Source: Microseira wollei NIES-4236
GTDB lineage: Bacteria > Cyanobacteriota > Cyanobacteriia > Cyanobacteriales > Aerosakkonemataceae
Direction of reading: 5' to 3'
Length of the DNA stretch: 42,039 nt
Assembly (NCBI RefSeq): GCF_020521235.1
Contig: NZ_BLAY01000087.1
Location: 1-42,039, forward strand
In this document: positions 1 to 42,039 of the stretch, piece by piece
Layout of the letters: each line of letters starts with the position of its first letter
Numbering within the stretch: position 1 is the stretch's first letter
Program-made: the position numbers and the translations under genes
Notes under the pieces: generated by a model
What the model was told of the DNA's origin: nothing
The model's database searches: none
What the model saw: only the letters and a program-made list of their open reading frames with translations

Positions 1-9900: not shown

Positions 9901-10747
9901 TGTCAATATTATTGAGTTGTTAGATGACTTGTTTCAACGGGCGGCGGATGCGGATGAACCGGAGGAAATGAATTTTATCAGAAAACACGTTCTGGGGATG
10001 CGCGAGCAAAATATCCCCAATCCCACCGCGCGTCTATTCTCGAACCCCGCTGGCGATTTTGGTTCGCTAGTAAATGAGCGAGTTACTGATGGAAATTGGG
10101 ATTCTGGAGAAGAGTTGGCGGATACTTGGGAAAGTCGCAATGCCTTCAGTTACGGCAGAAATGATAAAGGTCAATCTCGCAAGCAAGTCTTAAACCAGCT
10201 ATTGCAAAGTACTCGTCGCGTGGTGCAAGAAATTGATTCGGTTGAATATGGTTTAACCGATATTCAAGAATATTATGCCAATACGGGCGGTTTGAAAAAG
10301 GCGGCGGAGAAACAACAAGGGAAGAAAGTTAATGCTAGTTTTGTGGAAAGTTTCTCGAAAGATACAACGCCGCGCAATTTAGAAGATTTGCTCAGAATGG
10401 AATATCGCACTAAGTTATTAAATCCCAAATGGGCAGATGCAATGGCGAATCAAGGTAGCGGTGGTGCGTATGAAATTTCTCAACGCATGACGGCGTTAAT
10501 TGGGTGGGGCGGTACGGCTGATTTTACCGATAATTGGGTTTACGATCAAGCTGCGGATACTTATGCTTTAGATGCAGAAATGGCGAAGAAATTGCGCGAA
10601 GCAAATCCGGAAGCTTTTCGCAATATTGTCGGCAGAATGTTAGAAGCGCATGGACGGGGTTTCTGGGAAGCTGATGAGGAGAAGTTGCAGAAGTTGCGCG
10701 AATTGTATGAGTTGACAGATGAAGAATTGGAAGGTGTGACGATTTAA
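6989..10747 (+). CDS. Magnesium-chelatase subunit H / CobN family protein (ChlH paralog, 1252 aa)
   Basis: N-terminal and central blocks resemble ChlH/BchH (…ASLIFDYDQV…, LKYIPVQKVQDLRNWLIIYGYWNAGG, HFGMHGTVEWLPG). Size fits the CobN/ChlH family. An unusual Glu/Arg-rich segment EENEPRRREEREEERRRIGE lies at about aa 800. Start and stop are clean and a hairpin terminator follows. Confidence 0.75.
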   Translation: MKRIVLIAGFESFNADLYRKAAQLAASRCPELDVRVFSDKSLTTSPEVVADALVGADVFFASLIFDYDQVMWLRERVQHIPIRLVFESALELMSLTQIGAFKIGDKPKGMPKPVKFILDKFSNGKEEDKLAGYISFLKVGPKLLKYIPVQKVQDLRNWLIIYGYWNAGGTDNVASMFWTIAEKYLELKVGEIPPPVETPNMGLLHPEYQGYFESPQQYLEWYQKNNAIKPLVGQASRLSMGEIGGQDAQPTRPVIGILLYRKHVVTKQPYIHKLINYFEQAGLIPLPIFINGVEGHVAVRDWMTTKYETAQRQLGNIETPSLSNEAAQVDAIVSTIGFPLVGGPAGSMEAGRQIEIAKKILTAKNIPYIVAAPLLIQDIHSWTRQGIGGLQSVVLYALPELDGAIDTVPLGGLVGEDIYLIPERVKRLTGRLKNWIELRQKPASERKVAILLYGFPPGYGAVGTAALLNVPRSLLKLLQALKEQGYTIGELPEDGEELIRRVKAADEPQIRSKKEEPVIDSLLDANEYNTVNAKTLDKWLGYLLTTRIEKQWKSLTSSGIKTYGDEYHIGGIELGNIWIGVQPPLGIAGDPMRLMFERDMTPHPQYAAFYKWLQNEFKADAVVHFGMHGTVEWLPGSPLGNTGYSWSDILLGDIPNLYIYAANNPSESILAKRRGYGVLISHNVPPYGRAGLYKELVALRDLISEYREDPQKNYALKEAICKKIVDTGLDADCPFEGAKKLGIAFTTENVRMFSAHAFNDYLVKLYEYLQVLETRLFSSGLHTLGEPPTDEELASYFDAYFGEEENEPRRREEREEERRRIGELLGQNTDELTNLLRGLNGEYIPPAPGGDLLRDGAGVLPTGRNIHALDPYRMPSAGAYERGREIARKIIAQHLEEHGEYPETVAVMLWGLDAIKTKGESLGILLELVGAEPVKEGTGRIVRYELKSLEEVGHPRIDVLANLSGIFRDSFVNIIELLDDLFQRAADADEPEEMNFIRKHVLGMREQNIPNPTARLFSNPAGDFGSLVNERVTDGNWDSGEELADTWESRNAFSYGRNDKGQSRKQVLNQLLQSTRRVVQEIDSVEYGLTDIQEYYANTGGLKKAAEKQQGKKVNASFVESFSKDTTPRNLEDLLRMEYRTKLLNPKWADAMANQGSGGAYEISQRMTALIGWGGTADFTDNWVYDQAADTYALDAEMAKKLREANPEAFRNIVGRMLEAHGRGFWEADEEKLQKLRELYELTDEELEGVTI

Positions 10748-10751
10748 TCAG

Positions 10752-10792
10752 TAGGGTGCGTTAGCGCTAACGTAACGCACCATCTTTTTAAT
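10752..10792 (+). terminator. Rho-independent terminator after chelatase gene
   Basis: GGTGCGTTA-gcgctaacg-TAACGCACC stem-loop followed by ATCTTTTTA. Confidence 0.5.
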
Positions 10793-10831
10793 AGGGTGTT
10801 TGAAAAGCCCAAGTTGTTTATCCAAAACCTG

Positions 10832-10896
10832 GTAGGGGCACGGCATTATAAATATTTCGGGTTTGTCAACCAATGTTTCAGATGCCGTGCCCCTAC
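10832..10896. repeat. 65-bp hairpin repeat (GTAGGGGCACGGCAT …loop… ATGCCGTGCCCCTAC), family member 1
   Basis: 15-bp perfect terminal inverted repeats. Two more copies of identical length and a similar loop lie at 17546-17610 and 25019-25083. Confidence 0.6.
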
Positions 10897-11550
10897 GTTT
10901 CAAACAGGTTATAAGCTAAGAATGCTGAGTCAACCACATCCGAATTTCATTGTTAGTCATGCGCTTGAAATACGGAATGTTTTGCATCTCCAAACTCTTA
11001 GCTTTATTTAGGGCTATGGCAACAAGCTGGCGATGTGGTTGTGCATCAACTTTCACATCTTTTTCTTGCTGAGAAACCATATTTGCCAGTTCCAAACCAT
11101 GTGGATGGTCAAGCAGCTTGGTCAGCAATTCCAATGGATCTTGCATTTTACTTTGCCTCAGTAGAGTGAATAAAGTGAAAACAAAGCTTAACTTTCAAGG
11201 GCTGGTACTTCCTTAAAGCTAATCGCTAAGTAATATCAACGCTACAGTCAATTTGTTGCAACAGTCAAATACCAAAAAGAGCAATTTAACAGCATTTTTT
11301 TCTGAATATGCTGCTAAAATGCCCTGAGCAAAATTTTTCACCTTGTAACGCCCCATAACAGCTTAAAGCTGCTGCTTTCTAAGTACCAGTTAGAAAGTCA
11401 GGCATAGGGAGTTAAATTTAGTTCACTCTACTGACGGGGATTCAATCCCCTTACAGGGATTCAATTCGCTTACACTAATTCAATCCCTATCAGGGATTAT
11501 ATCTTATTCCCCCTGCGAATTTCCCAGGGGGTACTTGGGTTTTAATTACC

Positions 11551-12120
11551 CTACCCCCCATAACAAAACTCCCGCAACCGAGTAGCCGACTGCGGCAGTC
11601 CTTGATTTATTAGCGTTTCTAGATATTCATCAGGGGTTTTGGGTGGATTTCTTAGCCGCAGCCGTTGCTTTTGGGCGGCTTGGCAAACTGCGTCGGAATT
11701 AAGGTCAAGCAAGCGTAAGATAAATCTATCGGGGTGTATTGCTCGAATGTTGTATGGTGCAAGAATCTCGTTAGGAAAATCACTCAAGTTAAAAGTGACA
11801 ATGAAACCCGCTTGACAACGAATTGCCGCCGCAAAGACGTGACAATCGCCTGGATATGGAAGCTGCAATTGTGGAATTAATTCTTCATAGTCTGTCACCA
11901 AACAATTTTTAACGTGTGCATTCATCAAATTTTTGGTTCTTGTAACCTGTTCCAGCGTCAGATCAAGAAGGTTTTGCAGTACATTTCTCATCCATTCCGA
12001 GTGGATTTCCTCTGTCCAACGGGCTTCAAATACAGAGGTAAGTGCTAGCTCAACCAAAAAATACCGCAGGGGTGATCAATACAAGACATTGGCATCATAA
12101 AGAACAATCAGATCTGTCAT
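11551..12120 (-). pseudogene. PIN-domain ribonuclease (VapC-like toxin) interrupted by an in-frame TGA at 12076-12078
   Basis: ATG at 12120 gives MTDLIVLYDANVLY, then TGA, then SPLRYFLVELALT… in the same frame. DANVL carries the first catalytic Asp of PIN domains, so the TTG-initiated 168-aa ORF from the track would lack it. The stop of the upstream HTH gene lies 9 bp before this ATG. Confidence 0.55.
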
Positions 12121-12129
12121 AGGTTAATC

Positions 12130-12630
12130 CTACAGACCCATTGCTTGGGATTCAGCAACCAGTTCATCCATAATTTGAGCGCGTCTCGCGTCATCCTGCT
12201 TTTTATACTCAATTACATCTTGGTAGCGCATCAGGTGAATGTTTCCCTCTATTTTGTAGGGAATTTTGCCAGACTTCATTAACTCCCATACCTGGTGACG
12301 GGTAATCCCCAAAATATCGGCGGCTTGATAAATTTCGATTTCTTTTGTATACGGTTTAATTTTGACCGGGTGTTCCATCCCCGTATGTACTAAAATCTCT
12401 ACCAAGAGTTGCATGACATGAGCCGGAATTTCAATGGTTTTTCCGTTAGTTTCATCTTCCATCAGTTTGATGGTGCAACTGCCCGATTGATTTTCTAAGT
12501 AAGATGCCAAAATGTGGCTACTTGCTAGTGCCATAGCCGCTTCCGATTCGGTTGGTAAAATCGGGTCGCCAATTCGATAATGAGGAAGTTTCATATTAAT
12601 TTGCTGCCAAATTCTAGTGAGCGATCGCAT
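12130..12630 (-). CDS. Helix-turn-helix DNA-binding protein, excisionase/MerR-like HTH_17 family (putative antitoxin partner of PIN gene)
   Basis: C-terminal EIYQAADILGITRHQVWELMKSGKIPYKIEGNIHLMRYQDVIEYKK matches the excisionase-family HTH. It is co-oriented and nearly abutting the PIN gene. The true start is possibly the internal M (MKLPHYRIG, ~12591). Confidence 0.6.
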   Translation of the reverse strand: MRSLTRIWQQINMKLPHYRIGDPILPTESEAAMALASSHILASYLENQSGSCTIKLMEDETNGKTIEIPAHVMQLLVEILVHTGMEHPVKIKPYTKEIEIYQAADILGITRHQVWELMKSGKIPYKIEGNIHLMRYQDVIEYKKQDDARRAQIMDELVAESQAMGL

Positions 12631-12759
12631 TCATCTTAGCAACTGTGCAATACAACTGCGTTCGCCAAGCGAAGCGAGGCATATCGCTACCCCAAAACAC
12701 AACTGGGCGATCGCATCCAACATCGGCACGCGATCGCCCCCAATCCGCTTAATGATTCA

Positions 12760-13011
12760 CTAGAACTTGATTCTGCGAGTCAAAATACTCATCACCTCAC
12801 CAGAACCGGGTGCCGGTAACAAGGGACTCCACTCGTGAATTTGAGCAAACCGAACGACATAAAGCGTGCGAATTGTAGAAGTGACTCCTCTGTGGGAACC
12901 AATTACCAGAACCCGCACCACTTCGTAATCATCCGTCCCAGCTAGCAAACTGTCAGCAGCTTCTAGCGGCACAAAGGGGAAATTTCCTGATGGGACATCA
13001 GTCTGTAACAT
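12760..13011 (-). CDS. Conserved hypothetical 83-aa protein, copy 1 of a duplicated pair
   Basis: About 90% identical to the 14422..14673 product (MLQTD..SGNFPFV.LEAADSLLAGTDDYEVVRVLVIGSHRGV.STIRTLYVVR.AQI.EWSPLLPAPGSGEVMSILTRRIKF). Conservation across the duplication, including upstream sequence, argues it is a real gene. No family recognised. Confidence 0.5.
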   Translation of the reverse strand: MLQTDVPSGNFPFVPLEAADSLLAGTDDYEVVRVLVIGSHRGVTSTIRTLYVVRFAQIHEWSPLLPAPGSGEVMSILTRRIKF

Positions 13012-13200
13012 AGTTTATGTACCTCCTTTAGGTACGTCTATAGGTGGTAAAGTCGCGCTTTAGGTCTCCTACACCTTTGGCGCGGCGCTTTTTTTGGTTG
13101 ATGATGGCATCATAGCATAAGTTACATAGATTGGTCAAGAGGTACATCAGTTGGCATATTTGTCGATGCCAATCGCGCCGCAACGCATAATATTTAATAC

Positions 13201-13404
13201 GTGGACAATTTATGCAAAATGCCTACAAATAGATCTAGAACAACCGTTAGTTTTGACCCTAGCGACTATAAGGAACTAGAGGAGTGGGCTGATGAAGAAT
13301 TCAGGTCTGTACCTCAGTTAATCCATGTCATTATCAAAAAGGCTTTAATTGAGCGCAGACAAAAATCTTCCTCACCTAGTAAGGACAGCAACGAGGGAAA
13401 GTGA
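13201..13404 (+). CDS. Small ribbon-helix-helix-like protein (67 aa), divergent from 83-aa gene copy 1
   Basis: TTVSFDPSDYKELEEWADEEFRSVPQLIHVIIKKAL has a beta-strand plus two-helix pattern like CopG/ParD-type RHH antitoxins. The call is weak. Confidence 0.35.
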   Translation: MDNLCKMPTNRSRTTVSFDPSDYKELEEWADEEFRSVPQLIHVIIKKALIERRQKSSSPSKDSNEGK

Positions 13405-13439
13405 AATAATGCAGGGGGCGATCGCCTACGCAACCCCGA

Positions 13440-13510
13440 TAACACAACTCCCGCAGTCTAACAGCCAACTGCGGGAGTACTTGATTTCATTATCCGATTT
13501 ATCTCGCTTC
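13440..13510 (-). repeat. Stem-loop repeat derived from the 3' end of a PIN gene (AACTCCCGCAGTCTAACAGCCAACTGCGGGAGT)
   Basis: Nucleotide-similar to 11565-11640 (the real PIN 3' end) and to 15105-15180. Contains a 13-bp inverted repeat, CTCCCGCAG…CTGCGGGAG. Confidence 0.5.
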
Positions 13511-13679
13511 AGATGTCGAGCTGTTTCTCACTAAAATTTCTGAATCTAAAAAGATTGACGTTCAAGTTTTGGTCGAGCAATGGTTGATAAATAACATTAA
13601 ATAGATGCCAAATATTGAGTAAGTTATAAACTCTGTTTCTTTAAGAAGCAGGGTTTTTGATTTATCGTTATTATTTCAA

Positions 13680-14300
13680 ATGATACAATCGTATAGTAGC
13701 GGTATTTCCAAAACAATGATTGCCAATCCAAGCCAAAATTACATTTCTCCTCAAGATTATCTAGCAGGAGAGGAACTCAGCCCCATCAAACACGAATATA
13801 TTGATGGACAAATCTACGCAATGGCTGGGGCTAGCGATTCCCATGTTACCATTTCCCTCAACCTTGCTTCATTGTTAAGAAATCATGTCCGAGGTACTGG
13901 CTGCCGTGTCTATATGGCGGACATGAAAGCCTATATTGAAACAGCCAATATCTTTTACTATCCTGATGTGATGGTAACTTGCGATACCAGAGATCGAGAA
14001 TTCCCCATTCAAAAAAAATATCCTTGTTTAATTGTCGAAGTTTTATCTCAAAAAACAGAAGCATTCGATCGAGGTGACAAGTTTGCCGACTATCAACAAT
14101 TAGAAACTCTGCAAGAATATGTCTTAATTAGCCAAAAGCGCCAACGTTTAGAATGCTTCCGCCGCAATGCTGAGGGTTTTTGGGTATTGCAAACGTACAA
14201 TCAAGGCAGTGAAATTCATTTAGCAAGCATCGATTTTCGGACTAGCATGGATAGTTTATATGAAGATGTGACTTTCGGAAATAATGAAGAAACTCAGTAG
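13680..14300 (+). CDS. Uma2-family (DUF820) putative restriction-endonuclease-like protein
   Basis: ISPQDYLAGEE…HEYIDGQIYAMAGASDSH…YPDVMVTCD…YPCLIVEVLSQKTEAFDRGDKFADYQQ is the characteristic Uma2 pattern, abundant in cyanobacteria. The start may be the internal M at ~13716. Confidence 0.8.
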   Translation: MIQSYSSGISKTMIANPSQNYISPQDYLAGEELSPIKHEYIDGQIYAMAGASDSHVTISLNLASLLRNHVRGTGCRVYMADMKAYIETANIFYYPDVMVTCDTRDREFPIQKKYPCLIVEVLSQKTEAFDRGDKFADYQQLETLQEYVLISQKRQRLECFRRNAEGFWVLQTYNQGSEIHLASIDFRTSMDSLYEDVTFGNNEETQ

Positions 14301-14421
14301 GTTGGGTAACGCTATGCTCAACCCAACCTACGAATTATTAGATAAATTGATCGCGCTAAGTATGGGAGAGCGATCGCATCCAAAATCGGCACGCGATCGC
14401 CCCAATTCACCCAGGGATTTA

Positions 14422-14673
14422 CTAGAACTTAATTCGGCGAGTCAAAATACTCATCACCTCACCAGAACCGGGTGCCGGTAACAAGGGACTCCACTCGCTA
14501 ATTTGAGCAACTCGAACCACGTAAAGCGTACGAATTGTAGAATTGACTCCTCTGTGGGAACCAATTACCAGAACCCGCACCACTTCGTAATCATCTGTTC
14601 CAGCTAGCAAACTGTCCGCAGCTTCTAGCGACACAAAGGGGAAATTTCCTGATTCGAGATCAGTCTGTAACAT
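14422..14673 (-). CDS. Conserved hypothetical 83-aa protein, copy 2 of duplicated pair
   Basis: Paralog of 12760..13011. Its flanks are also conserved (…GTAGGTGGTAAAGTCGCGCTTT…GGCGCGGCGCTTTTT…). Confidence 0.5.
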   Translation of the reverse strand: MLQTDLESGNFPFVSLEAADSLLAGTDDYEVVRVLVIGSHRGVNSTIRTLYVVRVAQISEWSPLLPAPGSGEVMSILTRRIKF

Positions 14674-14848
14674 GGTTTATGTGCCTCCTGTAGGTACACC
14701 TGTAGGTGGTAAAGTCGCGCTTTGGGTCTGGTTCACCCTCGGCGCGGCGCTTTTTATGTTGCTGGTAGTACTATAGCATAAAGTTGCAACCCTGCAACAT
14801 AGCAACAAAATCGATTCACAAAGGGAAAGTGAAATAATGGATCGGTAG

Positions 14849-15043
14849 TTGCTACATCAACACGTCGCTACTGTGACCGACAAGAAGAAAGATCCTAATT
14901 ACGGCATGGTCAGGGGGTTAATACCGCAAGACTTGCTCAGAAAGTTCAAAATCTACTGCATCGACAATGGATTAGATTACAGCGAGGGGTTAGAAAGCCT
15001 GCTGCGCGAGTACTTTGAATTGAAAGAGCAACAAACAAAGTAG
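14849..15043 (+). CDS. Small hypothetical protein (64 aa), possibly RHH-like; divergent from 83-aa gene copy 2
   Basis: Positional equivalent of 13201..13404, but not sequence-similar to it. GGGAAAGTGAAATAATG is shared with the copy-1 module. Confidence 0.3.
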   Translation: MLHQHVATVTDKKKDPNYGMVRGLIPQDLLRKFKIYCIDNGLDYSEGLESLLREYFELKEQQTK

Positions 15044-15113
15044 CAGATGATATCGCACGACTGTTGCGCTGCTGCGCGCGTTCCTTGCGCCTGCGGTCGG
15101 CATATCGCATCCT

Positions 15114-15179
15114 ACCCCCGTAACGCAACTCCCGCAGCCAAAGTGCCGACTGCGGGAGTTGCTGATTTATTAATGCCAA
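15114..15179 (-). pseudogene. C-terminal remnant of a second PIN-domain gene
   Basis: Minus-strand translation LINQQLPQSALWLRELRYGG matches the C-terminus of the 11551 PIN protein (LINQGLPQSATRLREFCYGG). No upstream PIN coding sequence remains. Confidence 0.45.
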
Positions 15180-15467
15180 AATCTCGGATTTAACATTAAA
15201 AAAATTTTTTCAACTCACCCTTTTGAGTTGCGTATTACAAGCTACCACACTCGTGTGTCACAGAAATAAGCGACTGGCAACAAGCTTTCTGCAAAAGTTA
15301 AATTCATAGAGAAGTGAATTGGCTAAATTGAAAAATAAGTCTAGCCAATTGTGGGGAACAAACCTGAATGCTGTTGGCTCTATCTATTGTAGAGTTAAAC
15401 GCTACAGGTACTGAAAGGCCAAGGGCTTATCGGTGGTTATTTAAGTATATGGAATAGGAGTATTCAC

Positions 15468-17072
15468 ATGAGCGATCGCACTCGTGGAGTTTGGATTTGG
15501 AATTTGTCAAAAATTCGCAGCGATTATCTGGATAAGCTAGTTGAACGCCAAGTTAAGCGAGTTTATCTCAAAGTCTTTGATGGTAAATTCCAAGGGAAAC
15601 TGCAACCCACATTTTGGGATTGGCAATGTTCTGCTGAAATCGTGCAACAATTCCAATTGCTTGGGATTCAAGTTTATGGATGGGGGTATCACTACGGAAC
15701 TTCTGATGTTGATGAGCAGGTAGCTAAAGTTAAGCAAGCGCTTGCCTGGGGACTTGATGGGTATATCCTGGATTTGGAAAAGGAAGTTGAGGACAGAAGC
15801 ACTCACCCAAATGTAGAAAAGCTTCTTGCTACTCTGCGTCCTTTAGTTAAGGAAGGAACCCTGGGATATACCAGTTTCGGACATCCTGGATTGCATCCTA
15901 ATGTTCCTTGGAAAATGTTGGATAGGTATTGCGATATTGCTTTACCTCAAATCTATTTTGAGAAATTCACTTTCAAGCCAACCACTTCAGAAGAAGTTAA
16001 GGATTGTTTGGATGCACACAAGCGGCTAGGGTTGACTAAACCAATTCTGCCAATTTGGGGTGACGAAAGCGATACACCAAAACCGGCAATAGCAGCAGAA
16101 CTTCAAGACTACCTGAGTAATTTTCCGGGTTCGTCAATTTGGCGCATTCCTGATGTAGACGAACGTGGCGAAGCGTGGAATTTGGTATATTCTGACTTTG
16201 AATTACCAACCCTCACCCGCATTCTGCGTCGAGGCAGTAAAGGAGATGATGTTAAAGCACTGCAAAAAGTCTTGAATGCCAGAGGGTTTAATGCAGGAAC
16301 AGTAGATGGAGATTTTGGCCCTAAAACTGAAGCGGGTGTTAAAGCATTTCAAACCGAAGCCGATATTACTGTAGATGGGGAAGTTGGAGCGCAGACTTGG
16401 ACAGCGCTTGGTGGTAAGTTTAAAGCAGCTCAGCTAGTCAAGTTTGGCGATTTATCTGAAAGCGAAAAACAAGAGGTAGAAGCTGGCTTTTACTTCCCGC
16501 CTGCATTCGGCAACAGATACGCAAATACATCCAATTCTACTCCTAAACAATGGAGCGGAAATGCTGGACAGCGATCGCGTTATATTCAAGATGCCGATAT
16601 GCCTGTTGTTGCCGATTCAGAATCTCGTTCTGCGGATCAAATTCGTGCAGTAATTAACTACTTCAACGTGGAAGATTCTGGTAATAAACGTTTTTGGCCT
16701 AACGGAGGTGTCACCTGCTGCAATATATTTGCTAGGGATGTTATGCGTTGTCTGCGCGCGCCTTTAACTCACTGGGTTGGCGAAAAAGAGCAAGATGCAA
16801 ATGCCATGTTTGACTGGTTGAGTAACCCGGCAAATGGATGGCGTAAAGTTAGTGCAACCGCAGCAACGGAAGCAGCAAGTAAGGGAATTCCTACTTTGGG
16901 TTGTTGGAAAAATCCAGGAGGAATTGGACATATCGTTGTAGTCCGTCCCGAACCAGGCGAACCAAACAATCCTCGAATTGCTCAAGCTGGTGCAATCAAT
17001 TTTGCCAATGGTCTGGCGTCGAAGGGATTGAGTCCGGCAAAAGGAAGGTTTACTTACTTCGTTTATGACTAA
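15468..17072 (+). CDS. Modular cell-wall hydrolase: N-terminal glycoside-hydrolase-like domain, central peptidoglycan-binding domain (PG_binding_1), C-terminal Cys/His (CHAP- or NlpC/P60-like) domain
   Basis: Central LRRGSKGDDVKALQKVLNARGFNAGTVDGDFGPKTEAGVKAFQ…VDGEVGAQTWTAL is the canonical PG-binding repeat. The N-terminus has GVWIW…VYGWGYHYG…GYILDLE, which is TIM-barrel glycosidase-like. The C-terminus has GGVTCCNIF…GIGHIVVV, a candidate catalytic Cys/His. No signal peptide is apparent. Confidence 0.6.
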   Translation: MSDRTRGVWIWNLSKIRSDYLDKLVERQVKRVYLKVFDGKFQGKLQPTFWDWQCSAEIVQQFQLLGIQVYGWGYHYGTSDVDEQVAKVKQALAWGLDGYILDLEKEVEDRSTHPNVEKLLATLRPLVKEGTLGYTSFGHPGLHPNVPWKMLDRYCDIALPQIYFEKFTFKPTTSEEVKDCLDAHKRLGLTKPILPIWGDESDTPKPAIAAELQDYLSNFPGSSIWRIPDVDERGEAWNLVYSDFELPTLTRILRRGSKGDDVKALQKVLNARGFNAGTVDGDFGPKTEAGVKAFQTEADITVDGEVGAQTWTALGGKFKAAQLVKFGDLSESEKQEVEAGFYFPPAFGNRYANTSNSTPKQWSGNAGQRSRYIQDADMPVVADSESRSADQIRAVINYFNVEDSGNKRFWPNGGVTCCNIFARDVMRCLRAPLTHWVGEKEQDANAMFDWLSNPANGWRKVSATAATEAASKGIPTLGCWKNPGGIGHIVVVRPEPGEPNNPRIAQAGAINFANGLASKGLSPAKGRFTYFVYD

Positions 17073-17077
17073 TTATA

Positions 17078-17230
17078 TTTAGATCTTGCGCCTACCCGCT
17101 TACCCGCCTCTTAATCAATTCCCTTTTCTTATAGCTAAAGTCCACTCAAGTGGACTAACACCTTTCTCCAGTCGTCTTTAGACGACTTCAGCTATGAGCC
17201 AGGGGTTTAAACCCCTGGCGGGAGAAAACC
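17078..17230. repeat. Composite palindromic element immediately after hydrolase stop (TTTAGATCTTGCGCCTACCCGCTTACCCGCC; AGTCCACTCAAGTGGACT; AGTCGTCTTTAGACGACT; GGGGTTTAAACCCC)
   Basis: The same ordered set of motifs occurs after the glpK stop (41729-41850) and, with a variant second hairpin, at 6540-6660. Confidence 0.7.
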
Positions 17231-17249
17231 GCAGTTGCAAGATGTGAGT

Positions 17250-17462
17250 ATAGAAACCGGATGGGAGCATGTCAGGTTTGTAAATTTACGCCGACACCCT
17301 AAAGGGTGCGGCTATACAAACGAAGCCCGCCTTCGCGGGCTAAAGCTTTTAAAGCCTGCGAAGGCAGGCTTTGTTTGTGTAGCGACACCCTTTAGGGTGT
17401 CGGCTACTCTCGTTGACATGCTCCCAACCGGATTTCTTTAGAGAAACCCGGTTTCTGAGTGC
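17250..17462. mobile_element. MITE with ~20-bp terminal inverted repeats (CCGGATGGGAGCATGTCAGG / CGTTGACATGCTCCCAACCGG) and an internal long palindrome (GCCGACACCCTAAAGGGTGCGGCTATACAAACGAAGCCCGCCTTCGCGGGC…)
   Basis: Both the TIRs and the nested palindromes can be read directly. The core is shared with 23221-23400 and, partially, with 4255-4505 and 19995-20045. Confidence 0.55.
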
Positions 17463-17545
17463 AGCGAGGCGGGTTTATATAGGATATGTGTCACAGTCAG
17501 AAATTGCCTGTCATATCATGTCCGGTAGATTACCCATACTCAGAA

Positions 17546-17610
17546 GTCGGGACACGGCATTATTAACGTTATCTGTTTGTCCGAGATATCGTCAGATGCC
17601 GTGTCCCTAC
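17546..17610. repeat. 65-bp hairpin repeat, family member 2 (GTCGGGACACGGCAT…ATGCCGTGTCCCTAC)
   Basis: See 10832-10896. Confidence 0.6.
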
Positions 17611-17678
17611 GCAACGACTCTGTGAGGTTTTTTTATTATGGGCAATTCAACGGACATGATATCAAACCTGCCCCTACT

Positions 17679-18764
17679 TTACCATCCTTGCTGTTCAACT
17701 AAATCGATGCACAGTTGATTTACTGCCTCTTTATCTACTCCTCTGGGTAAGGTAGATTTTGTATAAGCAACATCTAGTCCGTTATACAAATATGAGGCAA
17801 TTTTCATCACTGCTTCGTAGCTGTAATCGCCATTTTTAATGGCTAATAACTCGATCGCATCTCCTGCTTCTTGGCGGTCAACTATCACATTTCCTGTCTC
17901 TAATATTTCAATTCCTGTCCGCAAAAGCCGAATTGCTTGCATGGCAAATTTGCAATCGTAACCTACTTTTGCTTCCATTGCTGCTCTAGCTGGGTTGCGA
18001 TTTTTCTTCCATTGTTGGTAGTTGTCGTATTCTCTGCAAGCACTGTTATATTTTTGGCTTTTTTGCAATAGTTTGATGAAGTCTTTCGAGCTATTAGTCA
18101 GTTTTTGGGTATAGTCGAGCGTTTCTTCTGGTAGCGGGTATTGTTTTAACACTCCTTTGTAGTCAATTTCAGCCATCAATAGGTTATAAAGTTCTTCGGA
18201 TTCTGAGAGGAATTGGATGCGATCGCGTATCAACAAGTACAGATATTCCAAGAATGAATTAATATCAACCAATCCCAGGGGTTGATTTGGTTCTAATCCG
18301 AAATCTTCTGGTTTTGGCTTTTGTTGAGGCGGATCGAGTAACCACCGGCGGTGCGATTCTAATTTCTTGATTTGAGCATATCCATATCCTGCATAAGTAT
18401 GCTTGATTTTTTTTGACAAAAATATTTGCCGGTGTTGTTGTAATATTCTGCCAATTTCGGTTAAATGCACGTAGTCTTTAAACCACAGCAACTCTAGAAT
18501 GTTTGGGTTATTATCCGCAGATAATTCCAAAAACTTCTTCAACTCATAGATACAAGTGTCTTGAGTTAAATAAGAAAAGTTTCCAGGTTCGTCCGTCCAT
18601 CCTCTATCTTTTTGTTCAATTTTCTCAAATCCCAGATAGTAAGGTTTACTCGCAATAAAAACACCGCGATAGTCGTAATCTGAGGTTTCTGTTGCTAATC
18701 CGTAACCTCTAGAACCTGTCAAAGCAATCAGAATTGTTCTGTTTTCAATTTCTAGGCGGTTCAT
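17679..18764 (-). CDS. Pol-beta-superfamily nucleotidyltransferase (predicted-nucleotidyltransferase family of the kind found next to RNA ligases)
   Basis: N-terminal LIALTGSRGYGLATETSDYDYRGVF carries the GS…(D/E)xD nucleotidyltransferase signature. The 361-aa protein has a long helical C-terminal region. It lies downstream of, and co-oriented with, the RNA ligase gene. Confidence 0.65.
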   Translation of the reverse strand: MNRLEIENRTILIALTGSRGYGLATETSDYDYRGVFIASKPYYLGFEKIEQKDRGWTDEPGNFSYLTQDTCIYELKKFLELSADNNPNILELLWFKDYVHLTEIGRILQQHRQIFLSKKIKHTYAGYGYAQIKKLESHRRWLLDPPQQKPKPEDFGLEPNQPLGLVDINSFLEYLYLLIRDRIQFLSESEELYNLLMAEIDYKGVLKQYPLPEETLDYTQKLTNSSKDFIKLLQKSQKYNSACREYDNYQQWKKNRNPARAAMEAKVGYDCKFAMQAIRLLRTGIEILETGNVIVDRQEAGDAIELLAIKNGDYSYEAVMKIASYLYNGLDVAYTKSTLPRGVDKEAVNQLCIDLVEQQGW

Positions 18765-18839
18765 AATTGGCTAATTGGCTAATTGCTAATTGCTAATTGC
18801 TAATTGGAATAGGGGTGTTAAACCGGCGCCGACCGATTC

Positions 18840-19835
18840 TTATGCGGTTAAACCATAATATTTGGATAACCACATGCCATAATGATGGAAAATGAGATTT
18901 TGATGGTATGATACGACTTCAGTTCCGTATTCAAGAGACATGTTTTCTATTAAAGTATCTAGGGAAACTTCTTCGCCTCGATCTACCATTTTCCACAGAG
19001 AGTGAAAGATAGTAATCGGACGGATGCTGACTCTGGCGGTGCGGTGATATTCTTCCATTGAGGGGGGTTTGAATTTCCATTGAAATCCCAAGGACTGGGT
19101 TTCTATATTTAAAACAACTCCTTCATGGCGATATAAACCTAGCAGCGGATTGTTTTCTTTTTCCTGTTCGGCTACTAATTGTTGCCCGAAATGTAAGAGA
19201 GTTTGTTCGCTTAATTTTGGCATTGAAATTCTCGCTAATTCATCAACGATAGGAATGGAATTTGCCGCTGCTATCTGTTTGACGAGTCGCCAAGGTTGGG
19301 TGGTATTTCGATTTTTGATGATGGTGTGCAAAGATAACCTCAGCGGGGTGTCATATTGGACGGTATGTTGATTGTTTGCACCCCAGAGTTCAAACACTAG
19401 GGTGGCGTTTTGTTGGCGACAAACTTTAGCGATTCTTTCTATTAATTGGTCATCTAGTGCGGTATTAACTAATGTGCGAAGCGATCGCCATTTCGTATCC
19501 GCAATTACCACCATACCTCTCTTGCGCGGGAATACCAGTATTTCACCGTCTGGCAACTGCAAGGGCGAAAACAGAATCGCCGTACCGTCCATTTTGCGTG
19601 TGAAAGAGGCAGCGATCGCACGATTCGGTAAAATAAATGGATGTTGTATTTTATGGGTATAAGGTATTTCTGGCATCCCTGGCAATATTTGCTGCGTGGG
19701 GATGTCATTAATTGAATTGATTTCTACTTCGCCAGGAAATTTGCCTCGCTTGATAGTTATTTGACCTTTGAGGGTGTAGACTTTCCCTTTGTGTTCTAGG
19801 GAAGCTTTGAACTTACGCCAGCTATTTTTGCTCAT
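18840..19835 (-). CDS. ATP-dependent RNA ligase-like nucleotidyltransferase (Rnl-type)
   Basis: Covalent nucleotidyltransferase motifs appear in the correct order: motif I FTRKMDGTA (KxDG), motif III/IIIa LVFELWG, motif IV HEGVVL, motif V WKFKP. Spacing fits RNA/DNA ligase adenylyltransferase domains, and the size fits stand-alone RNA ligases. Confidence 0.6.
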   Translation of the reverse strand: MSKNSWRKFKASLEHKGKVYTLKGQITIKRGKFPGEVEINSINDIPTQQILPGMPEIPYTHKIQHPFILPNRAIAASFTRKMDGTAILFSPLQLPDGEILVFPRKRGMVVIADTKWRSLRTLVNTALDDQLIERIAKVCRQQNATLVFELWGANNQHTVQYDTPLRLSLHTIIKNRNTTQPWRLVKQIAAANSIPIVDELARISMPKLSEQTLLHFGQQLVAEQEKENNPLLGLYRHEGVVLNIETQSLGFQWKFKPPSMEEYHRTARVSIRPITIFHSLWKMVDRGEEVSLDTLIENMSLEYGTEVVSYHQNLIFHHYGMWLSKYYGLTA

Positions 19836-20040
19836 AGAAACCTCCCCAGGTAGAAGAAAGTCTTTACCCGTTCGTTAAACAAGATAGCATCAGAAGCTTA
19901 GTTTTATATTACATACATACTACATAAATGTCAAGGGCGAGGGTGGAGAGAGCGATCGCTCCTATATTGGAAGCTAATTTTATCCCAAATTCGGTTAATA
20001 GCCCGCGCAGGCGGGCTTTGTTTGTATAGCCACACCCTTA

Positions 20041-20118
20041 AGGGTGTGGGTGTAGGTGTGGGTGTAGGTGTGGGTGTGGGTGTAGGTGTGGGTGTGTGTG
20101 TGGGTGTGGGTGTGGGTG
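20041..20118. repeat. G-rich hexanucleotide microsatellite (GGGTGT/GTAGGT)n of ~13 units
   Basis: GGGTGTGGGTGTAGGTGTGGGTGTAGG… lies immediately 3' of the DUF1287 gene stop (20132, minus strand) and abuts a MITE-core fragment (19995-20045). Confidence 0.7.
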
Positions 20119-20131
20119 GATCGCGTTGATT

Positions 20132-20797
20132 TCAAAAGAAGCGATAATGTCCAAGAATGGGCCAATTAAACAAAATATCTTCGAGTTCAGTCCCAGCACC
20201 GATGTTATGGATAATCATCAGTCTACCGGAGGGCGATCGCATATCGCTGACGATACCGATGTGTTGCTGTCCGCCGCCTAAATCCCAGGTGACGATATCG
20301 CCTGGTTGATAGTTCGATGAATTGCGACTGATGGGTAATGCTTTACCTTGGCGTTTAAAATAGGTCATTAAATTGGGAACGCGACGGTGATCGATGTTTG
20401 GATCTGGTGCCTTTAACCCCCAATTATTGGGATAGGCGGCAAAGTTTTTTCGCATATCTTGATTGACGGTTTTTTGCAAATCTATATCAACTTCTCGAAA
20501 TGCTCGAATCACGACATCGGTACAAACTCCCGTTGTCATAGGTACATCGCCGCCAGGAAAGGGAATTCGGACGTATGATGGATCGTAGTCACGGGTGATT
20601 TTGGTTTGAGCGATCGCATTGTCTATTACCCGGCGAATTGTGGGCGACGAAACTAACACTTTTGTTAAATTTGAGCTTGTGGCTGGAGTTGGATTGGCAG
20701 GATTGGTAAGCTGATACGCGGCAGGATTTTGACAGGCAGCGCAGAGGGAAGTAACGATCAAAATGACAGGCGTGAAGCGAGCGGTTTTTAAGTCCAC
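20132..20797 (-). CDS. DUF1287-family lipoprotein
   Basis: Signal/lipobox region …VTSLCAAC. Conserved DUF1287 blocks are YDPSYVRIPFPGGDVP, TGVCTDVVIRAFREVDIDLQ, PDPNIDHRRVPNL, YQPGDIVTWDL…HIGIV and IIHNIGAG. Confidence 0.75.
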   Translation of the reverse strand: MDLKTARFTPVILIVTSLCAACQNPAAYQLTNPANPTPATSSNLTKVLVSSPTIRRVIDNAIAQTKITRDYDPSYVRIPFPGGDVPMTTGVCTDVVIRAFREVDIDLQKTVNQDMRKNFAAYPNNWGLKAPDPNIDHRRVPNLMTYFKRQGKALPISRNSSNYQPGDIVTWDLGGGQQHIGIVSDMRSPSGRLMIIHNIGAGTELEDILFNWPILGHYRFF

Positions 20798-21091
20798 GAA
20801 GATATCCTCACTTGCTTATCAATAAGTTAACATTTACTCCCTTCCCGCTAGAAGATTATCTATTTCTTTCTTCTTCCTTCTTCCTTCGTGTCCTTCGCGT
20901 CTTCGTGGTTCATTCAATAGAAATTCATCCGACAAGAAGGGAGTAAACAAATCCCTACTCGGATTTTCTTTACCCCGTAAGGCTTTCAGCTATTTTGGCT
21001 TGTGCAAATTCCAGTTTGGCGCTATACTTAACCTAGATTCACGCAAATGCACCTTGAAAACTAAATATATCGGGCGTTTCAGGATGCAGCT

Positions 21092-21650
21092 GTTGCAACT
21101 AACTAAAATCCCTATTAGGGATTGAAACTCGTGAGCGATCGCTTTAAGCGTCTGTGTTTTCCCAGTTGCAACTGACTAAAATCCCTATTAGTGATTGAAA
21201 CGTGCGTTTGGCGTGTCCCCGTGCGCAGGTGTTCTAGGATTGCAACTGACTAAAATCCCTACTAGGGATTGAAACAAGCTGGTAACTGCGAGACTGTACT
21301 GGGAGAATTATTGTTGCAACTGACTAAAATACCTATTAGGGATTGAAACATTCTGAAATCCTCCTTTGTAGAAATAGTAAGTTTCCGAGTTGCAACTGAC
21401 TAAAATCCCTATTAGGGATTGAAACACTGTAAGCGCCCTTACAGATCTAAAGGTGCGCGAGGGTTGCAACTGACTAAAATCCCTACTAGGGATTGAAACA
21501 ACCAGACGAGGGAGTTCAGCGGTAAAGTAATCAGTTTCGTTGCAACTAACTAAAATCCCTACTAGGGATTGAAACAAATCCTGTAGCTGGCAGTCAACCT
21601 GGTCAAAAAATTGGTTGCAACTTATTCAAATCCCTACTAGGGATTGAAAC
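21092..21650 (+). CRISPR. CRISPR array: 8 repeats of 37 bp (consensus GTTGCAACTGACTAAAATCCCTATTAGGGATTGAAAC), 7 unique spacers of 36-39 bp; no cas genes in window
   Basis: Repeat starts are at 21092, 21165, 21239, 21313, 21389, 21463, 21539 and 21614. The last repeat is degenerate (GTTGCAACTTATTCAAATCCC…), marking the leader-distal end. The repeat ends in ATTGAAAC, the typical 8-nt crRNA 5' handle. An AT-rich putative leader lies at ~20990-21091. Confidence 0.9.
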
Positions 21651-21703
21651 CCCTTAGTCATTAGTAAGTTGGGTTTCGTTACCTCAACCCAACCTACTGT
21701 TAT

Positions 21704-22306
21704 CTAAGAACTAATTTGACGCAGTTTCAATGCATGGAAAATACTTAAAACATCGTGGGTCCATTTGGGCATAATTAGCGTCATGGCGATTTCTTCTATT
21801 GTGTGGATAATGCCTGCAATTATTGCCAGCCACAGGGTTAATCCAGCATAATTAAATCCAAATAAACCAATCGTGGCGATAAACAGCGTGATGCCCCAAA
21901 ATTTGGCTGAATAGGTGTGATAGGAAGCGGGTTTTCCATATTTGGCTAAATTAACTATCCACCAAATTAATTGGGCGAATGCGATTAAACTTAATGGGGT
22001 TGAGAAGGCGATAATTTTATCTGGATGCACCAACCACGCACTGATGCAAATACATAAATAAAGAATCACATCTGCCCAGCTATCAGATTGCCGCAATTTC
22101 GCATTGCTGACGCCAATTCGACGGGCAATGACGCCATCGAAGATATCTGAGAAAAAAGCATAGACAAATCCCAGGATAAACCAAATACTGGTGTTGCCAT
22201 CAATCGCATCCCATAACAGTAAAGGACTGATAGCGAAGCGAGTGTAAACTAAAAATTGGGGCAGGAATTGCAGCAATGAGGAATTTCTGTAAACTGGGGT
22301 TTTCAT
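21704..22306 (-). CDS. CDP-alcohol phosphatidyltransferase family membrane protein
   Basis: Signature DIFDGVIARRIGVSNAKLRQSDSWADV (D-x2-DG-x2-AR…G-x3-D-x3-D) within multi-TM hydrophobic protein. Start placed at the internal ATG (MKTPVY, 22304-22306) because the longer track ORF overlaps the upstream gene by 41 codons. Confidence 0.6.
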   Translation of the reverse strand: MKTPVYRNSSLLQFLPQFLVYTRFAISPLLLWDAIDGNTSIWFILGFVYAFFSDIFDGVIARRIGVSNAKLRQSDSWADVILYLCICISAWLVHPDKIIAFSTPLSLIAFAQLIWWIVNLAKYGKPASYHTYSAKFWGITLFIATIGLFGFNYAGLTLWLAIIAGIIHTIEEIAMTLIMPKWTHDVLSIFHALKLRQISS

Positions 22307-22388
22307 GTTGGACAACAAGTATCTATATCCCCAGTTTTGCTGGTGTTTTGAGTCAAATAGGGTAAGTACGTGCCAGTTGTTAAAAAGT

Positions 22389-23255
22389 CTACCTGCGGTT
22401 TCTAGTGAACAGGAATACCCATAAGACAAATGCTAACCCACTTGCTGTAACGGCAATTAACGGGATGTTCATTTGGCGAATAGCGATCGCAACGAATGCC
22501 CAGACAAACACCAACGGGTAAGCGACATCGCGACGCTGCCCAATTATTATAGCGGCGATCGCTCCCCCGATAACCAGCATTATTACCGTCCACACTTGGG
22601 GAGTAATGCCCCAACCATTCCAGTTTACGCTGTAGAGTGCGATCGCTACATTCACAATCGTCGCGACGCTAATCCAACCAAAATAGATACTCAGGGGAAT
22701 ATGTACCCACCATTTGTCATTTCTAGCTACTCGTTCTTTGCCAATTCCCAAACGCACATATATCAGCATCAACGGGATTAAAATTCCCAGCATCGCTACG
22801 AGGGAAAGCACAAAGAATCCATACTGAAACAGAAACACCCAAGCAATCTGACATAAACTGGCAATAGTTATCAGATATCCGATTTTCAGCAACTGCGGAT
22901 TGCGTCTTTGGTCTGGTAATCCTTGATAAATTCCAAAGCTAACTAACCCCAGATAAATCAATCCCCAAATCGCAAAAGCATAGTTAGCTGGGGTGATTAG
23001 CACATCGCGGAATGTCGTATTGGAAATTTCTCCTATATTTATGCCATTGGGGGGATTGATATTCGTATACACGTTGATTCCCAAGGCAGCAAGGATAGCG
23101 CCTAAATTTATACCTTGCCGGATAGTATCGGAGTTGAAACGATTATTTATAGTTTGCATATGCCCTGATGTTTGATTTCTGTTATAAGCAAAATCATACC
23201 TTTTTTTATGATAATTGAGCGTCAAGAAACCCGGTTCCTCTAATACCTTCGCCAA
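22389..23255 (-). CDS. Trp-rich polytopic membrane protein, possibly TspO/MBR-related
   Basis: There are at least six hydrophobic helices with many Trp/Tyr (PANYAFAIWGLIYLGL…WWVHIPLSIYFGWISV…). Family assignment is weak. The real start may be the internal MQTINN (23159). Confidence 0.4.
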   Translation of the reverse strand: MAKVLEEPGFLTLNYHKKRYDFAYNRNQTSGHMQTINNRFNSDTIRQGINLGAILAALGINVYTNINPPNGINIGEISNTTFRDVLITPANYAFAIWGLIYLGLVSFGIYQGLPDQRRNPQLLKIGYLITIASLCQIAWVFLFQYGFFVLSLVAMLGILIPLMLIYVRLGIGKERVARNDKWWVHIPLSIYFGWISVATIVNVAIALYSVNWNGWGITPQVWTVIMLVIGGAIAAIIIGQRRDVAYPLVFVWAFVAIAIRQMNIPLIAVTASGLAFVLWVFLFTRNRR

Positions 23256-23400
23256 AATCCGGCACCCTGAAGGGTGCCGCTATACAAACGAAGCCCGCCT
23301 TCGCGGGCTGAAATCCTTACAGCCCGCGAAGGCGGGCTTCGTTTGTGTAGCCCCAGGCCTGCAGCCTGGGGGCGTTTGATCGGAAACCGGGTTTCTTTCT
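23221..23400. mobile_element. MITE copy (GAAACCCGGTT…CCGGCACCCTGAAGGGTGCCGCTATACAAACGAAGCCCGCCTTCGCGGGC…GCCCGCGAAGGCGGGCTTCGTTTGTGTAGCC…GGAAACCGGGTTTC)
   Basis: Same core and terminal GAAACCGGGTTTC motifs as the 17250-17462 element. The core is a long internal palindrome. Confidence 0.55.
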
Positions 23401-23410
23401 CAGATTAAGG

Positions 23411-23872
23411 TTATGGGGCGCTGGTAGAAGGGGTTACAGAATCTTGCTTTTCACCAGCAAAGAATTTCTGAGTTATCCAACTGGTGAGGATGTGAGAAAG
23501 CAATCCCATTGGACCAGCAAATAGGCACAATGCGAGAGAATGGGTGGTAAATACTCCCGTTTTTTGTCCTTCCCAATAAATCCAGCGACCGATAAATAAA
23601 TCCATCACCAAAAAGTGAACCCACCCCGTCGCGGTGACAGTTTCATTGCTAAAAGCTTTGGCAAGATCGGACAATTGCGGACTGGATAGTGCTTGAGCAG
23701 TTTCGGGTGTAATTGCAACCACAAATAGATAAATGTACAATCCTGCCAGTGCCACAAATGGCAGATAAGATTCCATGACTTTGCGGGTGATTCCCCAATT
23801 GGGCAGCAGAATCATTATCGCCCAGAAAGGTAATACAAATATGTTAGCGATGTCGAACAGTTGAGAAATCAT
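23411..23872 (-). CDS. DUF4281 (ABA4-like) family membrane protein
   Basis: LPFWAIMILLPNW…GWVHFLVMDLFIGRWIYWEGQKTGV…LCLFAGPMGLLSH matches the conserved blocks recalled for the ABA4-like family. Confidence 0.55.
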   Translation of the reverse strand: MISQLFDIANIFVLPFWAIMILLPNWGITRKVMESYLPFVALAGLYIYLFVVAITPETAQALSSPQLSDLAKAFSNETVTATGWVHFLVMDLFIGRWIYWEGQKTGVFTTHSLALCLFAGPMGLLSHILTSWITQKFFAGEKQDSVTPSTSAP

Positions 23873-23974
23873 TCTTTGGGTTGGTAATTGGTAATTGCAG
23901 ATTTAAGATTTTAGATTGCAGATTGGAGATTAAGCTAAAATCTGCAATCTGCAATCTGCAATCTGAAATCCTCT

Positions 23975-24904
23975 TTATTGTTGTGCCATTTGCCGAAATG
24001 TGGCAATGGGGATGGCCCAACTTAAGGCTTCCATTTGCTGGTAGAGTTTTCGGGAAGGGACGCTACCGTCGGCGAAGGTGTACACGTCTATGCCTTGGGG
24101 TGGAAATTTCAGGCGTCCGTTAATGCCGATTAATTGTCCGTTTGCGTCTAAAACTGGGCCGCCGCTCATGCCTTGTTCGATTTCGTTGGTGTATCCTAGC
24201 TGGTAGCCTCTGGGGAGACTTCGATCTGCAATCATCCCTACCTGTCCTCTGGTGAGGCGATACGCCCTCAGTCCCCAATTGCGCGTATCCTCGATGTTGT
24301 TGGAGTTCACCCAGTACCAATTGGGATATCCCGCTGCGTAGACTTCATCGCCAATCGATAGGTTATTCGAGTCGCCGAATTCTGCAACTTGATAGGACTC
24401 GTTGCTGTTAAACTGCACTATGGCTAAATCTAAATCGCCAAATTGACGCGCGCGCATCCACTGACCGTTATGGGTGCGTCCGTCTGCTGTTAAAACCGTG
24501 TATTTATTATCACTTCGACCAGATACCACGTGTTCGTTGGTCAAAACCGTGTATGTATTGCCTCTGCGCCCCACGATCGCTCCCGAACCAGAACCCGGAT
24601 TTGTAATAATTCGCACCGTTACTTCTCTGGCAATTTCTGATACCGAGTTTCCTGCTTGGCGTCGGTTTTGAGTGACTTGGACGGGGAGATTAGATGGAGG
24701 CGTTGCGAGGGAGCATAGCTGATGCAACAGCAAATATGCCGAGGTAAAAAGTAAAAAAGTAACAGCAAGGGTTGTTATCTTTTTCCTACGATGCCAAGCT
24801 CTTACTCTGCTGATAGCCGTCGCAAAAAGTTGACCCAAACCCAGATAAATTGAAGATAGGCTCACGGTGACTTTTGCACCTTCCCACACGAATGCTGACT
24901 TCAA
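23975..24904 (-). CDS. Membrane-anchored trypsin-like (S1 family) serine peptidase
   Basis: N-terminal TM segment, then GSGSGAIVGRRGNTYTVLTNEHVV (catalytic His region) and …QGMSGGPVLDANGQLIGING (catalytic Ser GxSGGP motif). Confidence 0.65.
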   Translation of the reverse strand: MKSAFVWEGAKVTVSLSSIYLGLGQLFATAISRVRAWHRRKKITTLAVTFLLFTSAYLLLHQLCSLATPPSNLPVQVTQNRRQAGNSVSEIAREVTVRIITNPGSGSGAIVGRRGNTYTVLTNEHVVSGRSDNKYTVLTADGRTHNGQWMRARQFGDLDLAIVQFNSNESYQVAEFGDSNNLSIGDEVYAAGYPNWYWVNSNNIEDTRNWGLRAYRLTRGQVGMIADRSLPRGYQLGYTNEIEQGMSGGPVLDANGQLIGINGRLKFPPQGIDVYTFADGSVPSRKLYQQMEALSWAIPIATFRQMAQQ

Positions 24905-25018
24905 AATTTTAAAGCCAATCTGGAGATTTTTAACATGCTCCGGATTGGCTTTTGGTAATTGGTAATTGCTAATGGCTAATGGCTAATTGCTAATGGCTAA
25001 TTTTTACAATAGCCATTA

Positions 25019-25083
25019 GTAGGGACAGGGCAAAATCAACGTTATTTGATCGGGCGGAGATATTTTGGCTGCCGTGTCCCTAC
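25019..25083. repeat. 65-bp hairpin repeat, family member 3 (GTAGGGACAGGGCA…TGCCGTGTCCCTAC)
   Basis: See 10832-10896. Confidence 0.55.
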
Positions 25084-25118
25084 AACTGTCTTCGCGTGGT
25101 TAGAGTTCTGCAATCAAT

Positions 25119-25820
25119 TTAAAGACCTCCATCTACGGGACGAGATGGACGAATCGGGGTGGGACGAACTGGAGTAATCGGACGAACTGGTGCGGCGGTT
25201 TCTTCTTCGTCATCATCAAGTGCAGTAAAGGCTTGATTGACGGCTTGATTTAAACTGTAGTAGCCGCGTCGCAGCCTGGGTGTGCTAGCAGTAGAACCAC
25301 CAGGGGCAAAAGAAACGATCGGATCGCCAGAACCCGTGACGCCAAATTGCAGCAACCTTTGCAGGACTGAATCGGGATTGGTAGCGTTGCGACTGTCTAG
25401 AGTGAACAGGAGATTTTGGGAATTACAACCCGTGCGATCGCTATTCACATAACAAACTACGGGAAGGCGATTCACTCTGCCAGTTGTTAGCAGTAAATTC
25501 CGCAAGCGTCCGCCATTTTGAGCGGTGGCGTTATTCAATCTTTCTGTTACGAGATTGCACCGTTGTTCGGGGGTGTAATCGCGACCAAATTCTCTGGTTC
25601 TCCAGACAAAAATCGGGGCGGTGCGGCGTCCGTTGCGTTCGGCAATAGTGGCAAAGTTTCCACCGGAAGTCACGCAATAAAATGTTGTACCAGTATCGCT
25701 GACTTGAACGTCATCCCGAACATCTTCACCGACGCGGACTTGTGCAGAAGCGGTGGATGCAACGGCGCCAGATAAAGCTAAAGTTGACACTAAAATTGCA
25801 GCAAGGGATTTAAAGTTCAT
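25119..25820 (-). CDS. COP23 (circadian oscillating protein 23 kDa) family secreted protein with Pro-rich C-terminus
   Basis: Signal peptide, then FYCVTSGGNFATIAERNGRRTAPIFVWRTREFGRDYTPEQRCNLVTERL, resembling the conserved COP23 core. Family call is from memory. Confidence 0.5.
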   Translation of the reverse strand: MNFKSLAAILVSTLALSGAVASTASAQVRVGEDVRDDVQVSDTGTTFYCVTSGGNFATIAERNGRRTAPIFVWRTREFGRDYTPEQRCNLVTERLNNATAQNGGRLRNLLLTTGRVNRLPVVCYVNSDRTGCNSQNLLFTLDSRNATNPDSVLQRLLQFGVTGSGDPIVSFAPGGSTASTPRLRRGYYSLNQAVNQAFTALDDDEEETAAPVRPITPVRPTPIRPSRPVDGGL

Positions 25821-25959
25821 GGAAATGCCTCGAATTGGAATTACTTTAAGGGTAAAATTGCGCGGGTGGTTTGCACTTCATCCAGTTGTACTATTTGACC
25901 GGGGGATGGGGAAAAATGTTCCTCAGTTTTTTTCGATACGAGGCGTAGCCTCTATCACC

Positions 25960-26140
25960 TAGTGCCCAGGCTCGAGCCTGGGCACTAGAACTGGGAGGCT
26001 CCCGCCTCCCCAGTACGAGGCAGAGCCTCTAGACGCTAGCTCCCAGGCAAGAGCCTGGGAGCTAGAAGCTAGAACTGGGAAGCTCCCGCCTCCCCAGACA
26101 AGAGCCTGGAAACTCTCTTGTGGGGTGGGCATCCTGCCCG
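25960..26140. repeat. Cluster of CCAGGC/GCCTGG-type palindromes (AGTGCCCAGGCTCGAGCCTGGGCACT; AGCTCCCAGGCAAGAGCCTGGGAGCT) and 2 direct repeats CTAGAACTGGGARGCTCCCGCCTCCCCAG; ends with TTGTGGGGTGGGCATCCTGCCCGCC motif
   Basis: Perfect 26-bp palindromes are visible. The terminal motif is repeated at 29777-29801 (inverted) and 29951-29976. Confidence 0.6.
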
Positions 26141-26148
26141 CCGATACC

Positions 26149-28113
26149 CTAATTTCTCAATAACCGCAAACCGCTGAGGGTTACCAATACTGTAGAACCC
26201 TCGTGTCCGATGACACCGAAGGGGAGGGTGATATTACCGGCGAAGTTGGCGGCTAATAGCAGGACAATAAAACCGAGGGCGAAGGCGATATTCTGTTTGA
26301 CGATAACTTGAGAGCGACGACCTAGACGGATTGCCTGCTCTAATTTTTCCAGTCTATCTGCCATTAAGACGATATCGGCGGTTTCTAGGGCGATGTCGCT
26401 CCCCGCTGCACCCATTGCAATACCGACGGTAGCAGCAGCGAGGGCGGGTGCGTCGTTGACGCCGTCTCCTACCATGGCGACGGTTTTATATTGCTTTTGC
26501 AAGCGGCGAATGACGGATACTTTATCTTCGGGTAATAGTTCGGCGTAAACTTGGTCTACGTTGAGCTGTTGGGCGACGCTTTGTGCAGTACTGTTGTTAT
26601 CGCCGGTGAGCATGATAATTTGTTCGACGCCTAGCTGTTTCAAGCGTTGGATGGTTTGGGTAGCTGTGGGGCGGAGGGTGTCTGCAATCGCTATTATCCC
26701 CAAAACTTCCCCCGCTGCTTGTACCCAGACTACGGTTTTGCCTTCGGATTCTAATTTTTGGGTATTTGAAAGCAGGTGAGCAGGTGGGCGGGGGGGCAGG
26801 TGAGAAGAAGATGTAGAGCTTTCTTTTGCCGCGTTAGCTTTACCGACGGCGCAAGCAATTCCATCGACTTCGCCTGTAATCCCAAAACCAGGAAGCGCTT
26901 GCACGTTGGTAGCGGGTGGTAATTCTAAATTTCTGCCAAAGGCAGCTTGCACAATCGCTTGTCCAATCGGATGTTCCGAATAAGCTTCCAACGCTGCTGC
27001 TAACTGCAATACGCGATTTTCCTCCCCTCTGCTCCCCTGCTCAGACGAGGCGGGGATAATTTGCACAACTTGCGGTTGTCCTGTCGTGAGGGTGCCGGTT
27101 TTATCGAAAGCGATCGCTCTCACTCTGCCCATATTCTCTAACTGTGCGCCATTTTTGAATAAAATCCCCTGCCTCGCCCCGTTGGCAATTCCCGATAGCA
27201 GCGTGGGCATAATTGCTGCCATTAACGCACAGGGAGAGGCAACGACGAGGAAAATCAGCGCCCGATAAATCGTTGTTTCCCAATCCCATTGCCATAAGAA
27301 TGGTGGCAGAATTGCCAGCAGTATCCCAGTGAAGACGATTACTTTTGCATAACCCCGCTCAAATTGGGTCAGAAATTGCTGGGAGGGGGGTTCTTCTGTT
27401 TGAGCTTGCTGGACTAATTGGATAACGCGCTGGATTAAACTGCTAGTTGGGGGTTTGTGGAGGCGCAATGCGATCGCGCCATTGCCATTAATCGTCCCGC
27501 CAAATACTTCATCGCCGATTGTCTTTTCTACAGGTAGGGATTCGCCGGTAATCGAAGCTTGGTTAATCGTACTGTAGCCAGAGGCAATCGTACCGTCCGT
27601 GGGAATCAATTCTCCCGGTTTAACTAATACGATATCGCCGACTTTTAATTGCGCGATGGGAAGCACCCTTTCTTGTCCGTGCAGTATCACCCGCGCCGTA
27701 TCCGGTGTTAAACTCATGAGGCTGCGGATGCTGCGTTCGGTGCGTTTCATGGCATAGCCTTCGAGTGCGCCGCTGATGGCAAAAATTAAAATCAGCACCG
27801 CACCGTCAACTATTAGATAATATTCCCGGCGCCACAAACCCAATGCAGCAGCACCTAAAGCTGCCACAATCATTAGCAGGTCTACATCTAATTCTTTTTC
27901 TTCCAATAAGGTAGTCAGTCCAAGGCGGGCGCTTTCGTAACCGCCAATCACATAAGCTACAGGTAGAAGTATTAAAGCCAATCCAATCCAGCTAAAGTGG
28001 AGTGCTAGCCAACCCAGGATTAAGAATACACCGCAAATAACAGCGGCTAAAGCGTCTGGATGCGAGTTGAGTAGCTGTTGCAGTGGGCGGGTAGAGAAAG
28101 TATTTTGAGCCAT
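26149..28113 (-). CDS. coaT: P1B-4-type heavy-metal (Co2+/Zn2+-class) exporting P-type ATPase, CoaT-like
   Basis: DKTGTLT, GDGVNDAP and TGES motifs are present. The TM6 motif is SPC (ASPCAL) and TM8 has HEGST. There is no N-terminal HMA domain and the protein is ~650 aa, all hallmarks of the P1B-4 subgroup. It is divergent from a MerR-CbiC (CoaR-type) regulator gene. Start placed at the ATG for MAQNTF (28113); the track's TTG start at 28182 overlaps an STR. Confidence 0.75.
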   Translation of the reverse strand: MAQNTFSTRPLQQLLNSHPDALAAVICGVFLILGWLALHFSWIGLALILLPVAYVIGGYESARLGLTTLLEEKELDVDLLMIVAALGAAALGLWRREYYLIVDGAVLILIFAISGALEGYAMKRTERSIRSLMSLTPDTARVILHGQERVLPIAQLKVGDIVLVKPGELIPTDGTIASGYSTINQASITGESLPVEKTIGDEVFGGTINGNGAIALRLHKPPTSSLIQRVIQLVQQAQTEEPPSQQFLTQFERGYAKVIVFTGILLAILPPFLWQWDWETTIYRALIFLVVASPCALMAAIMPTLLSGIANGARQGILFKNGAQLENMGRVRAIAFDKTGTLTTGQPQVVQIIPASSEQGSRGEENRVLQLAAALEAYSEHPIGQAIVQAAFGRNLELPPATNVQALPGFGITGEVDGIACAVGKANAAKESSTSSSHLPPRPPAHLLSNTQKLESEGKTVVWVQAAGEVLGIIAIADTLRPTATQTIQRLKQLGVEQIIMLTGDNNSTAQSVAQQLNVDQVYAELLPEDKVSVIRRLQKQYKTVAMVGDGVNDAPALAAATVGIAMGAAGSDIALETADIVLMADRLEKLEQAIRLGRRSQVIVKQNIAFALGFIVLLLAANFAGNITLPFGVIGHEGSTVLVTLSGLRLLRN

Positions 28114-28208
28114 AACAGTGTTGGGAATGGGTAATGGGTCATGGGTAATTGGTAATTGGTCACGGAGCGTGGCGATCGCCAATTACCTATTACCAATTAC
28201 CAATTACC

Positions 28209-28251
28209 ACCCTAAACCTTGACATTAGTGTTAAAGTCAAGAGTGTATTAT
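28209..28251. promoter_or_regulatory. Divergent MerR-type operator/promoter. On the minus strand it reads TTGACT-N20-TAGGGT toward coaT. On the plus strand it reads TTGACA-N21-TATTAT toward the HMA gene. The two share the dyad CTTGAC-N12-GTCAAG
   Basis: Hexamers and spacing were counted directly. Spacers of 19-21 bp with a dyad between the -35 and -10 elements are the signature of MerR-family activated promoters. Confidence 0.45.
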
Positions 28252-28270
28252 CATTCAGGGTTATCGGAGT

Positions 28271-28465
28271 ATGGCACTCGAACTGAAAGTCCCGTCAATT
28301 GCCTGTACTGGATGCATTGACACGATTACTAAAGCGGTGATGGAACTTGACTCGTCTGCCAGCGTTAAGGGCGATGTGCAAGGGAAGTCCGTGTCGGTGG
28401 AAACAACTGCATCAGAAGAGGCGGTAAAAGAGGCAATTGTCAAAACGGGTCATACCGTAGCCTAA
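28271..28465 (+). CDS. Small heavy-metal-associated (HMA) domain protein, metallochaperone-like, with atypical CTGC metal site
   Basis: It is 64 aa. VPSIACTGCIDTITKAV places a CxxC motif in the first loop of a predicted beta-alpha-beta-beta-alpha-beta fold. It lies between coaT and coaR. Confidence 0.55.
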   Translation: MALELKVPSIACTGCIDTITKAVMELDSSASVKGDVQGKSVSVETTASEEAVKEAIVKTGHTVA

Positions 28466-28649
28466 TAGCTAATGGCTAATAGCTAATGGCTAATGGTAGA
28501 GGAGGAAAATATTGCCATGACCAATTAGCAATTAGCGATTAGCTATTGCAGGAGTGGGGAAGACTCTGGAAGAAATTACTTCTACTTCAAGAGTCTTCCT
28601 CATCTGCAATCTCAAATCTAAAATCTAAAATCTCAAATAATATTAGGCG

Positions 28650-29750
28650 ATGTCAGCAGGATATCTCACCATCAAACAACTTACAGAGGCAGTAGGCGGT
28701 GATATTACGCCCCGGATGGTGCGGCACTATCATCAAATAGGTTTGTTGCCATCTGCTGTGCGATCGCATTCTAACTACCGCCTCTATACCGAAGCGGACG
28801 TGCTGCGTTTGCGGCGGATTGTCGCCCTCAAACAACAAGGATTTCATCTATCGCACATTCACAAGTTGCTCCAAACCGAAACGGGCAACTCTGACGAATT
28901 AATGGCGCAACTGCAAAAACAATATCGCGCCATTGTGCAACAGCTGACAAATTTGCGGCAAACTGCATCGGCATTGGAAGGATTGCTAGGACGCGATCGC
29001 TCGTGTCAAATTATCCAAGCAGATGCGATCGCTCAACTCCGACTTTTGGAAGTGGAAACCCAAGATAGCATGGGACAGCTAGCCAAATTATGGGATAATT
29101 TGGACGCCGCCACTCACGCTCATCCCGAAAGTTTTGCGGAATCTTTGCAACAATTATTGCCCGATTTATCCGGGCGATCCGAAATAGAAATATATTTACT
29201 TTCCCAATTAGTTTTAGCTTGTGGGGACGTGAGTTTAATTCAGTTTGTCAGAGTGGGAGAGGGAGCGATCGCTTCTTCCCGCCACGCGCTCAAAACTAAT
29301 TGCCAAGTCGTCGCCGACGTTCCACCCGTCCTTGCAGCTTTAGACAAAACCAGATTAGCTCATCTCAAATGTCCCGTTGAAACCTTAATTAATGACCCCC
29401 ACATTAGTACTGCCGCCGAAGCAGAACGGGAATTTTGGCATCATCAACAATGGCAAGAAAAATTAGAGCAACTCACCCCTGGTTGTATTTTAGTTGTCGG
29501 ATATGCCCCATCGGTTTTAATGTCTGCTTGTGCCGCAATTGAACAAAAGCGATTGCAACCCGCTTTAATTATTGGGATGCCCATTGGTTTTAGTCACGCC
29601 CCTGCTGCGAAGCGAAGGTTAATCCGTTCCGGCGTGCCATTTATTACCACTGAAGGCACTTTAGGCGGTGGATTGTTAGCCGCAGTCGCCCTCAATGCTT
29701 TAGTTGAATCTTTAATTGAAAAGCCAGATTGTCACTGTTATTTGAGTTAA
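28650..29750 (+). CDS. coaR: MerR-family transcriptional regulator fused to precorrin-8X methylmutase (CbiC/CobH)-like domain; CoaR-type cobalt sensor
   Basis: N-terminal LTIKQLTEAVGGDITPRMVRHYHQIGLLPS…YRLYTEADVLRLRRIVALKQQGFHLSHI is a MerR HTH with a coiled coil. The C-terminal 200 aa has CbiC-like blocks (VVGYAPSVLMSA…IIGMPIGFSHAPAAKRRL…FITTEGTLGGGLLAAVALNAL). This fusion architecture is that of Synechocystis CoaR. Confidence 0.75.
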   Translation: MSAGYLTIKQLTEAVGGDITPRMVRHYHQIGLLPSAVRSHSNYRLYTEADVLRLRRIVALKQQGFHLSHIHKLLQTETGNSDELMAQLQKQYRAIVQQLTNLRQTASALEGLLGRDRSCQIIQADAIAQLRLLEVETQDSMGQLAKLWDNLDAATHAHPESFAESLQQLLPDLSGRSEIEIYLLSQLVLACGDVSLIQFVRVGEGAIASSRHALKTNCQVVADVPPVLAALDKTRLAHLKCPVETLINDPHISTAAEAEREFWHHQQWQEKLEQLTPGCILVVGYAPSVLMSACAAIEQKRLQPALIIGMPIGFSHAPAAKRRLIRSGVPFITTEGTLGGGLLAAVALNALVESLIEKPDCHCYLS

Positions 29751-29776
29751 TTTCAGATTTTGCAGCAATAGATTAG

Positions 29777-29976
29777 GCGGGCGGGACGCCCACCCCACAA
29801 AACATGGTTATATCACGTCTGGTTGCATCGGTATTGTATAGAAGTCGGGGCGGGTTTAACAAGATATCGCGTGGTTCCACAGAATAGTTGGTAAAACCCG
29901 CCCCTACAAATCCAAATATACGCAACCGACGCTGCCGTACATGACATTAATCTTGTGGGATGGGCGTCCCGCCCGT
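29777..29976. mobile_element. ~200-bp nested inverted-repeat (MITE-like) element downstream of coaR: outer IRs GGCGGGCGGGACGCCCACCCCACAA / TTGTGGGATGGGCGTCCCGCCCGTCC, inner hairpin GTCGGGGCGGGTTTAAC…GGTAAAACCCGCCCCTAC
   Basis: Outer 25-bp IRs and the inner element are visible. The inner element is a reverse-complement copy of the 723-786 hairpin. Confidence 0.5.
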
Positions 29977-30154
29977 CCTAGCCATTTTAGGTAGAATCTG
30001 TACTTGACGAATAGAATAATTATTTAGTATAATAATTATAATTATTACGAGCCGATCGCAACAACAATAAATAATTGTAAAAAAGCTCAAAAATAATTAA
30101 AGCAAAAAATGGGTGTATCTGAAGTAGAAAAGACAAATCATCAAGATTTTACTG

Positions 30155-32965
30155 ATGAAAAAGACCACCCAAACCATGCGCGTTAAACCTCTGAAAGAAA
30201 TCTTTAGAAAAACCCCTTTAAAACTGCCGCTAAGAACGGTTTTGATTGTGCCTTTTGTGCTGCAAATCGTTGGTGCTGTGGGACTGGTGGGATATCTATC
30301 ATTTAAAAATGGACAGCAAGCAGTCAACGATTTGGCGAATCAGTTGATGGGGGAAACGAGCGATCGCATTGGGCAAAAACTCAACAATTATCTAGCAGTA
30401 CCGCGCACGATCGATCGGATAAATGGGAATGCGATCGCGCTCAATCAATTAAATCTGCAAGATCCAAACAACTTAAATCCCAACTTTTGGCAGCAAAGAT
30501 TTTTATTCGATGAAGTTAACATATCTGCGATTTATTTTGGTAGCGCGGAGGGAGATTTTACCGGACTAGGACTTCAAAGCGACAACACCTGGCAAATTAG
30601 TAGAGTTGGTCGAGTTACCAACAACAAATTTCACAGCTACGCTGCAGACAATTGGGGAAATCCTACAAAATTACTAAACGTGGGGAAGCATTACGATCCC
30701 AGAATTAGACCTTGGTATCAAAAAGCAGTAAAAGCAGGCAAGTCAGTCTGGAGCGATATTTATCTCGATTTTAAAGAACCAAGACTGAAGATTACTTTAG
30801 CTCAACCAATCTACAAATCAATTACAAATCAACCTACTTCCTTGCGGGGAGTCATCGGAGTTGATTTTGTCCTCACGCATATCGGCAAGTTTCTCAAAGG
30901 TTTGAAAATCGGTAAGTCTGGGACAACATTTATCATCGAGAGAACCGGGTTAATTGTTGCATCTTCCACAGAAGAAGAACCTTTTTTGCGCGATGAAGGT
31001 GGTAAAGTAAAAGCCAGAATTGCAGCTAGAGAAAGTCGCGTACCGTTGATTCAAGCTACGGCAAAGTACTTGACGCAACGCCACAGCAATTTAGCAGAAA
31101 TTAACAGCGACGAACAATTCATAGCGACGATTGCGGGAAAACCCAAATTTATCCAGATCGCACCTCTGAAAGATAGTCTGGGTATTGACTGGTTAATTGT
31201 TGTGGTAATTCCAGAAGCAGACTTTATGGAGCAAATTAACGCCAATACCCGCACCACTATTTTACTATGTATTGCCGCATTGTTGCTAGCGATAATTGTC
31301 GGTATTTTGACCGCTAGTTGGGTTACACAGCCAATTTTACGCTTGAATGCTGCCGCTAAAAATATCGCCAAAGGAGACTGGGATAAAACAGTAGAAATTA
31401 ACCGCGGCGATGAAGTGGGAGAACTTGCCAATTCATTTAACACCATGGCGCACCAGTTGCAAGAATCTTTTGAAACCTTAGAGCAAAAAGTTAAAGCAAG
31501 AACGGCTGAGTTAGAAATTGCCAAAGAAAAAGCCGAAGTTGCCAACCAAGCTAAAAGCACATTTCTTGCCAATATGAGCCACGAATTGCGCTCTCCTCTA
31601 AATGCCATTATCGGCTTTTCTCAACTGATGATACGCAGCCAAAGTTTGGCTAAAGACCAGCTAGAAAACGTCAGCATTATTAACCGCAGCGGCGAACATT
31701 TACTCACCTTAATTAACAACGTATTAGACTTATCGAAAATCGAAGCTGGACGGACAACCCTCAACGAAAAAAACTTTGATTTAATCCGCCTGCTTTCCGA
31801 TATAGAAGATATGTTCCGCCTCAAAGCAGAAGACAAAGGATTGCAGTTATTAGTCGAACATACCCCCGATGTGCCGCGATACATCCGCACTGATGAAGTC
31901 AAATTGCGACAAGTTTTAATTAACCTGATTAGTAACGCTATCAAATTTACTGAAGAAGGCGGCGTATCGGTGAGAGTAGGACTTGTTCGTAGTAAGCACT
32001 TCAGTGCAAGCTCAGGGACCCAAGTCCCTACTACGAACTTATCTTTTGAAGTGGAAGATACTGGTTTTGGGATTGCCCCGGAAGAATTAGATAGTCTTTT
32101 TGAAGCCTTTGTGCAAACAGAAACGGGAAAACAAGCTCAAGAAGGGACGGGTTTAGGATTGCCCATTAGCCGCAAATTCGTGGAGTTAATGGGGGGTGAA
32201 ATAACGGTGAGTTCCACAGTGGGAGTTGGAACAATTTTCAAATTCGATATTCAGGTTAGCCTTGCTGATGCGGTCGAAGTTGAAAGCCAAAAAACAACAA
32301 GGCGAGTGATTGCTCTTGAGCCAAATCAACCTCAATATCGGATTTTGATTGTGGATGACAAATCGCTTAATCGCCAATTGCTGATTAAATTACTCAATCC
32401 CCTCGGTTTTGAACTGAAAGAAGCGAGTAATGGCAAAGAAGCGATCGCAATTTGGGACGAATGGTCACCGCACTTAATTTGGATGGATATGCGAATGCCG
32501 GTAATGGATGGCTACGAGGCGACCAAACATATAAAAAGCACGACTAAAGGTCAAGCGACTGCTGTTATTGCTTTGACTGCGAGCGTTTTAGAGGAAGAAA
32601 GAGCCGTTGTGCTATCAGCGGGTTGCGATGATTTTCTGCGAAAACCCTTCCGGGAAGCAGATATTTTTGAGTTAATGCACAAACATATCGGCGTGGATTA
32701 TATCTATGAAGATTCAACGGTAGAAAAATCGGTTAAAGTGAGAGAAGATGAAGAAAAACTACTGACACGAGAGGCAATGGAGGCACTGCCGACGGAATGG
32801 GTGAATAACCTGAAACAAGCTATAGAGAATGTGGATATGAGAGAGATCGCAAGCATTTTAGACCAAATTCAGACCGAAAATGCACCCCTGGCTCTTGCCA
32901 TTCAATGTTGTCTAGATAACTTCGACTACGACAAGATTTTGGCTTTAATATCAGAAGACCGCTAG
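30155..32965 (+). CDS. Hybrid sensor histidine kinase: TM – periplasmic Cache-like sensor – TM – HAMP – HisKA – HATPase_c – REC – conserved C-terminal tail
   Basis: H-box FLANMSHELRSPLNAI. N/G-boxes LINLISNAIKFT, DTGFGI and GTGLGLPIS. REC IVDDKSLNRQLL…LIWMDMRMPVMDGYE…VIALTA…CDDFLRKPF. Two hydrophobic segments flank a ~300-aa extracytoplasmic region. Paralog of the next gene. Confidence 0.8.
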   Translation: MKKTTQTMRVKPLKEIFRKTPLKLPLRTVLIVPFVLQIVGAVGLVGYLSFKNGQQAVNDLANQLMGETSDRIGQKLNNYLAVPRTIDRINGNAIALNQLNLQDPNNLNPNFWQQRFLFDEVNISAIYFGSAEGDFTGLGLQSDNTWQISRVGRVTNNKFHSYAADNWGNPTKLLNVGKHYDPRIRPWYQKAVKAGKSVWSDIYLDFKEPRLKITLAQPIYKSITNQPTSLRGVIGVDFVLTHIGKFLKGLKIGKSGTTFIIERTGLIVASSTEEEPFLRDEGGKVKARIAARESRVPLIQATAKYLTQRHSNLAEINSDEQFIATIAGKPKFIQIAPLKDSLGIDWLIVVVIPEADFMEQINANTRTTILLCIAALLLAIIVGILTASWVTQPILRLNAAAKNIAKGDWDKTVEINRGDEVGELANSFNTMAHQLQESFETLEQKVKARTAELEIAKEKAEVANQAKSTFLANMSHELRSPLNAIIGFSQLMIRSQSLAKDQLENVSIINRSGEHLLTLINNVLDLSKIEAGRTTLNEKNFDLIRLLSDIEDMFRLKAEDKGLQLLVEHTPDVPRYIRTDEVKLRQVLINLISNAIKFTEEGGVSVRVGLVRSKHFSASSGTQVPTTNLSFEVEDTGFGIAPEELDSLFEAFVQTETGKQAQEGTGLGLPISRKFVELMGGEITVSSTVGVGTIFKFDIQVSLADAVEVESQKTTRRVIALEPNQPQYRILIVDDKSLNRQLLIKLLNPLGFELKEASNGKEAIAIWDEWSPHLIWMDMRMPVMDGYEATKHIKSTTKGQATAVIALTASVLEEERAVVLSAGCDDFLRKPFREADIFELMHKHIGVDYIYEDSTVEKSVKVREDEEKLLTREAMEALPTEWVNNLKQAIENVDMREIASILDQIQTENAPLALAIQCCLDNFDYDKILALISEDR

Positions 32966-33162
32966 CTAACGTAAGTTGCTAGTTATAAACAAGGGCGTTG
33001 CTAATTGCTAATTGCTAATTGCTAATTGCTAATATAGGATTTTTACTGACATTAGCCATTAGCCATTAGCCATTAGCCGCTCTTTGGGAGATAACTAGCA
33101 ACTTGGGTTAGCTATCTAAACGCTAACCGCAACTCCCAACTCTCGACCTTTGGAAATTATCT

Positions 33163-36102
33163 ATGTTGGTTAAAGTGCTTAATTCTATCCTTGCTCAAGT
33201 AAGCAGACTACCCCTACGAACGGTTCTCGTTGTCCCTTTTGTCCTGCAAACCGTCACGGCGGTGGGACTGGTGGGTTATCTCTCGTTTAGAAACGGACAG
33301 CAAGCAGTCAATGACCTGGCAGAACGTTTGATGCGCGAAGTGAGTTCCCGCATTCTCCAGTCCCTCCAGAGTTACACGGCAACGCCCCGCTTAGTTAATC
33401 AAATTAACACCAATGCCATTCGTCTGGGTCAAATCAATTTACAAGATTCTCCCCAGCTAGAACGTCACCTCTGGCATCAAATTCAAGCATTCAATTCAGT
33501 TACCTACATCCAATTCGCCACCGAACAAAAAGACTTTATTGGTGTCCACCGTTTAGACGATGGCAAATTCACCCTGACAATCTCCGGTGAATCTACAAAG
33601 TATGTTTACACGACTTATGCCCTTGACCGTCAAGGAAATCCCACTCAATTGTTGAAGCGTAGACCAAACTACGATCCTCGCATTCGACCTTGGTATAAAG
33701 CCCCCGTCAAAGCATCTGGAAATGCATGGACTGAAATTTACGCTTATTTTGACTTTTCCAAACTGGCGATTACTGAAGGAGTGCCTCTGTACGATCGCCA
33801 AGGTAAGCTACTGGGAGTAACTGCGGTGGATTTGTCTTTATCCCAAATCAGCGAATTTTTGCGTACCTTGGAAGTAGGTTCCACGGGTCAAACCTATATC
33901 GTGGAACGCAATGGGATGCTGGTAGCTAGTTCCACATCCGAACAGCCATTTATCAAGGAAAAAGCAAAACCTCAGCGTCTTTTGGCAGTGAATAGCAAAG
34001 AGCCGTTAATTCGCTCGACTGCCGAGTATTTACAGCAGAAGTACGGTAATTTAAATCAAATTACGGAAAATATTCAGCTAAAATTTGACATCGAAGGTAA
34101 GCATCACTGGGTTCAAATTACACCCTTTTCCGATAAGTTTGGTCTAGACTGGTTGATTGTGGTAGTCGTGCCGGAATCCGACTTTATGGCACAAATTCAT
34201 GCCAACACCCGCACCACCATTGTTTTATGTTTGGCAGCACTGTTTGTATCCACGTTACTAGGTTGGTTGACCTCGCGCTGGATTAGCCAACCAATTCGCC
34301 GTCTCAGTCAAGGGAGTCAGAATATTGCTAGCGGCGAACTCGACCAACAAGTAGACGTGCAAGGCACGCAAGAGCTAACAGTTTTAGCCCAGTCTTTTAA
34401 CCAAATGGCGGAACAGTTGCGCATCGCTTTTGCTGCTCTAAAAAAAACGAAGGCAGAGTTAGAAATTCGGGTCGAACAACGCACTGCCGAACTCAAAGAA
34501 TCCCAAGATCAATTGCAACAACAAGCCCAAGATTTAGAAGAACGAGTGCGACAACGCACCGCCGAATTGTTAGAAGCAAAAGAAGCGGCAGAAGCAGCTG
34601 ACGAAGCCAAGAGTACTTTTTTAGCCACAATGAGCCACGAATTGCGGACGCCCCTCAACGCCATTCTCGGCTTCGCCCAATTGATGAAATGCGATTCATT
34701 GCTTTCTCCCTCCTACCGGGAAAATCTCAACATCATCGCTCGCAGTGGGGAACATCTGCTGGCATTAATTAACGACATTCTCGATATGTCCAAAATCGAG
34801 TCTGGTCGGATGTTGCTAATGGAAAACTCTTTTGACTTTTATCTGTTGTTAGATAGCGTCGAGCAAATGTTCCAACTCCAGGCAAGCCAAAAAGGCTTAA
34901 CGCTACAGTTTGAACGCAGTCCGGAAGTTCCCCAATATGTAAATACCGACGAGCGAAAATTGCGCCAAATTTTGATTAACTTGCTTGGCAATGGGATCAA
35001 GTTCACCCAGCGAGGCGGCGTGACAGTCAGAGTGCTAATGGCTAATGGCTCATTGCTAATAGGAAAAGAAAAAGATAATTCCAATTTACCCTCGTTCCCA
35101 GGCTCTGCCAGGGAAGGCAAATTACCCTCGTTCCCAGGCTCTGCCAGGGAAGGCAATTACCAATTGCATTTTGAAATTGAAGACACTGGGTGTGGCATTC
35201 CTAATGAAGAGATTGAAGATTTATTTGAACCGTTTGTGCAGAGTAAAACCAATCGGGGGTTTCAAGAAGGCACGGGTTTAGGTTTGCCGATTAGCCGTGC
35301 TTTTGTGCGCTTGATGGGGGGTGACCTCACTTTAGTTCGCACGGCAGTGGGTGAGGGTACGACGTTTGCGTTTGACATTCAAGTGACTCTGGCGGCGGCG
35401 GCGGAGGTGGAGGTGACTGTACCCCTGCGTCGCGTCATTGGACTGGAAGTAGAACAACCGACTTATCGCTTGCTGGTGGTGGAGGATGGCTGGGAAAACC
35501 GCCAACTGCTGATTAAGTTACTGCAACCTTTGGGTTTTGAGGTGAAAGAAGCGGTGAATGGACTTCAAGCGCTTGAGGTTTTGCAGAGTTGGAAACCGCA
35601 TTTAATTTGGATGGATTTGCGAATGCCGGTAATGGACGGGTACGAAGCAACGCAACAAATTCGCGCCAAACTGGAGGGGGAAGCGATGGCAATTATTGCG
35701 TTGACTGCCCACGTGTTTAAAGAGGAACGCGCGGCGATTTTGTCGGCTGGTTTTGATGATTGCGTCAGCAAGCCGTTTCGGGAAGCCGAATTGTTTGCCG
35801 CGATGAGTCAGCATTTAGGGGTGCGTTACATTTATGAGGAACCTACGACAAGCGAGGCTTCTAAGGAGGAAAATGTATTGAGTGGGGAAGACTTCGCATC
35901 TTTACCCGCCGAATGGCTGAAAAAGCTAGAAGAGGCGATTTTGATGGGAGATATGAAGTTAATGGAGGATGCGATCGGGCAAATCCGCACCCAGGACGAT
36001 GCCATCGCCCTAGCCATCGCCCATTGTCTCGATAACTTCGAGTACGATAAGATTTTGCACTTAATCGAAGCTGCCAATCAACTCTTAACAACTAACCCCT
36101 AG
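33163..36102 (+). CDS. Hybrid sensor histidine kinase (paralog of previous; Cache-like sensor – HAMP – extended coiled coil – HisKA – HATPase_c with insertion – REC)
   Basis: Same domain order. The N-terminal 60 aa are nearly identical to the upstream paralog (LPLRTVLVVPFVLQ.V.AVGLVGYLSFRNGQQAVNDLA). The HATPase_c domain carries an in-frame insertion at 35031-35157. Confidence 0.8.
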   Translation: MLVKVLNSILAQVSRLPLRTVLVVPFVLQTVTAVGLVGYLSFRNGQQAVNDLAERLMREVSSRILQSLQSYTATPRLVNQINTNAIRLGQINLQDSPQLERHLWHQIQAFNSVTYIQFATEQKDFIGVHRLDDGKFTLTISGESTKYVYTTYALDRQGNPTQLLKRRPNYDPRIRPWYKAPVKASGNAWTEIYAYFDFSKLAITEGVPLYDRQGKLLGVTAVDLSLSQISEFLRTLEVGSTGQTYIVERNGMLVASSTSEQPFIKEKAKPQRLLAVNSKEPLIRSTAEYLQQKYGNLNQITENIQLKFDIEGKHHWVQITPFSDKFGLDWLIVVVVPESDFMAQIHANTRTTIVLCLAALFVSTLLGWLTSRWISQPIRRLSQGSQNIASGELDQQVDVQGTQELTVLAQSFNQMAEQLRIAFAALKKTKAELEIRVEQRTAELKESQDQLQQQAQDLEERVRQRTAELLEAKEAAEAADEAKSTFLATMSHELRTPLNAILGFAQLMKCDSLLSPSYRENLNIIARSGEHLLALINDILDMSKIESGRMLLMENSFDFYLLLDSVEQMFQLQASQKGLTLQFERSPEVPQYVNTDERKLRQILINLLGNGIKFTQRGGVTVRVLMANGSLLIGKEKDNSNLPSFPGSAREGKLPSFPGSAREGNYQLHFEIEDTGCGIPNEEIEDLFEPFVQSKTNRGFQEGTGLGLPISRAFVRLMGGDLTLVRTAVGEGTTFAFDIQVTLAAAAEVEVTVPLRRVIGLEVEQPTYRLLVVEDGWENRQLLIKLLQPLGFEVKEAVNGLQALEVLQSWKPHLIWMDLRMPVMDGYEATQQIRAKLEGEAMAIIALTAHVFKEERAAILSAGFDDCVSKPFREAELFAAMSQHLGVRYIYEEPTTSEASKEENVLSGEDFASLPAEWLKKLEEAILMGDMKLMEDAIGQIRTQDDAIALAIAHCLDNFEYDKILHLIEAANQLLTTNP
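35086..35157 (+). repeat. In-frame 36-bp tandem duplication (TTACCCTCGTTCCCAGGCTCTGCCAGGGAAGGCAAA x2, encoding LPSFPGSAREGK/N) preceded by heptamer-STR-derived codons (GCTAATGGCTAATGGCTCATTGCTAATAGG) inside the kinase ATP-binding domain
   Basis: The reading frame was checked across the segment and stays open. The unit contains a TTCCCAGGC…GCCAGGGAA palindrome of the same type as intergenic hairpin repeats, e.g. TTACCAGGCTCCGGCCTGGTAA at 41860. Confidence 0.7.
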
Positions 36103-36116
36103 CACCCGATAAACCC

Positions 36117-37556
36117 ATGCAAACTGACAAATTTAAAGGCAACATTTTAGTCGTTGATGACACCCCAGCCAATCTGCACCTGTTAATCGATATTTTGAGC
36201 AAACAAGGCTACGAAGTTCGCCCCGCCCCCAACGGTAAATTTGCCCTATCCGCTGCTAAGGGAATGCCACCCGATTTAATTTTACTAGACATTATGATGC
36301 CGGGAATGAACGGTTACGAAGTCTGCGAACAACTCAAAATTGATGAGCGAACCAAAGACATCCCGGTTATTTTTGTTAGCGCGATCAACGAAGTGCTAGA
36401 TAAAGTCAAAGCTTTTGCCATTGGTGGAGTTGATTATATCACAAAACCCTTTCAAGTAGAAGAAGTTTTAGCCAGGGTGGCAGCTCACTTAGCAATTCGC
36501 AACCTGCAAAGAAGCTTGCAAAAGAAAAATGAGGAATTAACCACAACCTTGCACCAACTCACAGCCACCCAAAATCAATTGATTCAATCAGAAAAAATGG
36601 CAGCCTTGGGACAATTAATTGCGGGCATTGCCCATGAAATTAATACCCCACTGGGTGCGATTCGCTCATCGATCAACAATATTGCTGGGTTTTTCGCCGA
36701 AAACTTGCAGGCATTACCCGAATTTTTTCAAGGACTCTCTGCTGAAAATCAACAGGATTTCTTTGCCTTAATGGAAAAGTCAAGCCAACAAACAACCTCC
36801 TTCTCTAGTAAAGAAAAACGCCAAATCAGAAAAGTTTTGCAGCAGCAGCTAGAAGAAATGGGAATAGAAGACGCCGATAACATTGCCAGTACTCTAGTCA
36901 CTTTTGGCATTTACGACGATATTCAACCCTTTTTACGCTTACTGCAAGACCCAGACCGGGACAAGCTGCTCAAAACAGCCTATGACTTAGCTAGTTTTCA
37001 GAAAAGTACCAAAACTATTATGACGGCTACAGACCGGGCTGCCAAAATCGTGTTTGCCCTCAAAAGTTATGCCCGCTACGACAATTTTGAAGAAAAAGTA
37101 CAGGCGAATATCGGTGAAGGAATTGAAACAGTATTAACCCTCTACCAGAATCAACTCAAACAGGGGGTAGAAGTCATCAGAAACTATCAAGAATTACCGC
37201 CGATTTGGTGCTACCCCGATGAACTGAATCAAGTTTGGACAAACTTAATTCACAATGCCGTGCAAGCGATGAGTAATCGGGGAACCTTAAAAATTGATGT
37301 GACTCAGCAAGAAAGATTTATCAAAGTCCAGATTACCGATAGTGGCTGTGGGATACCCGAAGAAATTATGCCCCGAATATTTGAGCCATTCTTTACAACA
37401 AAACCCCCTGGAGAAGGCAGCGGCTTGGGATTGGATATTGTCAAAAAAATCGTTGAAAAACATCAGGGAAAAATTGCAGTTTCCTCCCTGACGGGTCAAA
37501 CAACATTTACCGTGTTTTTACCAATAAATTTCAACGAGAATCCTAGCCTTGCTTAA
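36117..37556 (+). CDS. Response-regulator receiver fused to histidine kinase (REC–HisKA–HATPase_c)
   Basis: REC is ILVVDDTPANL…LILLDIMMPGMNGYEV…VIFVSA…DYITKPF. H-box is LIAGIAHEINTPLGAI. ATPase is NLIHNAVQAM, DSGCGIP and GSGLGLDIVKKIVEKHQGKI. Confidence 0.8.
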   Translation: MQTDKFKGNILVVDDTPANLHLLIDILSKQGYEVRPAPNGKFALSAAKGMPPDLILLDIMMPGMNGYEVCEQLKIDERTKDIPVIFVSAINEVLDKVKAFAIGGVDYITKPFQVEEVLARVAAHLAIRNLQRSLQKKNEELTTTLHQLTATQNQLIQSEKMAALGQLIAGIAHEINTPLGAIRSSINNIAGFFAENLQALPEFFQGLSAENQQDFFALMEKSSQQTTSFSSKEKRQIRKVLQQQLEEMGIEDADNIASTLVTFGIYDDIQPFLRLLQDPDRDKLLKTAYDLASFQKSTKTIMTATDRAAKIVFALKSYARYDNFEEKVQANIGEGIETVLTLYQNQLKQGVEVIRNYQELPPIWCYPDELNQVWTNLIHNAVQAMSNRGTLKIDVTQQERFIKVQITDSGCGIPEEIMPRIFEPFFTTKPPGEGSGLGLDIVKKIVEKHQGKIAVSSLTGQTTFTVFLPINFNENPSLA

Positions 37557-37612
37557 GCCAGGGATTTGATGCTAGAGTCTTAGCTATATCCATTTGAAAC
37601 AGGAAGCCAACA

Positions 37613-38008
37613 ATGCCTAAGTCAGCCATTATATGCGTAGATGATGAGGTCACTGTCTTAGAAAGCCTTGAAATCGAACTGCAAAAAGCATTTAAGAATC
37701 AATATCTGTATGAATTTGCTGAAAGTGCTGATGAGGCTTTAGAGGTAATTGAGGAATTAATCGAAGATAGCGTAAACATTGTAGTGATTGTATCCGATTG
37801 GTTGATGCCGGGAATGAAAGGCGATGAACTGTTAATTTTAATTCATCATAGATTTCCAGAGGTGACTACTATTTTATTAACTGGACAAGCAGATAGAGAA
37901 GCAGTGGAACGTGCTATCAACGAAGCGAAGATCCATGCTTACTTGACCAAACCCTGGAATACTAAAGAATTAATTGAAACCATTCGATCTGGACTCTCAA
38001 AATCATGA
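37613..38008 (+). CDS. Single-domain response regulator (CheY-like receiver)
   Basis: IICVDDEVTVLESL…VVIVSDWLMPGMKGDELL…TILLTGQAD…YLTKPW. Good RBS AGGAAG. The stop overlaps the next start (ATGA). Confidence 0.75.
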   Translation: MPKSAIICVDDEVTVLESLEIELQKAFKNQYLYEFAESADEALEVIEELIEDSVNIVVIVSDWLMPGMKGDELLILIHHRFPEVTTILLTGQADREAVERAINEAKIHAYLTKPWNTKELIETIRSGLSKS

Positions 38009-39909
38009 AAAAGCCCGCAATTATCTGCGTAGATGATGAACTAACTATCCTGGAAAGTCTGGAACGAGAGCTGCGAATATCTTTCGCGGGTAAATATACG
38101 ATAGAAACAGCAGAAGGAGGGGAAGAAGCTTTAGAAATATTGGATGAATTGCTAGAAAATAAATATGAAGTTCCTTTGGTCATCTCCGATCAGATTATGC
38201 CCGGTATGAAAGGAGATGAGTTATTAAAAATTGTTCGGCAAAAATCACCTAAAACCGTGACAATAATGCTCACGGGTCAAGCCAATATAGAAGCAGTTAT
38301 CAATGCAATTAACCAGGCAAATTTATATCGTTATATTGCCAAGCCCTGGGAAGCAGAAGACTTAAAATTAACCGTAGAAAAAGCAATTGATAGCTATTTT
38401 CAGGAGAAAAAGCTAGCCGAACAAAATGCAAAACTTCAGGAAATGAATCAATTGCTGGCGCGATTAAACAGCGAACAAGCCGCGCTAATTGCCCAACTGC
38501 AAGAAAATGAAAATCGCTTGAAACAGTTTTTAGAAGCGATGCCAATCGGCGTTGCTGTTTTGGATACACAAGGCAAACCTTACTACATTAATCGGCAGGC
38601 AAAAGAATTATTGGGTAAAGGAGTTGTGCCTGGTATAACCTTGGAGCAATTATCAGAGGTTTATCAAGTTTATCAAGCAGGTAAAGACCAGCAGTACCCA
38701 ACTGAAAAGTTGCCGATTATCCAGGCGTTGAATGGCAAAAGCGTCACCGCTGACGATCTAGAAGTTCGCCAAGGTGACAAGATTATACCCCTAGAAGTTT
38801 ACGCAACGCCTATTTATGATTCCCAGTCAGAAATTGCCTATGCAATTAACACGCTAAAAGACATTACGGAACGGAAACAAGCAGAAGAAGACCGGGCAAA
38901 ATTTATTTCAGAACTGTTTGAACTCAATTGCAATTTGGAACTGGCGCTGTACGCTGAATCGGAATTAGCCAATGCGGCTAAACGGTTTGTACCGAATGAA
39001 TTTCTTTCCTTGTTGGGACACCAAAGCTTGGTGGATGTGAAATTAGGCGATGCGGTGCAGCAAGAAATGTCGGTGCTGTTTTCCGATATTCGCAACTTCA
39101 CGACGCTTTCTGAAAGCATGACTCCCCAGGATAATTTTAAATTTATTAATTCTTATCTATCGACGATGGAACCTGCGATCGCTCAAAATCATGGGTTTAT
39201 TGATAAATATATTGGCGATGGAATTATGGCACTGTTTAGCGGCGGTGCGGATGATGCTGTCAAAGCAGGAATTAACATGTTACAACGCCTCGAAGATTAT
39301 AATCAAAATCGCATCAGAGCGGGCTATGCACCCATTCGCATCGGCATTGGAATTAATACCGGGTCTTTGATGCTGGGAACTGTTGGGGGACAAAGACGGA
39401 TGGATGGGACGGTGATTAGCGATGCGGTGAATTTAGCCTCGCGGGTGGAAAATTTGACAAAAGCTTATCAAGCGCCAATGTTAATTACTCACCAAACATT
39501 TGTACAATTGAATCAATCCCATCAATATGCAATTCGCCTGATCGACCGCGTCCAAGTTAAAGGAAAATCAGAATTAGTGACTGTTTATGAAGTGTTTGAA
39601 ACCGAACGTCCAGATATTAAAGAGGGCAAGTTAGCAACTTTACCAATATTTTTAGAAGCTTTGTCTAACTATAGTTCAGGAAAATTGAGAGAAGCGGAAC
39701 AACTGTTTGCAGATTGTTTGCGCCAAAACCCGCTGGATAAAGTCGTGCAAATTTATCTAAAACGCTGTCAAGAACCTGGTACGGTAACGCCAATTTACTC
39801 TGAATCTAACTTGAGGGGAGTTTGTGGAAATGGACGGAGCGATTCTGCTTCGGAGACGCTGCGCGAACGCAACGAGCAAGTTATATCAAATCCCGTTGCA
39901 TCGGAATGA
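38005..39909 (+). CDS. REC – PAS – class III adenylate/guanylate cyclase (CHD) protein
   Basis: N-terminal receiver (IICVDDELTILESL…LVISDQIMPGMKGDELL…IMLTGQAN…YIAKPW). A central PAS-like region follows. The C-terminal cyclase homology domain is VLFSDIRNFTTLSESMTPQDNFKFINSYLSTMEPAIAQNHGFIDKYIGDGIMALF…RIGIGINTGSLMLGTVGG…DGTVISDAVNLASRVENLTK. Confidence 0.8.
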   Translation: MKKPAIICVDDELTILESLERELRISFAGKYTIETAEGGEEALEILDELLENKYEVPLVISDQIMPGMKGDELLKIVRQKSPKTVTIMLTGQANIEAVINAINQANLYRYIAKPWEAEDLKLTVEKAIDSYFQEKKLAEQNAKLQEMNQLLARLNSEQAALIAQLQENENRLKQFLEAMPIGVAVLDTQGKPYYINRQAKELLGKGVVPGITLEQLSEVYQVYQAGKDQQYPTEKLPIIQALNGKSVTADDLEVRQGDKIIPLEVYATPIYDSQSEIAYAINTLKDITERKQAEEDRAKFISELFELNCNLELALYAESELANAAKRFVPNEFLSLLGHQSLVDVKLGDAVQQEMSVLFSDIRNFTTLSESMTPQDNFKFINSYLSTMEPAIAQNHGFIDKYIGDGIMALFSGGADDAVKAGINMLQRLEDYNQNRIRAGYAPIRIGIGINTGSLMLGTVGGQRRMDGTVISDAVNLASRVENLTKAYQAPMLITHQTFVQLNQSHQYAIRLIDRVQVKGKSELVTVYEVFETERPDIKEGKLATLPIFLEALSNYSSGKLREAEQLFADCLRQNPLDKVVQIYLKRCQEPGTVTPIYSESNLRGVCGNGRSDSASETLRERNEQVISNPVASE

Positions 39910-40231
39910 TCGGCCTTTCTGGGTAATTGCTAATTGCTAATTGCTAATTGCAAGAAAAGCCCCTACAGGTCGTAATTCCGATGCCTAAGGAAACGATATT
40001 AATGGAAATCCGTAATAGTCTGCACAGGCAAATCACCTTTGTTTCTCTGAAAAATCGTCGGTTTGTTAACTAGAGATCCCAGCTTGAAACTTTGGTGATA
40101 GGAACGCCCTTGCGTAAGTCCTGATTACCTACCTTCTTCTTTTCTCTTCCCTTCCCGGTTCTGCGTATTTTGCGGTTCCTTATAACAATAACTCATGGTA
40201 AAATGAATAGAAAAACTAACCATAAAAACCC

Positions 40232-41725
40232 ATGACAAAATACATTGCTGCCATCGATTCTGGAACAACCAGCACCCGCTTCATTATTTTTGAAAAAGCT
40301 GGAAAAATTGTGACTTTCGCTCAAAAAGAACACGAACAAATTTATCCTAACCCCGGATGGGTAGAACACAGCCCAACCGAAATTTGGGAACGCACGCAAA
40401 CGGTTATCGATGAAGCTTTAGACCGAGGAAATATCGCGCCTCAAGAGATTACCGCCATCGGCATTACGAATCAGCGCGAAACAATTGTAGTCTGGAATCG
40501 ACACACGGGAAAACCTTACTATAACGCCATAGTTTGGCAAGATACCCGCACCGATAATATCTGTAACGAATTAGCTCAAAATGGGGGAATAGACCGTTTC
40601 CGCGCCCAAGTTGGGTTACCACTTGCCACCTATTTTAGCGGCCCTAAAATTAAGTGGATGTTAGATAATATAACAGGTTTGCGCGCAGCAGCTTTATCCG
40701 GGGATGCTATTTTTGGCAACATCGATACATTTTTAATTTGGCATTTGTCCGGCGGTACTCAAGGGGGATTGCACATTACCGACGTCACCAATGCCAGTCG
40801 CACTATGCTGATGAATTTAGCCACCTTGGAGTGGGATAAGGAAATTTTGGAAATTCTGGACATTCCGCAGCAGATGCTACCAGAAATTCGCCCTTCTTCC
40901 CAAGTTTACGGTCATGTTGTTGGTCGGTTAGCGGGAGTACCTATTGCGGCAGATTTAGGCGACCAACAGGCGGCGTTAGTTGGGCAAACTTGTTTCGCTC
41001 CTGGTGAGGCTAAAAACACCTATGGTACGGGTTGTTTTATGTTATTAAATACAGGCAATGAGCAGATTGCTTCTGCGCGTGGGTTGCTGACTACTGTGGC
41101 GTACAAAATGGGGGATGAACCTGCGGTTTATGCTTTGGAGGGGAGCGTTGCGATCGCAGGCGCATTGGTACAATGGTTGCGGGATAACTTGGGCATGATT
41201 TCCACTAGCGCAGAAGTCGAAGCGCTGGCTAATTTAGTAGAAGATAACGGCGGAGTTTATTTTGTGCCAGCATTTTCGGGACTATTTGCCCCCTATTGGC
41301 GTGCTGATGCGAGGGGTGCAATTGTGGGACTCACCCGCTACGTGCAAAAAGGTCATATTGCTAGGGCGGTTTTAGAAGCAACTGCATGGCAAACGAGGGA
41401 AATTTTAGATGCAATGGAACAAGATTCAGGAGTGAAATTAACCGCGCTTAAAGTCGATGGCGGCATGGTGGGAAATGAAACTTTGATGCAGTTTCAGAGC
41501 GATGTTTTAGGCGTGCCGGTGATTCGTCCTTTAGTAGCAGAAACTACAGCGCTGGGAGCCGCTTATGCAGCGGGTTTGGCAACGGGTTTTTGGAGTAGCA
41601 TCAACGAGTTGCAAAATAATTGGGGAGTCGATAAAGTTTGGGAGCCTAATATGATGGTTGATGTGCGGGAAGCTAAGTATGCACAGTGGAAAAAGGCCGT
41701 TACTAAAACATTTGATTGGGTGTAG
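40232..41725 (+). CDS. glpK: Glycerol kinase
   Basis: [20 protein letters not shown]…[30 protein letters not shown]…GTGCFML…QWLRDNLG is canonical FGGY-family GlpK from N- to C-terminus, 497 aa. Confidence 0.9.
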
Positions 41726-41728
41726 GTT

Positions 41729-42039
41729 TGTTTATTTAGATCTTGCGCCTACCCGCTTACCCGCCTGGGAATAAATTCCCAGGCTAATAGCTAAAGTCCA
41801 CTCAAGTGGACTAAAACTTTTCTCCAGTCGTCTTTAGACGACTTCGCCTCTCGCCTCGTTACCAGGCTCCAGCCTGGTCGCCTCGTTACCAGGCTCCGGC
41901 CTGGTAACGCATTGGTCGCCTCGTTACCAGGCTCCGGCCTGGTAACGCATTGGTCGCCTCGTTACCAGGCTCCGGCCTGGTAACGCATTGGTCGCCTCGT
42001 TACCAGGCTCCGGCCTGGTAACGCATTGGTCGCCTCGTT
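41729..42039. repeat. Composite palindromic element after glpK (same motif set as 17078-17230), followed by a 38-bp tandem repeat (TCGCCTCGTTACCAGGCTCCGGCCTGGTAACGCATTGG) of at least 5 units running to the window edge
   Basis: TTTAGATCTTGCGCCTACCCGCTTACCCGCC, AGTCCACTCAAGTGGACT and AGTCGTCTTTAGACGACT are present. Tandem unit starts are at 41851 (truncated), 41878, 41916, 41954, 41992 and 42030. Each unit holds a TTACCAGGCTCCGGCCTGGTAA hairpin. Confidence 0.75.

Follow-up and report, generated by a model that had tools for sequence, protein, structure and literature searches.

Within a 42,039-nucleotide stretch of DNA from Microseira wollei NIES-4236 (hereafter designated the window), we found a pair of adjacent genes, encoding an ATP-dependent RNA ligase and an RlaP-family nucleotidyltransferase, that on balance probably forms an 'add-and-seal' module for RNA repair, of the known RlaP–RNA ligase kind, on the chromosome of this cyanobacterium. 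Add-and-seal is the most likely function in view of the published association between RlaP and RNA ligases and of the nucleotide addition to RNA 3'-OH ends by RlaP proteins from Pseudomonas. The pair is not a conserved operon; it is a genus-specific juxtaposition of a widespread, usually solitary nucleotidyltransferase and a ligase that is rare, scattered in its distribution, and likewise mostly solitary. As such, it is an ordinary further example of a pairing already described as a probable RNA repair module, and its sole unusual feature is adjacency in this genus alone.

The two genes are co-oriented on the minus strand, with the ligase gene (18840..19835; 331 aa) lying upstream of the RlaP gene (17679..18764; 361 aa; GET40307.1). 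Both were delineated as open reading frames with Pfam matches, the former being further identified by its motifs and the latter by its match to the phage family phrog_388. The intergenic spacer of 75 bp (18765..18839, minus strand) carries a heptamer tandem repeat, TAATTGC, in 5.9 copies (18764-18806), and these coordinates confirmed the co-oriented pair with a 75-bp STR spacer described in the initial annotation. Two relatives, L001 and L009, have a spacer of 67 nt with fewer copies of the heptamer. No terminator-like site was predicted on the coding strand of the spacer (18765-18839), and co-transcription of the two genes is therefore likely. A GGAGG ribosome-binding site (19841-19845, minus strand) stands 5 nt ahead of the ligase ATG, and a sigma-70-like promoter candidate, TTGACA-17-TAATAT (19906..19934, minus strand), precedes the ligase start by about 70 nt, although this candidate is weak evidence, because such sites were no more numerous in the region than in shuffled sequence in the consensus scan. 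Conservation in L001 and L009 extends over the final ~100 nt ahead of the ligase ATG and not farther upstream. Moreover, comparison with a 93%-identical relative revealed purifying selection on both genes, the ratio of synonymous-only to non-synonymous codon changes being 37:24 for the ligase and 47:13 for RlaP. Family names for both genes are already present in the NCBI annotation.

The ligase is a compact protein of Rnl1/Rnl3-like type. In the profile search proposed earlier, both proteins scored above the Pfam cutoffs, the ligase matching PF09511 (RNA_lig_T4_1) with 41.4 bits (cutoff, 28.3) and remaining below the cutoff for PF09414 (20.9 against 27). The covalent nucleotidyltransferase motifs that had been read from the sequence do occur in order, namely, RKMDGT containing K81, FELWG (148-152), HEGVV (237-241, with EG at 238-239), and WKFK (253-256), and they are invariant among 22 homologs down to 40% identity; K81 is the predicted AMP-accepting lysine. 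The protein is composed of an N-terminal beta domain (residues 1 to ~55), the nucleotidyltransferase core, and a short helical C-terminal domain (258-331), and its fold is that of an RNA ligase, set apart from those of DNA ligases and capping enzymes. The C-terminal helical domain, of about 75 aa, appears to occupy the place of the larger tRNA-specificity domain of T4 Rnl1. The family is rare, with only 33 clusters (90% identity) in a set of 5.8 billion proteins, has no solved structure, and is distributed sporadically over Cyanobacteria, Planctomycetota, Anaerolineales, Myxococcota, and phage-like contigs. Because relatives were absent from IMG/VR, INPHARED phages (50,697 phage records), and PLSDB plasmids, and because no PHROG family was matched, a direct phage or plasmid origin of the ligase is not shown. 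Two ligase homologs were observed on contigs with phage-like gene content. Sequence and profile searches of the PDB with either the ligase or RlaP as the query gave nothing useful, and neither protein had a meaningful match in NCBIfam.

The second protein of the pair matches PF10127, which Pfam names the 'RNA repair pathway DNA polymerase beta family' (RlaP), with 76.9 bits (cutoff, 23; E = 2.6e-21). This match spans only residues 9-136 of 361 (model positions 19-141 of 249), while that to the phage family phrog_388 'nucleotidyltransferase' is full-length (E = 1.5e-54). The N-terminal nucleotidyltransferase domain contains the signature LTGSRGYG...SDYDY, and G17, S18, D29, D31, and D69 are invariant in an alignment of 32 orthologs, in agreement with the GS...DxD Pol-beta signature first noted for the 361-aa protein. 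Three aspartates are strictly conserved in RlaP (PMC12776372), and D69 is presumably the third of these in this protein. In the crystal structure of PfRlaP, an N-terminal nucleotidyltransferase domain is joined to a helical C-terminal domain. The C-terminal part of the Microseira protein is likewise predicted to be a long helical region (helices 120-358 in the AF2 model); the model has a mean pLDDT of 72 with the catalytic core below 50, and a Foldseek search with this poor model returned no significant PDB match. We collected 906 RlaP homologs across filamentous cyanobacteria, with 60-97% identity among the 120 best-scoring ones listed; the clade is thus common in cyanobacteria, where its members mostly stand alone. 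In phages, RlaP homologs are found close to genes of CCA-adding tRNA nucleotidyltransferases, which fits a role at tRNA ends.

The initial annotation had pointed to an association of this nucleotidyltransferase family with RNA ligases, and this comparative-genomic association is real: besides being reflected in the Pfam family name, it is credited to Burroughs & Aravind (2016) in two papers (PMC12776372; PMC7824862). According to a 2025 preprint, two Pseudomonas RlaPs (PfRlaP and PaRlaP) add 1–2 NMP to RNA 3'-OH ends in vitro, before ligation, with a need for the RNA 3'-OH and no action on DNA, and Pseudomonas RlaP partly restores the aminoacylation of a tRNA short of one nucleotide (PMC12776372). 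By analogy with this activity, the Microseira RlaP would add nucleotides at an RNA 3'-OH before sealing. The motifs and fold of the ligase further suggest that it would be adenylylated on K81 by ATP, transfer the AMP to a 5'-phosphate end, and seal this end to a 3'-OH. The two chemistries are compatible, since the 3'-OH end is used by both enzymes. Indeed, the RlaP product suits 5'-phosphate ligases, and a mismatch with RtcB has been pointed out, in that RlaP yields a 3'-OH whereas RtcB needs a 3'-phosphate (PMC12776372). A Pfam survey of ORFs of at least 100 aa detected no end-healing enzyme (kinase, phosphatase, phosphoesterase, or cyclase) in the window. Because the pair itself includes no kinase or phosphatase, the breaks to be repaired would have 3'-OH and 5'-phosphate ends from the outset, or the end-healing enzymes would be encoded elsewhere.

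Among the closest known repair systems are the Pseudomonas RtcB-RlaP-RtcA operons, where a PF10127 protein with the GS...DxD...D residues (PfRlaP, PaRlaP) likewise stands beside an RNA ligase gene on the same strand and where lost 3' nucleotides are likewise predicted to be restored ahead of sealing. The partner there is RtcB, however, whereas in Microseira it is an ATP-dependent, 5'-phosphate-type Rnl1/Rnl3-like ligase, with no RtcA or RtcR, and only the N-terminal 130 residues of the 361-aa Microseira RlaP match the Pfam RlaP model. Phage T4, which also encodes an RlaP homolog, NrdC.11 (PMC12776372), repairs tRNA with Pnkp and Rnl1; in contrast, the Microseira pair is chromosomal and cyanobacterial and has no linked polynucleotide kinase/phosphatase, and its 331-aa ligase shares about 13% identity with the 374-aa T4 Rnl1. 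Identity to the archaeal Rnl3 ligases (MthRnl, 5d1o; Pab1020, 2vug) is similarly low (13-16%), and the Pfam signal of the Microseira ligase is that of the Rnl1 family, not Rnl3. With the Pnkp/Hen1 and RtcAB operons, the pair would have in common that RNA repair with a sealing enzyme is encoded in a bacterial operon, but it is devoid of kinase and phosphoesterase domains, the Hen1 methyltransferase, the RtcA cyclase, and a dedicated regulator. The pair is a compact natural couple of RlaP and an ATP-dependent ligase with matching end chemistries, and would be a cleaner model for the coupling of RlaP nucleotide restoration to sealing. If the two enzymes cooperate, they would represent the simplest natural system in which the 3'-OH product of RlaP passes straight into a 5'-phosphate ligase, and the compact ligases could be a distinct class specialised for RlaP-extended or 3'-OH/5'-phosphate breaks.

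Adjacency of the two genes was found only in Microseira loci that are ~93-97% identical (the window, L001-L003, and L009); the pair is kept in Microseira sp. BLCC-F43 and metagenomic relatives, and in L001 and L009, which are syntenic with the window, it lies between the same neighbours. In HMM searches, about 47 further ligase-family loci (27-75% identity) yielded no RlaP within the sequence available, although the same RlaP HMM recovered 32%-identical phage RlaPs at E = 1e-52 as a positive control. Conversely, six other cyanobacterial RlaP contexts (eight loci) had no ligase of this family and no RNA ligase or RtcB Pfam domain within 6 kb, and in the MAG P01_E01_bin.42 the ligase and RlaP genes are on separate contigs. 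Among 132 genes flanking ligase homologs, there was no recurrent partner in the 25 most frequent Pfam families listed; since that survey covers these 25 families, the absence of RlaP from the ligase flanks rests mainly on the controlled HMM searches. The proposed neighbourhood check of co-occurrence was thus borne out within Microseira and failed beyond it, and, the cyanobacterial RlaP orthologs being solitary, the ligase association is specific to one genus. Two candidates for further pairs were rejected: an unannotated 330-aa gene beside the ligase homolog in L006 is not RlaP-like (hhalign probability, 0.5%), and a 331-aa hypothetical protein near the RlaP of phage PBES02 is unrelated to the ligase despite its identical length.

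This distribution also bears on a less probable, though quite conceivable, explanation, namely that the adjacency is fortuitous: the resident pan-cyanobacterial RlaP would have a role of its own, either without a partner or with a ligase encoded elsewhere (RtcB, for example), and a rare ligase would have landed beside it in the Microseira lineage and work independently. Both families are solitary everywhere else examined, and the scattered distribution of the ligase suggests horizontal transfer with no fixed partner. On the other hand, with several thousand genes in a genome, two single-copy genes would end up side by side in the same orientation with a probability of only ~1e-4, the two families have a published association and compatible end chemistry, and the pair has stayed intact under purifying selection across diverged Microseira strains. 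The further idea of a minimal 'extend-and-seal' operon, lacking a kinase and put together in Microseira from a nucleotidyltransferase conserved across filamentous cyanobacteria and a rare, uncharacterised ligase, is speculative, and we regard it as rather doubtful. As to descriptive additions, the RlaP clade is seen to be widespread and usually solitary, and the ligase family small, uncharacterised, and sporadic; neither point changes the current understanding of RNA repair.

The initial annotation placed the pair in a conflict setting, as a counter-toxin module that would mend RNA cut by nearby PIN toxins or phage-related nucleases, in a defence island with Uma2 and CRISPR. Most of the cited surroundings are indeed present, all within 1.3-6 kb: a Uma2 gene (13680-14300), a PIN_3-like gene preceded by an HTH_17 gene (12630-11554), and a CRISPR-DR5 array (8 repeats; 21092-21650), which is separated from the ligase start by 1.26 kb. 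RlaP has also been proposed as an antidote to nucleotide-removing ribotoxins (PMC12776372), and a small PIN fragment lies directly upstream of the Nodularia RlaP. The PIN genes, however, although in the neighbourhood as claimed, are 5.6 kb off, beyond unrelated PG_binding and Uma2 genes, and the immediate neighbours of the pair encode a DUF1287 protein and a PG_binding_1 protein. Housekeeping genes, among them CobN, a P-type ATPase, and CbiC, make up the 30 kb around the pair and are syntenic with those of relatives; the CRISPR array is accompanied by no cas genes within the window; PADLOC gave no match for either protein; and a PIN domain occurs in only 3 of the 132 genes flanking ligase homologs. 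Moreover, cleavage by VapC-type PIN toxins reportedly yields 5'-OH ends (PMC6459853). To seal such ends, an Rnl1-type ligase depends on a kinase, for which no gene is present here; the notion of metal-dependent PIN toxins leaving directly sealable ends was dropped for the same reason. A conflict module is therefore not supported and appears quite unlikely.

Repeats lie on both sides of the gene pair. A palindromic pair of a dispersed ~56-nt MITE-like unit (17287..17404, unstranded) and a single copy of the unit (19995..20054, unstranded), the latter followed by a GGGTGT hexamer tandem repeat (20042-20118), are located outside the pair; the former is missing from the matching intergenic region of L001 and L009, and the latter is missing at this place in both. 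Since the flanking repeats differ between syntenic strains, they neither mark a mobile cassette nor set cassette boundaries; of the suggestion that bracketing by MITEs and hairpins implies mobility, what stood was the presence of MITE-like repeats on both sides. That the pair is a recently acquired mobile cassette delimited by MITEs is extremely improbable and largely refuted, for, although one inverted ~56-nt repeat stands on each side (17287-17342 and 19999-20054; 89% complementary) and both genes are slightly poorer in GC (0.42 and 0.39) than the window on average (0.45), L001 and L009 have the same pair between the same neighbours with other hairpin elements in place of these repeats, a further copy of the repeat lies at 23284-23346, HIP1 sites occur in both genes as in the rest of the chromosome and in resident cyanobacterial DNA, and no transposase or integrase is found near the pair. 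The nested inverted repeats I3 and I8 make up a hairpin element (17513..17662, unstranded) directly downstream of the RlaP stop codon, which is missing here in the relatives; in L001 and L009, the GGACACGGCAT...ATGCCGTGTCCC hairpin sits upstream of the ligase, not downstream of RlaP. The element at 17513..17662 could serve as a terminator.

The coordinates of the repair cassette proposed in the initial annotation proved to be exactly those of two intact open reading frames (ORFs) on the minus strand of the window, a 42,039-bp contig from Microseira wollei NIES-4236, and every motif that it quoted was present. The upstream member encodes an ATP-dependent RNA ligase-like protein of 331 residues (18840–19835; hereafter designated the ligase) and the downstream member a Pol-beta nucleotidyltransferase of 361 residues (17679–18764; hereafter RlaP), with a 75-bp spacer on the same strand (18765–18839) bearing 5.9 copies of the heptamer TAATTGC (18764–18806). 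The copy number of this heptamer varies between strains, the spacer being 75 nt here and 67 nt in close relatives (10997–11063 in the syntenic locus L001). NCBI already gives the ligase a family name (GET40308.1, 'T4 RnlA family RNA ligase') and RlaP a generic one (GET40307.1, 'nucleotidyltransferase domain-containing protein'). A consensus scan placed a candidate promoter, TTGACA-17-TAATAT, on the minus strand some 70 nt ahead of the ligase start codon and predicted no terminator-like site on the coding strand between the two genes, which are probably co-transcribed; the promoter scan is a weak indicator, because promoter-like sites were no more numerous than in shuffled sequence. In the relatives, the ~100 nt that lead up to the ligase ATG are kept, with the GGAGG site among them, and the sequence farther upstream diverges.

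The ligase matched RNA_lig_T4_1 (PF09511) in Pfam with an E value of 1.9e-10 (41.4 bits; cutoff, 28.3), and motifs I (T79-x-K81-x-D83-G84-T85), III (F148-E149-L150-x-G152), IV (E238-G239), and V (W253-K254-x-K256) were invariant in an alignment of 22 homologs with identities down to 40%. The AlphaFold2 model built on this alignment was confident (pLDDT 89.8, pTM 0.88), with four strands in the N-terminal beta domain and a C-terminal domain that is short and helical, and Foldseek matched it in the PDB to T4 Rnl1, archaeal Rnl3 ligases, and the ligase domains of fungal Trl1 (E 1e-9 to 1e-7). Thus, the protein is an ATP-dependent RNA ligase closest to the Rnl1/Rnl3/Trl1 group. Its family is small, comprising 33 clusters in a search of 5.8 billion proteins, and a profile run exhaustively against 1.84 billion representatives gave 395 matches at E ≤ 1e-3 and only 20 at E ≤ 1e-30. 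Sequence and profile searches of the PDB found no solved structure for the family, no PHROG was found for it, and no relatives were found in phage, plasmid, or IMG/VR collections. A 50%-identical homolog lies amid phage-like content in a Logan contig of SRR31843399 (L006, 781–11407; also L032), together with genes for a Thg1-like tRNA-His guanylyltransferase (phrog_4717, E 4e-86), HNH, Pyr_excise, LAGLIDADG, SpoU methylase, and Amidase_2. Such content is a hint of viral carriage of this ligase family alongside genes for tRNA repair, though IMG/VR and INPHARED gave no match.

Residues 9–136 of RlaP matched PF10127, which Pfam names 'RlaP, RNA repair pathway DNA polymerase beta family' (E 2.6e-21, 76.9 bits; cutoff, 23), and the whole protein matched the phage family phrog_388 (E 1.5e-54), with full-length homologs of 32–36% identity in 379 phage records. 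Residues G17, S18, D29, D31, and D69 were invariant in 32 orthologs. Among 906 matches, the best 120 were full length and 60–97% identical, and filamentous cyanobacteria such as Nostoc, Nodularia, Calothrix, Planktothrix, Trichocoleus, Oscillatoria, and Lusitaniella commonly carry orthologs. Since the AlphaFold2 model was mediocre (pLDDT 72, below 50 in the catalytic core) and its fold comparison gave no significant match, the family assignment rests on sequence profiles. In two phages, a full-length RlaP homolog lies downstream of the gene for a CCA-adding tRNA nucleotidyltransferase, by five genes in Cronobacter phage PBES 02 (L071, 1687–6053) and by one in Vibrio phage 496E54-1 (L072, 3179–6026), a closeness that fits a role at tRNA ends.

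The association of RlaP with RNA ligases is credited to Burroughs & Aravind 2016 in PMC12776372 and PMC7824862. According to the former, a 2025 preprint, two Pseudomonas RlaPs add one or two NMPs to an RNA 3'-OH, prefer a broken-tRNA mimic, and are inactive on DNA; when used before ligation, they partially restored aminoacylation to a tRNA missing one nucleotide at the break, and the authors regard the 3'-OH product as compatible with 5'-phosphate ligases and not with RtcB (PMC12776372). The initial annotation was therefore correct on this link, and this class of system has already been described; its ligase assignment is likewise borne out by PF09511, the invariant motifs, and the modelled fold, and its Pol-beta assignment by PF10127 and the invariant catalytic residues.

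RlaP was sought beside the ligase at 64 ligase loci, some of them duplicates, drawn from encoding contigs, GTDB genomes (one per species), and JGI metagenomes, by tblastn with the window RlaP and with an HMM of 120 cyanobacterial RlaPs, which is sensitive enough because 32%-identical phage RlaPs score E 1e-52 to 1e-58. RlaP adjoined the ligase in only four (L001–L003 and, from Microseira sp. BLCC-F43, L009), where the ligase is 93% and RlaP 96% identical to those of the window and the flanking genes are the same. Neither method found RlaP at ligase loci of 75–27% identity; the RlaP-less loci came from Coleofasciculus, Allocoleopsis, Spirulina, cyanobacterial MAGs, Planctomycetota, Anaerolineales, Myxococcota, and metagenomes. 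Among 10 immediate neighbours and 132 flanking genes scanned with Pfam, no ligase partner recurred: generic methyltransferases account for 5 and PIN for 3 of the 132, and RlaP, Pnkp, and RtcB are absent among the families matched by at least three of them. On the RlaP side, eight loci in six contexts, among them Trichocoleus-type (two loci), Lusitaniella, Nodularia (two loci), MAG P01_E01_bin.42, and Kastovskya, contained neither a match to any of the Pfam RNA ligase families within 6 kb nor a member of the window-type family; the MAG holds both genes on separate contigs. Thus, the pairing recurs in four close-relative loci but in no other ligase locus surveyed and in none of the six RlaP contexts, and the adjacency is a genus-level juxtaposition of two normally solitary genes.

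In the Trichocoleus-type loci (L024, 4849–7086; L069, 4850–7086), the RlaP ortholog (80% identity) comes immediately after a 382–384-aa gene whose sole Pfam match is Acyl-CoA_dh_N and which it overlaps by 4 nt in L069; this gene looks like a different, tightly coupled RlaP partner. In Nodularia spumigena (L026, 5522–7092; L027, 5597–7092), a short PIN-domain fragment (62–87 aa, weak Pfam match) immediately precedes the RlaP ortholog and has the same orientation.

We consider an add-and-seal RNA repair pair, with guarded confidence, the most likely function. RlaP would add one or two nucleotides at the 3'-OH of an RNA that has been damaged, probably a tRNA, and the ligase, adenylylated at K81, would join the extended 3' end to a 5'-phosphate end. 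The analysis shows the families of the two enzymes, their catalytic residues, the fold of the ligase, the arrangement of the genes, and purifying selection; that the enzymes have these activities, are co-transcribed, and cooperate is inferred. The main rival, that the two proteins act independently and are adjacent through an accident of insertion, is possible but less probable; it has the genus-level juxtaposition on its side and, on the other, the matching chemistries, by which the add-and-seal pair would be chiefly useful as a minimal natural combination of RlaP and a 5'-phosphate ligase around an uncharacterised ligase family. Codons differing from L001 are synonymous-only versus non-synonymous at 37:24 in the ligase and 47:13 in RlaP, ratios that indicate purifying selection on both genes. 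Both contain HIP1 (GCGATCGC) sites, as does the rest of the contig, and their GC contents (0.42 and 0.39) are slightly under the window mean of 0.45.

The conflict-island version of the initial annotation, with the pair countering nearby toxins, is improbable. On one side of the pair lies a DUF1287 gene (20132–20797) and on the other, successively, those for a 534-aa PG_binding_1 protein (15468–17072), Uma2 (13680–14300), and an HTH_17/PIN_3-like pair (12630–11554). The remaining genes are housekeeping or signalling ones (CobN, P-type ATPase, MerR-CbiC, histidine kinases, FGGY kinase), gene order across about 30 kb is common to the window and the relatives, and PADLOC gave no match. A CRISPR-DR5 array does lie on the plus strand between the DUF1287 and CDP-OH_P_transf genes (21092–21650; 8 repeats, spacers of 36–40 nt), with no cas genes in the window; the relatives (roughly 93% identical) have 5 repeats at this site, two nearly abutting, and the array is therefore strain-variable or decaying. 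An Rnl1-type ligase requires a 5'-phosphate, and Pfam scans of ORFs of at least 100 aa in the window found no kinase or phosphatase for end healing. The ends left by PIN toxins of the VapC type are stated to be 5'-OH (PMC6459853), and the pair therefore cannot be a self-sufficient antidote to its PIN neighbours. The PIN_3 (VapC50-like) coding region (12120–11554, minus strand) aligned over all 189 residues with its L001 homolog (68% identity), but its longest ORF, of 168 aa and with no Pfam match at E ≤ 0.001, does not begin until 12057; of the disruption previously reported, what stands is that the gene may be disrupted N-terminally. Overall, the observation, the families, and the ligase association of the earlier interpretation hold, but its conflict-island and mobile-cassette framing is poorly supported.

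Mobility of the cassette, read from bracketing MITEs, is very improbable: these dispersed ~56-nt repeats do flank the pair (17287–17404 and 19995–20054), but a third copy lies at 23284–23346 and they are missing from the matching intergenic regions of L001 and L009, where other hairpin elements are present instead, so that they are independent insertions in intergenic DNA, not cassette ends. Abutting one copy, just downstream of the DUF1287 stop, is a tandem repeat of the hexamer GGGTGT (20042–20118, 12.8 copies), absent there in the relatives. Homologs of the Major Vault Protein are unusual in bacteria; an 874-aa ORF of this cyanobacterial chromosome contig (811–3435, minus strand) has strong matches to its eukaryote-type domains in Pfam (Vault repeats, E 9e-65; MVP_shoulder, E 3e-54; Vault_2/3/4).

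Follow-up and report, generated by a model that had tools for sequence, protein, structure and literature searches.

CRISPR arrays that lie scattered and without cas genes have been described in the literature as array fragmentation. The best-known relatives of the locus presented here are the orphan 'group 2' arrays of Anabaena (Nostoc) sp. PCC 7120, which are processed by a distant type I-D Cas6, Alr1566 (Reimann et al., 2020, bioRxiv 10.1101/2020.04.14.041012). Viruses also carry such arrays; those of Nostoc cyanophages N-1 (Chenard et al., 2016, PMC4916379) and YongM presumably depend on the Cas proteins of the host, and Alr1566 cleaves the N-1 repeat. In Microcystis, a repeat with the core CCCTATTAGGGATTGAAAC (DR1) is confined to arrays that lie downstream of cas clusters of subtype I-D (PMC4428289). 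A different design is known from Synechocystis CRISPR3, matured by RNase E, whose repeat has a 5′ stem-loop and a single-stranded AU-rich 3′ half, and whose crRNAs carry handles of 13–14 nt (PMC12464536).

The locus is chromosomal and belongs to a filamentous, Microseira-like cyanobacterium; it is part of a stretch of 42,039 nucleotides that was analyzed as a whole (the window). It is near certain that it is a bona fide CRISPR array without neighboring cas genes. A repeat search of the window returned an eight-copy family with a spacing of 73–76 nt. The array proper (21092–21650, + strand) consists of eight repeats of 37 nt, with the consensus GTTGCAACTGACTAAAATCCCTATTAGGGATTGAAAC, and seven spacers. 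Rfam cmscan matched the CRISPR-DR5 model (RF01318; gathering score 40 bits) to all eight repeats on the + strand, with 45.4–59.6 bits (E = 2e-7 to 3e-4) and match starts at 21092, 21165, 21239, 21313, 21389, 21463, 21539, and 21614. The locus thus has what is generally asked of a CRISPR array: at least three near-identical direct repeats of 23–55 nt, regularly spaced and separated by unique spacers of similar length. An earlier note on this DNA had counted eight 37-bp repeats, the terminal one degenerate, and seven unique spacers. Both counts hold, the spacers being seven different sequences of 36–39 nt and repeat 8 having four mismatches to the consensus. The note's span for the array (20990–21650) has to be shortened at the 5′-end, where 20990–21091 is the leader.

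On folding, a hairpin of 7 bp forms in the 3′ half of the consensus repeat (positions 16–32; −7.8 kcal/mol), with an 8-nt tag, ATTGAAAC, after it. The tag forms the 3′-end of all eight repeats and is intact in each. The rest of the repeat has not been kept so well. Point changes are present in seven of the eight copies, and every pair of neighboring repeats is non-identical. Repeat 1 (21092–21128) carries G10A, keeps the hairpin and gives the highest DR5 score (59.6 bits). In repeat 2 (21165–21201; 45.6 bits) G28T breaks the stem, and in repeat 4 (21313–21349; 45.4 bits) C19A does so; on folding, these two of the eight lose the canonical hairpin, repeat 4 reaching only −1.6 kcal/mol, no better than shuffled sequence. 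Repeat 3 (21239–21275) has G1A and T24C, repeat 6 (21463–21499) has T24C, and repeat 7 (21539–21575) has G10A and T24C; a C in the hairpin loop is found in four repeats. Repeat 5 (21389–21425) is identical to the consensus. The terminal repeat 8 (21614–21650; 48.1 bits) has three of its four changes in the 5′ half. The core CCCTATTAGGGATTGAAAC, which had been ascribed to the repeat as such, is present in exact form in repeats 1 and 5 and is not exact in the other six. In eight other arrays of the family, 164 of 168 repeats match their consensus, against one of eight here (Fisher p = 3e-9).

A few other features of the window resemble CRISPR elements and were set aside. A lone Rfam CRISPR-DR28 match at 19999–20022 is a single GC hairpin beside a GGGTGT microsatellite and not an array. 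The hairpin-rich stretch at 11437–11510 resembles the repeat stem without having the GAAAC tag or the spacing, and was not treated as a CRISPR remnant. The 38-nt tandem repeats at 6643–6798 and 41875–42039 run head-to-tail with no spacers and are not CRISPR.

As alignment shows, homologs of the leader (20990–21091, + strand) precede both cas-linked type I-D arrays and other orphan arrays. The earlier description of the region as AT-rich and leader-like is right as to the leader, but its AT-richness is mild (40% GC vs. 45% for the window). A putative sigma-70-type promoter can be read from the sequence at 21000–21028 (+ strand): TTGTGC at 21000–21005, a 17-nt spacer, and TATACT at 21023–21028. 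In alignments, TATACT falls on the −10 box of related leaders, which have TTGACA as their −35 box; in all three Microseira-like lineages the latter has become TTGTGC. A scan for consensus promoters did not call the leader promoter, its −35 box matching the consensus at only three of six positions. Further downstream, 25–41 nt before repeat 1, lies a conserved block, ACCTTGAAAACTAAATA (21051–21067, + strand). Within it ACCTTGAAAA is invariant in an alignment of six leaders (the window, the cas-linked array L014, Anabaena sp. 90 pANA02, Stanieria pSTA7437.01, a Nostoc 7524 plasmid orphan, and phage YongM). A wider alignment of 13 leaders has it in 11, the exceptions being one with a single change (ACCTCGAAAA; L021) and a lone-repeat locus without the block (L016). 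At the other end, the trailer (21651–21703, + strand) contains an 8-bp inverted repeat (21668–21675/21686–21693) and ends at the stop codon of the convergent gene that follows.

The repeat and leader belong, with near certainty, to the cyanobacterial type I-D family (Rfam DR5), because homologous leaders and repeats directly follow cas2 of type I-D operons. In the nearest cas-linked array, on metagenome contig L014, the order is csc2, a 234-aa ORF, cas6, cas1, cas2, leader, array; the 234-aa ORF has no Pfam match and occupies the csc1 position. In Anabaena sp. 90 pANA02 and Stanieria cyanosphaera pSTA7437.01, the homologous leader and repeat come directly after cas2 of operons annotated as complete I-D. 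All the closest cas-linked arrays that were found, these three, are of type I-D. The window array shares with this type the 3′ hairpin and, after it, an 8-nt tag with GAAAC at its end, except for the two repeats that have lost the hairpin, and a leader homologous to those that stand after cas2. The earlier note had linked the core to type III-associated arrays; the cas-bearing relatives that were found, by core and leader, are all of type I-D, as they are in Microcystis (PMC4428289).

The cas genes themselves are not nearby. Pfam searches of the 28 main ORFs and PADLOC on all 137 ORFs of at least 50 aa detected no Cas family in the window, as the note had said for some 20 kb on either side. 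Within the window, the array is adjacent to no cas gene and is linked to none of cas10d, csc2, csc1, and cas6. Its neighbors, also correctly named before, are a DUF1287 gene (20132–20797, − strand; PF06940, E = 1e-72), which is divergent from the array, and a CDP-alcohol phosphatidyltransferase gene (21704–22429, − strand; PF01066), which is convergent with it. No Microseira Cas6 was found by name among the best 120 of 1,605 homologs of the L014 type I-D Cas6, and a literature search for CRISPR in Microseira, wollei, or BLCC-F43 returned nothing relevant. Neither of the proteins encoded at the two ends of the window had an exact match on record.

One spacer points to a target. The reverse complement of spacer 1 (21129–21164; 36 nt) encodes GKTQTLKAIAH(E/D), and the spacer matches the Walker-A region of plasmid-borne cyanobacterial ATPases of the DUF87/TrwB type at 26–31 of its 36 nt. 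Third codon positions account for 31 of the 35 mismatches in the five homologs that were tabulated, and six of 120 homologs have the identical peptide. A near-identical protospacer was sought among these six, and none was found, the best match being 31/36. By its match to a plasmid ATPase gene, spacer 1 is of the mobile-element-derived kind. The sequences flanking the target homologs on the 5′ side, which are those of diverged homologs only, are mostly AGT, also AAC, AAA, and others, one nucleotide off the register of GTN, the PAM of type I-D. The remaining spacers are spacer 2 (21202–21238; 37 nt, 65% GC), spacer 3 (21276–21312; 37 nt), spacer 4 (21350–21388; 39 nt), spacer 5 (21426–21462; 37 nt), spacer 6 (21500–21538; 39 nt), and spacer 7 (21576–21613; 38 nt), all on the + strand as is spacer 1. 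Spacers 4 and 5 are shared with Microseira sp. BLCC-F43 (F43). The search of the spacers against phages and plasmids that had been proposed earlier gave a match in PLSDB for spacer 1 but none for spacers 2–7, and none for any of the seven in INPHARED at E up to 10. The central 22-mers of spacers 2–7 had no match in IMG/VR. At up to eight mismatches, no spacer matches elsewhere in the window.

The history of the locus can be followed in related genomes. In a search of 185,579 species genomes for the exact repeat, the only hit was the syntenic locus of F43; it yielded an ortholog and no second array with this repeat, there or in the F43 assembly, a metagenome bin. The orthologous loci were located with the DUF1287 gene as anchor. 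In F43, spacer 4 retains its 3′ 25 nt with one mismatch and has its 5′ 14 nt deleted, and spacer 5 has one substitution and a 4-nt insertion. The F43 array, which has decayed by deletion, also contains 'spacers' of 7 and 25 nt and duplicated partial repeats, and about 50 nt of the trailer are missing. A third lineage (L012) keeps the same leader and the first repeat. In a fourth (L013) the site is empty, the CDP-alcohol phosphatidyltransferase gene being followed 92 nt on by the DUF1287 gene. The difference from it, an indel of about 900 nt, comprises the leader, array, and trailer only. The flanking housekeeping genes keep their synteny in all lineages. The comparison shows that leader and array form a module with a fixed place, flanked by the DUF1287 and CDP-alcohol phosphatidyltransferase genes, and that this module has passed vertically down lineages about 14% apart at silent sites. 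It also shows that the array is eroding, by point changes in the window and by deletions in the sister species, and that no spacer has been gained for a long time. Since seven of the eight repeats carry point changes and two lack the hairpin, spacer uptake must have stopped long ago.

How fast the module diverges bears on whether it is still in use. The leader is 94% identical to that of F43 (6 differences in 102 positions, 5.9%), and the orthologous repeat and spacer positions differ at 7 of 210 (3.3%), a low figure that comes from few sites and only from segments recognizable as orthologous. The corresponding rates are 14.0% at 4-fold degenerate sites and 8.3% in well-aligned intergenic DNA. 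That the leader, repeats, and shared spacers have diverged more slowly than silent sites hints at continued use. On the other side, F43 tolerates truncated spacers and partial repeat duplications, so that selection on the array appears weak or gone, at least in that lineage.

We lean toward the view that the array is old and frozen and that, provided the host has a type I-D Cas6 and effector, these service it in trans. That it is still transcribed and so serviced has, judging from sequence comparison, an even chance or slightly better. There is precedent in the orphan arrays of Anabaena 7120, for which distant I-D and III-D cassettes supply the Cas6 that cleaves them (Reimann et al., bioRxiv 10.1101/2020.04.14.041012). 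In such a scheme, the promoter TTGTGC-17-TATACT in the leader would drive transcription of the + strand, and each intact repeat would form its 7-bp hairpin. Cleavage at the 3′ hairpin base by a type I-D Cas6 encoded elsewhere in the genome would leave crRNAs bearing the 8-nt tag AUUGAAAC. These would load into a Cas10d/Csc2/Csc1 complex and direct it to mobile DNA, spacer 1 making a plasmid-borne DUF87-ATPase cassette a candidate target. With no hairpin left in repeats 2 and 4, spacers 2 and 4 would probably fail to give proper crRNAs.

The earlier note had named service in trans and a stranded remnant as the two possible fates, and these are the right alternatives. As a remnant, the array would be the fossil of a lost type I-D system or a stray array fragment, weakly transcribed or not at all, yielding no working crRNAs and slowly decaying. 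This we consider quite possible, at something short of an even chance. The heterogeneous repeats, only one being of consensus sequence, the two dead hairpins, and the degenerate −35 box are what one would expect of a relic, as are the truncated spacers and partial repeat duplications in F43 and the complete absence of the array from a close relative. The lack of a second array with the same repeat, in the F43 assembly or the rest of the 185,579 species genomes, and the lack of a Microseira Cas6 among the best 120 of 1,605 homologs are in the same vein. An inert sequence, however, would not be expected to diverge in its leader, repeats, and shared spacers 2–4 times more slowly than silent sites and at about half the rate of alignable intergenic DNA. 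Nor would it be expected to keep intact, in three lineages, all eight tags along with the −10 box and the leader's conserved block, or to have spacers of regular length as in the window. Moreover, several CRISPR-Cas systems are usual in filamentous cyanobacteria, and orphan arrays there are processed.

A further reading would have the array as a frozen immune memory, held by purifying selection through species-level divergence without spacer turnover, perhaps in a host that has lost the adaptation genes or all cognate cas genes. In that case it would serve as an unchanging guide set (e.g., against a conserved plasmid ATPase cassette) or would be matured by housekeeping RNases. From sequence comparison this seems unlikely. 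Much less likely still is the earlier suggestion that the array is type III-associated and that a host RNase (RNase E or J) matures its crRNAs, as in Synechocystis CRISPR3. The absence of a nearby cas6 agrees with it, and the Anabaena III-D Cas6 also weakly cuts I-D-type repeats. The crRNA of spacer 1 would be antisense to the presumed target mRNA, as RNA-targeting type III systems need, which with one spacer is a 50% coincidence. Against it, every cas-adjacent member of the repeat and leader family that was found stands with a type I-D operon, in Microcystis as well (PMC4428289). The CRISPR3 repeat is also built differently from the present one, a 5′ stem-loop and 13–14-nt handles standing against a 3′ hairpin and a short, 8-nt tag by folding (PMC12464536). 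Last, a mini-array delivered by a phage or mobile element and serving the element rather than the host, in competition between elements or as a repeat decoy, is the hardest to credit: arrays of this leader and repeat family that lack cas genes do exist on Nostoc phages N-1 and YongM and on plasmids, lone repeat units of the family are found on 15 IMG/VR contigs, and the locus is an insertion or deletion relative to a close relative, but the ~900-nt indel comes with no phage, integrase, or transposase gene and no target-site duplication, the housekeeping genes on either side of it are syntenic in every lineage, and the array has been stable through species-level divergence.

In sum, the stand-alone array is genuine but ordinary, and its kind is already well documented in filamentous cyanobacteria, namely in Anabaena 7120. 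Its value is modest, and it does not challenge current understanding. The cas-less 'fragmented' arrays of the I-D type have been characterized experimentally in Anabaena 7120, a member of the Nostocales, and the present locus is in a Microseira-like genome. It offers a natural series at one site, empty, intact-looking, and deletion-ridden, that could be used to measure the rate at which orphan arrays decay and to see if selection on them persists. The shared and private spacers are possible strain markers for bloom-forming Microseira.

Among known systems, CRISPR3 of Synechocystis sp. PCC 6803 (type III-Bv; RNase E and RNase J) is like the window array in being cyanobacterial and having no cas6 beside it, and unlike it in its 5′ stem-loop repeat, its handle of 13–14 nt, and its adjacent cmr genes. 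The arrays of Nostoc cyanophages N-1 and YongM share the repeat family (GTTGCAAC...AATCCCTATTAGGGATTGAAAC), a homologous leader, and the lack of cas genes. They are phage-borne, whereas the window array has chromosomal housekeeping genes on both sides and has remained stable while species diverged. The cas-linked I-D arrays (pANA02, pSTA7437.01, L014, and Microcystis aeruginosa DR1) have the same 3′ half of the repeat, with CCCTATTAGGGATTGAAAC or a near variant, and a leader of the same architecture, in which the ACCTTGAAAA block recurs and the −10 box aligns. They follow cas2 of a cas3′-cas10d-cas7d-cas5d-cas6-cas4-cas1-cas2 operon, whereas no cas gene lies within 20 kb here, and their repeats are essentially identical (20/21, 43/43), in contrast to the seven variant repeats of eight and the weakened −35 box of the window array. 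Finally, compared with the group 2 arrays of PCC 7120 (CR_4, 6/7, 8, and 11), the window array, for which processing in trans is a candidate only, is visibly aged, with heterogeneous repeats and spacers shared across species, and its host is of the Aerosakkonematales/Oscillatoriales type rather than of the Nostocales. Otherwise the two are alike: both are cas-less and scattered on the chromosome of a filamentous cyanobacterium, and both have 37-nt repeats of the DR5 type with a 3′ hairpin and a GAAAC end.

Positions 21092–21650 of the forward strand hold what is beyond reasonable doubt a genuine CRISPR array. A repeat search of the window returns one family of eight copies (period 73–76 nt, within 21080–21652), and Rfam cmscan at gathering thresholds places eight full-length matches to RF01318 (CRISPR-DR5; 45.4–59.6 bits, gathering score 40), all on the plus strand and starting at 21092, 21165, 21239, 21313, 21389, 21463, 21539, and 21614. 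The Rfam model and the homology of the leader (20990–21091) both indicate that the array is read from the plus strand. The seven spacers (36–39 nt) are unrelated among themselves, and the last repeat, R8, departs from the consensus (GTTGCAACTGACTAAAATCCCTATTAGGGATTGAAAC) by four changes; the earlier note had counted repeats and spacers correctly and had recognized the degenerate end. R5 is the only copy identical to the consensus, a point that the earlier note missed. R1 and R7 have G10A, R3 has G1A, and R3, R6, R7, and R8 have T24C in the loop, while stem positions are changed in R2 (G28T) and R4 (C19A). Folding of the consensus gives a 7-bp hairpin (positions 16–32; –7.8 kcal/mol) with GAAAC left unpaired; R2 and R4 have lost it. 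The 8-nt end, ATTGAAAC, is retained in all eight repeats.

Inside the 42-kb window the array is an orphan, a point on which we have very little hesitation. Pfam scans find no Cas protein among the 28 substantial ORFs. A PADLOC-DB scan of all 137 ORFs of at least 50 aa, meant to catch small or overlooked genes, matched 27 families, with no Cas family among the 25 listed; the unannotated ORFs likewise have no Cas match. Pfam does identify a major-vault-protein homologue, CobN, an RlaP/RNA-ligase pair, a P-type ATPase, histidine kinases, and glycerol kinase. The array itself is flanked by genes for a DUF1287 protein (20132–20797, minus strand, divergent) and a CDP-alcohol phosphatidyltransferase (21704–22429, minus strand, convergent), so both the neighbors and the lack of cas genes are as first read. 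Beside the array, an RlaP-type nucleotidyltransferase and a T4 Rnl1-like RNA ligase are adjacent (17679–19835, minus strand); they may be an RNA-repair pair, and are present in every Microseira-like relative.

Other features of the window deserve mention. The vault homologue (811–3435, minus strand; 874 aa) has very strong Pfam matches to domains of the eukaryotic major vault protein (E = 9e-65 for the Vault repeats, E = 3e-54 for the MVP shoulder; also Vault_2/3/4) and is unusual on a cyanobacterial chromosome. Two PEP-CTERM-anchored proteins (1–718 and 5145–6410, plus strand) have 132-nt (44-aa) tandem repeats and DUF3466 similarity, and are probably secreted or sorted. Head-to-tail repeats of 36–38 nt, each with a GC-rich inverted repeat (e.g., TTACCAGGC-TCCG-GCCTGGTAA), lie at 41875–42039, 6643–6798, and 35082–35161; one set has 4.3 copies, 100% identical, and continues past the window end. 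Lacking spacers, they were rejected as CRISPR; they resemble a dispersed MITE-like element, and a flanking 120-nt element (41733–41854) recurs elsewhere in the contig of Microseira sp. BLCC-F43 (F43; L004 5730–5853). At 11551–14673 a duplicated small module (83-aa ORF and HTH_17 protein) accompanies a Uma2-family endonuclease with a hit (E = 1e-26) to PDC-S03, one of the candidate defence families of PADLOC. The F43 lineage has a PIN/VapC gene inserted in the matching region, which looks like a variable one with toxin-antitoxin or defence genes. A GGGTGT microsatellite (20042–20118, 12.8 copies) and heptanucleotide tandem repeats (TAATTGC, TTGCTAA, CCAATTA, and others) at many intergenic sites (e.g., 18764–18806, 24952–25002, 32998–33078) are of a kind typical in filamentous cyanobacteria.

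The history of the array can be followed in relatives. A repeat scan of one genome per species (185,579 species; R/Y permitted at two variable positions) matched a single contig, that of F43, which is syntenic and 92–93% identical to window 15109–23197 in reverse orientation; this marks the window as Microseira-like and not as Nostoc. Read in the window orientation, the F43 array starts with a homologous leader and R1′ (three changes, one disrupting the stem), and a remnant of 7 nt separates R1′ from R2′. After R2′ comes window spacer 4, reduced to its 3′ 25 nt and mismatched once. R3′ is followed by two additional partial repeats (TTAGGGATTGAAAC) and by window spacer 5, which has an insertion of 4 nt and a single substitution. 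R4′, a 40-nt spacer absent from the window, and a degenerate terminal repeat complete the array. This sister array is clearly damaged by deletions, and five metagenome contigs of the F43 lineage, the longest of 142 kb, carry an identical copy of its 677-nt region. Two further relatives were reached through homologues of the DUF1287 protein. One (L012, DUF1287 87% identical in amino acids) has a homologous leader and first repeat (GTTGAAACTCAATCAAATCCCTATTAGGG), where the contig ends. The other (L013, phosphatidyltransferase gene 92% identical in nucleotides) is an empty site, in which 92 nt with a hairpin separate the transferase stop codon from DUF1287. Homology between filled and empty sites ends within the last ~nine transferase codons and restarts at TGTTAACTTATT, ~35 nt ahead of the DUF1287 start; the ~900-nt indel therefore comprises the leader, array, and trailer, and the comparison reveals neither genes of mobile elements in it nor an obvious duplication of the target. 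The series of loci shows vertical inheritance with decay. The last transferase codons (21716–21727, minus-strand reading), ...GCATTGAAACTGCG, include the 8-nt tag ATTGAAAC in opposite orientation at the indel boundary; this is not present in F43 and is probably a coincidence (~3% chance in 1 kb).

Spacer uptake copies the first repeat along, and active arrays have uniform repeats because each uptake duplicates it. Of the 168 repeats in eight other arrays of the family, 164 are identical to their respective consensus, vs. one of eight in the window (Fisher p = 3e-9), where all adjacent pairs are non-identical. Spacers 4 and 5 are common to the F43 lineage despite 14.0% divergence at 4-fold degenerate sites (231/1,651). 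The trailer-end spacers are unlike, which, this being the old end of the array, is explained by differential loss, not gain. Because of the heterogeneous repeats, the shared spacers, and the trailer-end pattern, uptake very probably ended long ago, with none recent.

Whether the array is by now an inert relic is a separate matter, and we consider this a serious but somewhat less probable outcome. Against fully neutral decay, orthologous repeat and spacer positions differ from F43 at 3.3% (7/210) and the leader at 5.9% (6/102), compared with 8.3% of well-aligned intergenic DNA (93/1,118) and the still higher value at 4-fold sites; array plus leader vs. intergenic DNA gives Fisher p = 0.014, on small numbers and recognizably orthologous segments only. 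All eight tags, the –10 box, and a leader block are also unbroken. The slow divergence hints at continued constraint, short of proof.

We favor an old, cas-less array of the type I-D family, putatively serviced in trans. A relaxed repeat pattern run over metagenome contigs gave ten loci, one of which (L014, 85 kb) has the order csc2, 234-aa ORF, cas6, cas1, cas2, leader, and 21-repeat array (Csc2, E = 3e-121; Cas6_N, E = 2e-76). The 234-aa ORF has no Pfam match and occupies the csc1 position; the arrangement is a type I-D layout. Three other arrays (L015, L018, L020) adjoin housekeeping genes, and the flanks examined are free of cas genes; cas-less copies thus seem common in the family. The leaders of the metagenome arrays align with that of the window: a block, ACCTTGAAAA (21051–21060, 32–41 nt upstream of repeat 1), is unchanged across a six-leader alignment and retained in 11 of 13 leaders of a wider one, the –10 boxes are in register, and the –35 box is TTGACA in the related leaders. 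Conserved leader motifs promoting I-D adaptation have been reported (Kieper et al., 2019; PMC6607411), but no correspondence of their motifs I–III with this block could be established. When leader plus repeat 1 was used as BLAST query against annotated plasmids, the module was found immediately 3′ of cas2 in a complete annotated type I-D operon (cas3′-cas10d-cas7d-cas5d-cas6-cas4-cas1d-cas2) on pANA02 of Anabaena sp. 90, at the equivalent place on Stanieria pSTA7437.01, and as an orphan with 37 repeats on a Nostoc PCC 7524 plasmid. Nostoc phage YongM has the module as well. In line with this, the phage N-1 repeat, of the same family, is reported to be cleaved preferentially by the I-D Cas6 Alr1566 (bioRxiv 10.1101/2020.04.14.041012). 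Sequence comparison thus assigns repeat and leader to the type I-D family with high confidence. The earlier note had linked the repeat core to type III arrays, at least one of them matured by a host RNase, but a type III array matured by RNase E is hardly credible, as the repeat family is tied to I-D operons (L014, pANA02, pSTA7437.01), its leader-repeat module following I-D cas2, and the RNase E/J-matured Synechocystis CRISPR3 repeat has another architecture, with a 5′ stem-loop, a single-stranded 3′ half, and 13–14-nt handles (PMC12464536).

Single family repeats also occur in three metagenome loci (L017 1821–1857, L016 1220–1256, L023 12970–13006); that of L017 follows a complete I-D-type leader, a would-be minimal "empty" array. 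Fifteen IMG/VR viral contigs (L035–L049) have the 3′ half of the repeat (e.g., L035 1016–1052), eight with a common lone unit, CACAACAGCTAACTTAATCCCTACTAGGGATTGAAAC, and no surrounding array, and others with 2–3 repeats. Such lone phage units could act as decoys of the I-D Cas6 or effector, in the manner of RNA anti-CRISPRs.

For the type I-D array proposed here, transcription would start from TTGTGC-17-TATACT (21000–21028), whose weak –35 box a consensus promoter scan overlooked. Cas6 cleavage at the hairpin base would yield AUUGAAAC-tagged crRNAs, destined for a type I-D effector whose genes would lie elsewhere. Since R2 and R4 form no hairpin, spacers 2 and 4 are expected to give crRNAs without correct 5′ tags; those of spacers 1, 3, 5, 6, and 7 could still undergo the predicted 5′-end maturation. 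The 120 listed of 1,605 homologues of a type I-D Cas6 query include none from Microseira. That putative servicing in trans persists we rate at slightly better than even.

The spacer comparison with phages and plasmids suggested earlier was productive for spacer 1, in a plasmid ATPase gene, and fruitless for spacers 2–7, none of which matches the INPHARED phages, the PLSDB plasmids, or IMG/VR (22-mers). No spacer has a self-match inside the window. Spacer 1 gives three weak nucleotide matches (27/31; 28–30/36 at full length), each time in the same gene and on a cyanobacterial plasmid. Its reverse complement reads GKTQTLKAIAH(E/D), a Walker-A segment of a DUF87/TrwB-type ATPase. The peptide is exact in 6 of 120 homologues, which match spacer 1 at 26–31 of 36 nt; third codon positions hold 31 of 35 mismatches in the five homologues tabulated (7/7 in one). 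The gene belongs to a conserved cassette with a STAND/AAA_22 ATPase, a YdjM metal-dependent hydrolase, and two hypothetical proteins of ~350–400 aa, found on Nostocales plasmids and beside Tn3-type genes (A. cylindrica pANACY.03, L024, 122000–128780; L025, L026, L028, L030, L050); one copy adjoins a resolvase and Tn3 transposase. The peptide, the wobble mismatches, and the plasmid context show that spacer 1 came from a plasmid-like element. None of the databases searched contains the true protospacer. A GTN PAM is expected for type I-D; the 5′ flank of the homologue sites, in these diverged homologues, is mostly AGT, 1 nt out of that register.

What is notable here is only the evident age of the array and the tidy series that it forms with its relatives, in which the site is empty, intact, or decayed. 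Orphan arrays are reportedly widespread in filamentous cyanobacteria. The closest described case is that of Anabaena sp. PCC 7120, where Cas6 from remote I-D and III-D cassettes processes the orphan arrays in trans (bioRxiv 10.1101/2020.04.14.041012). The kind is already known, and the Microseira array adds to it a member from a different cyanobacterial order, Aerosakkonematales (NCBI).

Follow-up and report, generated by a model that had tools for sequence, protein, structure and literature searches.

In Synechocystis sp. PCC 6803 the cobalt sensor CoaR (sll0794) is encoded divergently from the pump CoaT (slr0797), and three cysteine ligands, C121, C363 and C365, have been assigned in the sensor (PMC11615248). 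Of the Synechocystis sensors, CoaR is the one with the weakest affinity for Co(II); its binding of Cu(I) and Zn(II) is tighter, and in vitro these metals can also trigger it (PMC4192464; PMC7689651). The mechanism of MerR-type operator-promoters is summarized in PMC7689651, and the defining motifs of P1B-4 ATPases, whose structural archetype is sCoaT of Sulfitobacter sp. NAS14-1 (7qbz), are given in PMC8880997; no chaperone is known for sCoaT or for P1B-4 pumps generally (PMC8880997). The Synechocystis copper metallochaperone ScAtx1 (ssr2857; PDB 1sb6, 2xmt) works for two P1B-1 copper pumps that contain HMA domains, CtaA and PacS, and no link with coaRT has been described for it (PMC4284471).

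Here we analyzed a coaRT locus of Microseira wollei NIES-4236 in a window of 42,039 nucleotides, the window being the whole stretch of DNA under analysis. The locus is the well-known cyanobacterial cobalt sensor/pump pair and a minor variant of a known system. Its novelty is positional only: an Atx1-type metal-chaperone gene, ordinary in itself, lies between the operator and the sensor gene in Microseira and a small number of close relatives. All sequence features named in an earlier note on this DNA were found, and its interpretation was borne out in part. We consider it fairly probable that this is a CoaR/CoaT cobalt-efflux switch of the canonical kind with a captured Atx1-family gene, which has an Atx1-like role and is not a cobalt carrier to CoaT.

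The coaT gene is located on the minus strand (26149..28113) and encodes 654 aa from an ATG at 28113, which is kept in the orthologues and was preferred over the TTG at 28182 to which the mechanical open reading frame (26149..28182) extends. Pfam profile search of the product gave the E1-E2_ATPase and Hydrolase domains and no HMA domain. The product matches NCBIfam ATPase-IB_hvy (8.5e-181); among solved relatives sCoaT ranks first (7qbz, 9e-127), with ZntA and CopA behind. Numbered from the ATG at 28113, the motifs are the GG kink at 57, SPC at 293, DKTGT at 337 and HEGST at 637. The pump is thus a P1B-4 ATPase, as had been proposed, on the basis of SPC, HEGST and DKTGT, the lack of an HMA domain or HMBD, and sCoaT as closest solved relative. 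Both pumps have SPC, HEGxT and the GG kink of MB' and lack a classical HMBD, and CoaT of Synechocystis, too, belongs to the P1B-4 ATPases and has no N-terminal metal-binding domain. sCoaT comes from another phylum and is under other regulation; unlike it, the Microseira pump has a chaperone-family gene as immediate neighbour.

The coaR gene (28650..29750, plus strand) encodes a predicted MerR-family Co(II) sensor of 366 aa with a CbiC/CobH-like tetrapyrrole-binding domain. Its product contains MerR_1 (1.3e-14) and CbiC (2.1e-46) domains in Pfam, so that the profile search of the C-domain for a relation with CbiC was firmly positive, and this C-domain matches the crystallised tetrapyrrole-binding domain of a CoaR (8x33/9ipl) at 3e-95. 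The protein ends in PDCHCYLS, and C119, C361, H362 and C363 are invariant across 24 CoaR orthologues; the Synechocystis ligands C121, C363 and C365 align with C119, C361 and C363. Domain architecture, structure match and aligned ligands identify the regulator as the CoaR-type fusion of MerR with a CbiC-like domain that the earlier note had recognized, sharing with Synechocystis CoaR also the C-terminal Cys-His-Cys (361-363 here). The regulator gene had been described as itself divergent from coaT, which is not so: coaR is downstream of the small HMA gene on the same strand, and it is these two genes together that form the divergent unit. In this the locus differs from Synechocystis coaRT, where no Atx1-like gene stands between operator and coaR and coaR is the first divergent gene.

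In almost all coaT-coaR loci examined the operator adjoins coaT. The CoaR operator of M. wollei is a 22-bp dyad, TTGACATTAGTGTTAAAGTCAA (28219..28240), which is unique in the window, where 0.00-0.04 occurrences are expected by chance. It is contained in the CTTGAC-N12-GTCAAG dyad (28218..28241), for which 0.04 occurrences per window are expected with one mismatch allowed. It belongs to a family with the consensus TTGACATTAA-TG-TTAATGTCAA and the flank CTAAACC, of which 54 distinct conserved instances were found in cyanobacterial loci, each beside coaT. The right arm of the operator supplies the -35 string TTGACT of the coaT promoter (28235..28240, minus strand), followed after 20 bp by the -10 TAGGGT (28209..28214, minus strand). 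This -10 is TAGnnT in 54/54 instances, where the search pattern demanded TAG and not the final T, and it always stands 4 bp past the dyad, so that the spacer is 20 bp long. From -35 to -10, 28 of 32 positions agree with PcoaT of Synechocystis, which is inducible by Co and Zn and has TAGGCT as its -10 in the same place. The 54 instances and the match with PcoaT uphold the view that the dyad is the CoaR operator within an over-long MerR-type coaT promoter. A dyad between -35 and -10 with an over-long spacer, overlapped by the regulator's own divergent transcription unit, is common to this locus and to Tn501/Tn21 merR-merT, zntR/zntA and cueR/copA; unlike in those systems, the divergent unit here has a chaperone gene before the regulator gene.

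A CoaR dimer would occupy the dyad between the TTGACT and TAGGGT elements and, with Co(II) bound at Cys119 and the C-terminal Cys-His-Cys, would under-wind the promoter so that RNA polymerase transcribes coaT; the P1B-4 ATPase would then export Co(II), and probably Zn(II), from the cytosol. This mechanism is taken from Synechocystis work and rests here on orthology and operator identity. The coaT leader carries a heptamer-repeat (STRR-type) hairpin (28143..28210, minus strand; fold -38.8 kcal/mol, z = -5.7) with the HIP1 palindrome GCGATCGC (28172..28179) inside it. Compared with most genomes, this insertion moves the operator away from the coaT start by ~80 nt, the coaT ATG of other genomes being ~35-40 nt from the operator flank. 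Such heptamer-repeat/HIP1 hairpin insertions, in the coaT leader and in the spacer before coaR, again distinguish the locus from Synechocystis coaRT.

The small gene (28271..28465, plus strand) encodes an Atx1-family HMA metallochaperone of 64 aa, which GenBank lists as a heavy-metal-associated domain-containing protein (GET40316.1). It matches PF00403 HMA (E = 1.4e-9) and, over its full length, ScAtx1 (1sb6, 8.9e-11); its AF2 model (pLDDT 85) superposes on ScAtx1 2xmt with a TM of 0.93 and an rmsd of 0.7 A. The two proteins are both 64 aa long with identity of ~40%, share the beta-alpha-beta-beta-alpha-beta fold, and have Cys12-x-x-Cys15 and His61 at identical positions. The protein had been called atypical, with a CTGC rather than an MxCxxC site. 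It is instead a standard Atx1 protein with ScAtx1 as best match in sequence and fold: Cys12-Thr-Gly-Cys15 is an ordinary CxxC, cyanobacterial Atx1 proteins normally have the VPSIAC that leads into it, and the Cys/Cys/His triad is kept as in other Atx1 proteins with no clade-specific change. The dN/dS among orthologues (0.07-0.21) indicates a real gene under purifying selection. Unlike the ScAtx1 gene, it directly follows a cobalt-sensor operator, and the P1B-4 pump next to it offers no HMA domain for docking.

An Atx1-like gene between operator and coaR was found in about six Microseira-like lineages, with HMA and coaR on the same strand in all cases. Profile search found no HMA gene near coaR in 78 other genomes, the gene being absent from 78 of 79 other genomic coaR loci, and the description of the gene as extra therefore stands. 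The Microseira-like lineages keep the arrangement at dS up to ~1.4, perhaps through selection for a functional tie to CoaR/CoaT and not through inertia. In two related lineages the HMA gene has outlasted coaT and coaR: it is intact in loci L083/84 and L087, which lack coaT, and all that L083 keeps of coaR is a remnant of ~50 codons. Genomes with the decayed loci L083 and L087 might hold another coaRT copy elsewhere. The closest outgroup homologues (61-63% identity) stand alone, and no metal genes lie near them.

In locus L094 the gap between HMA and coaR is only 30 nt; where it is larger, hairpin elements unrelated to one another occupy it. In M. wollei two strong hairpins, one of heptamer repeats and one a perfect 14-bp stem, fill this spacer (28460..28609, plus strand; fold -75 kcal/mol, z = -7.5). 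They were rejected as a canonical terminator since no T-run follows them, and a scan of the spacer found no terminator-like site. The common strand, the gap in L094 and the scan point to an operon of HMA with coaR. The hairpins could attenuate read-through, and coaR might then have its own promoter.

For the HMA gene the earlier note had proposed a plus-strand promoter TTGACA-N21-TATTAT. The string is present, with TATTAT (28246..28251) 21 bp from TTGACA (28219..28224); the promoter is not conserved, since TATTTT, TAACCG, TAAATC and TAATTT occupy the place of TATTAT in orthologous HMA loci. We know of no precedent for a 21-bp spacer among MerR promoters, and a consensus scan with 16-18 bp spacers found nothing on the HMA side. 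On the side of the operator away from coaT, several Nostoc loci carry TTGACA-N20-TATAAT as a mirror image. That the operator is shared by both sides, as also claimed, has geometry as its only argument: the HMA ATG is 30 nt past the dyad here and 30-37 nt in every HMA locus, and in compact loci of other genomes coaR itself begins 4-25 nt from the dyad. In L039 the coaR ATG is 4 nt after the dyad, so any -10 there must sit inside it. With just 30 nt separating the HMA start codon from the dyad, we infer that the promoter of the HMA/coaR unit has to overlap the CoaR operator. One candidate is an extended -10 (TGtTAAAGT, 28229..28237, plus strand) inside the operator and directed toward HMA/coaR; with coaT on the left, the operator centre is TG and not CA in 53/54 instances and the right arm is the better conserved.

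In the reading that we favour, a divergent atx1-like/coaR unit would have arisen in the Microseira lineage by capture of the Atx1-family gene between operator and coaR, with the captured gene as its first cistron. Expression of this gene probably depends on whether CoaR occupies the operator, through autoregulation as in merR, whose promoter is repressed, or through induction by cobalt. The protein most likely does what Atx1 proteins do: through Cys12, Cys15 and His61 it would bind soft metals, Cu(I) and also Zn(II), and buffer or pass them on, and so would keep them away from adventitious thiol sites.

It is improbable, in our estimate, that the adjacency is meaningless and the gene is simply the lineage's housekeeping atx1, acting from its own constitutive promoter and independently of CoaR for PacS/CtaA-type copper pumps elsewhere. 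Membership of the Atx1 family, the unremarkable metal site and persistence without coaRT agree with this, and so does the coaT-coaR gap being an insertion hotspot, which in other genomes holds unrelated genes (AAA ATPases, Uma2, toxin-antitoxin pairs). No second Microseira Atx1 occurs among the 120 best family matches, which is weak evidence; if M. wollei has a second, housekeeping atx1, this copy would be a dedicated paralogue and a specialised role would be more likely. However, with 30 nt from dyad to ATG the promoter must overlap DNA held by a MerR-type protein with metal or without, so that complete independence from CoaR is hard to arrange, and the closeness of HMA and coaR in L094 implies that the two are transcribed together.

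Only slightly lower we place a service to the sensor, in which the Atx1-like protein, co-translated with CoaR, shields its Cys-rich site from Cu(I)/Zn(II), which if true would insure selectivity, or grants CoaR a privileged route to its effector. The 30-nt operon spacing in L094 would suit this role, as would the copper mis-metalation phenotypes of atx1 mutants (PMC4192464), and the selectivity of CoaR has been explained through 'access' because its affinity is higher for Cu(I) and Zn(II) than for the weakly held Co(II) (PMC4192464; PMC7689651). Against it, most cyanobacteria, Synechocystis included, run CoaR without such a neighbour, and the HMA gene outlives the decayed coaR of L083.

Close to it, and lowest, we place the role of a dedicated cytosolic Co(II)/Zn(II) chaperone, co-induced with the pump from a bidirectional CoaR-activated promoter and handing the metal to CoaT at its MB' platform or entry site in place of the missing N-terminal metal-binding domain. 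It would fit a P1B-4 class in which the function of MB' is unexplained and no chaperone is known (PMC8880997). In its favour, CoaT retains the GG-kinked platform, the HMA gene adjoins and diverges from coaT across one operator in the six or so lineages, the N21 string is present on the HMA side, and the mirror-image strings of Nostoc make bidirectional activation conceivable. Nevertheless, the orthologous loci do not conserve the N21 promoter, the metal site is that of any standard Atx1 protein, and the absence of the gene from 78 of 79 loci means that CoaT pumps have no general need of it. Synechocystis Atx1 reportedly showed no interaction with CoaT in two-hybrid tests. Because the HMA gene survives loss of coaT and coaR and its outgroup homologues stand alone, the pump-chaperone partnership implied earlier is weakened and a CoaT-dedicated role is unlikely.

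A second operator-like dyad with one mismatch, CTTGACTCGTCTGCCAGCGTTAAG, whose significance is unproven, is located within the HMA coding sequence (28346..28369, plus strand). An exact TTGAC-N12-GTCAA is present at the same HMA codons in L083/84/87, L085/86/96 and L094.

The locus at 26149-29750 is a known CoaR/CoaT system to which a lineage-restricted gene has been added, and the position of this gene is the unusual part. CoaR/CoaT is a textbook example of metal selectivity in bacteria. Here the pump gene coaT (26149..28113, minus strand) is followed across the CoaR operator by a 64-aa open reading frame (ORF) on the plus strand (28271..28465; PF00403, E = 1.4e-9), called the HMA gene hereafter, and then by the sensor gene coaR (28650..29750, plus strand). 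The ATPase, 64-aa and 366-aa ORFs were all found at the positions claimed in the earlier note.

The P-type ATPase ORF was called at 26149..28182 on the minus strand and its conserved start is the ATG at 28113. The TTG at 28182 was rejected as a start, because its 23 extra codons are translated heptamer repeats and the orthologues begin at the ATG at 28113; the sequence after this ATG is also common to the orthologues. Numbered from there, the protein has the GG kink at 57, SPC at 293 (ASPCAL), DKTGT at 337 and HEGST at 637, and about 20 residues lie ahead of the first hydrophobic helix. Pfam analysis gave E1-E2_ATPase and Hydrolase and no HMA domain, in agreement with the P1B-4 identity given to this protein in the earlier note. 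The defining motifs of P1B-4 pumps are SPC and HEGxT (PMC8880997; the motif definition is also in PMC7689651), and these pumps are described in the sCoaT paper as being without classical metal-binding domains and with no chaperone known (PMC8880997). In CoaT the SPC of M4, which replaces CPC, and the HEGST of M6 align with those of sCoaT, the structural archetype of the group and the closest solved structure (7qbz, 9e-127), with ZntA and CopA ranking behind. Since SPC, HEGxT and DKTGT are present, the classical domain is absent and sCoaT is the best match, CoaT is by every sequence-testable feature a member of the P1B-4 (CoaT/CtpD/CzcP/sCoaT) group, and the outward transport of Co(II) (or Zn, Cd, Fe) which defines this group is predicted for it.

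The 366-aa product of the regulator ORF was described earlier as a divergent MerR-CbiC fusion, a reading that a C-domain unrelated to CbiC would have spoken against. The fusion stands, as the Pfam search gave MerR_1 at 1.3e-14 and CbiC at 2.1e-46, but coaR is not itself divergent: it trails the HMA gene, both being on the plus strand. Over the last 215 residues of the regulator, the match to the crystallised tetrapyrrole-binding domain of a CoaR (8x33/9ipl) is at 3e-95 and that to true CbiC/CobH enzymes at 1e-13 to 1e-18. The cobalt ligands of Synechocystis CoaR are reported to be Cys121, Cys363 and Cys365 (PMC11615248), and their counterparts here are Cys119 (equivalent to Cys121, in the linker region), Cys361 and Cys363. 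His362 stands between the two C-terminal cysteines, and none of these four positions varies among 24 orthologues drawn from different genera. By its sequence the regulator is of the CoaR type, a MerR HTH fused to a CbiC/CobH-like domain with the cobalt-ligand residues kept, and Co(II)-dependent activation of coaT by it is predicted.

The dyad CTTGAC-N12-GTCAAG at 28218..28241 is unique in the window, with 0.04 occurrences expected by chance. Among 80 genomic loci encoding close CoaR relatives, the corresponding 22-bp palindrome (28219..28240 in the window) directly adjoins coaT in nearly every locus having coaT within reach. A well-defined consensus for this CoaR box with its flank, CTAAACC-TTGACATTAA-TG-TTAATGTCAA, was obtained as a by-product and can serve in the annotation of cyanobacterial genomes and the design of inducible promoters. 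In the 54 distinct operator instances the flank reads, on the strand of coaT, as the -10 hexamer TAGnnT at a constant distance of 4 bp from the dyad, the outer half-site is the -35 and the spacer between them is 20 bp; TAG was imposed by the search pattern, yet the final T was left free and is present in 54 of 54. The 32-bp stretch of the window from -35 to -10 is identical at 28 positions to the Synechocystis coaT promoter (PcoaT), whose sequence was taken from the supplement of Englund et al. 2016 (PMC5114575). PcoaT is Co/Zn-inducible, CoaR-dependent and in use as a genetic tool (PMC4788461); PMC7689651 summarises how it works, by MerR-type under-winding. Because the dyad is conserved beside coaT, the spacer is 20 bp and the stretch matches Synechocystis PcoaT, the earlier reading of the dyad as CoaR operator and of TTGACT-N20-TAGGGT around it as a sub-optimally spaced minus-strand coaT promoter is well supported by sequence comparison. 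No canonical sigma-70 promoters or intrinsic terminators were found in 28050..28720, and for the promoters this is as expected from the MerR-type spacing. A full-text literature search for the operator sequence returned nothing relevant.

In every locus having the HMA gene, 30-37 nt separate its start codon from the dyad, so any HMA promoter must overlap the operator. Both promoter strings quoted by the earlier note are present in the window, but the plus-strand one assigned to the HMA gene, TTGACA-N21-TATTAT, is not conserved, the orthologues having TATTTT, TAACCG, TAAATC or TAATTT. A candidate alternative is an extended -10, TGnTAA(A/T)GT, which lies inside the dyad and faces coaR. When the 54 operator instances (from loci L002-L096) are placed with coaT on the left, the dyad centre is TG, not CA, in 53 of them (28229..28230 in the window), the arm on the coaR side is the better conserved one, and this asymmetry of the box may be read as an extended -10 TGnTAATGT directed toward coaR. 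With such an element, the HMA/coaR unit would be under merR-like autoregulation through occupancy of the operator. In one locus (L039) coaR starts 4 nt past the dyad, and its mRNA may thus be leaderless. A shared bidirectional MerR-type promoter serving both divergent units, which calls for a -35/-10 pair with a 19-20 bp spacer around the dyad on the second strand as well, is unproven. Several Nostocales loci carry a mirror-image TTGACA-N20-TATAAT on the side of the operator away from coaT.

The small protein (GET40316.1) is annotated solely as a heavy-metal-associated domain-containing protein. Of the solved structures, the Synechocystis copper chaperone ScAtx1 (1sb6, 2xmt) matches it best, over the full length and at 8.9e-11, and the Cys12, Cys15 and His61 of the small protein coincide in position with those of ScAtx1. 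The AlphaFold (AF2) model has a pLDDT of 85, shows strands and helices in the HMA order and superposes on ScAtx1 with a TM of 0.93 and an rmsd of 0.7 A. An exhaustive HMMER search gave many relatives of 62-67 aa with 45-60% identity and the common pattern VPS(I/M)(A/V)CxxC...GH(T/E)V, and among the source-named matches listed by a word-indexed family search (best 120) all but one are cyanobacterial. The CTGC metal site had been called atypical; this reading is ruled out, since VPSIACxGC...GHTV is the norm across the family. In 19 family members, ScAtx1 included, both Cys are invariant and His61 nearly so, and no clade-specific change was seen at the metal site. The protein is thus of the Atx1 type, having a single ferredoxin-like HMA domain with CxxC in loop 1/helix 1 and His61 in loop 5, and the defining Atx1 function, binding of Cu(I) and its exchange with the HMA domains of CtaA/PacS, may be predicted for it. 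Pairwise dN/dS among seven HMA orthologues is 0.07-0.21 (0.30 for one near-identical pair), and because of these low values it is taken as a real gene under constraint.

The description of the HMA gene as extra to the coaRT locus is borne out by its distribution. Only 1 of the 79 other genomic coaR loci carries it, and both HMA and CoaR of that locus are 96-97% identical to those of the window; the gene was not found in the remaining 78 by tblastn or by the family HMM over six-frame translations; a general feature of coaRT loci is thereby ruled out. In those 78 loci coaT and coaR are directly divergent or are parted by unrelated insertions, which include an AAA-ATPase pair, Uma2 nucleases, toxin-antitoxin pairs and a transposase. 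The order coaT-operator-HMA (followed by coaR where the contig extends) recurs in about six lineages (the window, L001, L002/L095, L082, L085/L086/L096 and L094) with HMA identity of 80-97%, and a metagenome scan for further loci of the HMA clade gave only two more members. In L094 the HMA stop is 30 nt from the coaR start, and this short gap implies that HMA and coaR probably form an operon.

As a separate observation, the gap between coaT and coaR in Nostocales is an insertion hotspot (L003-L080, operator to coaR). The commonest insert (about 8 of the listed loci) pairs a 372-aa AAA-type ATPase with a downstream protein of about 160-196 aa; elsewhere the gap holds Uma2-family nucleases, toxin-antitoxin-like pairs, a transposase and a 520-aa membrane protein.

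The outgroup homologues nearest to the HMA gene (61-63% identity), from Oscillatoria princeps, Kamptonema formosum and Gloeothece verrucosa, stand alone with no metal genes nearby; those of Oscillatoria princeps and Kamptonema formosum share an ABC-transporter/Uma2 context, downstream of an ABC-transporter operon. Two related lineages, L083/L084 and L087 (75-79% identity), have an intact HMA gene and no coaT. L083 (238..1651) retains half of the operator and, after HMA, a frame-broken coaR remnant of about 50 codons, L087 (1000..1285) has a degenerate operator with one inserted base, and both are decayed versions of the coaT/HMA/coaR locus. A gene for a MerR-TipAS regulator precedes HMA in L083.

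The most economical reading of these comparisons is that an Atx1-type soft-metal chaperone or buffer may have been captured into the coaR transcription unit. The small protein could also deliver metal to CoaT at the MB' platform, which has no explained role in P1B-4 pumps (PMC8880997), or could protect or supply CoaR, whose cobalt-selective response has been put down to 'access' and not to affinity (PMC4192464; PMC7689651). We regard it as unlikely that the Atx1-like protein is a working part of the cobalt system with its transcription set by the CoaR operator, either as a P1B-4 chaperone at MB' or as a sensor-side partner gating metal to CoaR; if true, the version on the CoaT side would be the first soluble metallochaperone serving a P1B-4 ATPase. 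The stand-alone outgroups, the survival of HMA after loss of coaT and the unaltered metal site argue against a role as a chaperone dedicated to CoaT. Within the window there is no P1B-1 pump, and apart from the window gene's own cluster there is no second Microseira Atx1 among the best 120 family matches. If the captured gene proves to be merely a relocated housekeeping atx1, then the locus is ordinary. The arrangement bears on two open questions, namely why CoaR, which binds cobalt more weakly than the other Synechocystis sensors, responds selectively to cobalt, and whether P1B-4 pumps, being without metal-binding domains, ever use chaperones. An Atx1-type gene between operator and coaR offers a small natural experiment, in which PcoaT selectivity and Co/Zn/Cu tolerance may be compared with and without the gene.

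There are no other metal genes in the window, and the neighbours are COP23, a trypsin-like protease, ABA4-like, DUF1287, histidine kinases and a cyclase. Signalling genes follow coaR at 30155..39909 and encode two Cache-HAMP hybrid histidine kinases, one response-regulator/kinase and one response-regulator-PAS-adenylate/guanylate cyclase. In L094 coaR is followed by the cyclase gene at a distance of about 500 bp, so the kinase genes were either inserted in Microseira or deleted in L094. Phormidesmis priestleyi BC1401 (L079, 8612..11102, minus strand) has a second P1B ATPase, with 36% identity to CoaT, some 5 kb downstream of coaR, and the strong Atx1-family profile match just upstream of it, cut by the locus end, is either the N-terminal HMA domain of this second pump or a separate gene.

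An operator-like dyad, TTGAC-N12-GTCAA with the spacing of the CoaR box, is also present inside the HMA coding sequence at 28346..28369, where it spans the codons for (L/V)-D-S-S-A-S-V-K; the window copy has one mismatch. Relatives have it too (L083 1249, L085 1402, L094 850, L096 1463), and of about 5 independent lineages 3 have an exact copy. Codon usage may have produced it by chance, or it may be a second CoaR site; the latter was not retained, because merely three synonymous positions are required and the conservation is not significant.

Hairpin-forming tandem repeats of heptamers (CCAATTA and TAGCTAA types) are found in the coaT leader and in the HMA-coaR spacer. The leader hairpin (28143..28210, minus strand, RNA fold z = -5.7) is an insertion into the coaT leader, a heptamer-repeat structure built around the HIP1 palindrome GCGATCGC at 28172..28179, and two hairpins with no T-run fill the spacer (28460..28609, plus strand, z = -7.5). 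A search for riboswitches or other known RNAs in the coaT leader and spacers gave only sub-threshold hairpin look-alikes. In the orthologous loci different hairpin elements stand at the corresponding places, including the longer HMA-coaR spacers.
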